From assembly GCA_038231275.1 (NCBI GenBank), contig JBBRLQ010000005.1, positions 224,001-288,000 on the forward strand: 64,000 nt of DNA, written 5' to 3'. Below, piece by piece: positions 1 through 64,000 of this stretch. Below the pieces are notes generated by a model, which saw only the letters and a program-made list of their open reading frames with translations, was not told the DNA's origin and did not search any database. Positions within the stretch are counted from its first letter, which is position 1; each line of letters begins with the position of its first letter. The stretch comes from Polyangiales bacterium (GTDB lineage Bacteria; Myxococcota_A; Polyangia; Polyangiales; Polyangiaceae). A program made the position numbers and the translations under genes.

Positions 1-86
1 GCGACGCGCAGACGGGTTGCGCCTTCTACCTCTGCTCCAACACATGCTGGCCGAACGGCACGCCGAACGGCGTCGCCTGCCCGTGA
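1..86 (+). CDS. 3' end of a Cys-rich hypothetical protein (partial)
   Basis: Frame from nt 3 reads DAQTGCAFYLCSNTCWPNGTPNGVACP-stop (TGA 84-86) with GC-rich third positions; open at window edge. Confidence 0.6.
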   Translation, partial: DAQTGCAFYLCSNTCWPNGTPNGVACP

Positions 87-145
87 GTCGGGTAACGCGG
101 CGAGGCCCTTGCGCTCCGAGCACGAGGAGAGCCAGGAGCGATACG

Positions 146-394
146 TCAGGACGTTTCGCGCCCGCGGACCTCGGTGGCCTCGACGGCCAGCACGGCGCGG
201 TAGATCGCACTGAAGATCTCTTCCTGCCGCCGCCGCCTCCGCGTCCCGACGCTCGGCGGCCCGCTCGGCGGGGGCGGCGTGATCGCGAGCGCCATCTTCA
301 CGACGAGGACGCTTCCGCAGAGGGCCGTCCCCGCGCCGAGGACGGTGCTCGCCACGATGCCGACGTACTCGAGGAGATAGAGGGTGTTGCTCAC
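146..394 (-). CDS. Small hypothetical membrane protein
   Basis: GTG at 394; 82 aa with hydrophobic segment YVGIVASTVLGAGTALCGSVLVV then Pro/Arg-rich tail; fills the gap between neighbours. Confidence 0.5.
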   Translation of the reverse strand: MSNTLYLLEYVGIVASTVLGAGTALCGSVLVVKMALAITPPPPSGPPSVGTRRRRRQEEIFSAIYRAVLAVEATEVRGRETS

Positions 395-549
395 GATGCC
401 TGCCTTTCCGGGTTGTCCCCCCATCGGCACGACACGGCGACGGTTGCGTACATTCGGACGCGCGCCGCGCTGGACGCGACCCCTCTGCCGTGGCACCAGG
501 AAGGCGGGGCATGCCGGGCCCCGGCGTTTTCCGTTCCACGGGTGTCCGC

Positions 550-1284
550 ATGCGAGCTCCTCTTCTTCTCTCCGCCGCCGCGGTCGTCGCGCTCGTCGCG
601 TGGCTGATGCCGGCGTGCGGGATCGTCGCGACGATCCCCGGTGACGGCGCCGACGCGGCCAGCTCCGTCGATGGCGCGGCGCGTGTCGATGCGGGCGGCG
701 ACGCGACCGCGGAGGTGGACGGGTCGTCGACGACGCCTGACAGTGGCTGCACGGGAACCGGCCCATGTGCGTGCGCCGGACCGCAACCTTCCTGCTACTG
801 CGGCGCGGTGTGCCTGAACGGCGCGTGGCACTGCAACGGGTGCCCGACGATGTGTGCCGGCGACAAGCCGCGCCTCGTCGTGAACGGCACCGACGTCCCG
901 ATCCTCCAGACCGCTGGCAAATCGATCGTGATGAACTGCTGCGACTCGGCGGAGCTGAGCGTGGCGAGCTCCGGCTTCCAGGCGCTCCTGAACCTGCTTT
1001 GGCGCGCGCCGGCGGGGGCCGCTGGAACCGCGACGCTGGATCTGTCGAACCTGCCGCCCTCCGCGAGCGTGGAGCTCGATCTCGGGTGCGATCCGTCCAA
1101 GGGCCCGTGCGGCGCCGGGACCGAGGACAGGTACACCAGCGGATTTCAGGGGACGATCACGCACTCGATCGATCCTTCGGGCCCGGTCGTTACGTATTGC
1201 GTGTCGGTCGCCGAGACGGCGGGCAGCCCTCATCCCGTGCTCCACTCCGTCCAGCTCTACGCGCCGAAGGTCCCGTCGCCCTGA
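550..1284 (+). CDS. Cys-rich lipoprotein, hypothetical
   Basis: ATG 550; signal peptide ending MPA-C; DAG-rich linker; Cys cluster CTGTGPCACAGPQPSCYCGAVCLNGAWHCNGC. Confidence 0.75.
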   Translation: MRAPLLLSAAAVVALVAWLMPACGIVATIPGDGADAASSVDGAARVDAGGDATAEVDGSSTTPDSGCTGTGPCACAGPQPSCYCGAVCLNGAWHCNGCPTMCAGDKPRLVVNGTDVPILQTAGKSIVMNCCDSAELSVASSGFQALLNLLWRAPAGAAGTATLDLSNLPPSASVELDLGCDPSKGPCGAGTEDRYTSGFQGTITHSIDPSGPVVTYCVSVAETAGSPHPVLHSVQLYAPKVPSP

Positions 1285-1297
1285 GCGCGCTCCACCG

Positions 1298-2431
1298 ATG
1301 AAAGAATGGCGCTCCAAGCTCTTCGTGTCGTTGACGCTCGGCGTGGCCGCCGCTGCGCTCCTCGTGCGCGCCGCGCATCGTTCCGGTGACGTCCTGCCGC
1401 CGGCTCCGTCCGCCTCCGCCGTCCCGGCGACCGTCATCGATGCGAACGCGTACGCCGCGCCGCTCGACGCGAGGAGCGCGGACGCGGACTGGGAAGAAGC
1501 ATCGGCAGCCGACGCGGCCGACCTGTGCGCGCGCTTTGCCGAACGCAGCGCCGCCGCGCTCTCCGGCGTGCGCGGACGGCTCCACGAAGCCAACAAGAAG
1601 CTACCGGAGCTCTGCGTGACCACGCCACGCGCGACGTGGGCGCTCGTCGTGGAGCACGCGGCCGAGGGGTCGCCGTCGAGCGAGCCGGACGGCACCGGTG
1701 TCGGCATCGCCGTCGCGCTCCTGCACATCGACGCCAACGCCAGAGAGACCCGCGTGCTCCCGTCCGAAGCGCTTCACGACACGTGGAGCGTCGCGAGCGG
1801 CTCGTTCATCGGCAACGTGTCTTTGGCGCCGTCGTGGGGGTCGGTCGACCTGACCTTGCTGACCGCCTACGACTACGACGGCGACGGCGATCCGGAGATC
1901 GTCCTCGAAGGAACCGGCGCCGACGAAGGACCCGATCGCAACACCACCGAGGCGTGGACGTTCCGCGACGGAAAGATCATCCCGTTCGCGCCGCTCGCGG
2001 CCGTCACGATCCTCCGCGTCGAGGATCTTGATCACGACGCGCGTCCGGATCTGATCACCCGCGGCCCCTACGCAGGCGTCCGCGCCGTGAGCGGCGTCGG
2101 GGGAGACTATCCCATCGCCCCGCCGTTCTTCGCAATGCACTCGCTCCCCGGTGGTGTGTTCTCGCGGGACGACGCCGTCGCACGCGCGTTCGGAGCTTCC
2201 CACTGCGCGGCCAAGCCGACGCTCGATCTCACGGGCCCCAACGTCTCGAGGCAGTTCACCGAAGACGTCGCCGAGCGCGTCGTGTGCGCGAAGCTTTGGG
2301 GCGCCACGGCTGCGGAGATCCGACGCGCGTGGGACAAGGTCTGCGCCGGCGTCGATGCGGGCAACGACTACGAGTGCCAAACGTGGCCGAAGGAGCTCGG
2401 CGCGATCGCGCCTCCGTTCGTCCTCAAGTAG
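1298..2431 (+). CDS. Secreted/anchored hypothetical protein with Ca-binding-like DxDxDG loops
   Basis: N-terminal hydrophobic helix; DYDGDGDPEI and DLDHDARPDL motifs; 13 nt after upstream gene. Confidence 0.7.
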   Translation: MKEWRSKLFVSLTLGVAAAALLVRAAHRSGDVLPPAPSASAVPATVIDANAYAAPLDARSADADWEEASAADAADLCARFAERSAAALSGVRGRLHEANKKLPELCVTTPRATWALVVEHAAEGSPSSEPDGTGVGIAVALLHIDANARETRVLPSEALHDTWSVASGSFIGNVSLAPSWGSVDLTLLTAYDYDGDGDPEIVLEGTGADEGPDRNTTEAWTFRDGKIIPFAPLAAVTILRVEDLDHDARPDLITRGPYAGVRAVSGVGGDYPIAPPFFAMHSLPGGVFSRDDAVARAFGASHCAAKPTLDLTGPNVSRQFTEDVAERVVCAKLWGATAAEIRRAWDKVCAGVDAGNDYECQTWPKELGAIAPPFVLK

Positions 2432-2450
2432 GCAGGCCCGCGTCCCTCGG

Positions 2451-3866
2451 CTACTTGCGGTACGCCTCGGGGTCGAGCCCGAAGCGCCGCATCCAGCGGT
2501 GGACCTGCATCCGCGTCTTGCCCATCGAGCGCGCCACTTCGCTCACGTTTCCGTGGGTCGCCGCGAGGGTCTCCTCGACCTTCGTCTTGAGGAGATTCTC
2601 CTCTTCCGTCAGGGGTCTCGTCGACACGCCCTCGGTCGACGACGACTCCGCCACGCGCGCGGGCCGGCTGTTTCGGATTGGCTCGGGGAGGTGCTTGACG
2701 TCGAGCGGGCCTTCCTCCGCGAACACGGCGGCGGCCTTGAGCGCGTGAAGGAGCTCCCGGACGTTCAGCGGCCAGTCGAAGTGGTAGAGCGCGCGCCCGA
2801 ACGCCGGCGTCACGCGGACGTCGCGGCTCGGCGCGAGGCGCTCGAGGAGATCGGCGATCAGCATCCCGAGGTCCTCTTTGCGGTCGCGGAGCGGCGCCAG
2901 GTGATGCGTGTATCCTGCAACTCGCGCGTAGAGGTCGCTACGGAACGCGTCCGACGCGCCGAGGTCGACGCGCCGGTGGGTGGCGGAGACGACGCGCAGG
3001 TCCACCTTGGTCGCCTTCGTGCTGCCGACCGGAGTGACCTCGCGCTCTTGCAAAACGCGGAGGAGCGCGGCCTGGCTGGTCCGCGGAAGATCGCCGATCT
3101 CGTCGAGGAAGAGCGTGCCCTTGTCGCTCGCGCGGACGAAGCCCGGCTCGTCGCGCAGCGCGCCCGAGAAGGCCCCCTTGATGTGTCCGAAGAGCTGTCC
3201 CTCGACGAGGTTCTCGGGGATGCCTCCGCAGTTCACCGCGACGAGATCGCCTTTGCGCCCGCTCACGGCGTGGATGCCCGCCGCGAGGACCTCTTTGCCG
3301 GAGCCGCTCTCGCCGAGGAGGAGGATCGGCATCTCGGTGATCGCCATTTGGAGCAGCGCGCGCATCAGGCGCGAGTACGAAGGCAGGAGCGTCGCGAAGC
3401 CGTGCGCGCGGCCGCCGAGCGAGTGGCTCTCGACGTTCGGCGTGGCATCGGCGGGCGTGGGCAGCTCGTGGCGGACCACGAAGAGCGTGCTCCCGAGCTC
3501 GAAGAGCTCCGCGTCGTCGACATCGGCGCGCGGGACCTTCGCGCCGCTCACGTAGGTGCCGTTCGTCGAGCCGAGATCGACGACCTCCCATCCGTCGTTC
3601 GTGCGCGCGAGGCGAGCGTGCGTCCCCGACATGAGCGGGTCCGGAAAGCGGAGCATCAGGCGCGTCGTGCCCCCCTCCTTCTCGCGCGTCGCCGAGCGCG
3701 TCGCGCCGCGTCCGACCACGACCTCGTCGACGCCGTCGAGCGCGTACCGGGCGCCGCCGCTGCGAGGGCGCTGGCACTCGAGGATCACGAAGAGGTGTGG
3801 CCGGGCCGGCTCGTCGTCGCCCGGCATCGCCGTGGGATCGCGCTTCAGCGTCTTCTCCGCGACCAT
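2451..3866 (-). CDS. FHA-domain sigma54-dependent transcriptional activator (Fis HTH)
   Basis: FHA motifs VVGR, MSGTHA, DLGSTNGTYV; Walker A GESGSGKE; GAFSGA loop; Walker B TLFLDEIG; WPLNVREL; HTH GNVSEVARSMG. Start taken at ATG 3866. Confidence 0.95.
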   Translation of the reverse strand: MVAEKTLKRDPTAMPGDDEPARPHLFVILECQRPRSGGARYALDGVDEVVVGRGATRSATREKEGGTTRLMLRFPDPLMSGTHARLARTNDGWEVVDLGSTNGTYVSGAKVPRADVDDAELFELGSTLFVVRHELPTPADATPNVESHSLGGRAHGFATLLPSYSRLMRALLQMAITEMPILLLGESGSGKEVLAAGIHAVSGRKGDLVAVNCGGIPENLVEGQLFGHIKGAFSGALRDEPGFVRASDKGTLFLDEIGDLPRTSQAALLRVLQEREVTPVGSTKATKVDLRVVSATHRRVDLGASDAFRSDLYARVAGYTHHLAPLRDRKEDLGMLIADLLERLAPSRDVRVTPAFGRALYHFDWPLNVRELLHALKAAAVFAEEGPLDVKHLPEPIRNSRPARVAESSSTEGVSTRPLTEEENLLKTKVEETLAATHGNVSEVARSMGKTRMQVHRWMRRFGLDPEAYRK

Positions 3867-3906
3867 CGCTCCGAGAAAACTATCACAGGCGCACACGTCC
3901 GTGCCT

Positions 3907-4620
3907 TCAGGGCAGGACGCGCAGGACGCCGCCGACGCCGAGGCCGATGCTGGTGCACGCCGGGGAGCCGCCGCGCGCGGCGATGAAGCCGGCGTCGTGC
4001 CACGCGAGCGTGTAGTCGCCGGGCGGGGTGCCGGGCGCGATTTTCACCTTCACCGTGTCGACCTTGCCGACCGGCAGCGCGTTGGGGCAACCGGCGGCGG
4101 AGCCGTCGCCGAACGCGTTCCACTGCAAATCGTCCGGTCCGGAGATGCCAGGGCCGACGTGGCGCGTGCGGCAGTCGATCAATTCGAGCTGGTTTTCGAT
4201 CGTGAAGTGCACCAGATCGAAGGCGATGTGACCGTTGGCCTCGCCCGCCTGGCTGCAGTTCGCGGTTCCGAGCAGGACGATGTCGATGTCGACGATGTCG
4301 CCCGGGTGGCCCTGACCGTTCTCGATGCACACGTCCGGCTCGATGGGCGTGACGTTGCAGTGCTTGGCCATCGGAGTGTCCACGTTCGCGTCGGGCGCGC
4401 CGGCGTCGGCGACCGGAGTCGAGCCGCCGTCCGCTGCAGGAGCGGGCGCGCCGGCGTCGGCGTTCGGAGACGGCGGAGCGGGCGGCGGCGCCGGCGGAGC
4501 AGACGACACGGCGGACGGCACGGGCGCGTTTCCGTCGACAGACGGCGCGCTGCCGCTGCACGCGGCGGTGAGGAGGAGGAGCGACGAGAGCGAGAGGGCG
4601 AGCCCTTTGGAGGTGTTCAT
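3907..4620 (-). CDS. Lipoprotein with Pro/Ala linker and Cys-containing beta-sandwich-like domain
   Basis: Lipobox TAA-C; PPAP linker; PGDIVDIDIVL...PGDYTL pattern suggests a cohesin/Ig-like fold (inference). Confidence 0.75.
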   Translation of the reverse strand: MNTSKGLALSLSSLLLLTAACSGSAPSVDGNAPVPSAVSSAPPAPPPAPPSPNADAGAPAPAADGGSTPVADAGAPDANVDTPMAKHCNVTPIEPDVCIENGQGHPGDIVDIDIVLLGTANCSQAGEANGHIAFDLVHFTIENQLELIDCRTRHVGPGISGPDDLQWNAFGDGSAAGCPNALPVGKVDTVKVKIAPGTPPGDYTLAWHDAGFIAARGGSPACTSIGLGVGGVLRVLP

Positions 4621-4636
4621 GATGCAGACCCTTAGA

Positions 4637-4651
4637 GCAGCCCGCGTGCCA
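4637..4651 (-). promoter_or_regulatory. Sigma54 -24/-12 promoter
   Basis: Minus strand TGGCACGCGGGCTGC, exact GG-N10-GC, just upstream of ATG 4620. Confidence 0.7.
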
Positions 4652-4691
4652 CGCGCCTGTCGCGCGAATTCCTCGGAAAAATGGCGCGATT

Positions 4692-4745
4692 GTCACCCGG
4701 CCGGGTGACGTCCGCGGAGGCGATACAGGCGATACAGGGGATACA
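4692..4745. promoter_or_regulatory. Putative enhancer: 18-bp palindrome plus three 9-bp direct repeats
   Basis: GTCACCCGGCCGGGTGAC (4692-4709); GGCGATACA GGCGATACA GGGGATACA (4719-4745). Confidence 0.55.
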
Positions 4746-4791
4746 CTTCACCCGCTCTTCGCGCGCACCACCCCGTCCCCGTCCTCGAGCG

Positions 4792-5541
4792 CTACCAGCC
4801 TGCCGGCAGTCCGGGGCGAAGGCAGTGCAGCGTACGCGGCGCGCGCATCGACGACACGTCGGCACCGAGAGGCGAACCGTCCGTGCCGCGGAGAACCCCC
4901 TCTTCGGGATCCCACGCGGCGGGCTCGCCGGGGGCGACCGAGCGGGTCCCGCTCTGCCACAGGCCGATGATGTACGTGTGACCTGCGACGCGCGCGCCGA
5001 GTCGCTCGGCGGTGGCGGTCGCGAAGTGCTGGCCGGCCGCGGTGCCGAACGCGCTGCAGCATCGAAACCACACGAGCGCTCCGGGCGCGAGGACGCGTGC
5101 GAGACCGGTCACTTCTTCGTCGAGGTCTCCCGCCGCCGTCGCCACGTCGAGGCGCTCGTCGCCCATCCCCATGTAGCCCCATCCGCCGTGCCCCCAGAGC
5201 TGGAGCTCTTGCACCTTCGCGTCCTCGCGCGCCGCGACGTCGGCGGTCCAGCGAAGTGCTTCGCGCCAACTGCGCGCGCCGAGCGACGCCGACGCGCGCC
5301 CGATGCCGCGGTGCAGCCCCGCCCCCATCCGCCAAAATCGCGTGAGGCCACCGGTGCCCTCCGCGGCTCCGTCGGCGCGACGGGTGATGCGCGGCACTGC
5401 GACCGGCGCGGTGTCGGTGGCGTCGTAGATGACGAGGCGAAGCATGGCGGGCCCGTCAATCGTGCGGGCGAGAGGGGGAGCTTCGCAAGACGCCGCGAGG
5501 GCTTCGTTCGCGCTCGCGATCCAGGGGTGGAGGCGGTCCAC
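4792..5541 (-). CDS. Hypothetical protein (DUF4347-like alpha/beta pattern); true start may be the internal ATG of MLRLVIYD
   Basis: ELQLWGHG, LVWFRCCSAF, VAGHT motifs; GC-rich third positions. Confidence 0.7.
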   Translation of the reverse strand: MDRLHPWIASANEALAASCEAPPLARTIDGPAMLRLVIYDATDTAPVAVPRITRRADGAAEGTGGLTRFWRMGAGLHRGIGRASASLGARSWREALRWTADVAAREDAKVQELQLWGHGGWGYMGMGDERLDVATAAGDLDEEVTGLARVLAPGALVWFRCCSAFGTAAGQHFATATAERLGARVAGHTYIIGLWQSGTRSVAPGEPAAWDPEEGVLRGTDGSPLGADVSSMRAPRTLHCLRPGLPAGW

Positions 5542-5573
5542 TCGAAGCTACCGAAACCACATGTATGCCTCGT

Positions 5574-5589
5574 CGGCACACCGCGTGCT
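5574..5589 (+). promoter_or_regulatory. Sigma54-like promoter
   Basis: CGGCACACCGCGTGCT, GG(5575)-N10-GC(5587), upstream of ATG 5607. Confidence 0.5.
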
Positions 5590-5606
5590 TTGCCCTCGGG
5601 GTTCCC

Positions 5607-6287
5607 ATGAAACGACTCGTACTTCTCTGGGCGGCGGTGATCGGGCTCTCGGCGTGCGGAGCGAGCGATCCGCAAGAGGCCGTCGGCGACAACGGCGCGG
5701 CCAACGAGGAAGCGGATCAGGCCCTCACGGCGTCGGCGGTGCCGCAGAACCTGTACCGCGTCTCGCCGTGCGCCGACCCCTGCCCGTCGAGCATGGCGCA
5801 GCCGGTCGCGCGCGGCGGCACCGTGTACCGCGGCGCGCGGCCCGGCCTGGATGCGATCCGGTACCTGCGCGACGAGCTCGGCGTCCGCACGATCATCGAT
5901 CTCGAGGTCATGCCGTACAACACGCACCCCGAGGACGGCCACGTCGCCACGGCGAACCGCGATCAAGGCGCGCCGCACATGAGCATCGTGCACTACCACA
6001 TGGAGGCGGTCACCCCGCCGCACGACGACGACATCAACCCGCTCCTCGCCGTCCTCAAGAAGGCCTCCGCGAAGAACGGGGCCGCCTACGTGCACTGCGC
6101 GCTCGGGCGTGATCGCACCGGGCTCGTCATCGCGCTGCACCGCGTGATCAACGACGGATGGAAGGCGCAGGACGCGTACGAAGAGTGGCACCAGCACGGC
6201 TTCGACCAGAGCTGGTTCACGAAATTCGAGTTCACCGCCCTCTTCGACTACTTCGAAGATCGCGTCGGATCCGTGAAGCGCCACTGA
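5607..6287 (+). CDS. Lipoprotein protein-tyrosine/dual-specificity phosphatase-like
   Basis: Lipobox LSA-C; VYRGARP, GVRTIIDL, catalytic HCALGRDRTG (CX5R). Confidence 0.9.
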   Translation: MKRLVLLWAAVIGLSACGASDPQEAVGDNGAANEEADQALTASAVPQNLYRVSPCADPCPSSMAQPVARGGTVYRGARPGLDAIRYLRDELGVRTIIDLEVMPYNTHPEDGHVATANRDQGAPHMSIVHYHMEAVTPPHDDDINPLLAVLKKASAKNGAAYVHCALGRDRTGLVIALHRVINDGWKAQDAYEEWHQHGFDQSWFTKFEFTALFDYFEDRVGSVKRH

Positions 6288-6298
6288 GGTCGCCCGCT

Positions 6299-6314
6299 CG
6301 GCACGTGCCCTGCA
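6299..6314 (+). promoter_or_regulatory. Sigma54-like promoter
   Basis: CGGCACGTGCCCTGCA, GG(6300)-N10-GC(6312). Confidence 0.5.
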
Positions 6315-6326
6315 ACTCATGGGGGC

Positions 6327-7748
6327 ATGCGCACGTTGCCGCTCGCGGTTCTCGCTGTTTTTCCGCTTCTTTCGTCGTGCGGGGCTGGGGATGGCGCGGA
6401 CGGCGCGACACGAGGCGTGTCCGGCGAAACGCAGCTCGTTCCTCCTACGGCGACTCCCGAAGCGACGCCCGAAGGCGCGCTCGGAGACGATGCGCGCACC
6501 TCACCTCCGGTCTTCGATGGCTTCGTCGGCGCACGCTTTGCCATCCTCGAGGCGGAGGGGCACACGCGCATCGTCGATCTGGTCACGCGTCGCGTCGTCG
6601 TCGTCGCGGGTCACCCGATCGTCGACGAGCAGTATGGGGGTGACCTCACGCAGTTCTCGATCCCGCCCAGCGTTCCTACGCGCACGCCTCGCGCGACGAA
6701 GGACGGACGCCGTCTCGCGATCGTCGACGGAGACGGCGCGTACGCGGTCGACACCACGACCGGCGCGCGCGTTGCGTCGCTCATGGGCACGGCCGAGGGC
6801 GCGGCGCTTGGCGACGACGGCTCCGTGCTCGTCTCGTGGGGCGGCGGCGCGATGCGCTTCGGCGACGTCGACGGCACGTGGACCGCGAACGTGACGCTCA
6901 CCTCCGATCGCGAGCCAGTCTTCTTCTGGCATGGGCGGCTCGTCGTGGTGCACACCGTGAGCGGCGAGCACGTCGTCGATCGCTCGACGTGGACGGAGTG
7001 GCGTGTCCCCGAAGGAGAGCTCGTTCGCGTTACCGAGGATGGCGTCGCGATCACGCGCGCCGACGATACGATCGCCTTGTGGCGCGTCGGGGAGGACGCG
7101 CCGCCCGAGCGATTCACGGGTGTGCCCGCGTCGGTGTACGTGCACGTCGACGCCGCGCACGTCGCGTGGGGCGAGCGCACGGCTGCGACCGAGACCGACG
7201 AGCGCCTCACGTTCCACGTCGTCTCCCGTACGACGCGCGCGCGCACGACGTTCCGCGGCGAGGGGACCTGCCCGATTCAGCCGGAATCCGTGCAGTCGAT
7301 CGCCGACGGCGAGATCACCACCGACGTCACGTGCAACCCCGGCTGCGCGTCGATCGAGTACCAGACGCATCACGTCGTCTACGACGCGGCGACCGGCGCG
7401 CTCAAGCGGCGCGAGCACGGCGAGCTGAGCCCGGCGCTCACGCTCACGTGGGGCGCGACGCTCGAGCGACTCGAAGTCCAGGCCCATCGCCTCGGCGCGA
7501 CCCGCGAGTCGGCCGTCGAGAGCCCCGGCGCGCCCGGCGTGTTCGCGTTCACGACGGAGACCGAGCTGCTCCTCGGCGACGGCGTGCGCGGCCGCGTCCT
7601 TCGCGCGATGAAACGCTCGGAAGGTGCGGCGCACCCGGTCTTCACGAAGGATGGGCGCTTCGTTGCCGCAACGACCGAGGGCGGCGCTTTTACCGCATGG
7701 GACGCGCGAACGGGCGAGCCGGTCTTCTCGACCGACACGCCCGAATGA
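6327..7748 (+). CDS. Lipoprotein with beta-propeller (WD40/YVTN-like) repeats
   Basis: Lipobox LSS-C; FTKDGRFVAA...AWDARTGE and KDGRRLAIV...VDTTTG blades. Confidence 0.75.
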   Translation: MRTLPLAVLAVFPLLSSCGAGDGADGATRGVSGETQLVPPTATPEATPEGALGDDARTSPPVFDGFVGARFAILEAEGHTRIVDLVTRRVVVVAGHPIVDEQYGGDLTQFSIPPSVPTRTPRATKDGRRLAIVDGDGAYAVDTTTGARVASLMGTAEGAALGDDGSVLVSWGGGAMRFGDVDGTWTANVTLTSDREPVFFWHGRLVVVHTVSGEHVVDRSTWTEWRVPEGELVRVTEDGVAITRADDTIALWRVGEDAPPERFTGVPASVYVHVDAAHVAWGERTAATETDERLTFHVVSRTTRARTTFRGEGTCPIQPESVQSIADGEITTDVTCNPGCASIEYQTHHVVYDAATGALKRREHGELSPALTLTWGATLERLEVQAHRLGATRESAVESPGAPGVFAFTTETELLLGDGVRGRVLRAMKRSEGAAHPVFTKDGRFVAATTEGGAFTAWDARTGEPVFSTDTPE

Positions 7749-7767
7749 TCGCGCGCCGCGCTCGCCG

Positions 7768-8937
7768 TTACGGCGTGGGCGCCGTGACGGTAGAGCCCGC
7801 GACGTTGACCGCGGTCTGTGCCATCAGCCGACCGTTGATCGACGCGCCGGTTCCGAGGGTGATCGCCGTCTTCGACAGCACGACTCCCTCCGCGTGGGAC
7901 GTCGTTCCGAGCGTCACCGCGCCCGCGACCTGCCACACGATGTTCTTCGCCTGCGCGCCGCCGCTGAGCGTCATCTTCTTCGCCGCGCTCATCGAGAGAT
8001 CGCCGGTGACCTGGAAGATCCACACGTCGTTCGGCGCGCCTGCGATCGTGATGTCGGTGGGGATGGTCACCGCCGAATTCCACTTGTAGAGGCCCGGCAC
8101 CAGCGTGAGCCCGCCGATCGTTCCGGCGCCGAGATCGAGAAACTGCGGGGTCGGGCGCCCGGCCGCGTCGGTGTATGCAGTCTGCATGTTGGTCACCGCC
8201 GTCGTGAGGTTGATCGGCGTCGGCGGATCGTTGTCCGCCGCGAAGATCGAGCCGACGACCTGGGGCGACGTCCAGTACGTGCCGACCCTCGTCAGGGAGA
8301 AACCCGTGATGGAGCTCGCGGCCGCCGGGCTGATCCCAATGTTGCCGGTGATCGCCGACGTCGGCACGTTCGAGACCGCGCTCTTCGCGAGGATGGCGTA
8401 CTTGCCGGCCGCGCCGAGCAGCACTGGCGGAGGGCCGAGCGGCGCGGTGGCGTCGGTGGTGAAGCTCCACACGTAGCTGGCGGCCAGCGCGTTGCCGGCG
8501 AGATCCTTCGCGTCCGTCGAGATCGTCGCCGTATATTTCGTCGCGAGCGCGAGCGCGCTGGTCGGTACGAAGCTGACCGTATCGCTGGTGTACGTGACCG
8601 CGCCGGGGACGGCGGTGGTGCCTTGCGCGAGGGAGAACGTGGCGCCGGCGAGCGACGCGGGCGCCATCGCCTCGCTGAAATCCGCTCGGATCTCACCCGC
8701 GAGCGCCACACCTGTGGCGTTTGCGCTCGGAGAGCTCGACAGCACCGTTGGCGGCGTGGTGTCCGTCCCGACCGCGCCGTCGGAGGCCGATCCGTCGCCG
8801 CCCGTGCCTCCGTCGCCGCTCGCCCCGCCGTCACTGGTGGCGCCCGACGTCGAGTCCGAGCAAGCGGCGAGAAGCAAGAGGGAAAGGGGAAGGCCGAGCT
8901 TCGAGAGGTCGCGTCGAAATGAGATCAAATGAAGCAT
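7768..8937 (-). CDS. Ice-binding protein (DUF3494/IBP-like) lipoprotein with Ig-like domain
   Basis: Lipobox LAA-C; DTTPPTVLSSSP...FSEAM...DLAGNAL...WSFTT Ig-like domain; IBP motifs YAILAKSAVS, GNIGISP, AYTDAAGR, LVPGLYKW, VWIFQV, NIVWQVAG, GRLMAQTAV. AGGAG near ATG 8937. Confidence 0.92.
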   Translation of the reverse strand: MLHLISFRRDLSKLGLPLSLLLLAACSDSTSGATSDGGASGDGGTGGDGSASDGAVGTDTTPPTVLSSSPSANATGVALAGEIRADFSEAMAPASLAGATFSLAQGTTAVPGAVTYTSDTVSFVPTSALALATKYTATISTDAKDLAGNALAASYVWSFTTDATAPLGPPPVLLGAAGKYAILAKSAVSNVPTSAITGNIGISPAAASSITGFSLTRVGTYWTSPQVVGSIFAADNDPPTPINLTTAVTNMQTAYTDAAGRPTPQFLDLGAGTIGGLTLVPGLYKWNSAVTIPTDITIAGAPNDVWIFQVTGDLSMSAAKKMTLSGGAQAKNIVWQVAGAVTLGTTSHAEGVVLSKTAITLGTGASINGRLMAQTAVNVAGSTVTAPTP

Positions 8938-9126
8938 TTGGAAGTTCTCCTTGAAGTGCGCGGACGGATGACGCGAGGGCGGTGGGCGGGTTCGCACATC
9001 GCTCCGTGTCACTGCTGCACGCAAGGAGTCACCCCACAGGGACCGCGAGCGCCAGCGACCTCACCGCTGCAGTTCGCGGACCAGAAGGCCACGGTCGCGC
9101 TCCGCCCATCCCCCTCGGACCGACGT

Positions 9127-10548
9127 CTACCGACCCTTCACCGCCGCGACCAAGCCGTCGATGCTCTTCTTCGCGTCGCCGAAGAGCATGCGCGTGTTCG
9201 CAAGGTAAAAGAGCGGGTTCTCGACGCCGGCGTAGCCTGCGGCCATTCCGCGCTTGAGCACGACGACGGTCTTCGCCTTCCAGACCTCGAGGACCGGCAT
9301 GCCGTAGATCGCGCTCGACGGATCTTCGAGCGCGCCGGGGTTGACGATGTCGTTCGCGCCGATGACCAGCACCGCGTCGGTCTTTGCGAAGTCGCGGTTG
9401 ATCTCGTCCATCTCGAGGACGAGATTGTAAGGGACACCGGCTTCGGCGAGCAGCACGTTCATGTGGCCGGGGAGGCGACCGGCGACCGGATGGATCGCGA
9501 AGTGGACCTCGCTGCCGCGCTTGCGGAGCGCCTGGGTGAGCTCGAACACGGCGGCCTGCGCGCGCGCGACCGCCATGCCGTAGCCGGGGACGACGATGAT
9601 CTTCTTCGCGTCGCAGAGCAGGGTGGCGACGCCGTCGAGCTTCATCTCGTGCACGTCGCCGGTGGGCGCCGCGGCCGCTTCCTTCGTATCCCCCGTGCCG
9701 AAGCCTCCGAAGACGACGCTCAGGATCGAGCGGTTCATCGCGCGGCACATGATGATGGAGAGGATCGCGCCGCTCGAGCCGACGAGCGCTCCGGTGACGA
9801 TGAGGAGATCGTTGGCGAGGACGAAGCCGGACGCGGCGGCAGCCCAGCCCGAGTAGCTGTTGAGGAGCGAGACGACGACCGGCATGTCCGCGCCGCCGAT
9901 CGCCATGACGAGGTGGATGCCGAGCAGCCCCGCGAGGATCGCGATGCCGACGAGGTACGGCATGCCCGCGGTTCCCTGCGCCATCGCGATGGGGACGCAG
10001 AGGAGGACCACCGCCGACGCGGCCGTTCCGTTCAAGATGTGGCGCGTGCCGAGGAGCAGCGGCTTGCCCGAGATCGTCCCGCGGAGCTTGCCCCACGCGA
10101 TGATCGAACCGGTGAACGTGAGCGCGCCGACCGCGATGCCCACGGCGACCTCGACGAGGTGCACGGTGCGCTCCGCGCCGACAAGCTCGGCCGACGCGAC
10201 GGCGGGGGCGAGGTACGACGCGAAGCCGACGAGCACGGCGGCGAGGCCGACGAAGCTGTGGAGGATGGCGACGAGCTCCGGCATGCTCGTCATCTCGACG
10301 CGGCGTGCGAGGGAAGCGCCGAACGCGCCGCCCACCACGAGCGCCGCGACGAGGACGCTCGGCGTGACCCAGTTGTCCACCCCCCGCGCCGCCCACGCCG
10401 CCGCGGTGATGGCGACGGCGACCGCCATGCCGACCGCGCCGAACGCGCTGCCGCGTCGCGCGGTGTCTTGCTTCGAGAGGCTCCCGAGGCTGCGAATGAA
10501 GAGGACGCCCGCGACGAGGTAGGCGACCGTGGTGACGCCCTCTTTCAC
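9127..10548 (-). CDS. pntB: NAD(P) transhydrogenase subunit beta
   Basis: GTG 10548 overlapping pntA stop; MPELVAILHSFVGLAA, IGGADMPVV, PGYGMAVA, HPVAGRLPGHMNVLLAEA, GANDIVNP. Confidence 0.97.
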   Translation of the reverse strand: MKEGVTTVAYLVAGVLFIRSLGSLSKQDTARRGSAFGAVGMAVAVAITAAAWAARGVDNWVTPSVLVAALVVGGAFGASLARRVEMTSMPELVAILHSFVGLAAVLVGFASYLAPAVASAELVGAERTVHLVEVAVGIAVGALTFTGSIIAWGKLRGTISGKPLLLGTRHILNGTAASAVVLLCVPIAMAQGTAGMPYLVGIAILAGLLGIHLVMAIGGADMPVVVSLLNSYSGWAAAASGFVLANDLLIVTGALVGSSGAILSIIMCRAMNRSILSVVFGGFGTGDTKEAAAAPTGDVHEMKLDGVATLLCDAKKIIVVPGYGMAVARAQAAVFELTQALRKRGSEVHFAIHPVAGRLPGHMNVLLAEAGVPYNLVLEMDEINRDFAKTDAVLVIGANDIVNPGALEDPSSAIYGMPVLEVWKAKTVVVLKRGMAAGYAGVENPLFYLANTRMLFGDAKKSIDGLVAAVKGR

Positions 10549-12158
10549 TCGCGACCTCGGTGGAACATGCGCAGCATGCGCGCGGTGACCAAGAATCCAC
10601 CTGCGATGTTGATCGCGGCGAAGAGGGCGGCCGATGCGCCGAGGACCGACGACGCGTCGAGGCGCGAGCCGACCTCCAGCATGCCGCCGATGATGATGAT
10701 GCCGCTGATCGCGTTGGTGACGCTCATGAGCGGCGTGTGCAACGCCGGCGTGACGCTCCAGATGACCTGCCAGCCGACGAAGCACGCCAGGATGAACACC
10801 GTCGAGTGCTGCAAGAAATCCCGCGGAGCGAAGCGGCCGGCGACGAAGAGGACCAGGATGAGGACGATGCCGCCGACGGTGGTGCCCCACGCGAGGCGCG
10901 TCGGCGAGCGGATGTTCTGCTGCGCCGGCTTCAGGTGCTCCGCGGGCGGAGGGCGGAGCGAGCCCTTCGACGCGGGCGCGGGCGGGACGTCCACTTTGGC
11001 GGCGGGCTTGGGAGCGGCGGGCGCACCGGCTTTGGGCGGGGGAGGCCGTGGGAGCACCTCGCCGTCGTGAACGACGAGGGCGGGTCGAACGACGTCGCTC
11101 TCGCGATCGATGCGGAACGCCGCGCCGCCGCCGAGCTCTTGGAGGAGGTGCACCACGTTCGTCGCGAAGAGTCGGCTCGCCGAGCTCGCCATGCGGCTCG
11201 GGAGATCGGTGAGGCCGACGATCGTGACGCCGCCCTTGACGACGACCTCCCCGGGAACGCACGCCGAGCAGTTGCCGCCCTGCTCGGCGGCGAGATCGAC
11301 GATGACGGAGCCCGGCTTGAGCGCCTGGACGACCTCGTCGGGGAGGAGGATGGGGGCGCGCTTCCCTGGAACGAGCGCGGTCGTGACGATGATGTCGACC
11401 TCTGCGGCCTGCGCGCGGAAGAGCGCGACCTCTGCAGCGAGGAACGCGGCGCTCATCTCTTTCGCGTAGCCGCCGCCACCGTCCGCGTCCTCTTTCACCT
11501 CGACGTTGAGGTACGCCGCGCCGAGGCTCTCGATCTGCTCTTTGGTGGCGGGGCGCGTGTCGAACGCGCGGACCTCTGCGCCGAGGGCGCGCGCTGCCGC
11601 CACCGCGGCCAGACCGGCGACGCCCGCGCCGATGACGAGGACGCGCGCGGGCGGGATCGTCCCTGCGGCGGTCACCTGCGCGCCGAACGTTCGCTGGAAG
11701 TGCTGCGTCGCCTCGATGACGGCGCGGTACCCCGCGAGGTTCGCCATCGACGAGAGGACGTCCATCTTCTGCGCGCGCGAGATGCGCGGGATGCGCTCGA
11801 GGGCGATCGCCGAGGCGCGCCGCGCCGCGATGAGCCCCGGCAGGGCCTCGTCGCGCTCGGGCTGAAGGAGCGAGACGAGGAGCGTCCCCGCCCGGAGCGT
11901 AGCCACCTCACCATGGGAGGGCGGCCGCACCTTGACGACGACGTCCGACCCGCCCCAGACCGCGGCCGCGTCACCCAAGGTCGCGCCGGCGGCCTCATAG
12001 GCGGCGTCCTCGATCCCCGAGCCCACGCCGGCCCCGCGCTCGACCGTCACCGAAAACCCGAGCGCCACGAGCTTCTTGACGGAGTCCGGCGTGGCGGCCA
12101 CCCGCCTCTCGCCCGCCGCGCTCTCTTTTGGTGCTCCTACACGAACCGACCCTGACAC
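10545..12158 (-). CDS. pntA: NAD(P) transhydrogenase subunit alpha (single chain, Pro-rich linker)
   Basis: ERRVAATP, RISRAQKMDVLSS, GAGVAGL, GGGGYAK, DLAAEQGGNC, LHTPLMSVTNAISG. Confidence 0.97.
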   Translation of the reverse strand: MSGSVRVGAPKESAAGERRVAATPDSVKKLVALGFSVTVERGAGVGSGIEDAAYEAAGATLGDAAAVWGGSDVVVKVRPPSHGEVATLRAGTLLVSLLQPERDEALPGLIAARRASAIALERIPRISRAQKMDVLSSMANLAGYRAVIEATQHFQRTFGAQVTAAGTIPPARVLVIGAGVAGLAAVAAARALGAEVRAFDTRPATKEQIESLGAAYLNVEVKEDADGGGGYAKEMSAAFLAAEVALFRAQAAEVDIIVTTALVPGKRAPILLPDEVVQALKPGSVIVDLAAEQGGNCSACVPGEVVVKGGVTIVGLTDLPSRMASSASRLFATNVVHLLQELGGGAAFRIDRESDVVRPALVVHDGEVLPRPPPPKAGAPAAPKPAAKVDVPPAPASKGSLRPPPAEHLKPAQQNIRSPTRLAWGTTVGGIVLILVLFVAGRFAPRDFLQHSTVFILACFVGWQVIWSVTPALHTPLMSVTNAISGIIIIGGMLEVGSRLDASSVLGASAALFAAINIAGGFLVTARMLRMFHRGRE

Positions 12159-12273
12159 GCGCCCAGGCTACTCCAGAAGAGGCGCGCGTAGGGCAGCAAC
12201 GAGCGAACGCTGAACGGTGGGACGAACGGTCGCAAAGTCGCAGAAACGCGATTCGTGGCTTACTATTGACAGA

Positions 12274-13851
12274 GTGGCCGGGGATTCGGCGTACGGCAAA
12301 TATCGACTCCTCGCCGAGCTCGGACGCGGCGGCATGGCGGACGTGTTCCTTGCGATGGTCACCGGTCCCGAGGGCTCGGGGTTCTCCAAGCTAGAAGTCG
12401 TCAAGAGGCTCCGGCAAAACCTCGCCGAAGATCCCGACTTCGTCAGCATGCTCCTCGACGAGGCGCGCATCTCCGCGCGGCTCAACCACCCGAACGTCGT
12501 CCAGCTCTTCGAGGTTGGGGTCGTGGGCGAGTCCTACTACCTCGCGATGGAGTACCTGGAGGGGCAGCCGCTCTATCGCGTACAGCAGCGCGCGCGCGTC
12601 GCCAGCGCAGAGTGGCCGCTCGGCTCGCAGCTGCGGATCGTCGCCGACGTGCTCGCGGGGCTCCATCACGCGCACGAGCTCGCCGACTACGACGGCTCGC
12701 CGCTGAACGTCGTGCACCGCGACATCAACCCGCAAAACGTCTTTTTGACGTACGGCGGCCACGTGAAGGTCGTCGACTTCGGCATCGCGAAGGCGGCGGG
12801 GCGCGCGAACGAGACGCGGCAGGGGATCGTGAAGGGCAAGCTCCGGTACATGGCGCCCGAGCAGGCCATGGGCGCGGCCATCGATCGGCGCGCGGACGTC
12901 TTCGCGGCGGGGCTGCTCCTCTGGGAGGCGATCATCGGGACCCGCTACTGGGGGAACAAGCCGGAGAACGAGATCGCGACGGCGCTCATCGCCGGACGGT
13001 TCGTGGCCTCGCCGCGCGCCGTGAAGCCCGACGTCCCGGAGGACCTCGACCGCATCTGCGTGACCGCCCTCGCGCACGCCCCGCACGGCCGGTACCCGAC
13101 GGCGGACGCCTTCAAGGGGGATCTCGACGCGTACATCGCGGCCGCGGAGATCTCGGGCGAGCGGACCGAGTTGGGCGCGTTCGTGGGGCGGCTCTTCGCC
13201 AAGGAGCGCGCGCTCCTCAAAGCCATCGTCGAGCGCGCAGGCCGCCACGCCGCGCCGGTGAACATCGAGACGCTCCAGTCGTCGCGCTCGTCCTCGAGCG
13301 AGCACGCGGGCCTCGGGTTCTCGATTCGCCCGACACGCATCGACGACGATGACGAAGATCTCGCGGAGGTGGCGCCGCTCCCGGTGCTCTCGACGTCGCC
13401 GGTCCCCGCGGCTCCGCGTCGGAAAAAATCTTGGATCGTCGGTGTCGCGGTCGCCGCGGCGGCGGTCCTCGCGGTCGCTGCAACTACGCGGGTCGTCGTT
13501 GGAAGCGGCGTCGGCGGCGTAGAGGTGTCGTTCGAGCCGCGCACCAAGGCGATCGAGGCGCGCGCCACAATGGCTCAGAACCGCGACGTGCTCCAGGGCG
13601 CCATCGGCTCGCCTGCGCAGGACGCGCCGCCGCCCGCTGCCGCCGCGCCGTCCCCTCCGGTCGCGCCGCCGCCCGCCGCCGCCGCGCCTTCCCCTCCGGT
13701 CGCGCCGGTCGCCGCCGACACGAGCCCTCGCCCTACGCGCGATCCGAACGAGCTCCCGCAGCGCGGCAAGCGACGCAAGACCGCGCTCGACGACGCGGAT
13801 CCTTGGAAGGATTTGCCCCCGGAGCCCGCACCGACCCGTCTCCCCTGGTGA
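12274..13851 (+). CDS. Hanks-type Ser/Thr protein kinase with transmembrane helix
   Basis: LGRGGMADV, HPNVV, HRDINPQN, DFGIAK, YMAPEQ; TM IVGVAVAAAAVLAVAA; start uncertain (GTG 12274 chosen). Confidence 0.95.
   Translation: MAGDSAYGKYRLLAELGRGGMADVFLAMVTGPEGSGFSKLEVVKRLRQNLAEDPDFVSMLLDEARISARLNHPNVVQLFEVGVVGESYYLAMEYLEGQPLYRVQQRARVASAEWPLGSQLRIVADVLAGLHHAHELADYDGSPLNVVHRDINPQNVFLTYGGHVKVVDFGIAKAAGRANETRQGIVKGKLRYMAPEQAMGAAIDRRADVFAAGLLLWEAIIGTRYWGNKPENEIATALIAGRFVASPRAVKPDVPEDLDRICVTALAHAPHGRYPTADAFKGDLDAYIAAAEISGERTELGAFVGRLFAKERALLKAIVERAGRHAAPVNIETLQSSRSSSSEHAGLGFSIRPTRIDDDDEDLAEVAPLPVLSTSPVPAAPRRKKSWIVGVAVAAAAVLAVAATTRVVVGSGVGGVEVSFEPRTKAIEARATMAQNRDVLQGAIGSPAQDAPPPAAAAPSPPVAPPPAAAAPSPPVAPVAADTSPRPTRDPNELPQRGKRRKTALDDADPWKDLPPEPAPTRLPW
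13624..13707 (+). repeat. Intragenic 39-bp tandem duplication (APPPAAAAPSPPV x2)
   Basis: Two near-identical 39-nt units in the kinase C-terminal tail. Confidence 0.8.
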
Positions 13852-13965
13852 GGCAATGCGCGATCTGACGTCGAAGCGGCCCAGGGTCGAGCTCGGGAGG
13901 TTGCCGTCCGAGTAGGCGTCGTCGCGACCGACGCGGGTGGCTGAAACTTCGCTACAGTGCGGCGC

Positions 13966-15393
13966 ATGAGCATGCGCGTCTCCCTGCCGTTCGCCTCTCT
14001 CGTCCTCGCCCACGTCGCGTGCGGCGGTGCGCCCACGTCACCCACGTCGCCGGGCGGACCGCGTGCGCCGGAGACCGACGTAGCGCCGGGGACTGCCGCC
14101 GTGGCGCCGCTGCCTGCGATGGACCCGACGGCGATGCCGAAGAAGAAGGCGATCCTCCTCAAGGCGGCGCGCATGTTCGACGGTCGTGGCGACAAGGTGA
14201 CCGACGGCGGCGTCGCGATCCTGGTGGAAAATGGGCTCCTCACGAAGGTCGGCAAGGCGGGGGCGTTCTCGCCGCCGGCCGACGCGGAGGTCATCGATCT
14301 CGGCGACGCAACGCTCCTCCCCGGCTTCATCGATGCGCACACGCACCTGACCCACGAGCTCGCGCCGAATTTCTACAAGGAGCATTACGACGAGGAGCTG
14401 CGGTTCCCCGCCGAGCAAGCGCTCTACGGGGCGGCCTACGCGCGCCGCACGCTCGACGCGGGGTTCACGACGGTGCGCGATCTCGGCTCGGACGAGGGCC
14501 TCGATCTCGGCCTCCGCAACGCGATCGCGAAGGACATCGCGGTGGGACCGCGCATGCTCGTGGCCGTTCACGCGCTCGGCGCCACCGGTGGCCACGTCGA
14601 CGCGCCGCCGCTCGTGCGCGACTATAAATCGGAGAAGCCCGCGCGTGATGGCGTGTGCGACGGCGCGGCGGCGTGCGCGGCCGCCACGCGCAAGCAGATC
14701 AAATACGGCGCCGACGTCATCAAGATCTCCGCGTCGGGCGGCGTGCTCTCGCTCGCCGACGCCGTCGACACGCCGCAGATGACGCTCGCGGAGATGCAGG
14801 CGATCGTCCTCGAGGCGCACCGGCTAGGCCGCAAGGTCGCCGCGCACTGCCACGGCGACACCGCCGCGAAGGTGGCGATCGAAGCGGGCGTCGATTCGAT
14901 CGAGCACGGCTCCTTCCTGAAGCCCGACACGCTGGCGCTCATGAAGCGAAAGGGCACGGTGCTCATTCCCACGTTGATGGCGAGTCACTGGACCGGCGAC
15001 GAGGAGCGCTCCAAGACGTTCCCGCCCGCCATCGGCGCCAAGGCCCGCGCCGCGCGCGCCGCCCACACCGCGACGTTCCGGGAGGCGGTGAAGAGCGGCG
15101 TGATCATCGGGTTCGGAACCGACTCCGGCGTCTCGCCGCACGGCCAGAACGCGCACGAGTTCGTCCTCATGACGACCAACGGGCTCTCGCCGGCCGCGGC
15201 GCTCCGTGCGGCGACGAGCATCGACGCCGAGCTCCTCGGGATCGCGGCGCAGACCGGCACTTTGGAGCCCGGAAAGCTCGCCGACGTCGTCGCCGTGCCC
15301 GGCAATCCGCTCGTCGACATCAAGCAGACCGAGCACGTGAGCCTGGTGATGCGGGCGGGGACGATCAGCAAGCGCCCCGACGCCGCGCGGTAG
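13966..15393 (+). CDS. Metal-dependent amidohydrolase (prolidase-like subgroup), probable lipoprotein
   Basis: LPGFIDAHTH, GFTTVRDLG, GADVIK, AAHCHG, IEHG, FGTDSG, GKLADVV; signal with HVA-C. Confidence 0.93.
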   Translation: MSMRVSLPFASLVLAHVACGGAPTSPTSPGGPRAPETDVAPGTAAVAPLPAMDPTAMPKKKAILLKAARMFDGRGDKVTDGGVAILVENGLLTKVGKAGAFSPPADAEVIDLGDATLLPGFIDAHTHLTHELAPNFYKEHYDEELRFPAEQALYGAAYARRTLDAGFTTVRDLGSDEGLDLGLRNAIAKDIAVGPRMLVAVHALGATGGHVDAPPLVRDYKSEKPARDGVCDGAAACAAATRKQIKYGADVIKISASGGVLSLADAVDTPQMTLAEMQAIVLEAHRLGRKVAAHCHGDTAAKVAIEAGVDSIEHGSFLKPDTLALMKRKGTVLIPTLMASHWTGDEERSKTFPPAIGAKARAARAAHTATFREAVKSGVIIGFGTDSGVSPHGQNAHEFVLMTTNGLSPAAALRAATSIDAELLGIAAQTGTLEPGKLADVVAVPGNPLVDIKQTEHVSLVMRAGTISKRPDAAR

Positions 15394-15496
15394 CGTGACC
15401 TCCGAAGTTACTAAACGGCATTGAGACGCACGGGAAATCGTGCGGCGGCGCGACAAAGGGTGAAGTTTGCGAGGAGAAGGACCGTCCTACGAGACC

Positions 15497-16018
15497 ATGC
15501 ACAAGCGATCCACCGCCAAATTCATGGGTGTCCTCGCGGCCGTCGGTTGCCTCGTCGCGTCGCTGAGCGCGACGCAGCCCGCCGACGGCAAGCCCAAGAA
15601 GCCCCCGACGGCCGCCAAGCCCCCGCCCGACCTTCGCGGCCCTCGCGGCACCTGCGCCACGAGCGCCGACTGCAACTCGGACAGCAAAGAAGAGTGCGTG
15701 GACAAGAAGTGCATTTGCGATCCCGGCAAGGGCAACGCGCGGTGCAACGCGAAGGACGATTTTTGCACGTGGCTCGGCGTCAACGCGAACCACTGCGGCG
15801 CGTGCGGCCACAACTGCGGTCCGCGCGCCTCGTGCGACGAGAGCAAATGCGTGCCGTGCAAGGCCGGGGAGACGATGTGCCCGGGCGACGCGTCGGGCAG
15901 CGTGACCGGCTGGGACCGTGAGTGCCACAACCTCCAGAACGAGGACGACAACTGCGGGAAGTGCGGCCGCGAGTGTCCGTCGAGCTTCTTCTGCAAGAAC
16001 GGCCACTGCGTCCTCTAG
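15497..16018 (+). CDS. Secreted Cys-rich repeat protein (STIG1-like)
   Basis: Signal peptide; repeated NHCGACGHNC and DNCGKCGREC units. Confidence 0.8.
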   Translation: MHKRSTAKFMGVLAAVGCLVASLSATQPADGKPKKPPTAAKPPPDLRGPRGTCATSADCNSDSKEECVDKKCICDPGKGNARCNAKDDFCTWLGVNANHCGACGHNCGPRASCDESKCVPCKAGETMCPGDASGSVTGWDRECHNLQNEDDNCGKCGRECPSSFFCKNGHCVL

Positions 16019-16039
16019 AGCAACCGTCCGGCGAACGAC

Positions 16040-16117
16040 ATGACCAAGCGAAGACTCGAGGCCTTCAGCGACGGCGTGCTCGCCATCGAGGCGCAGCTGG
16101 ACGCGGAGCACGCGTGA
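16040..16117 (+). pseudogene. Internally deleted TMEM175 (DUF1211) potassium-channel remnant
   Basis: 25-aa ORF MTKRRLEAFSDGVLAIEAQLDAEHA; RLEAFSDGVxAI is the TMEM175 helix-1 signature. Confidence 0.75.
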
Positions 16118-16118
16118 A

Positions 16119-16490
16119 ATGAGCGCATCGCCTGATGCCCTGGTCGCCCTCGCGCGCACGTGGCTCGCCGCCTTCAACGGCCGCGATCTCGAGGGCCTCT
16201 TGGCGCTGTATGAGCCGGACGCCGTCCACACGAGCCCCAAGCTCCGCGCCAAGGATTCCGCGACGAACGGCGAAATCCGTGGGACCTCGGCCCTTCGTGC
16301 CTGGTGGGCCGACGCGATGCAGCGATTGCCACGGCTGCGCTATGAAGAGCGCCACCTCACGGCGATGGGCGATCGCGTCTTCATGGAATACCTGCGGACC
16401 AATCCCGGCGAGCCCGAGTACATGGTGGCCGAGGTCTTGGTCGTCGCAGCGAGTGGAAAAATCCGCGCCTCGCACGTCTATCACGGCTGA
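16119..16490 (+). CDS. SnoaL/NTF2-like protein
   Basis: WLAAFNGRDLEGLLALYEPDA, GDRVFMEY, GKI...VYHG. Confidence 0.9.
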   Translation: MSASPDALVALARTWLAAFNGRDLEGLLALYEPDAVHTSPKLRAKDSATNGEIRGTSALRAWWADAMQRLPRLRYEERHLTAMGDRVFMEYLRTNPGEPEYMVAEVLVVAASGKIRASHVYHG

Positions 16491-16537
16491 AATCGGCGTC
16501 GTGCGCCCGGGCGCGAACCGGCGTAGGCTTGCGCGTG

Positions 16538-17245
16538 ATGGCTCCCAAGAAGAAGAAGCTCGCCAAGAAGGCCCCCGTGAAGAAGACCTCCTCCGCCGCG
16601 AAGAGGAAGAAGCCGGCGGCGAAAAAGAAGACGAAGAAGAAGGCGAGCATCACCCGCCGGGCGGCCCCGAAGCCCGCCGCCAAACGGGTGGCGAAGACGA
16701 AGAGGAAAGCCCCCGCGAAGGCGAAGGCCAAGGCGAAGCCGGCGAAAGCGAAAGCCAAGGCGAAGCCGGCGAAAGCGAAAGCCAAGGCGAAGCCGGCAAA
16801 GGCGAAGGCGAAGCCGGCGGCAAATGCGAAAGCGAAGCCGGTGGCCAAGGCGAAAGCGAAGCCGGTGGCCAAGGCGAAAGCGAAGCCGGTGGCCCCTGCG
16901 CCGAAGAAGAAGGCGCCGATCTCGCGCCGTGATGGCGCCGGGCACCTCGACCCCGAGTACGCGGCGAGCTTGATGGCGCTCTCGCACAAGAGTGAGCGCA
17001 CCGTACCGCTCGATCGCGCGTTCATCGGCGGCAAGCACCCCGACGATCTCGCGACGTCGATGGGCGAGCAGGTCGTGGAGCAGGCGACGACCGGTGAGTA
17101 CGACGGCGAGGACGTCCTCGACCAGGAGGTGCCCGAGGAGAGCGGCGGGCCGTTCGTGGAGTCGACGGGCGCACGCGAATACGGCCACGACATCGACGCG
17201 TCGAACCCCAAAGGGGCCGACCGCGAGCCGTTCCCCAAGACTTGA
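16538..17245 (+). CDS. Histone H1-like Lys/Ala/Pro-rich protein with acidic C-terminal domain
   Basis: About 125 aa of AKAKAKP-type repeats followed by RRDGAGHLDP...EESGGPFVES...DASNP..REPFP. Confidence 0.85.
   Translation: MAPKKKKLAKKAPVKKTSSAAKRKKPAAKKKTKKKASITRRAAPKPAAKRVAKTKRKAPAKAKAKAKPAKAKAKAKPAKAKAKAKPAKAKAKPAANAKAKPVAKAKAKPVAKAKAKPVAPAPKKKAPISRRDGAGHLDPEYAASLMALSHKSERTVPLDRAFIGGKHPDDLATSMGEQVVEQATTGEYDGEDVLDQEVPEESGGPFVESTGAREYGHDIDASNPKGADREPFPKT
16717..16893 (+). repeat. Intragenic tandem repeats encoding (AK)nP and AKAKAKPV
   Basis: GCGAAAGCCAAGGCGAAGCCG-type and GCCAAGGCGAAAGCGAAGCCGGTG units; boundaries approximate. Confidence 0.7.
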
Positions 17246-17277
17246 GGAGCAGCAGCGCTGCGCTTCGCTCCACTCGC

Positions 17278-18168
17278 TCAGAGGCCGAGCGACGACAGAT
17301 CGAGCGCGGCGCCGCGGACGGGCGGGCAGAAGTAGTATCCACCGGTCTTCGCGCGGCTGAAGCGCAGCAGCCCGTCGGTGATCCCGTCGTCGAGGCCCGC
17401 CATGCGGCGTAGCACGCGCTCGTAGCGATCGAGCGTCTCACCGTACGCGACGAAGTAGATGCCGTGGAGCTGCGTGTCGCCCCACGGCATCGAGCGGCGC
17501 ACCATGAATGCGGGCGGATCGAAATCCTCCTGCGCGGCGCGCTTCACGTGGGCGGAGGCCGGCGCCTCCTCGATCTCTTCGTTGTCGAGAATGCGACGGC
17601 CGAACGTGTTGTCGCGATCGCCGTCGGGCAACTTGGCGAACGCGGCGAGATCGTGCACCCACGTCTGCGCGGCGACGAAGCTCCCGCCGTCGAGACCTGC
17701 GCCGGCGCCGCGGAGGATCGCCGCGTCGACGGCGAGATCGCCTTTCGGATTTTCCGTGCCGTCCTCGTAGCCGGAAAGATCGTGGCCGGTCTTGTACATG
17801 AAGGTGCCCACGTCCTCGCGGACGACGAACGCTGCGCTCGCGCGCCCGACGAACGCGCGCGCGCGATCGAGCACGTCGCCCGGATCGTCGCCCGCGAAGA
17901 ACGCCCAAAGCGCGCCCTGCGTCGAGGGAAAGGCGACCCCCGCGCCGGTGACCGACGGGAACGAGCGGAGGCCCGGGATCTTCTTGCCGAGCGCGAGGGC
18001 GAGCGGTTGGCCGATGCCGATGCCCGTGCGCTCCATCGACGTGCCGCCGGCGAGCGCGCGGAGCGTGGCGGCGGCACGCGATGCGTCGGTGAGATCGAGG
18101 GTGACGAAGCGTCCGAAGCGAGGAACCGGCGCGAGAACGACGGGTTGGAAGGGGAGGGGCGCGACCAT
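17278..18168 (-). CDS. Dye-decolourising (DyP-type) peroxidase
   Basis: DLSGYEDGTENP, GGSFV, HDL, proximal AHVKR, RRSMPW, TGGYYFCP. Confidence 0.95.
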   Translation of the reverse strand: MVAPLPFQPVVLAPVPRFGRFVTLDLTDASRAAATLRALAGGTSMERTGIGIGQPLALALGKKIPGLRSFPSVTGAGVAFPSTQGALWAFFAGDDPGDVLDRARAFVGRASAAFVVREDVGTFMYKTGHDLSGYEDGTENPKGDLAVDAAILRGAGAGLDGGSFVAAQTWVHDLAAFAKLPDGDRDNTFGRRILDNEEIEEAPASAHVKRAAQEDFDPPAFMVRRSMPWGDTQLHGIYFVAYGETLDRYERVLRRMAGLDDGITDGLLRFSRAKTGGYYFCPPVRGAALDLSSLGL

Positions 18169-18240
18169 GCCAGAGACTCTATAGTGCAGCCCTGCGCGAG
18201 CCCAGATCGTCTGGCGCGGTCGTGCGTAAGAGTAGGCACC

Positions 18241-19500
18241 ATGAGACTTCGAACCTTTTTGACTCCCTTGTGTTTTTCACTTCTTGGCGTGGCCTGCAAC
18301 GTGGCGAGCGTCCCCGCCCAAGCCGCGCCGACCCCCACGTCGGCCAGCGCGTCGACCCCGACGTCCGCCAGCGGGCGCCTCGCGGCCGATCCGGCCGGCA
18401 ACGAGCTGACGATGGGCGCGCTGCACGTGCTCTCGAACGACGCCGGCAACGTCTTCTTCTCGGGCACGAGCCTGCGCGGCGCGCTCGGCATGACCGCGCT
18501 CGGCGCCGATGGCCAGACGCTCGCGGAGATGGTGGCTGCGCTGCACCTCGACGCCGATCCCTCCGGTAACGTCACGCACGCGCAGACCGAGGCGCTCCTC
18601 TGGAAGCGCGCGGCGGGGAGCGCGGAGCTCGCCATCGCCAACCGCCTTTGGATCGAGGACCGCTTCACGATCGACTCGACCTTCGCGCAGCGCGCCGCAG
18701 ACGGCTACGGCGCTTCGGCGGCGCGCCTCGACTTCCAAGAGCACGCCGAGCCCGCGCGCCTCACGATCAACGACTGGGTCAAGGTCGCCACGCACGACAA
18801 GATCCCCGAGCTACTTCCGCCGCGATCGGTGGACTCGTCGACGCGCCTCGTCCTCACGAACGCGGTCTACTTCAAGGGGACCTGGACCGACGGCTTCTCC
18901 AAGTCCGCGACGTTCGACGCGCCGTTCCACGCCGCCTCCGGAGATGTGCGCGTCCCCACGATGCACCGCACCGGCGCGATGTCCGTGGGCGAGAACGACT
19001 CCGCCACGCTCGTCGAGCTTCCGTACAAGGACAGCGGGCTCTCCATGCTGGTCGTGCTCCCGAAGAACGGCGGGCTCCACGCGCTGGAGTCCACCCTCAC
19101 GGCGAACGAGCTCGGCCGCTGGGTCTCCGGCATGCAGAAGGAAGAGATCGGTCTCGCGATGCCGAAGTTCACCTTCTCGTGGGGGCGCTCCGTGAAGGCC
19201 GATCTCGAGCAGATGGGCATCCACCGCCTCTTCACCGGCGCCGCCGAGCTCACCAAGATGGCGGCGCCCGGTGTTCGTGACGAGCGCCTCTACGTGAGTG
19301 ACGTCGTTCACAAGTCGTTCGTGCTCGTCGACGAGACCGGCACCGAGGCGGCGGCGGCCACGGGCGTCACCGTCGCAAAATCGAGCGCCATCGCGTTTCA
19401 TCGTCAGGTGAACCTCGACGTCCCGTTCCTCTTTTTCGTGCGCGACCGCGCGACCGGCAACGTCCTCTTCGCGGGTCGGCTCGCCAACCCGAAAGCGTGA
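18241..19500 (+). CDS. Serpin, lipoprotein
   Basis: Lipobox GVA-C; INDWV...KIPELL, LTNAVYFKGTW, hinge ETGTEAAAAT, PFLFFVRD...LFAGRLANP. Confidence 0.95.
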   Translation: MRLRTFLTPLCFSLLGVACNVASVPAQAAPTPTSASASTPTSASGRLAADPAGNELTMGALHVLSNDAGNVFFSGTSLRGALGMTALGADGQTLAEMVAALHLDADPSGNVTHAQTEALLWKRAAGSAELAIANRLWIEDRFTIDSTFAQRAADGYGASAARLDFQEHAEPARLTINDWVKVATHDKIPELLPPRSVDSSTRLVLTNAVYFKGTWTDGFSKSATFDAPFHAASGDVRVPTMHRTGAMSVGENDSATLVELPYKDSGLSMLVVLPKNGGLHALESTLTANELGRWVSGMQKEEIGLAMPKFTFSWGRSVKADLEQMGIHRLFTGAAELTKMAAPGVRDERLYVSDVVHKSFVLVDETGTEAAAATGVTVAKSSAIAFHRQVNLDVPFLFFVRDRATGNVLFAGRLANPKA

Positions 19501-19504
19501 ACGG

Positions 19505-20734
19505 TCACACGTCGACGGAGCCCGCCGAAGTGTGCTCCCAGTACGTGAGCCCGCCGTCCGCCAGCGACGTGACGAAGCGCACCGCGCCGTCTTGCGACAC
19601 GACCACCGCGACGGCCTCGGGGATGGCGGTGCAGAGCCGATAGGCCGAGCGGTGCCGCGTCCCAACGCCGTCGATCGACTCCCTCTCGCGCTGGACGCCC
19701 TCCAGATCGAGCGCGCGGGCGACGTCGTGGACCTCGGGCAAACGTCCGGCGATCTCGGCGCCGAAACCGAAGAGCTCGAACCGCTTCGTCAGGACGACCG
19801 CGCCGTCGACGTCGGCGAGCGCGGCGATCAGGTGCCCCAGCTCGAACACCGCCTCGTCGAGCGCGGCGAGACCCGACGCTTCCTCCGCGCCGGCGAGGCC
19901 GCGCAGAACCGCGAGGATGAGGGTGCGGTAGCGCCGCCGCGGCTCCTCGTCGCAGAACGCATACTTCAGCGCGAGGTACGGCGTGCTCGACGCGATGTCC
20001 TCCGGGAGAAACAGGACGGTGCCGCCGTGGTGCGCGTCGCGCATCGTCGTGATCACGCGCTTGATCATCTGCTGCGACACGCGTTTCACGACGGCGGCGT
20101 CGAGGGGGCGCCACGGCGTGGTGGCGTCGCGCTGCGCCTGCTCGTGCGCGTCGAAGATCTCTTTGCGGACGACGGCGAAGCGGGCAGGGAGCCACTTGGA
20201 CTCGAAGACGTCGAGACCAGGCCCCGTCACTACGCCGCGCCGTAGCTCCGCGAGCGTGACGTCACCCTTTGCGATCGCGAGCCGCCCGGGTCCATGCACG
20301 CGGATGACGAGCGCGTCCTCCGGCACGTCGGGGCCGCCGCCCGGTGCTCCGCGCGCGCTCTGGAGCCAGCGCGTCCCCGATTGCATCACACCCCAGAGCT
20401 GGAGCCGCCCGCCACGCGACTCGACGCCGATCAGCGCGCGGTGGAACTTGGTCGCGGGGGAGAGCCGCCGTAGCTCATCGGCGGTGCACGGCCGCGGTTC
20501 TGCGAAGCGGAGGCGATGCAGGCCGGTCGGCGGGTGCCCGTTCTCGGGGAGCCGGCTGGGCGGGCCGTACAAGAGGCGGAATGAGACCGGGCGCAGCTCG
20601 TCGAAGAGGAGGCTCGCCTGGTACGCCGTGGAAATCAGCGCCTCCAGCGCGGCCGGCGAGGGGAGGCAGGAGGTGTCCTCGCCCCATACGTTCCGCACAT
20701 AGCTCGCGAGCTGCGTCGGGTACGCGTGGAGCAT
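19505..20734 (-). CDS. Diadenylate-cyclase (DisA_N)-like protein with N-terminal putative sensor domain
   Basis: HHGGTVLF, DVDGAVVL (DGA), GTRHRSA (RHR), VVSQDG; no TM or HhH domain. Confidence 0.85.
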   Translation of the reverse strand: MLHAYPTQLASYVRNVWGEDTSCLPSPAALEALISTAYQASLLFDELRPVSFRLLYGPPSRLPENGHPPTGLHRLRFAEPRPCTADELRRLSPATKFHRALIGVESRGGRLQLWGVMQSGTRWLQSARGAPGGGPDVPEDALVIRVHGPGRLAIAKGDVTLAELRRGVVTGPGLDVFESKWLPARFAVVRKEIFDAHEQAQRDATTPWRPLDAAVVKRVSQQMIKRVITTMRDAHHGGTVLFLPEDIASSTPYLALKYAFCDEEPRRRYRTLILAVLRGLAGAEEASGLAALDEAVFELGHLIAALADVDGAVVLTKRFELFGFGAEIAGRLPEVHDVARALDLEGVQRERESIDGVGTRHRSAYRLCTAIPEAVAVVVSQDGAVRFVTSLADGGLTYWEHTSAGSVDV

Positions 20735-20867
20735 TCCCCGACTATACAGGCCCGCGCCTTGACCCGGGCCGGAGCCGACGCTAAGGAAGTTTCAGTAGTT
20801 TTTGAAGCTTTCGTGAGATGTGACGACGCACGGCGTCATGGCGCCGAACGCCCGAGGGGAGAGGTTC

Positions 20868-21962
20868 ATGGTGTCCAGCTCGATCGAAGTGCGCAGCGAC
20901 GCGCGGGAGCCCGCGCACGACGACGTGCTCGCCCGTCTGGCCGACGTCTGCAGGGTCCGCGGCGTGGACGGCACGCCCTCGCGCCTCGGCTCCTTGCTGG
21001 GCTGCGTCGAGGACGACATGCGCGTCATCGACGCCGCGCTGGAGGTCGTGAGCGAAGGCGGAACACGCGAGCTGCCGGTCGAGAAGAGCGTGCGTCACCT
21101 GCTGCGCCTCAAGGGCAAGCGCCTCCGCCCGATGTGCGTCGCGCTCGCCGCCCGCGTCGGCACCGGCTTCAGCGACGCCGCGCGCGAGATCGCCGTCTCG
21201 GCCGAGCTCGTCCACGCCGCGACGCTCCTCCACGACGACGTCGTCGATCTCGGCGACAAGCGCCGCGGTGAGCCGACGGCGCGAATGGTCTACGGCAACG
21301 CCGCGTCGATCTTCGGCGGCGACTGGCTCCTCGTGGAGGCGCTGCGCAGGATCCACCGCGCAGGTGTGCCGGGCGTCATGGACGGCGTGCTCGCGGTCCT
21401 CACCGAGATGCTCGGCGCCGAGTCGCTTCAGCTCGCGTGCCGTGGACGCTTCGATCCGAGCATGGGCGTGTACATGCGCATCGTCGAGGGCAAGACGGCC
21501 TCGCTCTTCCGCTGGGCGCTCGCCGCTGGTGGTCGCGCCGGTGGGCTCGACGACGACGCGTGTCGCGCGCTCTCGACGTACGGCGACAAGCTCGGGGTCG
21601 CGTTCCAGATCGTCGACGATCTCCTCGACGTCGCGGGCGATGCCGGCGCGCTCGGAAAGAGCGTGTACTCGGACCTGCGCGAAGGGAAGACGACGTATCC
21701 GCTCCTCATCGCCCTCGAGCGTGAACCGCAGCTGATGCCGATCGTCCGCGCCGCGTGCGAGGCCGAGGACGACGCGCACCTGGCGTCGGCCGGCGCCGCG
21801 GTGGCCGAGGCGCTGGCGAGGACGGGCGCGATCGACGAAGCCCGCGCGTTCGCGGCGCGCCTCTCGACGCAGGCGGTCGGCAGCTTGTCCGGCCTGCGGC
21901 GGTGCATCGCGCGGGAAGCGCTCGAGCACACCGCGATCGAGCTCGTCGGGAGGGGCAAGTGA
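20868..21962 (+). CDS. Long-chain polyprenyl diphosphate synthase (IspB/HepT-like)
   Basis: GKRLRP, FARM ATLLHDDVVD, RRG, KTA, SARM FQIVDDLLD, DLREGKTTYP; GAGAGG before ATG 20868. Confidence 0.92.
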   Translation: MVSSSIEVRSDAREPAHDDVLARLADVCRVRGVDGTPSRLGSLLGCVEDDMRVIDAALEVVSEGGTRELPVEKSVRHLLRLKGKRLRPMCVALAARVGTGFSDAAREIAVSAELVHAATLLHDDVVDLGDKRRGEPTARMVYGNAASIFGGDWLLVEALRRIHRAGVPGVMDGVLAVLTEMLGAESLQLACRGRFDPSMGVYMRIVEGKTASLFRWALAAGGRAGGLDDDACRALSTYGDKLGVAFQIVDDLLDVAGDAGALGKSVYSDLREGKTTYPLLIALEREPQLMPIVRAACEAEDDAHLASAGAAVAEALARTGAIDEARAFAARLSTQAVGSLSGLRRCIAREALEHTAIELVGRGK

Positions 21963-22687
21963 ACGCGCCGCAGGCCAAGGGCGGGAGCGGCGAGATGTTC
22001 GACGCGATCGCGGACAAGTACGATCTCGTCAACCGCGTCATCTCGCTCGGCATCGACCAGAGCTGGCGGCGCAAGGCCGTGCGCGCCATGAACCTTGCGG
22101 ACGCCGCCCGCGCGATCGATCTGGCCACCGGCACCGGGGATCTCGCGATCTTGACCGCGAAGACGCATCCTCAGGTCCACGTCCTCGGCCTCGATCCGTC
22201 GACCAAGATGCTCGCGGTCGGCGAGGTCAAGGTGAAGGCGGCGGAGCTCGAGGGGCGCGTCGTCCTGAAGGTCGGCGACGCGCAGGCGATCGACGCGCCG
22301 GACGCGAGCGTCGACGCGACGAGCATCTCGTTCGGGATCCGTAACGTGCCCGATCGCGCCAAGGCCCTCCGCGAGATGGCGCGCGTCGTGCGGCCGGGCG
22401 GCCGCGTCGTGATCCTCGAGCTCGCCGAGCCGACGACGCCGGTCCTCGGGTCGCTCGCGCGCTGGCACATCCACACGCTCGTCCCCGCGATCGGCGCCGC
22501 GCTATCCGGCGCCCGCGAGTACCGGTACCTGGAGAAGTCGATCGCCGCGTTCCCGCCGCGCGAGGAGTTCGCGGCGCTGATGGAGAGCTCTGGCCTTCGC
22601 GTCCTCGCGGCCGAGCCGCTCACGTTCGGGGTCGCGACGCTCTACGTTGCGACCCCGGCGACGGAGGAGCCCGATGCTCGCAGCTGA
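21959..22687 (+). CDS. menG: Demethylmenaquinone methyltransferase
   Basis: MFDAIADKYDLVN, DLATGTGD, FGIRNV, RVVRPGG, YRYL..SI; GTGA overlap. Confidence 0.93.
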   Translation: MNAPQAKGGSGEMFDAIADKYDLVNRVISLGIDQSWRRKAVRAMNLADAARAIDLATGTGDLAILTAKTHPQVHVLGLDPSTKMLAVGEVKVKAAELEGRVVLKVGDAQAIDAPDASVDATSISFGIRNVPDRAKALREMARVVRPGGRVVILELAEPTTPVLGSLARWHIHTLVPAIGAALSGAREYRYLEKSIAAFPPREEFAALMESSGLRVLAAEPLTFGVATLYVATPATEEPDARS

Positions 22688-23969
22688 CGCCATCTGCGTG
22701 CTCACCCGGCCCGCGCCGCGCGTGCGGCCGGAGGCGTTCCTGGGCCTGCCGCTCGAAGGCGAGCGCATGCTTTGGGACGCCGGCGAGGGGTGGTCGTTCG
22801 CGGGTCGCGGCGCGGCCGCGCGCGTGGAGGCGTGGGGCGAGCGGCGCTTCGAGCAGACGCGTGACGCCGCGGCGCGCGTGTTCGCGTCGCTCCTCGACCT
22901 CGACCAAGGGGTCGCGCCGAAGATGCGCATGTTCGGCGGACTCTCGTTCCAGCCGCAAGGCGTCGCGCCGCCGCCGTGGACCGGCTTCGCCGACGCGAGC
23001 TTCGTGCTCCCGCGCTGGACGTACTGCGTGTCGAAGGACGCGGCGTTCGTGCGCGTCGCCGTGCCCGCCGGGGAGCTGCGCGGCGCCGAGGACCGGCTCG
23101 CGACGGTGCTCCATGCGCTCGAAAAGGCGCCGGAGCGCGTCACGATGCCGGCCCCGAACGGCGCGCGCCTCGTCGAGATGGAGCGCACGGTCTGGGATGA
23201 GCTCGTCGAGGGCGCGCTGCGATCGATCCGTAGCCGCGAGCTCGAGAAGGTCGTCACGGCGCGTCGGAGCGCGGTCACGCTGAGCACGCCGATTGATCTT
23301 CCCGCGGCGCTCGGCCGCATGCGCCGCCTCGAGCCGACGTGCACGCGCTTCGCCGTCGAGCGCGAGGGCGGAGTCTTCCTCGGCGCGACGCCGGAGCGCC
23401 TCGCCGTCTTGCGCGGCCTGCGCGTGGAGGTCGACGCGCTCGCCGGCTCCATCCCGCGTCGCGACGAAGGAGAGGAGCGCGAGCTCATCGCCAGCGACAA
23501 AGATCAACGCGAGCACGCGCTCGTCGTCGACGGGATCCGCGCGGCGCTGGCGTCGTTCTGCGATCACGTCGACACGCCGTACCCGCCGGGCGTCCGCACG
23601 CTGCGCGCGGTCCACCACCTGTGGACGCCGATCACCGCATCGCTGCGCGCGCCGACGCACGTGCTCGATCTCGTCGCCGCCGTGCACCCGACCCCCGCGG
23701 TATGTGGCCTCCCGCGCGAGCGCGCGCGCGGATGGATCGCGGAGCACGAGCCGACGCCGCGCGGATGGTACGCGTCGCCGGTCGGCTGGTTCGACGACGC
23801 GGGCGAGGGGCAGTTTTCGGTCGCCATTCGCTCGGCGCTCGTGAAGGGGACCGACGCGTGGCTCTTCGCCGGAGCCGGCATCGTCGAGGGCTCCGATCCC
23901 GGCCTCGAGTACAAGGAGACAGGGGTCAAGCAGACGACGATGCTCGCGACCTTGGGGGTCGCGCCGTGA
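22674..23969 (+). CDS. menF: Isochorismate synthase
   Basis: KVVTAR, GATPERL, ALAGS, KDQREH, HPTPAVCG, RGWY, AGAGIV. Confidence 0.92.
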   Translation: MLAADAICVLTRPAPRVRPEAFLGLPLEGERMLWDAGEGWSFAGRGAAARVEAWGERRFEQTRDAAARVFASLLDLDQGVAPKMRMFGGLSFQPQGVAPPPWTGFADASFVLPRWTYCVSKDAAFVRVAVPAGELRGAEDRLATVLHALEKAPERVTMPAPNGARLVEMERTVWDELVEGALRSIRSRELEKVVTARRSAVTLSTPIDLPAALGRMRRLEPTCTRFAVEREGGVFLGATPERLAVLRGLRVEVDALAGSIPRRDEGEERELIASDKDQREHALVVDGIRAALASFCDHVDTPYPPGVRTLRAVHHLWTPITASLRAPTHVLDLVAAVHPTPAVCGLPRERARGWIAEHEPTPRGWYASPVGWFDDAGEGQFSVAIRSALVKGTDAWLFAGAGIVEGSDPGLEYKETGVKQTTMLATLGVAP

Positions 23970-25741
23970 CCTCGAACCTCCACGTCGCGTGGGGGCGCCT
24001 CTTCATGCGCGCACTCGCGACGTCGGGGGTGAAGCACCTCGTCGTGAGCCCCGGCTCGCGTTCGACGCCGCTCGTCCTCGCCGCCGCGCGCGAGGAGCGG
24101 CTCGTCTGCCACGTGATCGTCGACGAGCGCAGCGCCGCGTTCTTCGCGCTCGGGCAAGCGCGCGCGACCGGAGAGCCGAGCGCGCTCCTCTGCACGTCGG
24201 GCACCGCGGCGGCCCATTATTTCCCGGCGATCATCGAAGCGAGCGCGAGCTTCACGCCGCTCGTCGTCGTGACCGCCGATCGCCCTTGGGAGGCGTACGA
24301 CGCCGCGTCGCCGCAGACGATCGATCAGATCAAGCTGTATGGCGGGTACGTTCGGCAGTTCGCGGAGCTCGGACTTCCGGATCCCTCGGCGGCGGCGCTG
24401 CGGGCCGTCGTGCGCGTCGCCGCGCAGGCGGTCGAGAAGGCACGCGGTCCGACACCCGGCCCCGTCCACGTGAACGCGCGCTTTCGAAAGCCGCTCGAGC
24501 CGGTCACCGGCCTCGCGCGTGAGGCGTGGGAGGACGAGTGGGAGCGCCTCATGGCCGCAGGCGCCCCGCGTACGGCAACGCCGCGCCTCTCTCCGGACAC
24601 CGACCTCGTCGCCGAGGTGACGGCGGCGTGCAAGCGCTCGACGCGCGGGCTCATCGTGTGCGGGCCATCTGGCCTCTCGCCGTCGAGCTCCCCGCGGAGC
24701 GGCAACGTCGCCGCGCTCCAACGTGCCACCGGCTTCCCGATCCTCGCCGAGGCCACGAGCCAACACCTCTTCGGCGTCGAGAGCCGGAGCGTCCGCGTTT
24801 TCGGCGCGTTCGACGCGATCCTGCGGGATCCCGCGTGGCGCGCGCGCTTGGCGGCTGACGTCATCCTCGAGATCGGCGCGCCGCCCACCTCGAGCGCGTA
24901 CGCGACGTTCCTCACCGAGCACCCGCCCACGGTCCGCGCCGTGATCGCCGCGCACGGGTGGAACGATCCGACGGGGGGCGCAACGCACATCCTTCGCGGC
25001 GACGAGAACGAACTGTGCAACGCAATCGACCCGCACCTGGGGTGGGCCGAGGCGAAGTCGAAGAACGAACTCTTGGCGCCGCTCGCGCAGGCGAGCCAGG
25101 CCGTATACGCGCTCGTTCAGGAGGAGCTCGATTCGGGCGTGCTGACGGAGGGTCGCGTCGCACACGATCTCGTCGACGCGCTCGATGACGGCGGGACGCT
25201 CATCGTCTCGAACAGCAATCCCGTGCGCGACGTGGACCTGTATGCGCCTCCGCGATCCACGTCGCCCGCCCGGTTGCGCGTGCTCCATCAGCGCGGCGCC
25301 AGCGGGATCGACGGCCTCCTCTCCGGTGCCGCGGGCACGCGCAGCGTCGCGACCGGCCGCCTCGCGCTCCTCACCGGTGACCTCGCGTTCCTGCACGACG
25401 TCGGCGGCCTCGCTGCGGTGCGCGGCGTGAAGGGGCCGCTGGCGATCGTGGTCGTGCAGAACGGCGGTGGCCGGATCTTCGAGCAGCTCCCCATCGCGCG
25501 CGCCACTGACGCCGCGACGCTCGAGCGCTTCTTCGTTACCCCCGAACCCCTCGCCCTTGAACACGCCACCGCCGCGTTCGGGATCGCGCACCGCGCCGCG
25601 CGCACGCCCGACGAGCTCTCCGCCGCGCTCGCCGAAGCCATGGCCGGAGAGGCGCCGCTCGTGATCGAGGCGATCGTCGAGCCCAACGGAGCCGCCCGGC
25701 GTGCGCGCGTGTGGAACGGTTGGCAAGCGAGGGTCTCGTGA
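23966..25741 (+). CDS. menD: SEPHCHC synthase
   Basis: SPGSRSTPL, DERSAAFFALG, CTSGTA, TADRP, GPVHVN, RGASGIDG, GDLAFLHD, NGGGRIF. Confidence 0.96.
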   Translation: MTSNLHVAWGRLFMRALATSGVKHLVVSPGSRSTPLVLAAAREERLVCHVIVDERSAAFFALGQARATGEPSALLCTSGTAAAHYFPAIIEASASFTPLVVVTADRPWEAYDAASPQTIDQIKLYGGYVRQFAELGLPDPSAAALRAVVRVAAQAVEKARGPTPGPVHVNARFRKPLEPVTGLAREAWEDEWERLMAAGAPRTATPRLSPDTDLVAEVTAACKRSTRGLIVCGPSGLSPSSSPRSGNVAALQRATGFPILAEATSQHLFGVESRSVRVFGAFDAILRDPAWRARLAADVILEIGAPPTSSAYATFLTEHPPTVRAVIAAHGWNDPTGGATHILRGDENELCNAIDPHLGWAEAKSKNELLAPLAQASQAVYALVQEELDSGVLTEGRVAHDLVDALDDGGTLIVSNSNPVRDVDLYAPPRSTSPARLRVLHQRGASGIDGLLSGAAGTRSVATGRLALLTGDLAFLHDVGGLAAVRGVKGPLAIVVVQNGGGRIFEQLPIARATDAATLERFFVTPEPLALEHATAAFGIAHRAARTPDELSAALAEAMAGEAPLVIEAIVEPNGAARRARVWNGWQARVS

Positions 25742-26535
25742 TCCCGACCATCCTCCTCCACGGATTTCTCGGCGCGCCGGCGGCGTGGGACGAGGTCGTG
25801 CGCTTCCTCGAGCCGCGCGGCGAGGCGCTGGCCGTCGCGTTGCCTGGCCACGGTGTGCGCCCGTGGATCCCTGGAGTCGGAGAGATCGCGAACGGCGACC
25901 GCTCGCTCCGCGGCCGCGCATCGTGCACGTCCTTCGAGGAGGCCGTCGACGCCTTCGCGGCCCGCTTGCCCGAGCGTGCCCATGTGGTCGGTTACTCGAT
26001 GGGTGCGCGCGTGGCGCTCGGCATCGCCGCGAGGCATCCCGCGCGGGTCGCGTCGCTCGTCGCGGTCGGCCTGCACCCGGGCCTCGCGGACGACACCGAA
26101 CGGCGCGCGCGCCGCGCATGGGACGAGCAGCTGGCGCGCGATCTGGAGACGAAGGACCTCGCATCCTTCGTGGACGCGTGGGAGAAGCTGCCGATCTGGG
26201 ACACGCAGCGCGCGCTCCCCGAGGCCGTGCGGGCGCGTCGTCGTGACGAGCGGCTCGCGCAAGTCCCCGCCGCGCTCGCGTGGGCGCAGCGGACCCTCGG
26301 CCTCGGCGCGATGCCGGATCTCTGGAACGCGCTCGCCGCGTCGGAGGTGCCGGTTCACCTCGTGACCGGCGCGCGCGACGACAAGTTCACCGCCCTCGCT
26401 CGGCTGGCGCTCTCACGCGCCCCGTCGTGCCTGCACACCGCCGTGGGCGGCGCCGGTCATGACGTCGGCCTCGAAGCGCCACGCGCGCTGGCCTCGATCC
26501 TTCGCACGGTACAAACAGGAGCACGCGAGCCATGA
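25738..26535 (+). CDS. menH: SHCHC synthase (alpha/beta hydrolase)
   Basis: [31 protein letters not shown]; operon position. Confidence 0.88.
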
Positions 26536-27395
26536 AGAGCACGAAGATGGAGTGGAGCAAGGCCAAGGGCTACGAGGACATCGTCTACGAGAAGGTGCTC
26601 CTCCCCCGCGACGACGATCCGGCGACGCCCCTCGGCGGCATCGCGAAGATCACGATCAACCGCCCCGAGGTCCGGAACGCCTTCCGCCCGCGCACGGTGG
26701 TGGAGATGAGCCGCGCGATGAACGACGCGCGCGACGACTCCGACGTCGGCGTCGTCATCCTGACCGGCGCCGGCGACAAGGCCTTTTGCTCCGGCGGCGA
26801 TCAGCGGGTCCGCGGCGAGGGCGGCTACGTCGGCGAGGACGGCGTCGCGCGCCTCAACGTGCTCGATCTCCAGCGCCAGATTCGCACACTCCCCAAGCCG
26901 GTCGTCGCGATGGTCGCCGGCTACGCGATCGGCGGCGGCCACGTCCTCCACATGATGTGCGATCTCACGATCGCCGCCGACAACGCGCGCTTCGGCCAGA
27001 CCGGTCCCAAGGTCGGCAGCTTCGACGGCGGCTACGGCGCCTCCTACATGGCGCGCATCGTCGGCCAGAAAAAGGCGCGCGAGATCTGGTTTTTGTGCCG
27101 CCAGTACGACGCCAAGCAAGCGCTCGACATGGGGCTCGTGAACCACGTCGTACCGCTCGCCGATCTCGAGGACGAGACGGTGAAGTGGTGCAAAGAGATG
27201 CTCTACAACAGCCCCCTCGCGCTCCGCTGCATCAAAGCGTCGCTCAACGCCGACTGCGACGGTCAGGCCGGCCTCCAGGAGCTCGCCGGCAACGCGACGC
27301 TCCTCTACTACATGACCGAGGAGGGCAAAGAGGGGAAGAAGGCGTTCCTCGAGAAGCGGAAGCCCAATTTCGGCCGGTTCAAGCGGCTGCCGTGA
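26532..27395 (+). CDS. menB: 1,4-dihydroxy-2-naphthoyl-CoA synthase
   Basis: [42 protein letters not shown]. Confidence 0.98.
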
Positions 27396-28321
27396 GCGCG
27401 CGCCCCGCGGCGAGCATGGAGGCGTCGCCGCGCGCGGCGCCTGGATCGCTGCGTGCGTGGATCCTCGCGATCCGGCCGGCGACGCTCACCGTGGGCCTCT
27501 CGCCGGTGCTCGTCGGGGCCGCGGTCGCGTCGCGCGAAGGTGCGACGCGCGTAGGGGCGATCGTCGCGGCGCTGCTCGGGGCGATTTTTCTCCAAATCGG
27601 ATCGAACCTCGCGAACGACGTCTTCGATCACGAGAAGGGGGCGGACGGGCCCGATCGTCTTGGGCCGCTCCGCGTCACGCAGGCGGGGCTCCTCTCGCCG
27701 TCGGCGGTGCGCGCCGGGATGGTCGTGGCCTTCGCGCTCGCGATGGTGGTGGGCGTCTACCTCACGAACGTCGCCGGGTGGCCGATCGTCGCGATCGGCC
27801 TCGCCTCGATCGCGTCGGCGATCGCGTACACCGGCGGGCCGTTTCCGCTCGGCTATCACGGGCTCGGTGACGTGTTCGTGTTCGTGTTCTTCGGGCTCGT
27901 CGCGGTGTGTGGGACCGCCTTCGTGGCGACCGGGGGCGTGCCGCTCTTGGCGTGGCTCGCGGCGGTACCGGTCGGGTGCCTCGCGACGTGCGTGCTCGTC
28001 GTGAACAACGTCCGCGATCGCGAGACCGATGTCCGCGTCGGCAAGCGCACGCTCGCAGTGAGGTTCGGGCGCGGCTTCGGCGTGGGCGAGTACGTCGTCC
28101 TCGCGGTCGCCGCGTACGCCGTCCCGATCGCGCTCGTCGTGGCGGGGATGGGTGGGCCGTTCGTGCTTTTGCCGCTCCTCACGGCGCCGATCGCGGTGGG
28201 CCTCGCGCGCACGGTCGCGCGGTCGACCGATGGACCGACGTTGAACCGCGCGCTCGCCTCGACGGCACGACTCCTCCTCTTCCATAGCGTCCTCTTCGCC
28301 GCCGGCCTCGCGATGCGATGA
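27392..28321 (+). CDS. menA: DHNA prenyltransferase
   Basis: [46 protein letters not shown]. Confidence 0.95.
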
Positions 28322-29385
28322 ACGCCGCGTTCGAGCTCGTCTACGGCGAGATCGCGCTCGCGTCGCCGATCACGACGTCGCGCGGTACCTGGACGCATCG
28401 GCGCGGCGTGATCCTTCGACTTCGCGACGCGGAAGGTCGGGTCGGCCACGGCGAGGCCACGCCGCTCCCCGGCTACTCGCCCGACGGCGTCGACGATTGC
28501 GCGCGTGCGCTCGAACGGGTGGCGCGGGAGGTCGATCCGAACGCGCTTCATGTCGCGTCGCGCTTCGACGAGGCCCTCGCGGGAGTGCCGTGCGCGCGGT
28601 TCGCGCTCGAGACCGCGCTCGTCGATCTCGCATCGCAGCGCGCGGGCGTCAGCGTCGCGTCGGTGCTCGCGGGCCTCGCGGGAGGTCGCGCGCTGGACGA
28701 GGTGGCGCTGTCCGCGCTGGTCGATCTCGCGTCGCCCGAGATGGAGACGCGCGCAATGGACCTGATTCAGCGCGGCGTGACGACGGTGAAGGCAAAGATC
28801 GGCACGCGGGCGCGCGACATCGAGCTCGCGGCCCTCGCGCGCCTGCGCCACGCGGTCGGTCCGGCCGTGCGCCTGCGCCTCGACGCGAACGGCGCCTTCG
28901 ACGTGCACGGCGCGGCCACGCTTCTTCGGGACGTCGCGCCCTTCGCGCCCGAGCTCGTGGAAGAGCCGACGTCGGGCGAAGCCCTGCTCGCCCTCGCCGC
29001 GAGCCCGGTGCCGTGGGGCGCCGACGAATCTTTGCAAGATGCACGCATCGCCGATCGGCTTCTTTCGTCGGCGTGCGCGGCGTTCGTCGTCAAGCCGCAG
29101 CTCTACGGTCTCCACGCCGGGCGCGATCTTGCGATGCGCGCGCTCGCGGCGGGGAAGGGTGTGGTGGTCACGCACCTCTTCGACGGACCGGTCGCCCTCG
29201 CGGCCGCGTGCGAGCTCGCGCTCTCCCTCGCCCTCCCCCTCGCGCGCCCGCCGCTCGCATGCGGCCTCGACCACCACGCGTCGCTGGGACTCTTCGGCGA
29301 AGCCGATGTGCCCCAGCTCGTCCATGCGGACCGCGGACGCGTCGTCTCGCACGCGCCGGGGCTCGGCGTCGCGCTCTGCAAGTAG
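28318..29385 (+). CDS. menC: o-succinylbenzoate synthase
   Basis: [36 protein letters not shown] enolase-superfamily motifs. Confidence 0.88.
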
Positions 29386-29419
29386 CTCGACCTCGCCGAG
29401 CCTTCGGGCTATTTGAGCG

Positions 29420-30814
29420 GTGATGCGCCTCCGCGCCCTCGCCGCCGCGCGCGACGCCGACGCCCGCACTGCCCTTGTCCTTCCCGGCGGCGAACGCGTT
29501 TCGTACGCGAAGCTCGGCGAGCGGGTCGGGCGCGTCACCGAGGTCCTCCGTCAGAGCGGCGTGGTCCCGCGCGCGCGCGTGGCGATGTGGGGGACGACGC
29601 GTGAGCCGACGCTCCTCGCGATCCTCGCGACGCTGGAGCTCGGCGCCACGCTGGTGCCGGTCCATCCGCGCCTCGTCGCGACCGAAGCCGAGACGCTCAT
29701 CCGCGCGTCGACGCCGGTGCGCACGTTCCTCGAGGACGATCTCGACGAGCTCGCCGATCGCGCGTCCCACGGCCCCATCGCGCCCGCGCAGCCCCCGCCC
29801 TCGCCGAACGATCCGCTCGCCGTCCTCTTCACGTCGGGCTCCACCGGGCGCCCCAAGGGGGCCATCCTCTCGCGCGCGGCGTTCCTCGCCAGCGCCGACG
29901 CGAGCGCGAAGAACCTCGGGTGGCGCGACGACGACGCCTGGCTCCTCGCGATGCCGCTCTGCCACGTCGGCGGCCTGTCGATCGTCACGCGTTGCCTCGC
30001 CGCGCGCCGCACGATCGTCCTGCACGAGCGCTTCGACGCGGACGCCACCCTCGCGGCGATCGAGGACGGCGTCACGCTCGTCTCGGTCGTGCCCACGATG
30101 TTGAAACGCCTCCTCGAGGCCGACACGAAGAACGTCCTCGCACGAACGCGCGCGCTCCTCGTCGGCGGCGCGGCGTGCCCACCTTCGCTTCTCACGGAGT
30201 GCGCGTCGCGCGGCGTCCTCGCGCTCACGACGTACGGGCTCACCGAGGCGTGTTCCCAGGTTTCGTCGCAGGCGCCGCGCGATCCCCGGAGCGCCGAGCC
30301 GGGAAGCGGCAGACCGCTCGACGGGACCGAGCTAGCGATCGTCGACGGCCATATCCACGTGCGCGGCGCGACGATGATGGACGGGTACCTCGGCGAAGCG
30401 CCGCTCGCGCCGGGCGCATGGTTCGACACCGGCGATCTCGGCGAGCTCGACGACGAGGGGCGTCTCCACGTGCACACGCGCCGGGTCGATCTCGTGGTGA
30501 CCGGTGGCGAGAACGTCTACCCCGCCGAGATTGAAGCCGCGCTCGAGTGCTGTCCAGGCGTGCGGCGCGCGTTCGTGTTCGGCGTCCCCAACGCCGAGTG
30601 GGGCGAGCTCGTGGCGTGCGCGATCGAGCGCGATCCAGCCCGCGATGTGGCCGAGTCGGAAATTTACACGTCGATGACGCGCGTCTTGGCGACCCACAAG
30701 AGGCCGCGCCGCGTCGCGTTCGTCGATGCGCTGCCCACCCTCGGCGAGAAGCTCGATCGCGCGCGCGGCAAGGAAAATTACGCGGGATCCGTGCGCCCGT
30801 GGACAAAGGCGTGA
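29420..30814 (+). CDS. menE: o-succinylbenzoate-CoA ligase
   Basis: FTSGSTGRPKG, PLCHVGGL, SVVPT, TYGLTE, TGDLG, GGENVYP. Confidence 0.9.
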   Translation: MMRLRALAAARDADARTALVLPGGERVSYAKLGERVGRVTEVLRQSGVVPRARVAMWGTTREPTLLAILATLELGATLVPVHPRLVATEAETLIRASTPVRTFLEDDLDELADRASHGPIAPAQPPPSPNDPLAVLFTSGSTGRPKGAILSRAAFLASADASAKNLGWRDDDAWLLAMPLCHVGGLSIVTRCLAARRTIVLHERFDADATLAAIEDGVTLVSVVPTMLKRLLEADTKNVLARTRALLVGGAACPPSLLTECASRGVLALTTYGLTEACSQVSSQAPRDPRSAEPGSGRPLDGTELAIVDGHIHVRGATMMDGYLGEAPLAPGAWFDTGDLGELDDEGRLHVHTRRVDLVVTGGENVYPAEIEAALECCPGVRRAFVFGVPNAEWGELVACAIERDPARDVAESEIYTSMTRVLATHKRPRRVAFVDALPTLGEKLDRARGKENYAGSVRPWTKA

Positions 30815-30938
30815 TTGCCGAAGCCGACGCGACGCGGTGGCGCGCGCGACAATCTGCCCGGGCGATCGCCTCACGAAACGCACTCGCCCGATATCCAGGC
30901 GCGTGCGGACGGGCACGGATCTGGCACCATGGGAGCAC

Positions 30939-33179
30939 ATGAGCGCCGCCTTTGCCGACTGGCCGAAACCGGGGCCCATCGACCTGACGCTTCACGATCC
31001 CCCGCACGGGTCGTCGTCCACCGAGTGGTGGTACGTCAACACGCACTTCGAAGCCGAGGACGGACGGCCCTTCTCGCTCTTCGCGGCGTTCTTCCGGATC
31101 CGCAAGCCGAACGGCGCGCCCGGCGCGAAGCCCGAGTACGCGTACTCGGTGACGTGGGCGCTCACCGACGTGACGACGAGCGCGTACTACCCCGACTCGC
31201 GCGTCGACAAGAGCGCGCCCAAGATGGGCATCGAGCGCATCAAGAGCGGCAAAGGCTCGCGCGACCCGCGTCTCAACCGCGCCATGACCGAGGTGCTCGA
31301 GCGGGGCAAGATACCGGGCCCCGACCGCGTCTTCGACGGCGACATCTTCGTCGCGGAGGGCCGGCTCGAGCTCGACTACGCGGGTGCGCGCTTCGAGAAG
31401 CAGGCCGACGGCACCTACCGCCTCCAGGTCGCGAACGATCGCGTGCGCGCGGCGGCCGACATCACGTTCACCCTGAAAAAGACGCCGATCCGCCACGGCG
31501 ACGACGGCGTCGTGAAGGGCCACGCCGGCGAGGACATGTTCTACTACTTCGTGCCGCGCTGCGACGTCGCAGGCACAGTGACGGTCCGCGGCGAGACGCT
31601 GCGCGTCGCGAAGGGCAACGGCTGGTACGACCACGAGTTCGGCGGCCCGACGAAGGAGCAAGCCGAGCGCGCGAAGAAGGAGAAGCCGGTCGACGTCGCG
31701 TGGAACTGGATCGGCGCGCAGCTCGAGGGCGGCACCGAGGTCAGCGCCTACTCGCTCGTGCGCGCGGAGGACGGCAAGGTGCTGTGGCAGTGGGCGGTCG
31801 TCATCGATCCGTCCGGCGCGGCGCGCTCGCACCACGGCGTCATGCTCACGCCCGGCCGCACGTGGCGGAGCACGCGCACGTTCCACGACTACCCGACGGC
31901 GTGGAAGCTCGACGTCCCCGAGGCGGAGCTCTCCCTCGAGGTGTCGGCCGCGTTCGATGACCAGGAGCTCATCACCGTCATCTCGAAGCCCGCGTTCTGG
32001 GAAGGACGCGTCGCGGTGACCGGCACGCTCGGCGGCAAGGCGGTCACCGGCCTCGGCTACCTCGAGCGCAGCGGCTTCGAGCCGATCAAAGATCTCGACG
32101 ACTACTTCGGCGCCGTCGGCGAAGAGGTGCGAAAGTCCGTCCGCGCGGTCCTGCCGCTCGAGCCGACCCACGACGAGGCCCGCGCCCTCATCGCGTCCAA
32201 GGATCGCGAGCACTACATGGATGGCGTGAGCCTCCCCCAGATCTCGCGCGCCCTCCTCGCGCCGATTCGCGAGATCACCGATCGCGGCGGGAAGTCCTGG
32301 CGATCGTACGCAGCGCTCGCGTGCTGCGACGTCGTCAACGGCGACTCGCGAAAATTCGTCCAGTGGCTGGCGATGCCGGAGCTGCTCCACGTCGGCTCGC
32401 TCATCGTCGACGACGTGCAGGATCACTCGACGGTGCGGCGTGGCAAGCCGACGTGCCACGTCATCTACGGCGAGCCGATCGCCATCAACGCCGGCACCGC
32501 CGCGTATTTTCTCGCGCAGAAGCTCCTCTTTTCGAACGAGATCTCGGACGCCAAGAAGCTGAAGCTCTACGATCTCTACTTCGAGAGCATGCGCGCCGGG
32601 CACGCCGGTCAGGCCATGGACCTCGACGGACCCGGTGATCTCCTCCCCGACGTGGTCGCGAGCGGCGACGCGCGGGCGCTCGAATCCCGCATCCTCGCGA
32701 CGCACCGCCTGAAGACCGCAGCGCCCGCCGGATCGCTTGCGCGCATGGGCGCGATCGCAGGCGGTGGGACCGACGAGCAGGTCGAGGCAGTCGGGCGCTT
32801 CTTCGAGGCGCTGGGCCTCGCGTTCCAGATCGTGGACGACGTCTTGAACCTCCGTGGCTTCAAGGGGAACCTGAAGTCGGCGGGCGAGGACATCGCGAAT
32901 GGCACGATCACGCTGCCGGTCGCGAAGGCGCTCGGACGCCTCGGCGAGGCCGATCGCGCCTGGGTGTGGAAGACGATGCAGGGCAAACCCAAGGAGCCGG
33001 CGGTCGTCGCGTCGGTGATCGCGAAGCTCGAGGCGTGCGGCGCGATCGAGGCCTGCGCCGACGAAGCGCGCGCGCTGGTGGAGGACGCGTGGGCCAAGGC
33101 GGCGCCGCTCCTCGACGACTCGATCTCGAAGGTCATGCTGCGCGCGTTCGGCTGGTACGTCCTCGAACGCCACTACTGA
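30939..33179 (+). CDS. Fusion: CrtC/AttH lipocalin-like domain + trans-isoprenyl diphosphate synthase (GGPPS-like)
   Basis: N half TEWWY, GWYDHEFG, WNW, YPTAW, QEL, FWEG, GYLE; C half GGKSWR, GSLIVDDVQD..RRG, HAGQAMDL, KT, FQIVDDVLN, EDIANG.ITLP; one uninterrupted frame. Confidence 0.9.
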   Translation: MSAAFADWPKPGPIDLTLHDPPHGSSSTEWWYVNTHFEAEDGRPFSLFAAFFRIRKPNGAPGAKPEYAYSVTWALTDVTTSAYYPDSRVDKSAPKMGIERIKSGKGSRDPRLNRAMTEVLERGKIPGPDRVFDGDIFVAEGRLELDYAGARFEKQADGTYRLQVANDRVRAAADITFTLKKTPIRHGDDGVVKGHAGEDMFYYFVPRCDVAGTVTVRGETLRVAKGNGWYDHEFGGPTKEQAERAKKEKPVDVAWNWIGAQLEGGTEVSAYSLVRAEDGKVLWQWAVVIDPSGAARSHHGVMLTPGRTWRSTRTFHDYPTAWKLDVPEAELSLEVSAAFDDQELITVISKPAFWEGRVAVTGTLGGKAVTGLGYLERSGFEPIKDLDDYFGAVGEEVRKSVRAVLPLEPTHDEARALIASKDREHYMDGVSLPQISRALLAPIREITDRGGKSWRSYAALACCDVVNGDSRKFVQWLAMPELLHVGSLIVDDVQDHSTVRRGKPTCHVIYGEPIAINAGTAAYFLAQKLLFSNEISDAKKLKLYDLYFESMRAGHAGQAMDLDGPGDLLPDVVASGDARALESRILATHRLKTAAPAGSLARMGAIAGGGTDEQVEAVGRFFEALGLAFQIVDDVLNLRGFKGNLKSAGEDIANGTITLPVAKALGRLGEADRAWVWKTMQGKPKEPAVVASVIAKLEACGAIEACADEARALVEDAWAKAAPLLDDSISKVMLRAFGWYVLERHY

Positions 33180-33212
33180 CCGCGACCACGACGTCACGGT
33201 CGCCAAAACGGC

Positions 33213-34283
33213 TCATTTTTCCCCGGCGGGAGCGCTCAGGGGCGGGAGCATGCCCGGGATGTCGGCGTCGGGATCGTCGGCGTGGGACGACCAGCCGCCG
33301 ATCACGCTCGCGCCGACGAGGCCCACGAATGCGACGGGGAACCAGCGTCGCATGCGCTGGTCGAGGCGGAGGGCGGCCTCGGCGCGGCCGTGCGTCACCG
33401 CGTGAGACTCCCACAAGACCATGCCGAGCGCCGCCGCCGTCGCGAGGTAGCAGACGATGTACACACGGTCGGCGAGCGTGAGGTACGCGACGCGCGGAAG
33501 CGTGTCGGCTTGCGTCAGCTGGAACGCGATGATGGCGAGCATGCACGTGATGCCCACCGACGCGGCGCTGCCCAGATCGTCGGGCTTGATCCAGAAGAGG
33601 CCGTACGCGAGCGCGACGATGAGGAACAGCGGGAGGAAGTAGCGCGTGAGATAGAACTGCCAGAGGCGCGCGACGGGGAAGGTGACGACGAGGAGGCGCG
33701 GCCCCTTCTTGCCGGGAAACGCGCTGAACGTGGAGCGTTTGATCTCGGCGGAAGGGTAGTCGAGGACGCGCCACCCGCCGAGCTCGCGGTAGGCGTCGAT
33801 CGCGACGACGTTCGGCCAGAGCGTGGGCTGCCACGTCGCTTGTTCGTCGGAGAGCGCGCGCTCTTCGAGGAGGAGCCTCAAGCCCTGGGTGTCGAACGGG
33901 AAGCGCCGGAGGCGGAACCAGTTGGAGTAGGTGGCGCTGAAGCGGCGCTCGCGGTAGCAGTCGTCGCCCACGCGGACCGTCTCGTCCACCGCGGCGGACG
34001 TGTCCCCGGAGGCGTTGCGGACGTTGAGCTCCGGCCGCAGCCCGCCGGCCGGCCATCGCGTCACGAGCGACACCTCGCCGCTCCACGACGCGCTGCGCTC
34101 GCTCACTTCGCGGATGTGCGTGATGCGCAGGCCCGCGCGTATGAGCTCGGGGAGCTTCACGGTGACCTTCGCCGGGTCGGTGTTGCAACACTCCTCGGGG
34201 CCGGCGCAATCGCCGGCGCGCGCCTCGCGGCCTGCCACCAACAGCGAGAGGAGCGCGACGAGGACGGCGAGGACGGCCTTCAT
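33213..34283 (-). CDS. Prokaryotic pentameric ligand-gated ion channel (Pro-loop)
   Basis: Signal peptide; LRRFPFDTQ loop; M1 YLTRYFLPLFLIV...FW; M2; LPRVAYLTLAD; M3; M4 RRWFP. Confidence 0.9.
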   Translation of the reverse strand: MKAVLAVLVALLSLLVAGREARAGDCAGPEECCNTDPAKVTVKLPELIRAGLRITHIREVSERSASWSGEVSLVTRWPAGGLRPELNVRNASGDTSAAVDETVRVGDDCYRERRFSATYSNWFRLRRFPFDTQGLRLLLEERALSDEQATWQPTLWPNVVAIDAYRELGGWRVLDYPSAEIKRSTFSAFPGKKGPRLLVVTFPVARLWQFYLTRYFLPLFLIVALAYGLFWIKPDDLGSAASVGITCMLAIIAFQLTQADTLPRVAYLTLADRVYIVCYLATAAALGMVLWESHAVTHGRAEAALRLDQRMRRWFPVAFVGLVGASVIGGWSSHADDPDADIPGMLPPLSAPAGEK

Positions 34284-34312
34284 GGAGCCGAGCGTACGCG
34301 CCTTTTCGCCGG

Positions 34313-35521
34313 TCAGAGAGCCCTGGTCGCGCCGCTCGGGAGCACTTCTTCGAACGCCTCGCCCAAGGCGCCCGGCTTGGTCACGTGGAGCCACGCGCCG
34401 CCCGTGGCGTCCGCGCCGACGCTGAGGCCGGTGTCGACGAGGAAGAGGAGGCCGCCGTATTTCTGGAACATCTGATCGGACGCGCGGGTCGTCGCGTCCG
34501 CGAAGCCGACGTTCCCCGGCTGGTGCCCCATGACGAGGTGCTTCACACCGAGCGACTGCGTCCACGTCGTGAGCAGCGTGGTCGCGTTGCCCGTCGCGTC
34601 CCACCACTGCGGCCCGGATCCCGAGAGGCGCGCCTCGAGCATCGAGTCGACCGCGGAGAGCACCGGCGCACCGAAGCCGGCGCCGTCGATGCCGATTCGC
34701 AGATCGGACGACATCTGCGCGACCGTCTTGCCGCCGGTCTTGCCACCATGGACGAAGAACCAACCGGCCACCTTCGCGGCCATCGGCAAGCCTCGAATGA
34801 ACGCGCCGACGTCGTTGAGGCCGGCAGCGGTCGCCTGCGGAGTGAAGCCGAGGCTCGCGAGCTGCGGATCGATCCCATCCGTGCCGGAGGCCTTGCTGTT
34901 GAGCGGATCAGCGAGGAACTCTGCCTCGTGGTTCCCCATCGTGACGACCACGCCGCCGCCCGCCGACGCCGCCGCCGACGCGAGCGCGTTCGAGAGGCGT
35001 ACGACATCCACCGCGTCGGGCCCCTTGTCGATGAGATCGCCGACGATGACGACGTACGCCGTGCCTCCCGTCCACGTCACCGTAGTGGGCGCCGCGGGGA
35101 CGGCTGCGATGAGCTTCGCGGCGACGAGGAGCTTGGTGAACGCGGCGTAGTCGCCGTGCACGTCGGAGAGCACCCAGAGCTCGCTCGCGGAGGCGACCTC
35201 CACGACGGGCGGGAATTTGCTCCAGTCGCGCGCGCAGCCGCTGCACGGCGCGGCGTCGGACGTCGCGTCGCCCGTGCCGCCTTCGAACCCTCCGCTGCTC
35301 GCGCCGCTGCTGCTGGCCCCGCTGCTGCTGGCCCCGCTGCTTCCGCTGCCGCTCGCGCCGCTGCTGCCGCTGCTGCCGCTGGCTCCGCTGCTCGCGCCGC
35401 TGCTGGTGGCGCCGCTGCTGCTGCTCGTCCCAGCGGCGTCGCTGCCTCCACCGCCACACGCGCCGATGAGCGCGATGGCCATGAGGAGGGAGAGAACTCG
35501 CGGAGCGTGGAACGAGCGCAT
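34313..35521 (-). CDS. Lipoprotein calcineurin-like metallophosphoesterase (Shewanella-like phosphatase type)
   Basis: IGA-C lipobox; GASS linker; DVHGD, GDLIDKG, GNHE, FVHGG, MGHQP, VDTG. Confidence 0.9.
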   Translation of the reverse strand: MRSFHAPRVLSLLMAIALIGACGGGGSDAAGTSSSSGATSSGASSGASGSSGSSGASGSGSSGASSSGASSSGASSGGFEGGTGDATSDAAPCSGCARDWSKFPPVVEVASASELWVLSDVHGDYAAFTKLLVAAKLIAAVPAAPTTVTWTGGTAYVVIVGDLIDKGPDAVDVVRLSNALASAAASAGGGVVVTMGNHEAEFLADPLNSKASGTDGIDPQLASLGFTPQATAAGLNDVGAFIRGLPMAAKVAGWFFVHGGKTGGKTVAQMSSDLRIGIDGAGFGAPVLSAVDSMLEARLSGSGPQWWDATGNATTLLTTWTQSLGVKHLVMGHQPGNVGFADATTRASDQMFQKYGGLLFLVDTGLSVGADATGGAWLHVTKPGALGEAFEEVLPSGATRAL

Positions 35522-35592
35522 TGGCCGCGGAACATGACCCACCCAACGTGGTCGCGCAAGCCCGCGCGCCGTCGGGCGGTCTCAGCGTCGTC

Positions 35593-35955
35593 TCATGCGG
35601 TCGTTGCCCGGCGGCTCACTCGGCGCGCTTGGCACTTCGCGTCGGCGCCGTCGAGCCCGCCGAGGGTCGCGGGGTAGAGCGCGCTCGAGAAGAAGACGAT
35701 GCGCGCGGGTCCCGCGTCGAAGCGCGGCGTCGCATCTCGCGTGTGGGGCGTCGCGTCGGCGATCGCGTCGTCCGGCACGGCGGCGTCCACGCCAGCGTCG
35801 AGCGAGGGGGCTGTGTCCGTCGTCGCGTCCACGGTGGCCGCGTCGACGCCGCCGTCCTTCGGTGTCGCCTCGTCGGTCGAGCCGCAGCCCCACGCCATCG
35901 ACGCCGCGGACAGCGACGCCGCCGCGCACGCCTGGGCCACGCGCGACGTCTTCAC
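35593..35955 (-). pseudogene. Truncated lipoprotein ending at the start of a DUF1554-like domain
   Basis: GTG overlaps upstream stop; AWG-C lipobox; DAG linker; RIVFFSSALYPATLGGLDGADAKCQ then stops 11 codons later. Confidence 0.65.
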
Positions 35956-38429
35956 TTCATCATCTTCGAGAATTTTTCGGTCAAGACGGGATCGGCGGCC
36001 ATCTTCGCGCCCCACGCCTGCGCGACCTGCCCGTACGACATCATGTCGAGGCCGTACTGCGCGAGCGCGCCCATCATGTTGCCGGTCTGCATGCCCTTGA
36101 GGATGCGCACGTAGTCGCTCAGCTTTGCCACGCGCTGATTCGGGAAGACGACCGGATCGGGATCGCCGGAGTCGCCGCCCCCTTGCGCGACCACCCGCTG
36201 CGCCTCCTGCGCCTGCGCCATCCGCAGGTGCATGTCCATGTTCCCGTCGCGGATCTCGTCGAGCGCGTCCTTCTCGGCGCCGGTGATCCCCATCGCCCCG
36301 AGCTCGATGCTCCTCTTCGCCTCGATGAACTCGTCCATCAGGTCGGAGCTCGCGTTGAGCGCCTGCTGCCACTCGTCGACGAACGGCTTGCCGGGGTTCG
36401 GCACGTTGAACTTGCGACAGAGCTCCACCATCTGCGGCGAAGGGGTGAACGCCGCCGCCATCGCCGCGCCGACCCCGCCATACGCGAGGCCGCCCTGGAG
36501 CTTGTCGCGCTCCACCGAGAACTGCGCGTACTCCTCGATCGTGAGGCCGCCGTAGCGCCGCAGCGTGCGCACCACGTTCTTCTGCGACAACGTCTCCTCG
36601 TAGCGATCGCTCCACGCCTGCAAATCGGCGCGCACGTGCTCGGGGTGGTTGCCCAGCGCGAGCCATGCGTCGACCAGCGCCCCTTCCCACGGCGTGAAGC
36701 CTTCGGCCGGAATCAAGCTGCGCAGCCAGCCGAACGCCCCCTCGACCTCGACGCGAACGTTCGGCGCGTCCTGCGCGCGCCACGCCAGGGCGGTGATCCC
36801 GGCGATCGTGAGCCAGTCCGACGGGCCCGACACGAGCGAGTAGAGCGCGGCGCGCCCCGGCCCGGTCTCCCACGGCCCGAGGTGCGAGAGGATGACCGCG
36901 GTGGCGAGCTGGCACCGGTACGTCCAGATCACCCCGCCGAAATCCTGGGGAGGCGGCGGCGGGTTGGTGAGCACCGACAAGAACGCGCGCGCCGATTGCG
37001 GCCCGGCGGCTTGCGCGATCGCGCGCGCTGCGGGATCCCACACGTCCTTGCGGAACAGCTGGTACGCGATCCCGCCGACGGCGTTCTGCGCGTTGGGCTC
37101 GCCTTGCGTGAAGATGGGGCGAATCTCGCCGTTTTGGAACGTGAACGCAGGGAAGTCGACGCGCCCCTTGTCTGCGCGCGGGTCCGGCGTCTGCACCTGC
37201 TGAATCTCGACGCCCATTCGCGCGTTGCCGGCACCGACCGCGCGCATGCCGACGTCGAACGCGATGAGGGCGCTCGGCGACTCCGGGTACTTCGACTGGA
37301 TCGTGACGCCGATGCTCGCCCCCTGTCCGCAGCAGTGGAGGACCTCGGCGAGCTCGGAGATCATCATGCGGGCGTACCGCGCCGACGCGTCGGCCGGCCC
37401 CGGGAGCGCCGTAAAGTACCAGACCGGCGGATCGATCTCGTTGGCCATCCGCGCCACCGCGTCGTCCCAGTAGCGCCGCTCGCGCAGCATGAGGAGCGCG
37501 TGCCGGTCCTGCTCGCTCCCGTACGCGCGAAAACGTGTATAATGCACGCAGGCGTCGATCGTCGGATAATTGGGGGAGCGCTGCGCGACGTCCTGGAAGA
37601 CGTTGGCGGCGACGTCCAGGCGCCCGGCGTCCGCGAAGCCCCACGCCGCGTCGTGCAGCGGCGAGAAGTCCTGTGGATCGATCTGCATCGCGATCTGCGC
37701 CTGTTGCATGGCCTCGTCGGGGCGCTTCGCGTCGCGCAGCGCGTTGAGGAGCGCGGTGCGCAGACTCCAGTCTTGAGGAAAGCGGCGCACCCCCTCCTCG
37801 GCGATCGCGAGCGTCGCCGCCGTGTCGCCCAAGCGCCGGCGCACGATCGCCGCGCCGCCGAACAAGATCTTTTCGTTCGGGAAGGCGGGGATGAGCACAT
37901 CGAAGATCGGCGCGGCCGAGCGTAGGTTCGGCAAGCGCGGATCGTCGGCGGCCGGCGGCACCGGCACGTCGATCGCCATGTTGAGGATCGGCTTCACGAT
38001 CGACTCGAGGATCCGCTCCCACGTCAGCTGCGGGACGAACTGCGGCGTCAGCCAGCGGCGGATCCAGTCGACGTACTCGAGCTCGGGCGCCACGTCGATC
38101 ACGAGCCCGATGAGCTCGACGGCGTCGGCCATACGCCGCTGCAAGTAGAGCGCCCGCGCTCGCGCTGCCGCGGTGGCCACGTGGATGGCGCCGGTCGCGA
38201 CTGGAAAGAGCCCCAGCGGATCCTGCGCGCCGAGGACCAGCCGATCGATCACGTCGAGCAGCTCACGTTCGTTCGGAAAGAGCATCAGCGCGTCGGCGAT
38301 GCAGAGCGACGCGACCAGCGGCTCGTTGCGCTGCATTGCGGCGAGGGCGTCGTCCTTGAGCTGGCTCGCGACGCGACGCCGTTCGGACACGAGGGGGAGA
38401 GCTTTGGGGTCGAGCGGCGTGTGCGGCAT
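35952..38429 (-). CDS. TPR-like repeat protein with Met/Gln-rich helical C-terminal domain (DUF6620-like)
   Basis: TPR-like helices (AIAEEGVRRFP, AQIAMQIDP, FQDVAQRSP); two related C-terminal units (LTIEEYA..., LSDYVRI...WGAKMAADP); ATG 38429. Confidence 0.8.
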   Translation of the reverse strand: MPHTPLDPKALPLVSERRRVASQLKDDALAAMQRNEPLVASLCIADALMLFPNERELLDVIDRLVLGAQDPLGLFPVATGAIHVATAAARARALYLQRRMADAVELIGLVIDVAPELEYVDWIRRWLTPQFVPQLTWERILESIVKPILNMAIDVPVPPAADDPRLPNLRSAAPIFDVLIPAFPNEKILFGGAAIVRRRLGDTAATLAIAEEGVRRFPQDWSLRTALLNALRDAKRPDEAMQQAQIAMQIDPQDFSPLHDAAWGFADAGRLDVAANVFQDVAQRSPNYPTIDACVHYTRFRAYGSEQDRHALLMLRERRYWDDAVARMANEIDPPVWYFTALPGPADASARYARMMISELAEVLHCCGQGASIGVTIQSKYPESPSALIAFDVGMRAVGAGNARMGVEIQQVQTPDPRADKGRVDFPAFTFQNGEIRPIFTQGEPNAQNAVGGIAYQLFRKDVWDPAARAIAQAAGPQSARAFLSVLTNPPPPPQDFGGVIWTYRCQLATAVILSHLGPWETGPGRAALYSLVSGPSDWLTIAGITALAWRAQDAPNVRVEVEGAFGWLRSLIPAEGFTPWEGALVDAWLALGNHPEHVRADLQAWSDRYEETLSQKNVVRTLRRYGGLTIEEYAQFSVERDKLQGGLAYGGVGAAMAAAFTPSPQMVELCRKFNVPNPGKPFVDEWQQALNASSDLMDEFIEAKRSIELGAMGITGAEKDALDEIRDGNMDMHLRMAQAQEAQRVVAQGGGDSGDPDPVVFPNQRVAKLSDYVRILKGMQTGNMMGALAQYGLDMMSYGQVAQAWGAKMAADPVLTEKFSKMMK

Positions 38430-38630
38430 GGAACCGTCATCATTCCTGAGGATCGCGGGGTGGGGAAGAGAAGATCCGCTGCCGAGAGGCCACAGTCTGG
38501 GCCGCACTCGGCCAGAACGCCGGTGTTGTCAGCGTGTGGGTTCTACCGTGACCAGCGCGCGCATTCGGCCGTAAATCACGCCAGATCGGCGGTGGGGTGG
38601 TCACTCGCCCGTCGCGATCCCCGTTCGCGC

Positions 38631-38646
38631 CGGCATCGCGGGTGCA
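38631..38646 (+). promoter_or_regulatory. Sigma54-like promoter
   Basis: CGGCATCGCGGGTGCA, GG(38632)-N10-GC(38644); AGGAGG/GGAGA before ATG 38675. Confidence 0.55.
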
Positions 38647-38674
38647 CTGCAGGAGGTCGAGGAGACACACCACC

Positions 38675-40062
38675 ATGCGCTCTAGCCTTCACATCTTCTG
38701 GATTGCCGCCGTCGCAGCGGGCGCGTTCGCGTGCTCGAAGAACACGGACGACAAGAGCGATCAGTGGTCGTGCTCGATGCTCCCGGTCCCCGGCGGTGGA
38801 GAGCGCGTCACGTGCGTCTCGACGAGCCAGGCCAGCACGGCACCGGCGATGGCTCGGGCGGTACGACGAGTGGCGGCACGACGAGCGGCGGCACGACGAG
38901 CGGCGGCACGACGAGCGGCGGCACGAGCGACGGTCCCCCCGGCGGCATCTGCGATTACTGTCCCGAGTGCACCGGCTGCGGCGGGAGCACCGGCGACGGC
39001 GGTGGCAGTTCGAGTGGCGGCACCAGCGGCGGTACGACGAGCGGTGGCACCAGCGGCGGCACGACGAGCGGCGGTACGAGCTCCAGTGGCAACGCGTCCT
39101 CGGGCGGCGCCTCGAGCGGCAATGCATCGTCGAGCGGCGGCGCGAGTGGCAACGCATCGTCGAGCAGCGGCGCGAGCGGCAACGCGTCGTCGAGCGGAAG
39201 CACAGGCAGCAGCGGGAGCACCGGCGACGGCGGCGGTTACACGGGTCACGGACCTCCCCCCGGCGGCAGCAGCGGAAACGGCGGCGGCGCCAGCAGCGGC
39301 CACGGCGGCGGCGCGAGCAGCGGCGGAGCGAGCGGCAACGGCGGCGGCTCTTCTGGCAACAGCAGCTCCGGCGGCACCGACCACAGCGGCGGCGGCTGGC
39401 AGTGCGAGACCGACGAGAGCGGCAAGGTCACGTGCACCAAACCCCCGGTTTGCCTCCCCGGCACCCACCCGTCGGCGTGCGGCGCGTGCGTCCCCGACGC
39501 GAGCACCGAGAGCGACTGCAAGCCCCCGGCGGAGGGCGGCTGCTGGATCACCGGCGGCGGCTTCGTCGTCGACGCCGACGGCAAGGACAGCTTCGGCGGC
39601 AACGGGATGCCGATGAAGAGCGGCGCGATCCGCGGCGAGTGGGAGCACCAGGACCACGGCACGAAGTCGAAGGCGCACGGCAAGGTGAGCTACCTCGTCT
39701 GCCGCGTCGCGCCGGGCCCCGGTCCCGGCAATCCCGGCGGCAAGAATAAGGGGTTTGCGATCAACCAGGTCTACTTCGGCGGCGACGCGCGCTTCTTCAC
39801 GAACGGCGCGTGGGCCGACGGCTACTGGTTCGACGTCGTCGCCGAGGACCACGGCGAGCCCGGCAACCTCTCGGCGCACAAGGGCGTCGCCGACCACTAC
39901 CACTTCACGCTCCGCAAGGTCGCAGGCGCGAACCAGTCGGGCACCGTCGTCTACGAGACGAAGGGCGATCTCGTCGGCGGCAACATCCAAATCCATCCGG
40001 CCAACGCCGGTCACCCCTACACGCCTTCGGCGCTCCCGGCCTGGGTCTCGGTGGAACCGTGA
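38675..40062 (+). pseudogene. Frameshifted Gly/Ser-rich lipoprotein with C-terminal CWITGGG (post-COAP-1-like) domain
   Basis: Signal MRSSLHIFWIAAVAAGAFA-C is in one frame; GTTSGG linker and globular domain are in the -1 frame from about 38839. Confidence 0.75.
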
Positions 40063-40079
40063 GCACGAAGGAGATCGCC

Positions 40080-41213
40080 ATGAAAAACCATCTTCGCATT
40101 GCCGCTTCGCTCTCTCTCGGCCTGCCGCTCCTCGCCGCCGCGTGCGGCGGGAGCAGCACCTCGACGTTCCCCGAGGGGACCGATCCGAACGCAAATCCGC
40201 CGACCGGTAGCGGCGGCGGCAACACGCCCGGCTTCTCGACCGATCCTGTCGGAACCGGCGCCGCGTGCGTCACATCGACCGCCAACGCGCAGCTCGCGGC
40301 GGTCGATCTCGTCTTCATGTACGACAAGTCCGGGAGCATGGGCGATCCCGCCGAGGGCGGCGACCCGACCGTGAAGTGGAACCCGCTCAGCGTCGGCATG
40401 ACGTCGTTCTGGGCCGATCCGCAGTCCAAGGGGATCAACGCGTCGCTCCAGTTCTTCCCCGCCGACGGGGACCTCACCGCGACGTGCGCGGCGCCGTACG
40501 CCACGCCGAAGGTCGCGCTCACACCGGACTCGGCGCAGATCTTGGGTGCCATCACGTCGACCAAACCCCAGGGCGGTACGCCGACGCTCCCCGCGCTCGG
40601 TGGTGCGATCGCCTACGCGCAGCAAGCCGCGACGCAGCGGGTTGGCGAAAAGGCGGCCGTCGTCCTCGTCACCGACGGCCTGCCCGGCTTCTACGTCAGC
40701 GGGTCGATCGTCCCTGGCTGCGCGGAGAACGACGTCACCCACGTCGCGGCGGCGGCGAAGGCGGCGTTCACGGGGACGCCTTCCATTCCCACGTACGTCA
40801 TCGGCGTCGGTCCGGCGCTCTCGAACCTCGACGCCATCGCCGCCGCCGGCGGGACGAGCAAGGCGTACATGATCTCGGTCGGTAACCCCGCGGCGACGCA
40901 GGCGGCGTTCCTCGCGGCGCTCACACAGGTCCGCTCGCAGACGGTGACGTGCGACTTCGCGATCCCGCCCGCGCCGGCCGGTCAGGTCATCGACAAGGAT
41001 CGCGTCAACGTCGCGTACACCGCGAACGGCAAGGAGACCGTCCTCTCGTACAGCGCCGACTGCGCGGCGGGCGCCGGCTGGCGTTACGACGATCCGAACG
41101 CGCCGACGCGCATCACGCTCTGCCCGTCGTCGTGCGCGGCAGCGCAGGCCGATCGCACCAGCGGCAAGCTGACGATCGCGTTCGGCTGCCAGACGAAGCA
41201 GACGACGAGGTAG
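40080..41213 (+). CDS. VWA-domain lipoprotein
   Basis: AAA-C lipobox; MIDAS DKSGSM, GGTPT, LVTDG, TYVIGV; Cys-containing C-terminal module. Confidence 0.9.
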   Translation: MKNHLRIAASLSLGLPLLAAACGGSSTSTFPEGTDPNANPPTGSGGGNTPGFSTDPVGTGAACVTSTANAQLAAVDLVFMYDKSGSMGDPAEGGDPTVKWNPLSVGMTSFWADPQSKGINASLQFFPADGDLTATCAAPYATPKVALTPDSAQILGAITSTKPQGGTPTLPALGGAIAYAQQAATQRVGEKAAVVLVTDGLPGFYVSGSIVPGCAENDVTHVAAAAKAAFTGTPSIPTYVIGVGPALSNLDAIAAAGGTSKAYMISVGNPAATQAAFLAALTQVRSQTVTCDFAIPPAPAGQVIDKDRVNVAYTANGKETVLSYSADCAAGAGWRYDDPNAPTRITLCPSSCAAAQADRTSGKLTIAFGCQTKQTTR

Positions 41214-41229
41214 ACGCCTCGGGCTCTCT

Positions 41230-41913
41230 CTACATCGACTCGGCGGCCGCGCGGAGCTGCTCCGCGGTCATCACGTCCTCGTGCTGCACGAGCACGCGCT
41301 TCAGGTTCGGCGTCGCCGCCAGCCGGAGAAGGCTCTCCTTGAACGCCTTCTTGTCCTTCACGACGAAGAGCTTGAAAATTCCCGTGATGCGCGGTCCGCC
41401 GGTGCTCCCGAAGAGCTTCAAGAAAAAGCCCTGCGCGCCGGGGCGGTGCTGCATGTTGAACGCCGCGTCGCACAGCAGCAGCGACACGCCGTCGGCCGAC
41501 GTGACCTTCACCGCCGCCTCCATCTCGCCGACGCCGTCGATGCGCTCGATCGTGACGTCGTCACCGCCGGCGAGATCGTCGTACGTCCCGTCGACCGCCA
41601 CTTTCTCGGCGACCTTCTTCTTCGCCCCCTTCGGCGCGTAGACCTTGATCGCGGGGTAGCGCTCCTTGAAGCGCGCCGGATCGATCCGGTGATATCCGCT
41701 CGGCACGAGGAGCACGGTCGGCGTGCCCCACGCCTCGATCTCCTTCATCGCGGCGTCGTCGAGGGCGACCGCGTTGTGAATCCAGAGCGCGCCATCGGGC
41801 CGCTTCACGATGTCCATCGCGCGCCGCATCGGCGGGCGCTCCATCTCCGACTCGACGCGCCACAGGTTGTCGGTGAGCTTCTGGATCGGCGAGTGAGGGA
41901 AGGACTTCCACAT
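41230..41913 (-). CDS. Metallo-beta-lactamase-fold hypothetical protein (DUF4336-like)
   Basis: NLW, LWIHNAV, LLVPSGYH, LLCDAAFN, VLVQH. Confidence 0.75.
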   Translation of the reverse strand: MWKSFPHSPIQKLTDNLWRVESEMERPPMRRAMDIVKRPDGALWIHNAVALDDAAMKEIEAWGTPTVLLVPSGYHRIDPARFKERYPAIKVYAPKGAKKKVAEKVAVDGTYDDLAGGDDVTIERIDGVGEMEAAVKVTSADGVSLLLCDAAFNMQHRPGAQGFFLKLFGSTGGPRITGIFKLFVVKDKKAFKESLLRLAATPNLKRVLVQHEDVMTAEQLRAAAESM

Positions 41914-41950
41914 GGCCGAGACAGTAGGGATCCCGCCGCCACGCTTCAAG

Positions 41951-42016
41951 GTCGGAGTCGGCGTCGGAGTCGGAGTCGGCGTCGGAGTCGGAGTCGGAGT
42001 CGGAGTCGGAGTCGGA
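41951..42016. repeat. Intergenic hexanucleotide microsatellite (GTCGGA/C)x11
   Basis: Eleven tandem units: nine GTCGGA and two GTCGGC. Confidence 0.95.
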
Positions 42017-42019
42017 ACT

Positions 42020-42847
42020 CTAAGGGGTCTCCAGCGAGATCCTCCCCAGCGCGCCTGCTCGGAAGTCGTGGACCAGCGCGTCGCCGGCTTTGTGCATGTC
42101 GATGACCCCGCCGCTCTTCAGGCATCCGCGGCGCCTGCCGATCTCTTCGAGCAGCGCCGAAGGGGACTCCGGGAGCGCGCTCAGCTTGTACCGCGCGAGG
42201 AGGCGCTCCGGGTACTTCGCGAGGAAGAAGCGCGCGCCGAAGAGCGCCACGCTCTCGTAGTCGATCGCGTTGTCGGGAATGGCGCCGCCTAGAGCGAGCC
42301 GGTACGCGCCCTGCTCGTCCTCCATCTTCGGCCACATCATTCCGGGGTTGTCGTAGATCGTCATGCCGTTCTTCAGCGTGACGAGCTGCTGCGACTTGGT
42401 GACGGCGGGCTCGTCGCCGACGTTCGCGACCCTGCGCTCCATCAGCGTGTTGATCAGCGTCGATTTGCCGACGTTGGGGATGCCCACGATCATGGCGCGC
42501 ACCGTCTTGCCGGGCCCGCTCGGGTGCTTCGCCAGGCGCTTGCACAGCTCCGGAATCTTCTGCCGCACGTCCTGGGGTCGATCGGTCGTGATCGCGATCG
42601 CGAGCACCACCTCGCTCGTCTCGAGGCGCGCGAGCCATGCTTTCGTGATCTCGGGATCGGCGAGATCGCTCTTGCTGAGGACCTTGATGCAAGGCTTGTT
42701 TCCCCGCAGCTCCGTCACGAGCGGGTTCTCGCTCGCGCGCGGCATGCGGGCGTCCAAGACCTCGACGATGACGTCCTGCTTCGGCATCGTCTCGGCGAGG
42801 ACGCGCCTCGCCTTGGTCATATGGCCGGGGTACCACTGGATCGCCAT
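42020..42847 (-). CDS. rbgA: Ribosome biogenesis GTPase YlqF/RbgA
   Basis: IQWYPGHMTKA, DARMP.AS.NP, GIPNVGKS, DNPG, G.LGRISLE. Confidence 0.96.
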   Translation of the reverse strand: MAIQWYPGHMTKARRVLAETMPKQDVIVEVLDARMPRASENPLVTELRGNKPCIKVLSKSDLADPEITKAWLARLETSEVVLAIAITTDRPQDVRQKIPELCKRLAKHPSGPGKTVRAMIVGIPNVGKSTLINTLMERRVANVGDEPAVTKSQQLVTLKNGMTIYDNPGMMWPKMEDEQGAYRLALGGAIPDNAIDYESVALFGARFFLAKYPERLLARYKLSALPESPSALLEEIGRRRGCLKSGGVIDMHKAGDALVHDFRAGALGRISLETP

Positions 42848-42905
42848 CGCGCGTGGTTCTTAGCACGCGACCCGTGCCACGTTTTGGCGTAAATTCCCCG
42901 GTCCA

Positions 42906-44885
42906 ATGGCCGACCGAAAGACCGCGCGAGAGATCCTCGCGCCCGCAACACCCTCTGGAACGCCCTCTGGTTCTGCAGCAAAGCTCGACAAGGACATCAT
43001 CGCCGTCAAATGGAACGGCAAGGTCGTCGATCTGCACACGCCGATCGCCGCCGAGGCCTCCGAGCTCACGCCGATTCGCGCCACCGATCCCGGTGGCCTC
43101 GCCGTCATCCGCCACTCGACCGCGCACGTCATGGCCGACGCGGTGCAGCGCCTCTTCCCCGGCACGAAGGTCACCATCGGCCCCGCGATCGACGACGGCT
43201 TTTATTACGACTTCGACAAGCCGGGCAGCAGCTTCACGGAAGAGGACCTCGCGACGATCGAGAAGGCGATGTTCGGGGTCATCAACAAGAACACCCCGTT
43301 CCGCCGCGAGGTCGTGACGCGTGAGCAGGCCCTCGCCATTTTCGAGAAGATGGGCGAGACGTTCAAGCTCGAGATCATCCGTTCGATCCCCGAAGGCGAA
43401 GAGGTCAGCCTCTACAAGCACGGCGCGCCGAACGAAGAGTGGATGGACGTCTGCGAAGGCCCCCATGTTCCGCAAACCGGGTTCCTCAAGGCGATCAAGC
43501 TGACCAGCGTGGCCGGCGCGTATTGGCGTGGCAACGAGAAGAACCCGATGCTCCAGCGCATCTACGGCACGGCGTTCTCGAGCAAGGAGGCCCTGCACGA
43601 GCACCTGCGCCTCATCGAGGAAGCGAAGAACCGAGACCATCGCAAGCTCGGCAAGGAGCTCGAGCTCTTCATGTTCGACGACGTCGCCCCCGCGATGCCG
43701 TTCTTCCTGCCGAAGGGCGCCTTCGTCTACAACCGGCTCGTCCAGTACGTGCGCGATCTCTACGAGGGACAGGGCTACGACGAGGTCATCACGCCGCAGG
43801 CGTTCGATCCCAAGCTCTTTCGCGCGAGCGGGCACCTCGGCCACTACAACGAGAACATGTACCGCCTGTGGACGGAGGACCTCGTCGAAGGCGACGCGTC
43901 GAAGCTGAAGGACGAGCTCCAGGCCGGCGCGTTCGCGCTGAAGCCGATGAACTGCCCGAGCCACTGCGTCATCTTCCGCCACAAGAAGCGGAGCTACCGC
44001 GATCTGCCGTGGCGCGTGGCGGACTTCGGGCGCCTGCACCGCTACGAGCGCGGCGGCGTCGTGCACGGACTCGCGCGCGTGCGCTCCTTCGCGCAGGACG
44101 ACGCGCACATCTTCTGCACGCCCGACCAAGTGCCGTCCGAGATCGCGAAGTTCATCACGTTCCTCGCGGAGATCTACGCGGCGCTGCGCTTCGACAAATT
44201 CGACGTGAAGCTCGCCACGCGCCCCGAGAACCGCTTCGGCACCGACGCGGAGTGGGACGTCGCCGAGGGCGCGCTCGCGACGGGGCTCACCGCCGCCGGC
44301 CTGCCGTTCGAGTACCTGCCGAACGAGGGCGCGTTCTACGGCCCCAAGGTCGAATTTCATGTGCAGGATGCACTGAAACGAAGCTGGCAGCTCGGCACCA
44401 TCCAATACGATTGGAACCTGCCGCTCCGCTTCGAGCTCGGCTACGTCGGCTCCGACGGCAAAGAGCACCAGCCGGTCATGCTCCACCGCGCGATCCTCGG
44501 ATCGCTCGAGCGCTTCTTCGCCGTGTACCTCGAGCACTGCGGCGGGAACTTCCCGGTGTGGATCGCGCCGCGTCAGGCGATCGTCATCACCGTGCACGAG
44601 GACCTCACGCCCTTCGCCAAGAAGGTGCAGGAGTCCCTCGTCGCGCGCGGCCTTCGCGTCGACGCGGATCTGTCGAACGACAAGCTCGGCGCGAAGATCC
44701 GCAACGCGCGACTCGCGCGCTACCCGTACATCGCGGTCGTCGGTCAAAAGGAGGCCGAGGCGAACACGGTCGGCGTGCGTTCGCGCGAGAAGGGCGAGCT
44801 CGGCGCCATCGCGGTGGAGAAATTCACCGAGATGCTGCTCGAAGAGGCCCGCCCTCCGCGCGGACGCGCCACGACGGCGCCCTGA
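42906..44885 (+). CDS. thrS: Threonine--tRNA ligase
   Basis: RHSTAH, CEGPH, GAYWRG, DHRKLG, KPMNCP, QDDAHIF, AFYGPK, HRAILGS. Confidence 0.99.
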   Translation: MADRKTAREILAPATPSGTPSGSAAKLDKDIIAVKWNGKVVDLHTPIAAEASELTPIRATDPGGLAVIRHSTAHVMADAVQRLFPGTKVTIGPAIDDGFYYDFDKPGSSFTEEDLATIEKAMFGVINKNTPFRREVVTREQALAIFEKMGETFKLEIIRSIPEGEEVSLYKHGAPNEEWMDVCEGPHVPQTGFLKAIKLTSVAGAYWRGNEKNPMLQRIYGTAFSSKEALHEHLRLIEEAKNRDHRKLGKELELFMFDDVAPAMPFFLPKGAFVYNRLVQYVRDLYEGQGYDEVITPQAFDPKLFRASGHLGHYNENMYRLWTEDLVEGDASKLKDELQAGAFALKPMNCPSHCVIFRHKKRSYRDLPWRVADFGRLHRYERGGVVHGLARVRSFAQDDAHIFCTPDQVPSEIAKFITFLAEIYAALRFDKFDVKLATRPENRFGTDAEWDVAEGALATGLTAAGLPFEYLPNEGAFYGPKVEFHVQDALKRSWQLGTIQYDWNLPLRFELGYVGSDGKEHQPVMLHRAILGSLERFFAVYLEHCGGNFPVWIAPRQAIVITVHEDLTPFAKKVQESLVARGLRVDADLSNDKLGAKIRNARLARYPYIAVVGQKEAEANTVGVRSREKGELGAIAVEKFTEMLLEEARPPRGRATTAP

Positions 44886-44926
44886 CGCGAACCTGAAACG
44901 CTCGACGAGCGACTCTCGACGAGCGG

Positions 44927-45502
44927 CTAGGGAAGGACCTCGGTGACATCGATCTCGACGTCCGCGAACTGCTGCAGCCGAACGCGCTCCCCCCTCTTGA
45001 AGGGCACGACGCGCGTGTAGACACCACGAACGATGCTGGTGTGGACCTCGATCTGCCCATCGACGAGGTTCACCACCCAGTACTCCGGCACGCCGCACTC
45101 TGCGTAGAGCCGCGCCTTCATGCCCCGATCGGTCGAAAGCGACGATTCGGCGACCTCGATGAGGAGCCACGCCTGCGACGGGTGCGCGTCGCTGTAGCGG
45201 CCCGGGGGCACGATGGCCACGTCGGGCTCGGGCTCGGAGTCGTCGCTCGCTGCGAGCGGGGACTGGATGCGGACGACCGCGCGGCCATGCAGCGCGAGGA
45301 CGAAAAGCTCGGTCAGGCGCTGGAGCGCGCTGCTGTGGGGCGCGCCGATCGGGCTCATGCGCGCGATCGAACCGTACAAAAGCTCGAGCCGCTCGTCACC
45401 AAACACGCCAAGCTCGGTGAGCTTGTCGTACTCCGAGCGCTTCAGCGGTCGCCGCTGCTCGAAGGGAACGTCGGAGCGATCGGCGGGTACGGACGCGGCC
45501 AT
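44927..45502 (-). CDS. Uma2 (DUF820) family endonuclease-like protein
   Basis: ELLYG, MSP, EPEPDVA, LLIEVAESS, K..LYA..GVPEYWVV. Confidence 0.93.
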   Translation of the reverse strand: MAASVPADRSDVPFEQRRPLKRSEYDKLTELGVFGDERLELLYGSIARMSPIGAPHSSALQRLTELFVLALHGRAVVRIQSPLAASDDSEPEPDVAIVPPGRYSDAHPSQAWLLIEVAESSLSTDRGMKARLYAECGVPEYWVVNLVDGQIEVHTSIVRGVYTRVVPFKRGERVRLQQFADVEIDVTEVLP

Positions 45503-45606
45503 GGCCCTGCACGAAGGCTAGCACGCCGGCCGACGGCGCCCAGGGTGATGGCCGGCGGCACACGAATGCGCCGCCGCGCCGAGGGCGCCGTCGTAGGCGA
45601 CGAAGA

Positions 45607-46029
45607 CTACTTCTTGAACTTCGAGTCGCAGGTCGAGAGGCACGCCGTCTTCGGCGGGATGCACTTGCTGCCGGCCGGGGCCTTGTCGTCGAGCTTGGCG
45701 CAGCTGGTCTTGCAGCTCGCCATGTCCTTCGCGGTGACTTCCTTCGCCGCGACGCACGGCTCGGGCTTCGCGTCGGTCGCCGGGGTAGCGGCGGGCGTGG
45801 CGGGCATCGCCGGGGTGGTCGGCGCCGCGACGGCGGGCGTCGCCGGGGTGGTCGGCGCTGCGACGGCCGGGGTCGCCGGCATGGCGGGCGTGGCCGGGGT
45901 CGCGGGCGTGGCCGACTCGGGGGTCGACGTCACGGTGGTCTGCGACGCCGGATCGGTCGCGGCCGGGGTGGCGCCGCCGCAGGCGACGATGGAGAACGAG
46001 GCAACCAACAGAGCGATGTTCTTGTTCAT
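45607..46029 (-). CDS. Small lipoprotein with Thr/Pro/Ala repeats and 6-Cys C-terminal domain
   Basis: IVA-C lipobox; TPATPAVAAPT repeats; C...CKTSC...C...CLSTC. Confidence 0.8.
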   Translation of the reverse strand: MNKNIALLVASFSIVACGGATPAATDPASQTTVTSTPESATPATPATPAMPATPAVAAPTTPATPAVAAPTTPAMPATPAATPATDAKPEPCVAAKEVTAKDMASCKTSCAKLDDKAPAGSKCIPPKTACLSTCDSKFKK

Positions 46030-46126
46030 GGGCGGCGGCATAACGCCAAAATGCCACAGCGCGCAATCATTAGAGCAATTGCACTAGGCCTTGCCGGAGG
46101 GCGCAGCCGCGGGCATAAGAAGGGCC

Positions 46127-48202
46127 ATGCGCGCCCGAACGTCGCTATTTACTTGGATTTGCTCGGTTCTGGTCGTCGCGGCGGCGCCCGCGTGCGGGAG
46201 CGACGGAGGCAGTGGCGGCGCGGCCGACGACGCGGGCGGACGCGGCACCGGGGACGGCGCGACCGGATCGGACGGCGGCGGCGGGGGCGGCGATGGCGGG
46301 GGCAGCGGCAATGAAGGCGGCGCATCGGGCGACGCGGGCGACGGCGCAACGCAGGTCACCGGTCCACTCATGGGCGTCTGGCAGCTCTCGGGCACTGACG
46401 CGCGCGGCGCGTACACCGGTCAGGTCGAGCTCCGCGACGGTGGCGGCGGCAAGGTCGACGTGATCCGCGTCGCGCAGTACGCCGGCGTCACCGTCGAGGA
46501 CGCGCGCGAGCTCTGGACCGCGTGGACGGGGAGCGCCACGGTCAGCGGCACGACCGCGACGCTCGACGTGAAGCTCCAGCGCGCCGATTGGGTGAAGAGC
46601 CGCGGCGGCGTCGCGCGCACGCTCGCCGATCAAACGCCCCTCGCGGTGAGCGGCGCCGTCACTGCGCAAGGCAGCGGCGCGAAGGTCCATTGGACCGCGG
46701 ACGCCGTCACGTTCGATGACACGCTCACGGGCCACACGGCGAACGGCCCCGCGCCGATCTTCGCGACGGCAGTGACGCGCACGCCCGCGTACGCGGCCCC
46801 CAGCGCCTCGACGCTCGCGTCGATGAACTCGCTCTACGCGAGCTTTCAAGCGCTCCCCGACGTCGCGCCGTACAAGAACGATCCGGCGTTCCAGGCCGGC
46901 GTCGCGTACCTCGACGTCGACACGACCGACTTCGACTTCTACCGCGCGCACCCGACGGCGCTCCGCGTCGTGAACAAGGTCGTCGACGCGCCGAGCCTCG
47001 GCGAGACGCTCGCCCGCGCGAACGCGTACCGTAAGACGCTCGCCGACAAGGCCGCGTTCTTCGATCAAGAGACGCCGGCGGTGTTCCTCGAGGCGGCCAC
47101 CGGTCAGCTCGTCGACGACGTCGCGGGCGGCACGCAGAACGCGAGCGGCGACGGCGCGCTGTGGAGCGCCGCGTACCTCGCCAGCCAGGCCTACCGCTAC
47201 TTCGTCACGCACGACGACATCGCGCTCGCGAACGTCGCGAAGGTCGCCGGCGGCATCCAGCTCCTCATGGAGATTACGCCGGATCAAACGACCTTCGCGC
47301 GCACCGTCCGCGCCGCCACGGCGTCGCCCGCGCCGGGATGGCACACCGGCACCGGCGCCTTCACCGCGTACGAGTGGCTCGAGGGCGGCAACAACGACAT
47401 GTTCAAAGGGCTCTTCTACGGCATGCTCCTGGCGTACGCGACGCTGTGCGATCCGGTCGTCAGCGGCCAAGACGCGCTCTGCGCGCGCATGCGCACCAAC
47501 GCCGCGCACATCATCAAGGACCTGACCGTCGCGCAGGGCGGATCGACGAGCGGCAACAACCTCCTCGCCGCGTGGCTCGACTACTACGTGAACGGCGGCT
47601 CGCTCACGACGGCGATCAGCGACTGGACCGCGCAGGCGACGATCCTCGAGAACGCAGGCTTCCAGACCAAGCAGATGGCCACCGCCGACTGGAGCGGCAC
47701 GCACCTCACGTTCGTCGAGTTCGCCGGGCTCACGATGCTGAACGCGCGAAAGCCGCTCCCCACCGTGAACGCCGCGACGTCGCTCCGCAAGGGCATCGAG
47801 AAGATGCAGAGTGACTTCACCACGTTCCGGATGGGCCTCTGGAGCGTCCTCTTCGCGACGAAGGTGACGACGCCCGCGCAGGCCGACATCGACAACGCGC
47901 GCGGCCGCATGCGCGAGATTCCCGCGCCGCGCATGGCGCTCGACATCGACCACCGCGTCGGCCCGGGCTTCGTGATGTTCCCGTACCCCAGCGTTCCCTG
48001 GAAGAACGACTGGACGACGCACGATCGCACCGATTCCCTCTACGGCTACCCGCTCTTCACGCTGCCGCTCGACGTGTACGTCTGGCGCTCGGGCCCGCTC
48101 GACTATTCGGGCAACCACGAGAACGTGCAGAGCCCGAGCGCCGACTACCTGCACGCGTACTGGCTGGGCCGCTACCTCGGTCTGTTCACCGCGACCGACT
48201 AA
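46127..48202 (+). CDS. Large lipoprotein, uncharacterised, probable helical-barrel C-terminal domain
   Basis: APA-C lipobox; Gly linker; beta-rich N domain; motifs GDGALWSAAYLASQAYRY and DYLHAYWLGRY. Confidence 0.8.
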   Translation: MRARTSLFTWICSVLVVAAAPACGSDGGSGGAADDAGGRGTGDGATGSDGGGGGGDGGGSGNEGGASGDAGDGATQVTGPLMGVWQLSGTDARGAYTGQVELRDGGGGKVDVIRVAQYAGVTVEDARELWTAWTGSATVSGTTATLDVKLQRADWVKSRGGVARTLADQTPLAVSGAVTAQGSGAKVHWTADAVTFDDTLTGHTANGPAPIFATAVTRTPAYAAPSASTLASMNSLYASFQALPDVAPYKNDPAFQAGVAYLDVDTTDFDFYRAHPTALRVVNKVVDAPSLGETLARANAYRKTLADKAAFFDQETPAVFLEAATGQLVDDVAGGTQNASGDGALWSAAYLASQAYRYFVTHDDIALANVAKVAGGIQLLMEITPDQTTFARTVRAATASPAPGWHTGTGAFTAYEWLEGGNNDMFKGLFYGMLLAYATLCDPVVSGQDALCARMRTNAAHIIKDLTVAQGGSTSGNNLLAAWLDYYVNGGSLTTAISDWTAQATILENAGFQTKQMATADWSGTHLTFVEFAGLTMLNARKPLPTVNAATSLRKGIEKMQSDFTTFRMGLWSVLFATKVTTPAQADIDNARGRMREIPAPRMALDIDHRVGPGFVMFPYPSVPWKNDWTTHDRTDSLYGYPLFTLPLDVYVWRSGPLDYSGNHENVQSPSADYLHAYWLGRYLGLFTATD

Positions 48203-48535
48203 ACTCTGACCGCACCGAAGCGCGCGCCCGGTGCACCGGTGGGGCGCGGATGCGTGCAGGATGCATGGGCTCCGCGACCGGGTTCTCGCGACATAGGCGT
48301 CGTTGGGATGGCACGAAATCGGAGTCAGCTTCGAGAATGCTCCGCCCGATCCTCTTCGATCAGGACGGAACGCCCGTCCGCACCAACGAAATTCACGTCG
48401 ACGCGTTGGTGCGAGGCGCTGTGCTCGTTCGGATACCGCGTCGGGCGCGAGCGCGTGCGAGTCGTCGTCTTGATGGAGGTCACGCGCGCTCTCCTTTTCG
48501 TCGGCCTAGCTCACGGCGTGTGGTAGCGGAGTGGG

Positions 48536-48982
48536 ATGCGTTGGGGATGGATCGCGGTTCGGGCGGGCTTCGGCCTGTGCGCGTACGCGCTGCTGGGGTG
48601 CGGAGGCCCGCACGACGGCGAACGAGGTCAGACCGCGCTCGACGATGCCGGTCCGTCGAACGCTGCCGACGGAAACGCTACACACCCCGCCGACGACGCC
48701 GCGACCGACGCGGCGCTCAACGAGGTCTCGTGCGTCGATTCACCCACCATCTGTGATCCCGTCATTGCCGAAGAGTGGCAAAACACGTGGCGCCGCGTCG
48801 GCGGCACAGTCGGTCCCGCATGCGGCTCGATGACGATCTCGTTCGACGCGAACGGCTGCGTCGCCAACGTGCGCGTCGACGGTGCCGATGCGCAGGATCC
48901 GAACGCGCTCCGCCTGAAGAACGCGATTCGGGTTTGGAAGCGCGTGTGCGGAGACATCACGGTCTCCGGCATTTGCCCTTAG
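48536..48982 (+). CDS. Hypothetical lipoprotein
   Basis: LLG-C lipobox; DAG linker; ISFDANGCVANV motif. Confidence 0.65.
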   Translation: MRWGWIAVRAGFGLCAYALLGCGGPHDGERGQTALDDAGPSNAADGNATHPADDAATDAALNEVSCVDSPTICDPVIAEEWQNTWRRVGGTVGPACGSMTISFDANGCVANVRVDGADAQDPNALRLKNAIRVWKRVCGDITVSGICP

Positions 48983-48995
48983 TCGAAGTCTACGT

Positions 48996-50132
48996 CTAGA
49001 GAGACATGGCGCCGGGCAGCGTCGTCGTGCTCGGAGTCGGCGTCGACAGATCGTGCGGCGCGGGGGCCGTCGTCGACGGAGCGTTCGTGGGCGGCAACGC
49101 GGCCCCGTCCGTGGGGATAGGCACCGCGTCAGGCTCGGGCGCCGTCGCAGCCGCCTCCGGCTCTGACTCTGCGGACTTCGCGGCGGCGGCGCCTCGGGCG
49201 ACACGCGCGAGGAGCCCCTCTTCGAACCGCACGAGCTCGAAGACCGGCATCGCGACGGTCGTGCCGGGCGCGCAGCTCGACGTCTTCGATGCCGCCACGA
49301 ACACGTCTGCGGTCGCTTGCCCGCTCGGGACCGGCGAGGACGTCCGGACGAGATCGGCCGGCGTGAGGTTGCACGCCGCGCCGCTCCCGCGATCGACGAC
49401 GGCGACCGGCTGCGACACGACGAACACGTGGTGCGGCGCCGCGAGCGCGCGCGCGACGCGGGGATCGTTCACGACGAGCGTGTTCCCCGCCGACGGCGTG
49501 GCCGCGCCGCCCTGCGTCTCCGGCATCGAGAGGATCTCGGCGATCTGGGCGCGCAGCTCCTCGCGCACGCCGCCGTCGATCGGCGTGGTCTGGACGGGCA
49601 CCACGACAGCGCCGCCGTACGCGCGCAACCGCGCCTCTTCCGAGGCGATGTAGTCGAGCATGATCCAGTCCGTCACCCAGTAACCGACGCCCCAGTACGC
49701 GGGGTACGGGCGGTAGTAGCCACCCCAATAGAGCGGGACCCGCCAGCCGTACCGAGGCCCGTACCAGAGCCCGCCGCGATGCCCGTAGAACGCGGGAACG
49801 CGGCCGCCAACCACGTACGCGCCGCGCCCGCCGGCGATGTACCCATGTCCGTAGCCGACGCCGGGCGCGCGCAGTGGAGCCGCGCCGTGAAAGCCGCCGA
49901 CCGGGCCGCGGTACGACGGCGCGGAGTAATGAGGAGCAGAATAGTGAGGAGCGGAGTAGTGGCCCGCCGGCGCAGAGTAGTGCGGCGTGCTGACGTGGCC
50001 TCCGCCACCGAAGTGCGCCCCGCCGCTGCTGTGACCTCCGCCGCCGTGACCGCCGCGCGCGAACGCGGGCGTGATCACGAGCGAAAGCGCCGCCGCCGTC
50101 AGGATTGCCGTGCTCTTCGTAGGTGCTGCCAT
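48996..50132 (-). CDS. Secreted protein with Gly/His/Tyr-rich low-complexity N-terminus
   Basis: AFA-R signal cleavage; GGHGGG, (HYSAP)n, Y/W-rich segment, then a globular region. Confidence 0.8.
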   Translation of the reverse strand: MAAPTKSTAILTAAALSLVITPAFARGGHGGGGHSSGGAHFGGGGHVSTPHYSAPAGHYSAPHYSAPHYSAPSYRGPVGGFHGAAPLRAPGVGYGHGYIAGGRGAYVVGGRVPAFYGHRGGLWYGPRYGWRVPLYWGGYYRPYPAYWGVGYWVTDWIMLDYIASEEARLRAYGGAVVVPVQTTPIDGGVREELRAQIAEILSMPETQGGAATPSAGNTLVVNDPRVARALAAPHHVFVVSQPVAVVDRGSGAACNLTPADLVRTSSPVPSGQATADVFVAASKTSSCAPGTTVAMPVFELVRFEEGLLARVARGAAAAKSAESEPEAAATAPEPDAVPIPTDGAALPPTNAPSTTAPAPHDLSTPTPSTTTLPGAMSL

Positions 50133-50267
50133 GACCGGACCTCTCTACTTTACCCTACAAATATAGGGCGTCGTCGGCGTGTGCGCTGGTCCAATCGCAC
50201 GCGCGAAAGGATGAGCCCACACACGGACGTGCTCGCGTCGGGAACGGTCGTTGCTTCACAAAAGAGC

Positions 50268-50555
50268 ATGAACCCGCAAAAAATGACCCTCGCGGTGACG
50301 GCCGCGGTCGTCGGCCTCGTGGCCACCGCCTGCGCCCGCCCCTACCTCGTCGCAGACGTCGCGCGCTCGCGGGCGCGCGTCGACCTGCATTGCCCGAGCG
50401 AGCAGCTCACCATCGCGCGAACCACGGACACCGGCTCCGAGTACCTCGCGACGGGGTGCGGAAAGCATGCGCTCTACAAATGCGCCGAGCACGGCCGGAT
50501 GGTCGGCATCGGCAACGGCGGCACCGAGTACGAGATGGAGTGCTTCCAAGAGTAA
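50268..50555 (+). CDS. Small Cys-containing lipoprotein
   Basis: ATA-C lipobox; RARVDLHCP...YLATGCGKHALYKC. Confidence 0.75.
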   Translation: MNPQKMTLAVTAAVVGLVATACARPYLVADVARSRARVDLHCPSEQLTIARTTDTGSEYLATGCGKHALYKCAEHGRMVGIGNGGTEYEMECFQE

Positions 50556-50595
50556 CGCGACGCGCGAAGCGACCGCATCGGCGATCGCGCGGGGC

Positions 50596-50979
50596 TCAGG
50601 CTTGGGCGGGTGCTCCGTCGGCGCGCGCGACGGCGCCGACCTCGCCCTTGGCGATCGCCTCTTTGGTGAGCGCCTCGCCGCCGAGCAGCGTCCCGTCGAC
50701 GAACACCTGCGGGAACGTCGGCCAGCCGCTCCACAGCTTGATGGCGAGCCGCTTCTTCCACTCGGAGAAGTAGCTCCCGTACTCGAGGTACGTGAACTTT
50801 ACGTTCGCCGCCTCGAGCGCTTTTCGCACGTTCTTCACGTGCGGATTCTGCGCCATCCCGACCACGACGACGCGATCGCGAGCGACCGCTTCTTGGACCT
50901 GGCGGACCGTCTCGGCGTGAAACTCGGCCAGCTTCAGCGCGGCGGCGGGGGCGATTTTGGGGGCGTTCGGCTGTGTCAT
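50596..50979 (-). CDS. Glutaredoxin-fold protein lacking cysteine
   Basis: SGWPTFPQVFVDG.LLGG Grx motif; active-site position reads QNPHV. Confidence 0.85.
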   Translation of the reverse strand: MTQPNAPKIAPAAALKLAEFHAETVRQVQEAVARDRVVVVGMAQNPHVKNVRKALEAANVKFTYLEYGSYFSEWKKRLAIKLWSGWPTFPQVFVDGTLLGGEALTKEAIAKGEVGAVARADGAPAQA

Positions 50980-51115
50980 GCGGCCCTTCGATGCCCCCAA
51001 GGGCGCGCAGGTGTCCCAAAGAAAAGCGGAAAATTGGCCTCATTTGTGCATTGACGGGCGCAAGGACACGCGACGATGATGCGCTCCTCACCCTTTTGGA
51101 GGTCATCAAACCCGC

Positions 51116-52000
51116 ATGTCCATGGGTCGTCCCCGCTTTGATCCGCGCCAGCAACAGCGCCAGTTCCAGATTCGCGTCAACCACCGCATCCGCGTCCCCG
51201 AGGTCCGCGTCATCGACGCCGACGGGTCGATGCTGGGGGTCCTCCAGACGCACGAAGCTCTAAGGAAGGCGCAGGAGCAGGGACTCGACCTCGTCGAGGT
51301 GAACCCCAAGAGCGATCCGCCGGTCTGCAAGATCCTCGATTTTGGCAAATTCAAATACGAGGAAAAGAAGAAGGCCGGCGAGGCGAAGCGCAAGCAGACC
51401 GTCGTCGAGATCAAAGAGATCAAGCTCCGTCCCAAGACGGACGATCACGATCTCGCGTTCAAGGTGAAGGCGGCGCGCCGCTTCCTCGAGGCCGGCCACA
51501 AGGTGAAGTTCACCGTCCGCTTTCGCGGACGCGAGATCACGCACCCCGAGAAGGCGCAGGAGCAGCTCACGTTCGTCATCCACGAGACCGAGGATCTGTC
51601 GAACGTCGAGACCCGCGCGATGATGGAAGCGCGCACGATGACGGTCATGATCGCGCCGAAGCCGGCCATCATGCAGAAGGTGGCGCAGGCGAAGGCCCAG
51701 CGCGAGAAGGAGCGCCAGCAGGCCGAGAAGGAAGGCCGCATCCTCCCGACCGAGGCCGAGTCGATGAGCGACGTCGAGGCGCAAGCGCGCTCCGGCGACG
51801 ACAAGGACGACGACGACGACGACGACGACGAGAAGGACGAGAAGGACGAGAAGGCCGGCGAGAAGGCCGAGAAGGCCGAGAAGGCCGGCGAGAAGACCGA
51901 GAAGGCCGGCGAGAAGACCGAGAAGGCCGGCGAGAAGGCCGAGAAGGCCGGCGAGAAGGCCGAGAAGGCCGGCGAGAAGGCCGAGAAGGGCGCCGAGTAG
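51116..52000 (+). CDS. infC: Translation initiation factor IF-3 with long charged C-terminal extension
   Basis: VNHRIR, LDLVEV, PPVCKILDFGKFKYE, KEIKLRP, FRGRE. Confidence 0.97.
   Translation: MSMGRPRFDPRQQQRQFQIRVNHRIRVPEVRVIDADGSMLGVLQTHEALRKAQEQGLDLVEVNPKSDPPVCKILDFGKFKYEEKKKAGEAKRKQTVVEIKEIKLRPKTDDHDLAFKVKAARRFLEAGHKVKFTVRFRGREITHPEKAQEQLTFVIHETEDLSNVETRAMMEARTMTVMIAPKPAIMQKVAQAKAQREKERQQAEKEGRILPTEAESMSDVEAQARSGDDKDDDDDDDDEKDEKDEKAGEKAEKAEKAGEKTEKAGEKTEKAGEKAEKAGEKAEKAGEKAEKGAE
51830..51997 (+). repeat. Intragenic repeats encoding EKD/EKAG/EKA/EKT in the IF3 tail
   Basis: Alternating GAGAAGGCCGGC and GAGAAG(G/A)CC units after a (GAC)n run. Confidence 0.85.
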
Positions 52001-52039
52001 GCTGGAGCTGCTCGTGCTCGAGGGGGGAGGGGAGCGCGC

Positions 52040-54025
52040 GTGAAGGGCACCTTCTGCATCGCCGTGGCGGTCGCCACACTGGCCGCCACGACGACGGCGA
52101 ACGCCTCGCTCACCCCGAGCGAGCAGGCCCAGCTGCGCACCTTCGTCGCGGGTGGGCAGGTCCAAAACGCGCCGCGCGTCCGCGCGATGGCGGCGCGCAC
52201 GGATCTCACCGCCGACGAGTCGGCGCAGTCTCTCAAAGAGGCGATGGCCCCCGTCACGTTCGACGAGGCCCACGTGGTCTTCGTCCGCGACATGCTGTTC
52301 GGCGGCGCGTCGGCGGCGTCGCGACCGGTCCTCGTCCCGGCGGTCACGCGCGCGCTCGTCGCCCGCGCCGACGCCGTGCTGTCGAAGTTCGCGAGCGACC
52401 TCGATCAGAACACGAAGGCCATCGACGAGCTCATGCGCATCTACCGGTTCCTCGCCGCAGACGTCGCGGGCGCCGGGCAGCCGAAGGGGAACGCGCACGA
52501 TCCGCAGATGGGCATTCCCAACGCGGCGTACGACGAGTGCACCAAAGCGCTCGCGCGGCACATCGAGCAGAATCCGCGATGGCTGAAGGGGGACGCGCAG
52601 ATCCCTGGCGGCGTCGTGCGGGTACGCGCGCAGCTCCAACTCGCGCTCGCCCGCATGATGAACGACACGCTCACGCGCAAAGTCGACGCCGCGGATCGGC
52701 TGGCGCTCGTCGGCGCACGGAGGAAGTTCTTCGTCGAGACAGGCACCCTGCTCGTCGACTCCGGTCGCGCGGACGACGGGCGCGTCTTGCGCGCGCGCGG
52801 CCTCGTCGATCGGCTCCTGTTCGCCAAATCGGGCGTCGCCGCGATCGTCTTCGGCGACGACGCACCGCGCCTCGAAGCGCGCGGCGCCGTGCTCGGCGTG
52901 AAGACCCCACTCGAAGGCACCGGCACCGCCGCGCCGTGGCCCTTCTCCGAAGAGGTCGAGCCTGGCCCCGCCGACGCACCGACCCTCGAGATCGCGCGCG
53001 ATCTGGGGACGATCGCCGCGCGCCGCGCCCTCGAGAACCGGCCGGATCTCCGCGTCGTCGCCGAGCGCGATCTGAAGGCGACCGCATCGCAGCCGTACGG
53101 TCGCCCCGACGGGACCACGACGGAAGCCGGGCTCGCCGCTGCGCTCGAAATGCTCCTCACCGACGCGCCGCGCGCGTTGGATCTCGCGTTCGTGCGCTTC
53201 CTCGCGAACAAGCCGGAGTCGGCGGCGGTGATGAGCGACGCGCTCGGCGTCCTCGCGACGTTCGCGACGCCCGATCCCGAGAAGAAGACGCTGGCGCTCA
53301 CGCTGGGTCGCCCGCGCGGCGTGGACGGGACGCTCGCGCCGGTGGAGCTGACGAGCGTGCGCCTCGCGCCGAGCGGCGCAGTCATCGGCTTCACGCTCGA
53401 CGGTCGCGCGTGGACCATCGCGCGCGACGCAGGACCGGTCACCGCGATCCGCCGCGACCTCATCCCCCTCAACATGAGCTTCCTCGGGCAGGCGCGCGTG
53501 CCCACGCTGGAGGCGACGAGCTGGACGATCCCCGGCCTCGTGCTCGCGCGCATGCACGGCACTCCAAAGGCCGGCCTCGCGCCAGGCCCCAAGCTCCGCA
53601 TGGTCGGCGCCGGTGAGCTCGGGTACGACGCGATCGCGACGCTCGCTCCCGCCGACAACGTCGTCGCCGAGGGCGACTTGACCGTGACCGGACAGGTCGG
53701 CGGCGTCGCGCTTCGGGCGGCCGGCAACAAGGACGGCTTCCGCGGCGCCGCGCTGATGATCACCCCGTGGCCGTCGCCGCGCATCGCGCTCGTCCTCCGC
53801 GAAGAAGATGGCTTCGAGTCCTTCCTCGCCGCCCCGCGCGACGTGCCGGAGGTCGGGACCGTTCACTTTCGGCTCTCGGTGAAGGGCACCAAGGTGGAAG
53901 CAAAGGTTGGCGACACGATCCTCAAGGGAACGATCCCCGCGTCGATCGCGCATGGCGACGTCGCGGTCTTCGCGCGAAAGGGCGCAATCGTCGATGTCGC
54001 CGGCCTCCGCGTCACCCGGCTGTAG
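52040..54025 (+). CDS. Secreted hypothetical protein
   Basis: Signal ending ANA-S; 661 aa; helical N part and beta-rich C part; GC-rich third positions. Confidence 0.75.
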
Positions 54026-54059
54026 AGCAACCGTCCGTTGAAGAGAACGGTTGCTCTAC
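54022..54059. repeat. Perfect 13-bp inverted repeat (REP/MITE-like or terminator hairpin)
   Basis: GTAGAGCAACCGT-N12-ACGGTTGCTCTAC; includes the upstream TAG stop. Confidence 0.8.
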
Positions 54060-54111
54060 CCTTCTTGCGGGTCGCGCGGGTTTGCAATTGCCGAGGATCT
54101 TTGCCAAGAAC

Positions 54112-54531
54112 ATGAGCGTGGATCCCGAAACCGCCCAGAAAGTCCGAATCCTCGTCGCCAAGCCTGGTCTCGACGGCCACGATCGCGGCGCGAAGGTCGT
54201 CGCGCGTGCCCTCCGCGACGCAGGGTTCGAGGTCGTCTACACGGGGCTCCACCAGACGCCGGAGATGATCGCGAACGCCGCGGTCCAGGAGGACGTCGAC
54301 GGCGTGGGCCTCTCGATCATGAGCGGCGCGCACAATACGCTCTTCCCCGCCGTCATCGAGGCGCTGCGCGCGAAGGGCGCGACCGACGTTGTCATCTTCG
54401 GCGGCGGCATCATCCCCGAGTCCGATCTCGAGCGCCTGCGCGCGAGCGGCGTCCAGGGCGTGTTCACGCCGGGCACGACGCTCGAGACGATCATCGACTG
54501 GGTGAAGACGAACGTGAAGCCGCGGGCCTGA
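54112..54531 (+). CDS. Cobalamin-binding subunit of an acyl-CoA (methylmalonyl-CoA-type) mutase
   Basis: [13 protein letters not shown] (DxHxxG), [19 protein letters not shown]. Confidence 0.95.
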
Positions 54532-54559
54532 GCTCGGCCCCCGCGGCGATCGAGGGACC

Positions 54560-55171
54560 GTGCTCTACCGCCTCGACGACCTCGCCGCAAAACGCCGCGC
54601 GCGTGTGGTGGCGGCGATCGGGACGGCGCAGGCCCTCTCGCCGGCGGTGCTCGTCGTCGTCCTCGTTCACAAGCTCGGCTACGTGACCGGCGCGCTCGCC
54701 ACCGCCGGCAGCGCGGCCCTCGTCGCGCTCGCGCTCGTGCGCGGCGTGGCCGAGTACATGCGGGTCGCGCCTCGCCTCGCGCGCTTCGTGGCGGAGGCCG
54801 ACGACACGGGTCTGCGCGTCACGTTCTCCGGCGGAGATGTCGACCTAGGTTGGCCGGAGATCGCGCGGGTCACCGAGATCCCCGGCCGCCTTGGCGGGCT
54901 CCGCGTCGAGACCACCGACCGCGGGCGCTTCGATCTGCCGCGGGGCGGCGACGCGTTCGGCGAGCTCCGCGCCGCCATCGACGCGCGCGTGAAGGTGGCG
55001 CCCGCCCCGCGCCGCAGCCGCCGTGTCCGCGTAGCGCTGGGAGTCCTCGTCGTCCTCGCGATCTTCTTCGTCCCCTTCGCGCTCGACGATGTCATGGGCC
55101 GCTCGCGCGTGGCGGCGATCGCGATCGTCGGCGCGGTGTGGCTCGGGCTGCTGGTGCTCCGCCGCCGCTGA
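54560..55171 (+). CDS. Hypothetical membrane protein
   Basis: Four hydrophobic segments flanking a PH-like stretch (LGWPEIARV). Confidence 0.7.
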   Translation: MLYRLDDLAAKRRARVVAAIGTAQALSPAVLVVVLVHKLGYVTGALATAGSAALVALALVRGVAEYMRVAPRLARFVAEADDTGLRVTFSGGDVDLGWPEIARVTEIPGRLGGLRVETTDRGRFDLPRGGDAFGELRAAIDARVKVAPAPRRSRRVRVALGVLVVLAIFFVPFALDDVMGRSRVAAIAIVGAVWLGLLVLRRR

Positions 55172-55258
55172 GACGCCGACACGGCCGTACACGTCTCGCC
55201 GTCCTCTAGTAAGAACGAGCTTCGTCGCGCATCGGGGCTGCGGCACACTGGTGGACCG

Positions 55259-58147
<2,889 letters not shown>

Positions 58148-58155
58148 GCCCGCAC

Positions 58156-59262
58156 ATGACCCAGCCCGAGACCACGACCGAGAGCCCGATCGCCCGCTTT
58201 TTCCGGATGATGAAGGAGTGGGGCGCCAGCGACATGCACTTGTCGGTGGGTCGCCCGCCGATGTTCCGCGTCAACGGCAAGCTCGACGCGATCCGCTACC
58301 GCACGCTCAGTGACGGCGATTTCCGCGCGCTGGTCGAGCCCATCACCCCGCCGCACGTGTGGTCGCTCTTCGAGCAGACCGGCGACGTCGACTTCGCCTT
58401 CGAGCAGCCCGGCGTGGCGCGCTTCAGGGTGAACCTGTTCCGGCAGGAGCGCGGCATGGGCGGCGTCTTCCGCAACCTCGCCAACAACCTGGTGTCGCTC
58501 ACGAAGCTGAACCTCCCCGAGTCGATCGAGAAGGTCGTGAACATGCGCTCGGGGCTCGTCGTCGTCACCGGGCCGACCGGCTCCGGAAAGTCGACCACGC
58601 TCGCGGCCATCGTCGCCGAGATCAATGCGCGCCGGGCGATGCACATCATCACCGTCGAGGATCCGATCGAGTTCGTGCACGCCAACAAGAAGTCGCTGAT
58701 CTCGCAGCGAGAGTTGTCGGCGCACACGGAGTCTTTCGCGTCTGCGCTCATGGCGGCCGCGCGCGAGAACCCCGACGCCATCCTGGTCGGCGAGATGCGC
58801 GATCTCGAGACGATCCGTCTGGCGCTCAACGCCGCGGAGACCGGCGTGCTCGTCTTCGGCACACTCCACACGAACTCTGCGGCAAAGTCCGTCGATCGCC
58901 TCATCGGCGTTTTCCCCACCGACGAGCAGGCCGGCGTCCGCATCTCGCTCGCCAACGTGCTCCGCGCCATCGTCGCGCAGCAGCTGGTTCCCAAGAAGAC
59001 CGGCGGTCGCGTCGCCGCCGTGGAGGTGCTGTTCGCGAACCAGGCGTTGGTCTCGATGATCCGCGAGGGCAAGACGTTCCAGATCCCCGGCGTCATCGCC
59101 GGCGGCAAGGCCGAAGGGATGATCGGCATGGACGAGACGCTCCGGTCGCTCGTGGAGCAGGACGTCGTCGACGGGCTCGACGCGCTGGAGAAGGCGATCG
59201 AGAAGGACGCATTCCGTGATTGGCTGAGGGGGAAGGGCGCGGCCCTGCCCGAAGATGCATGA
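58156..59262 (+). CDS. PilT/PilU-family ATPase paralogue
   Basis: ASDMH, FRVNLF, GPTGSGKST, EDPIEF, GEMRD, TLHT, MIREGK. Confidence 0.95.
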   Translation: MTQPETTTESPIARFFRMMKEWGASDMHLSVGRPPMFRVNGKLDAIRYRTLSDGDFRALVEPITPPHVWSLFEQTGDVDFAFEQPGVARFRVNLFRQERGMGGVFRNLANNLVSLTKLNLPESIEKVVNMRSGLVVVTGPTGSGKSTTLAAIVAEINARRAMHIITVEDPIEFVHANKKSLISQRELSAHTESFASALMAAARENPDAILVGEMRDLETIRLALNAAETGVLVFGTLHTNSAAKSVDRLIGVFPTDEQAGVRISLANVLRAIVAQQLVPKKTGGRVAAVEVLFANQALVSMIREGKTFQIPGVIAGGKAEGMIGMDETLRSLVEQDVVDGLDALEKAIEKDAFRDWLRGKGAALPEDA

Positions 59263-59439
59263 GCCGCGGCCGATCAAGATCGCAAACGTACGTCGCGAGC
59301 CATCGCGCGGGCGCCGCCAAATAGACCTCGCCTCGCGACGCGCACACTAGAGGAGGAGTTGGACCGTCCCGGGACACCCCGAGATCGTCCCGGACGCCCT
59401 CACCAACGACGAAAGCCCATAAAATAAGCGACTTCGTGA

Positions 59440-59455
59440 CGGCACGGCCTTCGCT
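59440..59455 (+). promoter_or_regulatory. Sigma54-like promoter
   Basis: CGGCACGGCCTTCGCT, GG(59441)-N10-GC(59453); AT-rich patch upstream; AGGAGG before ATG 59480. Confidence 0.55.
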
Positions 59456-59479
59456 CTAGCGCGCGGCAGGAGGTGCATC

Positions 59480-60568
59480 ATGAAGGTCGTACAACCCAAG
59501 CTCGCCCTGTCGCTCGTCGCCGTCGTCGCGGTCACCGTCGCTGCCTGTGGCTCGCAGTCACCCGATCACTCGTCCTCGCCATCCGGCGCCCAGGGCCCGA
59601 GCCCGGTCACCGCCGACGAGGTGGAGATCGTGCAGGGCATCCCCGATCGCGATCGAGACCCCGCGGTCGTCGCCATCGACATCGCGGACAGCGCGCTTTG
59701 CACGGGATCGCTCGTCGCGCCGAACGTCGTCCTCACGGCGCGCCACTGCGTCGCGCGCACCGTCGAGCGGATCGAATGCCCCGCGTCCTCGCCGCAGGTC
59801 GGCGAGCAGCGGCGCGCCGACTCGCTCCATATCCTCGTGGGCGACGACGCCCAAGTCGCGCGCGAGGTGGCGCGGGGCAAGGCCATCGTGACGCCCAAGG
59901 GCTGGTCGCTCTGCGACGCGGACATCGCGTTCATCGTCCTCGATCGGGACGTCGCGGGTATCGATCCGTTGCCCATCCGCCGTCACGGTGTCGCCGCCGG
60001 CGATCACGTCCGCGCGATCGGCTACGGCCGCGCTGGAGATGGCCAGACCGCGGGCGCGAAGCTCTTGCGTGACCACGTGAAGGTCCTCGACACGTCGGCC
60101 GACGAGTTCATCGTCGGCGAGGCGACGTGCCAAGGCGACTCCGGAGGACCGGCGATCGACGAGTCGACCGACGAAATCGTCGGCGTCGTCTCGCGCGGCG
60201 GACCGACGTGTGACGGCGCCGGCGTGCACAACGTCTACACGCGCGCGGACGTCTACCTCTCGCTGTTCCAGGAGGCGTTGCGCGAAGCCGCGGCCGGTGG
60301 CGATCCCGGCGGCGGCGACGACGGCGACGCGGGGACCCACGTGAAGGACGCCGGGCACAAGGCGAAGGACGCCGGGGGCCACCCCAAGACGCCGCCGAGT
60401 GACATGGGCGGCGCATGCACGGGCGGCCGCGATTGCTCGACGGGCATCTGCGTCAAGGACGGGCAAAAAGAGTACTGCTCGCGCGCGTGCGGCAACGGCG
60501 ATCGCTGCCCGACCCACTACGGCTGTCAGAAGGCCTCGAGCGGTGCGATGGTGTGCGTCGAAAAATAG
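59480..60568 (+). CDS. Trypsin-like (S1) serine protease lipoprotein with Cys-rich C-terminus
   Basis: VAA-C lipobox; IVQG, LTARHC, DIA, CQGDSGGP triad motifs. Confidence 0.95.
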   Translation: MKVVQPKLALSLVAVVAVTVAACGSQSPDHSSSPSGAQGPSPVTADEVEIVQGIPDRDRDPAVVAIDIADSALCTGSLVAPNVVLTARHCVARTVERIECPASSPQVGEQRRADSLHILVGDDAQVAREVARGKAIVTPKGWSLCDADIAFIVLDRDVAGIDPLPIRRHGVAAGDHVRAIGYGRAGDGQTAGAKLLRDHVKVLDTSADEFIVGEATCQGDSGGPAIDESTDEIVGVVSRGGPTCDGAGVHNVYTRADVYLSLFQEALREAAAGGDPGGGDDGDAGTHVKDAGHKAKDAGGHPKTPPSDMGGACTGGRDCSTGICVKDGQKEYCSRACGNGDRCPTHYGCQKASSGAMVCVEK

Positions 60569-60640
60569 GGCCGCGAAAAAATAGGCCATAAGTGTCGGTT
60601 GACCCTCCCGGCCATGGGGGCCTAGAAACTCAGGGCCCCC

Positions 60641-61789
60641 ATGGACTTCTCCCACTCCGAGCACCACGACCTCCTCCGCAAATCCGTCCGCGATTTCGCG
60701 CGCGCGGAGGTCGCCCCCCACGCCCGCAAGTGGGACGAAGAGGAGCGCTTTCCGAAGGAGCTCGTCCCTAAGCTGGCCGCGCTCGGCCTCCTCGGGATCC
60801 GCATCCCCGAGGAGTACGGCGGCTCGGGGATGGACACGACGAGCTACGCGATCTGCGTGGAAGAGATCGCGAAGATCGACGGCTCCCTTGCGCTGACCGT
60901 CGCCTCCCACAACGGCCTTGGCACCGGTCACATCCTGAGCTTCGGCAGCGACGCGCAGAAGAAGAAGTACTTGCCGAAGGCCGCGACGGGGGAGTGGCTC
61001 GCCGCGTGGGCGCTGACCGAGCCGGGCAGCGGCAGCGATGCGGCCGGTCTCCTCACGACGGCGCGCCGCGACGGCGACGACTGGATCATCAACGGCACGA
61101 AGATGTTCATCACACAGGGGAGCGTGGGCGGTTTCTGCGTCGTCCTCGCGCGCACGAACCCCGACGTCGCCAAGCAAAGGGGCATCACCGCCTTCGTCGT
61201 CGAGCACGGAACGAAAGGGTTCTCCGCGTCCAAACACCTCGAGAAGCTTGGCTGCCGTTCGAGCGACACGTGCGAGCTCACGTTCGACGAGGTGAGGGTC
61301 TCCGACGCGCAGCGCATCGGCGAGGTCGATCGCGGCTTCATCGACACGATGCAGATCCTCGATCGCGGGCGCATCTCGATCGCCGCGATGGCCCTCGGCC
61401 TGGGCAACGGCGCGCTCGACATGGCGGTCACCTACGCGAAGGACCGGAAGCAGTTCGGCAAGCCGATCGCCGAATTCCAAGCCATCCAGTGGATGCTCGC
61501 CGACTCGAAGACCGAGCTCGACGCAGCGTCCCTGCTCACGTACCGCGCGGCGTGGCTTGCTGATGAGGGGCGCCGGTACGGGCAAGAGGCGTCGATGGCG
61601 AAGCTCTACGCGAGCGAGGCGGCGTCGCGCGCGATCAACCGGTCGCTGCAGGTGCACGGCGGCTATGGCTACACGCGCGAGTTCGCAGTGGAGCGCCACC
61701 TCCGGGACGCGAAGATCTGCGAGATCGGCGAAGGGACGAGCGAGGTTCAGCGGATCGTCATCGCGAAGGGCCTCCTTCACGCGACGTGA
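60641..61789 (+). CDS. Acyl-CoA dehydrogenase
   Basis: ALTEPGSGSD, NGTKMFIT, RKQFGKPI, GGYGY, IGEGTSEVQR. Confidence 0.97.
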   Translation: MDFSHSEHHDLLRKSVRDFARAEVAPHARKWDEEERFPKELVPKLAALGLLGIRIPEEYGGSGMDTTSYAICVEEIAKIDGSLALTVASHNGLGTGHILSFGSDAQKKKYLPKAATGEWLAAWALTEPGSGSDAAGLLTTARRDGDDWIINGTKMFITQGSVGGFCVVLARTNPDVAKQRGITAFVVEHGTKGFSASKHLEKLGCRSSDTCELTFDEVRVSDAQRIGEVDRGFIDTMQILDRGRISIAAMALGLGNGALDMAVTYAKDRKQFGKPIAEFQAIQWMLADSKTELDAASLLTYRAAWLADEGRRYGQEASMAKLYASEAASRAINRSLQVHGGYGYTREFAVERHLRDAKICEIGEGTSEVQRIVIAKGLLHAT

Positions 61790-61793
61790 AATC

Positions 61794-63032
61794 ATGAAGA
61801 GCGTCCAAGAGGCCCTCGATCTCATGATGCCGGCGTTCGCACCGCTGGGGACCGAGCGACTCGCGCTCGCCGACGCGCTGGGGCGCCACCTCGGGGAGGA
61901 CGCGGCGGCGCGGCATGATCTGCCACCGTTCGCGAACAGCAGCATGGACGGCTACGCGGTGCGCGCGCGCGACACGGATGGCGCCACCGAAGCCACGCCG
62001 CGCACGCTCGCCGTCATCGGCGAGTCGCGCACCGGAGGCCCGCCGCCTCCCCCGCTCGCCGAGGGAGCCGCGATGCGCATCTTCACGGGCGCCGTCTTGC
62101 CGGAGGGTGCGGACGCGATCGTCATCCAGGAGAACACGACCAGAGAGGGCGCGAGCATCGCGATTCGAAAGGCCGCGATGCCCGCCGACTGGGTACGCCC
62201 GCGCGCCGGCGATCTCGCGCTCGGCGCCACGATGCTCGCGCGCGGCGCGCACCTCGGGCCCGGCGAGATCGGCATCCTCGCGGCGCAAGGCATCGCCGCC
62301 GTCAGCGCGTACTGCCGGCCGCGCGTCGCGATCCTCTCCACCGGCGACGAGCTCCGCGATCTTCACGACCCGGTCGTACCCGGGTCGATCGTGAACTCCA
62401 ACGCCTACGCTCTGGCCGCGCAGGTCCGCGACGCCGGGTGCGAGCCCATCGTGCTCCCCAACGTTCCCGACGATATGGACGCGACGCTCGCGGCGCTCCG
62501 CGCGGGGCTGACGGCCGATGTCCTCCTCACGATCGGCGGCGTGTCGGTCGGCGACTACGATCTCGTCAAGGATGCCTTCGCGACCCTAGGGATCGAGGCC
62601 GGGTTCTGGAAGGTGCGCATCAAGCCTGGCAAGCCGCTCATCTTCGGACGCCGCGGCGCGACGCCGGTGGTCGGGTTGCCGGGCAATCCGATGAGCGCGA
62701 TGGTGACGTTCGAGGCGCTCGTCCGACCTGGGCTCCGGGCGATGCTCGGGGATCCGCGCCCGTTTCGCGTCCGGCACGCGCTGCCGCTCGCCGCGGCGTA
62801 CCGCCACCACGCAGGCCGCCTCGAGCTGGTCCGCGCGAAGGTCACCGTCGACGGCGGCCGCCTCGTCGCCGCGCCGCTGCGCCATCAGGACTCCGGCTCC
62901 CTCCCGTCGTGGGTGGGCGTCGACGCGTTGCTCCTCCTCGCCGAGGATCGGACGACGTACGACGCGGGCGAGCTCGTCCCCGCACTGTTCGTTCGCGATG
63001 GCACCGGGAGCGCCGTCTCTCCGTTCGCCTGA
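61794..63032 (+). CDS. moeA: Molybdopterin molybdotransferase
   Basis: PPFANSSMDGYA, IFTGA, STGDEL, NSN, GGVSVGDYD, KPGKP, GLPGNP. Confidence 0.96.
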   Translation: MKSVQEALDLMMPAFAPLGTERLALADALGRHLGEDAAARHDLPPFANSSMDGYAVRARDTDGATEATPRTLAVIGESRTGGPPPPPLAEGAAMRIFTGAVLPEGADAIVIQENTTREGASIAIRKAAMPADWVRPRAGDLALGATMLARGAHLGPGEIGILAAQGIAAVSAYCRPRVAILSTGDELRDLHDPVVPGSIVNSNAYALAAQVRDAGCEPIVLPNVPDDMDATLAALRAGLTADVLLTIGGVSVGDYDLVKDAFATLGIEAGFWKVRIKPGKPLIFGRRGATPVVGLPGNPMSAMVTFEALVRPGLRAMLGDPRPFRVRHALPLAAAYRHHAGRLELVRAKVTVDGGRLVAAPLRHQDSGSLPSWVGVDALLLLAEDRTTYDAGELVPALFVRDGTGSAVSPFA

Positions 63033-63045
63033 GAGGGCCTTCGGA

Positions 63046-63999
63046 TCAGCGACGTCGCGGCGCGTTCGCCAACATCTCCGGTGTGTCGACGTCGAGGTGG
63101 ACCGCAGCGTCGTCAACGGTCACGGTTCGCACTGCGCCGGCGTGGCTCTCCAGGAGCTCGCGCGCGCCTACGTCGCCGCCGAGCTTGCGCATCTCACCGA
63201 AATGGCGCGAGGACCAGAGCACGGGGTGGCCGCGCTTGCGCTCATGGACCGGCACGCAGATCGTGTACGGGCCCGCCGGATCGAACGCGTCGATCAGCGC
63301 GTCCACGTGCTCGGCGCGGATCCAGGGCATGTCACCGAGGGCGACGAGCACGCCGTCGACGTCGCCTTCGAGAGCCGTGACGCCCGCGCGGAGCGACGTG
63401 CCGAGGCCCTCCTCGTACGCCGCGTTCTCGACGAAGCGCACGGCGAGTCCTTCGAGCGCCGCGCGGACGAGCTCCGCTTGGTGCCCCACGACCACGAAGA
63501 TCGGACCCGCCTTGGACGCGAGGAACGTCTCCACGACCTGGCGTACGATCGGTGCGCCGTCGAGCTCGGCGAGCAGCTTGTTGGGCCCGCCCATGCGGCG
63601 CGACATGCCGGCGGCGAGGACGAGCGCCGCGACACGCGACGACCGTGGAAGGCTCTCCGCGCGACGTGGCGACGGACGACCGGAGACCTCGGCGAGCAAA
63701 CCTCCCGCGCCGAGCCGCGTCAGGTCGCCGCGCGTGACGGTGAGGCTCGCCGCCAGCCGTCGGAGGATCCAATCGAACCCCGAGTGCTGAAGCGAGCGCG
63801 CGCATCCGGGGACGCCGACGATGGGCGTCGCCCCTTTGCGCCCGAGGAGCAGGAGATTTCCGGGATCGACCGGCATGCCGAGGTGCTCGACGACGCCGCC
63901 GATTCGCTCGATCGCGGCGGGCACCACGTCTCTCCTATCCACGATCGCGGAGGCTCCGAGGACCAGGACGAGGTCGAGCCCCTCGGCCACGAGAGCGTC
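63046..63999 (-). CDS. Molybdopterin-binding domain + Moco nucleotidyltransferase (MocA-like) fusion, 5' partial
   Basis: GMPVDPGNLL, GVPGCARS; LAAGMSRRMG..NKLL, LGDMP, GHPV, GDVGAR, DVDTP. Confidence 0.88.
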   Translation of the reverse strand, partial: DALVAEGLDLVLVLGASAIVDRRDVVPAAIERIGGVVEHLGMPVDPGNLLLLGRKGATPIVGVPGCARSLQHSGFDWILRRLAASLTVTRGDLTRLGAGGLLAEVSGRPSPRRAESLPRSSRVAALVLAAGMSRRMGGPNKLLAELDGAPIVRQVVETFLASKAGPIFVVVGHQAELVRAALEGLAVRFVENAAYEEGLGTSLRAGVTALEGDVDGVLVALGDMPWIRAEHVDALIDAFDPAGPYTICVPVHERKRGHPVLWSSRHFGEMRKLGGDVGARELLESHAGAVRTVTVDDAAVHLDVDTPEMLANAPRRR

Positions 64000-64000
64000 G

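Follow-up and report, generated by a model that had tools for sequence, protein, structure and literature searches.

A bacterial fusion of an AttH/CrtC-like barrel and a GGPP-type prenyl synthase as a possible entry to undescribed hydroxylated terpenoid lipids

Closest described systems

CrtC (EC 4.2.1.131), known from Rubrivivax gelatinosus and Thiocapsa roseopersicina, is a cofactor-free hydratase of the terminal isoprene double bond, to which it adds water to give a tertiary alcohol, and C20 geranylgeraniol is a further substrate (PMC4717167). Isoprene hydration to a tertiary alcohol is likewise attributed in a preprint (bioRxiv 10.1101/2025.10.20.683597) to two further enzymes: the archaeal AttH-like hydroxy-GDGT synthase (Hgs), whose family hydrates double bonds of membrane isoprenoids, and kievitone hydratase of Nectria haematococca (7A0Q/7A0T), which converts a prenyl group of a prenylated isoflavonoid. 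AttH itself has no assigned reaction, and its structure paper proposes only "a role in lipid metabolism" (PMC2954199). Among prenyl synthases, type III GGPP synthases are recognized by a first Asp-rich motif without insertion and by small residues at positions -4/-5, the latter being also the rule for long-chain synthases; mutation of Tyr107, Phe108 or His139 in the yeast enzyme lengthens its products (PMC9729869).

Chain synthesis and chain modification are united in the fungal chimeras, such as fusicoccadiene synthase PaFS, variediene synthase and PvCPS, in which an N-terminal modifying domain precedes a C-terminal GGPP-synthase-type domain and the chain is made and then modified in assembly-line fashion. 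The two domains of these chimeric synthases are joined by a flexible linker.

The protein considered here lies in the window, the whole 64,000-nucleotide stretch of Polyangiales DNA that was analysed, and has the same domain order and logic as the fungal chimeras, but its N-terminal half is a calycin-type β-barrel where theirs is an α-helical class I (or II) cyclase. With CrtC it shares a PF07143 match and, probably, an acidic residue in the central conserved motif; its barrel, however, is joined to a prenyl synthase and is nearer in sequence to AttH than to anything named CrtC. Kievitone hydratase has the same fold and the same W-Y-D-[HR]-[EQ]-[FW]-G motif, but is a fungal stand-alone enzyme of 16-19% identity. 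Hgs also stands alone, and it acts on finished tetraether lipids rather than on a nascent prenyl diphosphate. Both halves come from well-known enzyme families, and no published study of the joined form was found in literature searches covering openly accessible main texts.

Gene, domains and structure model

The gene and its parts are as follows.

30939-33179, + strand: fusion gene (P0001), encoding a protein of 746 aa with an AttH/CrtC-like double-lipocalin domain plus a trans-prenyl diphosphate synthase
30939-32084, + strand: N-terminal barrel domain, residues 1-382 (Pfam CrtC and Lipocalin_9)
31215-31301, + strand: helical insert, residues about 93-121 (helices 93-102 and 110-121 in the model)
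31623-31643, + strand: motif W229-Y-D231-H-E-F-G235, with D231 as proposed general acid
32085-33176, + strand: trans-prenyl diphosphate synthase domain, residues 383-746 (Pfam polyprenyl_synt)
32409-32423, + strand: first Asp-rich motif, D491-D-V-Q-D495, without the two-residue insertion
32505-32510, + strand: Y523-F524, aligned to the yeast GGPP synthase floor residues Tyr107/Phe108 (2dh4_A)
32601-32603, + strand: H555, aligned to the yeast GGPP synthase floor residue His139
32835-32849, + strand: second Asp-rich motif, D633-D-V-L-N637 (DDxxN)
33198-33223, + strand: weak terminator-like hairpin with T-run, directly after the fusion stop
33213-34763: next gene, convergent with the fusion, with a weak match to ligand-gated ion channels

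Translation of 30939-33179 (+) yields 746 residues and a single terminal stop, and every motif that an initial annotation had cited in this frame was located: EWWY (residue 29), WYDHEFG (229), WNW (255), YPTAW (318), FWEG (353) and GYLE (373) in the barrel, and GSLIVDDVQD (486), HAGQAMDL (555) and DDVLN (633) in the synthase. The three Pfam profiles that it proposed to check all score far above their cut-offs: CrtC (PF07143) over residues 28-235 (78.9 bits, cut-off 22.5), Lipocalin_9 over 253-379 (83.7 bits, cut-off 26.2) and polyprenyl_synt (PF00348) over 438-696 (162 bits, cut-off 27). A longer reading frame from the ATG at 30726 was rejected, as it overlaps menE and relatives begin at the Met of 30939. 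The sequence GGGAG lies 3 nt before the ATG at 30939, and one relative (P0002) is itself 746 aa long, with 100% coverage of the fusion. Inspection by eye reveals no hydrophobic, signal-like stretch at the N terminus, and composition (GC 0.689, GC3 0.925, like the neighbours') gives no sign of recent transfer.

The full-length model (pLDDT 94.1, pTM 0.92) forms a single rigid body, unlike the flexibly linked fungal chimeras. Its secondary structure and fold matches identify the N-domain as a β-barrel, and the best solved match is the AttH-like protein NE1406 (PDB 2ICH), with chain 2ich_B giving Z 36.0 and rmsd 3.2 over 310 of 323 residues (model 5-382), a phmmer E of 1.5e-23 and a Foldseek E of 3e-22. 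Kievitone hydratase (7a0q_A) matches with Z 32.2 and rmsd 3.1 over 300 aligned residues (model 10-384). The N-domain thus belongs to the AttH/CrtC/kievitone-hydratase fold, as had been suggested from motifs. A candidate likeness to the 25-phosphosteroid lyase (9fzn/9g4c; Foldseek TMt 0.52, rmsd 9) was set aside, as this protein is absent from the 50 best matches by Z.

AttH differs from the fusion in standing alone, and the 2ICH alignment skips fusion residues 56-146, a stretch that covers the helical insert. The insert is followed by a conserved PxPDR motif (126-130), whose P128 is at least 90% conserved. Because the stand-alone synthases 1wy0, 3oyr and 4jyx align with the model from about residue 109-111 onwards, the insert helix may occupy the place of their first helix.

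The synthase domain

The synthase domain matches the fold of the Geoglobus GGPP synthase 5jfq_B, with Z 34.9 and rmsd 1.8 over 306 residues (model 386-744). Conservation was assessed in 73 relatives of 26-88% identity, in which the FARM, SARM and RRG (500-502) motifs, K592 and Q558 either do not vary or are conserved at 95% or more. In the first Asp-rich motif, D491 is kept in 72/73, D492 in 73/73 and D495 in 72/73, with R500 and R501 both at 73/73; in the second, D633 and D634 are each present in 70/73, and position 637 is Asn in 46 and Asp in 25 of the 73. The small residues G486 and S487 occupy positions -5/-4 of the first motif, ahead of L-I-V-DDVQD. Y523 and F524 are each at least 90% conserved, and position 555 is His in 72/73. 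For the alignment to the yeast floor residues, the chain numbering of 2dh4_A was taken as native +5, from chain length and residue identities.

These features (insertion-free DDxxD, DDxxN, small -4/-5 residues and a retained Tyr/Phe/His floor) are those of the type III GGPP synthases, yeast Bts1 (2DH4) and human GGPS1 (2Q80), from which the fusion differs in being bacterial and attached to a barrel. The segment from the FARM to HxGQ is matched best, among solved structures, by type III GGPP synthases and by fungal chimeric prenyltransferase domains (6v0k, 2dh4, 9q3i and 2q80, with 9e2h also among the best). When the entire domain is compared, plant, archaeal and long-chain synthases reach equal or higher scores. 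All 17 listed NCBIfam equivalogs for GGPP, FPP and long-chain synthases stay far short of their cut-offs, the best being NF041169 (135.9 against 450), with GGPP_syn at 100.8 against 500. Its motifs mark the C-domain as an intact GGPP synthase of the eukaryote/archaeal (type III-like) style, in agreement with the class first assigned to it, and its product is predicted to be C20.

The barrel domain

Residue D231 aligns with the Asp of "wldrew" in AttH and of "wydrqw" in kievitone hydratase. Position 231 is acidic in 71/73 relatives (D in 52, E in 19, N in 2), and other polar or acidic barrel residues are retained as well: S311 in 73/73, E343 in 72/73, Q342 in 65/73 and E376 in 66/73. The catalytic set of CrtC consists of His239, Trp241, Tyr266 and Asp268 in Rubrivivax numbering. 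About 27-29 residues before position 231, where the counterparts of CrtC His239/Trp241 would be expected, the fusion family mostly carries Tyr and Phe, on an approximate mapping. These two equivalents are probably not conserved in the family, and the CrtC catalytic set may be incomplete there. A tblastn search of the barrel against plasmids returned no proven CrtC among its matches, which were AttH-like genes, some auto-annotated as "carotenoid 1,2-hydratase", and further fusions.

Family breadth and neighbours

At E ≤ 1e-30 the fusion is matched by 469 clusters at 50% identity. All 120 best relatives retain the fusion intact, and so do dozens of the 50%-identity clusters, down to 26-29% identity. 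Within the phylum, 41/300 sampled genomes have it, and carriers beyond the phylum include Bacteroidota, cyanobacteria, Acidobacteriota, Verrucomicrobia and Streptomyces. Cultured carriers include Spirosoma panaciterrae, Fibrella arboris, Telluribacter humicola, Iningainema tapete, Tolypothrix PCC 7601 and Streptomyces canus.

Partner enzymes recur both beside the fusion and within the same chain. A GT28/MGDG-synthase-like glycosyltransferase is present in 10/80 loci and an EryCIII-like one in 4/80. Among 16 longer relatives, three combine sulfotransferase, glycosyltransferase, CrtC, Lipocalin_9 and synthase in one chain and two combine a glycosyltransferase with the fusion; a larger fused form of 1509 aa occurs within the taxonomic family of the window (G413). 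Another is carried on a Tolypothrix PCC 7601 plasmid with DevB/DevC-type ABC exporter genes on either side, and exporters often adjoin fusion loci elsewhere. In Myxococcota the conserved neighbours include c5, a polytopic membrane protein of about 570 aa (18/80), c4, of about 230 aa (23/80), and c7, a Cys-rich secreted repeat protein (16/80), all three lacking a Pfam or NCBIfam match.

For two of these neighbours the Atlas offers no more than leads: PMT_2 marks 11% of one cluster resembling c5, and DUF2378 marks 17% of one cluster in the case of c4. The genome of the window has two c5 paralogues, in unrelated surroundings. A further neighbour, c6, is doubtful, and c8 was rejected as a gene candidate, being an Arg/Pro-rich shadow frame.

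In the genome of the window, the partner glycosyltransferases, the sulfotransferase and c4 all lack a detectable homologue, and therefore the family's usual downstream steps are missing here; within the window there is likewise no glycosyltransferase, sulfotransferase, P450 or exporter elsewhere. In a further difference from the CrtC setting, the 94.14%-complete genome gives no match to phytoene/squalene synthase (PF00494), a search that as a control was positive in 8/14 reference genomes. On this gene content the substrate of the fusion cannot be a carotenoid, and the protein is predicted to be neither a carotenoid nor a housekeeping enzyme in this organism.

Proposed reaction and alternatives

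We propose that the fusion acts as a GGPP synthase-hydratase at the start of the route to an undescribed hydroxylated terpenoid lipid, its position beside the menaquinone genes being incidental; we give this reading about an even chance. The enzyme would be cytoplasmic and bifunctional. Its C-domain would condense IPP with an allylic primer, using Mg2+ bound through D491/D492/D495 and D633/D634, and the chain would stop at C20, where Y523, F524 and H555 would form the floor of the pocket. The barrel, packed rigidly on the synthase, would receive the new chain; D231 would protonate one of the trisubstituted double bonds, most probably that at the distal end, and water would add to the tertiary cation, so that hydroxy-geranylgeranyl diphosphate or the corresponding alcohol is formed. 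In most lineages the hydroxylated C20 lipid would then be glycosylated, in some also sulfated, and exported. The glycosyltransferase and sulfotransferase partners need a hydroxyl and are therefore counted in favor of hydration. An assembly-line enzyme, as first suggested from the motifs, fits both the rigid model and the larger fusions, while its product stays a prediction; of the products suggested then, an undescribed terpenoid is the better fit.

A barrel that cyclizes the chain instead, by class II-like protonation or as a pericyclase, and releases a cyclic C20 diphosphate or alcohol would begin with the same step, the protonation of a trisubstituted alkene by an acid, which leaves a tertiary cation. 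Fungal members of the barrel fold catalyse Diels-Alder reactions, and both the domain order and the FARM-segment matches (6v0k, 9q3i, 9e2h) mirror fungal chimeric terpene synthases. The authors of the CrtC study themselves liken the enzyme to terpenoid cyclases (PMC4717167). We nevertheless regard cyclization as unlikely: the characterized members of the barrel family considered here are all hydratases forming tertiary alcohols, and the recurrent glycosyltransferases most simply signify a new hydroxyl, even if the alcohol at C1 might do as well.

Quite unlikely, too, is a non-catalytic barrel, a lipid-binding cradle that, in the manner of lipocalins, would shield the synthase product or hand it over to the membrane, a glycosyltransferase or an exporter. 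AttH, the nearest solved structure, is itself a protein of no assigned reaction rather than a proven hydratase, and the apparent lack of His239/Trp241 equivalents in most family members points the same way, within the approximate mapping. A greasy pocket, however, would hardly need the D/E at 231 together with S311, E343, Q342 and E376, all kept at 26-88% identity, and the same Asp is present in kievitone hydratase.

Relation to the menaquinone cluster

The fusion follows a complete, co-oriented menaquinone cluster, as initially described.

20820-30814, + strand: co-oriented menaquinone cluster (ispB-like, menG, menF, menD, menH, menB, menA, menC, menE)
20820-21962, + strand: ispB-like
21755-22687, + strand: UbiE/MenG
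22647-23969, + strand: MenF
about 23990-25741, + strand: MenD
25711-26535, + strand: MenH
26532-27395, + strand: MenB (NF005637, 503 bits against a cut-off of 380)
about 27398-28321, + strand: MenA
28318-29385, + strand: MenC
29420-30814, + strand: MenE (TGA at 30812-30814)
30815-30938, + strand: 124-nt spacer between menE and the fusion, same strand on both sides

In the first gene, small residues occupy positions -4/-5 ahead of DDVVD, a long-chain synthase trait (PMC9729869), so that the cluster indeed opens with a long-chain synthase of its own. A consensus scan of the spacer detected no promoter-like or terminator-like site. The fusion follows menE on the same strand in 3/3 genomes of the genus (G000, G317, G379), at a gap of 124 nt in both genomes measured, and all three share one 10-nt spacer block without any difference, GCACGGATCT (30913-30922).

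This setting invites a modified menaquinone as the product, either through MenA joining a hydroxylated or otherwise altered C20 prenyl chain to DHNA, as in the quinone tail suggested by the initial annotation, or through the barrel hydrating the terminal isoprene of menaquinone; the quinone would then be hydroxylated, short-tailed or both. The fusion stays with the men genes even though downstream synteny between G000 and G317 breaks right after it. The ispB-like synthase and menB lie inside the men cluster in this genus and are absent from three other men clusters of the same family, and prenyl supply and quinone genes have therefore been consolidated here. With the usual partners missing, another consumer would be needed, and MenA, a user of prenyl diphosphates, is encoded 2.6 kb upstream.

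Wider comparison argues against this product, which we consider very unlikely. A neighbourhood survey reaching 10 kb around each of 80 related loci, or to the contig end, found men genes flanking the fusion in 2/80, both from the window's own genus (2/2 of its other genomes), and at none of the remaining 78, so that men linkage is essentially missing among homologues. In 3/3 other genomes of the same family that were examined, the men cluster and the fusion are on different contigs, and the stretches fetched around their men clusters contain no fusion match. The clade with men linkage lies nested among relatives whose neighbours differ: its sister and cousin branches have c5, which appears in 6 of the 9 remaining rows of a 12-row clade. 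The linkage is therefore one recent event among close kin. The presence of a long-chain synthase within the cluster, and the fused and neighbouring partners elsewhere that point to glycolipids, weigh in the same direction. The adjacency is a derived, genus-level arrangement that looks like a local rearrangement and not like evidence of a shared pathway. Under the synthase-hydratase reading, the gene would in this genus have joined a consolidated men operon at its 3' end, and it may be co-transcribed with that operon. Recruitment of a glycolipid-pathway synthase-hydratase into that operon to make a new hydroxylated quinone is similarly improbable; if true, it would yield a respiratory quinone that is hydroxylated and as yet undescribed for bacteria of the phylum, and the family would more broadly define a new β-barrel type of assembly-line terpenoid enzyme.

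Least probable is that the two halves serve unrelated substrates, the synthase providing the cell with GGPP (used, for instance, to prime the ispB-like enzyme) and the barrel hydrating another isoprenoid: the fusion is the sole GGPP-synthase-like gene among the only three trans-prenyl synthases of the genome (ispB-like, fusion and FPP-synthase-like), and its synthase half has stand-alone relatives with no barrel gene nearby (G182, G329), but the persistence of the intact fusion across the family, the single rigid body of the model and the failure to find a known GGPP consumer such as phytoene synthase argue otherwise.

Implications

For the window itself the negative outcome is useful, as the link to vitamin K2 rests on a single genus-level gene arrangement. 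If the synthase-hydratase reading is true, the family is an entry to unrecognized hydroxylated C20 terpenoid lipids, often glycosylated or sulfated and exported, and the fusion is a cofactor-free route to tertiary terpene alcohols. The cultured carriers make the terpenoid-lipid idea directly testable.

The fused gene and its setting

The gene is a single stop-free frame of 746 residues, at window positions 30939-33179 on the plus strand, and its translation carries three Pfam domains, each far above cut-off:

residues 28-235, CrtC domain
residues 253-379, Lipocalin_9 domain
residues 438-696, polyprenyl_synt domain

All motifs quoted for it in the initial annotation recur at their given positions. 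None of the 17 listed NCBIfam families reaches cut-off for the protein, and it is therefore left unassigned by NCBI naming models. An alternative longer frame, from an ATG at 30726, overlaps menE; relatives of the fusion start at the Met of 30939, the relative P0002 having 746 aa at 100% coverage, and a GGGAG stands 3 nt upstream of this ATG. GC and GC3 are like those of the neighbouring genes.

A complete menaquinone gene set lies upstream on the same strand:

20820-21962, plus strand, ispB-like long-chain synthase with A/T at -5/-4 before DDVVD
between the ispB-like gene and menB, plus strand, menG, menF, menD and menH, members of the men cluster
plus strand, menB, 503 bits to NF005637 against a cut-off of 380
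plus strand, menA, menC and menE, with menE ending at 30814

A spacer of 124 nt separates menE from the fusion, and a consensus scan of it found no promoter-like or terminator-like site; a weak terminator-like hairpin lies just 3' of the fusion stop, and the following gene is convergent. No other gene in the rest of the 64-kb window resembles terpenoid tailoring or export. Within the otherwise diverged spacer, the three genomes of the genus share the 10-nt block GCACGGATCT (window 30913-30922) without a change; its distance from the ATG is 16 nt in the window and in G317 and 6 nt in G379, and it may act in regulation or ribosome binding. The men cluster is directly preceded by a divergent gene (19505-20734, minus strand) for a DACNV sensor protein, which weakly matches DisA-type diadenylate cyclases; farther upstream are genes for a 678-aa serpin-domain protein (17464-19500, plus strand) and an ice-binding-like/Big_5 protein (7768-9024, minus strand).

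The synthase half

Conservation was counted in an alignment of 73 full-length fusion relatives of 26-88% identity.

Conserved positions of the synthase half among the 73 relatives
D491, D492 and D495, first motif: 72, 73 and 72
R500 and R501: 73 each
Q558 and K592: 73 each
D633 and D634, second motif: 70 each
position 637: N in 46, D in 25

The first Asp-rich motif has no insertion and is preceded by G486 at -5 and S487 at -4. Among solved structures, the segment from this motif to HxGQ is matched best by prenyltransferase domains from fungal chimeric terpene synthases and by the GGPP synthases of yeast and human. Y523, F524 and H555 align with Tyr107, Phe108 and His139 of yeast GGPP synthase (2dh4_A, whose chain numbering is native +5, as judged from chain length and residue identities). 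In the type III GGPP synthase these residues halt elongation, and mutants make longer products, up to C70 (available text of PMC9729869). Because the three positions match the yeast floor residues and are each at least 90% conserved in the fusion family, the product of the synthase half is best predicted to be C20.

The barrel half

As a sequence match, the barrel half is related to AttH NE1406 (2ICH; E 1.5e-23) and weakly to kievitone hydratase (7A0Q; E 1.8e-6). The AlphaFold model built from the 73-row alignment has very high confidence (mean pLDDT 94.1, pTM 0.92). Superposition of its residues 5-382 on 2ICH gives Z 36.0 and rmsd 3.2 over 310 aligned residues, and that of residues 10-384 on kievitone hydratase gives Z 32.2 and rmsd 3.1 over 300. 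D231, in the WYDHEFG motif, aligns with the same-motif Asp of both structures; among the 73 relatives, 52 have D at this position, 19 have E and 2 have N.

CrtC converts an isoprene double bond to a tertiary alcohol by hydration, also accepts C20 geranylgeraniol, and depends for activity on His239, Trp241, Tyr266 and Asp268 (available text of PMC4717167). The available text of bioRxiv 10.1101/2025.10.20.683597 describes the same conversion for an archaeal AttH-like hydroxy-GDGT synthase and, by citation, for kievitone hydratase. The correspondence to CrtC may be partial: D231 maps to Asp268 by motif only, and the sites expected, on an approximate mapping, for His239 and Trp241 are mostly Tyr and Phe in the fusion family. 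That the barrel is a cyclase rather than a hydratase is unlikely, and that it is a non-catalytic lipid cradle, in a family with S311 invariant and E343 in 72 of the 73 relatives, is quite unlikely. A carotenoid hydratase role is ruled out in the window's organism, since its genome (94% complete) has no match to a phytoene/squalene synthase.

The first lipocalin half contains a helical insert (residues 93-121, window 31215-31301) that is special to the fusion and skipped in the AttH alignment, and the alignments of several stand-alone prenyl synthase structures to the model start at residue ~109-111. This starting point suggests that the insert helix may pack on the synthase in place of the first helix of stand-alone synthases. 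Together with the pTM, this predicted packing favours a single integrated unit over two loosely strung domains.

Distribution of the family

A word-indexed search returned 1435 proteins at E <= 1e-3, and the best 120 of these 1435 all have the three Pfam domains, the named ones being mostly from Myxococcota. Of the 50%-identity representatives, 469 matched at E <= 1e-30 in an exhaustive search; among the matches listed, dozens are full-length fusions, down to 29% identity. A search of species genomes yielded 111 confirmed stretches, and the 80 loci that were retained include Spirosoma, Fibrella, Telluribacter, Chitinophagaceae, the cyanobacterium Iningainema, Acidobacteriota and Verrucomicrobia; the fusion also occurs on plasmids of Tolypothrix PCC 7601, Tolypothrix PCC 7712 and Streptomyces canus. 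It is present in 41 of 300 other genomes sampled from the window's phylum (19 of 23 in one family, for example), in 13 of 150 others of the window's own family, and in both others of the genus (2/2). A literature search, outside whose reach lay paywalled journals and supplements, found no paper on the fusion.

Nine fusion-bearing metagenome-assembled records (L014, L018, L051, L053, L058, L060, L061, L063 and L075) bear such titles as Klebsiella pneumoniae, Enterobacteriaceae, Rhizobium sp., Chitinophaga pinensis and Thermoplasmata archaeon. Most fusion proteins from oddly titled records group in the tree with Myxococcota-titled rows, and the taxonomic titles of the nine look unreliable. In the database proteins P0184 and P0239 a PX (phosphoinositide-binding) domain precedes the barrel and the synthase match is weak or partial; these may be eukaryotic, membrane-targeted derivatives.

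Gene neighbours and larger fused forms

Ten of the 80 loci, from Bacteroidota, Iningainema, a Verrucomicrobia MAG and other sources, have a GT28/MGDG-synthase-like glycosyltransferase (~383 aa) adjoining the fusion. Seven of these ten also encode a polytopic membrane protein of 765 aa that is LMF1-like, in most cases accompanied by an FkbM methyltransferase and two P450s. The compact Bacteroidota form, which looks like an undescribed terpenoid gene cluster, unites the following genes:

L060:8759-18116, and likewise L031, L032, L055, L065, L078 and L079, GT28-like glycosyltransferase, fusion, LMF1-like protein, FkbM methyltransferase and two cytochrome P450s

An EryCIII-like glycosyltransferase stands beside the fusion in four of the 80 loci. 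Among 16 longer relatives scanned, three join sulfotransferase, glycosyltransferase, CrtC, Lipocalin_9 and synthase in a single chain, two are a glycosyltransferase plus the fusion, and two have a PX domain.

L095:7075-11604, 1509-aa four-activity chain in G413, a genome of the window's taxonomic family, flanked by sulfatase and cis-prenyltransferase genes
L098:9184-13713, 1509-aa four-activity chain on the Tolypothrix PCC 7601 plasmid NZ_CP064882.1

The glycosyltransferase of the 1509-aa forms is GT1-type, and their domains run opposite to the order in which the reactions presumably occur. On its plasmid, the Tolypothrix PCC 7601 gene has a membrane-fusion protein gene on one side and devC-type ABC exporter genes on the other (DevB/DevC/ATPase-type); the Streptomyces canus fusion has a divergently oriented ABC transporter pair as its neighbour, and genes for ABC, FtsX/MacB, AcrB and outer-membrane efflux systems are found repeatedly in Myxococcota loci. 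The commonest Myxococcota neighbours are two genes, c4 (23 of 80 loci) and c5 (18 of 80), neither with a Pfam or NCBIfam match:

L009:8058-9920, minus strand, and 17 other loci, c5, ~570-aa polytopic membrane protein with a soluble C-terminal part
L024:4829-5518, plus strand, and 22 other loci, c4, ~230-aa soluble protein

In one Atlas look-alike cluster for each, PMT_2 occurs on 11% of members for c5 and DUF2378 on 17% for c4.

The menaquinone linkage

The link to the men genes, from which a role in a modified menaquinone tail had been proposed, does not extend to the family: by tblastn with the window's nine men proteins, just two of the 80 loci have men genes adjoining the fusion. One (L002, 88% identical) has the entire cluster in the same order and the other (L003, 80% identical) has menE at the contig edge; they correspond to the genus's two other genomes, G317 and G379. 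Three fusion carriers of the same family (G380, G318 and G307) have a menG-F-D-H-A-C-E cluster on another contig than the fusion, and the men stretches fetched from them show no match to the fusion, the ispB-like gene or menB; G311 and G363 gave no MenC match at E <= 1e-20. In a quick FastTree of 79 fusion proteins, midpoint-rooted for drawing only and with some long branches in other parts, the three men-linked rows make up one clade (support 100) with L004 as sister (99), inside a 12-row clade (97) in which c5 lies beside the fusion in six of the nine other rows. On these sequence comparisons, the adjacency is therefore one derived event common to close kin.

A men-coupled role for the fusion is distinctly improbable. 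In favour of such a role, the fusion has stayed with menE despite a synteny break just downstream of it between the window's genome and G317, the spacer is 124 nt in both, the ispB-like gene and menB have likewise joined the men cluster in this genus, and the window's genome is without the usual family partners of the fusion; against this, both loci with adjoining men genes come from the window's own genus.

Proposed function

On the simplest account, the fusion is a GGPP synthase joined to a barrel that hydrates its product. The synthase domain would make GGPP, the barrel would hydrate it to give a new tertiary hydroxyl, and this hydroxyl, or the C1 alcohol, would be the handle for sugars and sulfate ahead of export. 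We put the chance that the fusion is a synthase-hydratase starting a terpenoid lipid at about even; that its halves act on unrelated substrates is very improbable. The window's genome has only three trans-prenyl synthases, namely the ispB-like gene, the fusion and an FPP-synthase-like gene (Tyr at -5, DDxxxxD), and no partner transferase of the fusion is detectable in it. To the picture of this family, the window contributes the men adjacency, together with a test that limits that adjacency to one genus.
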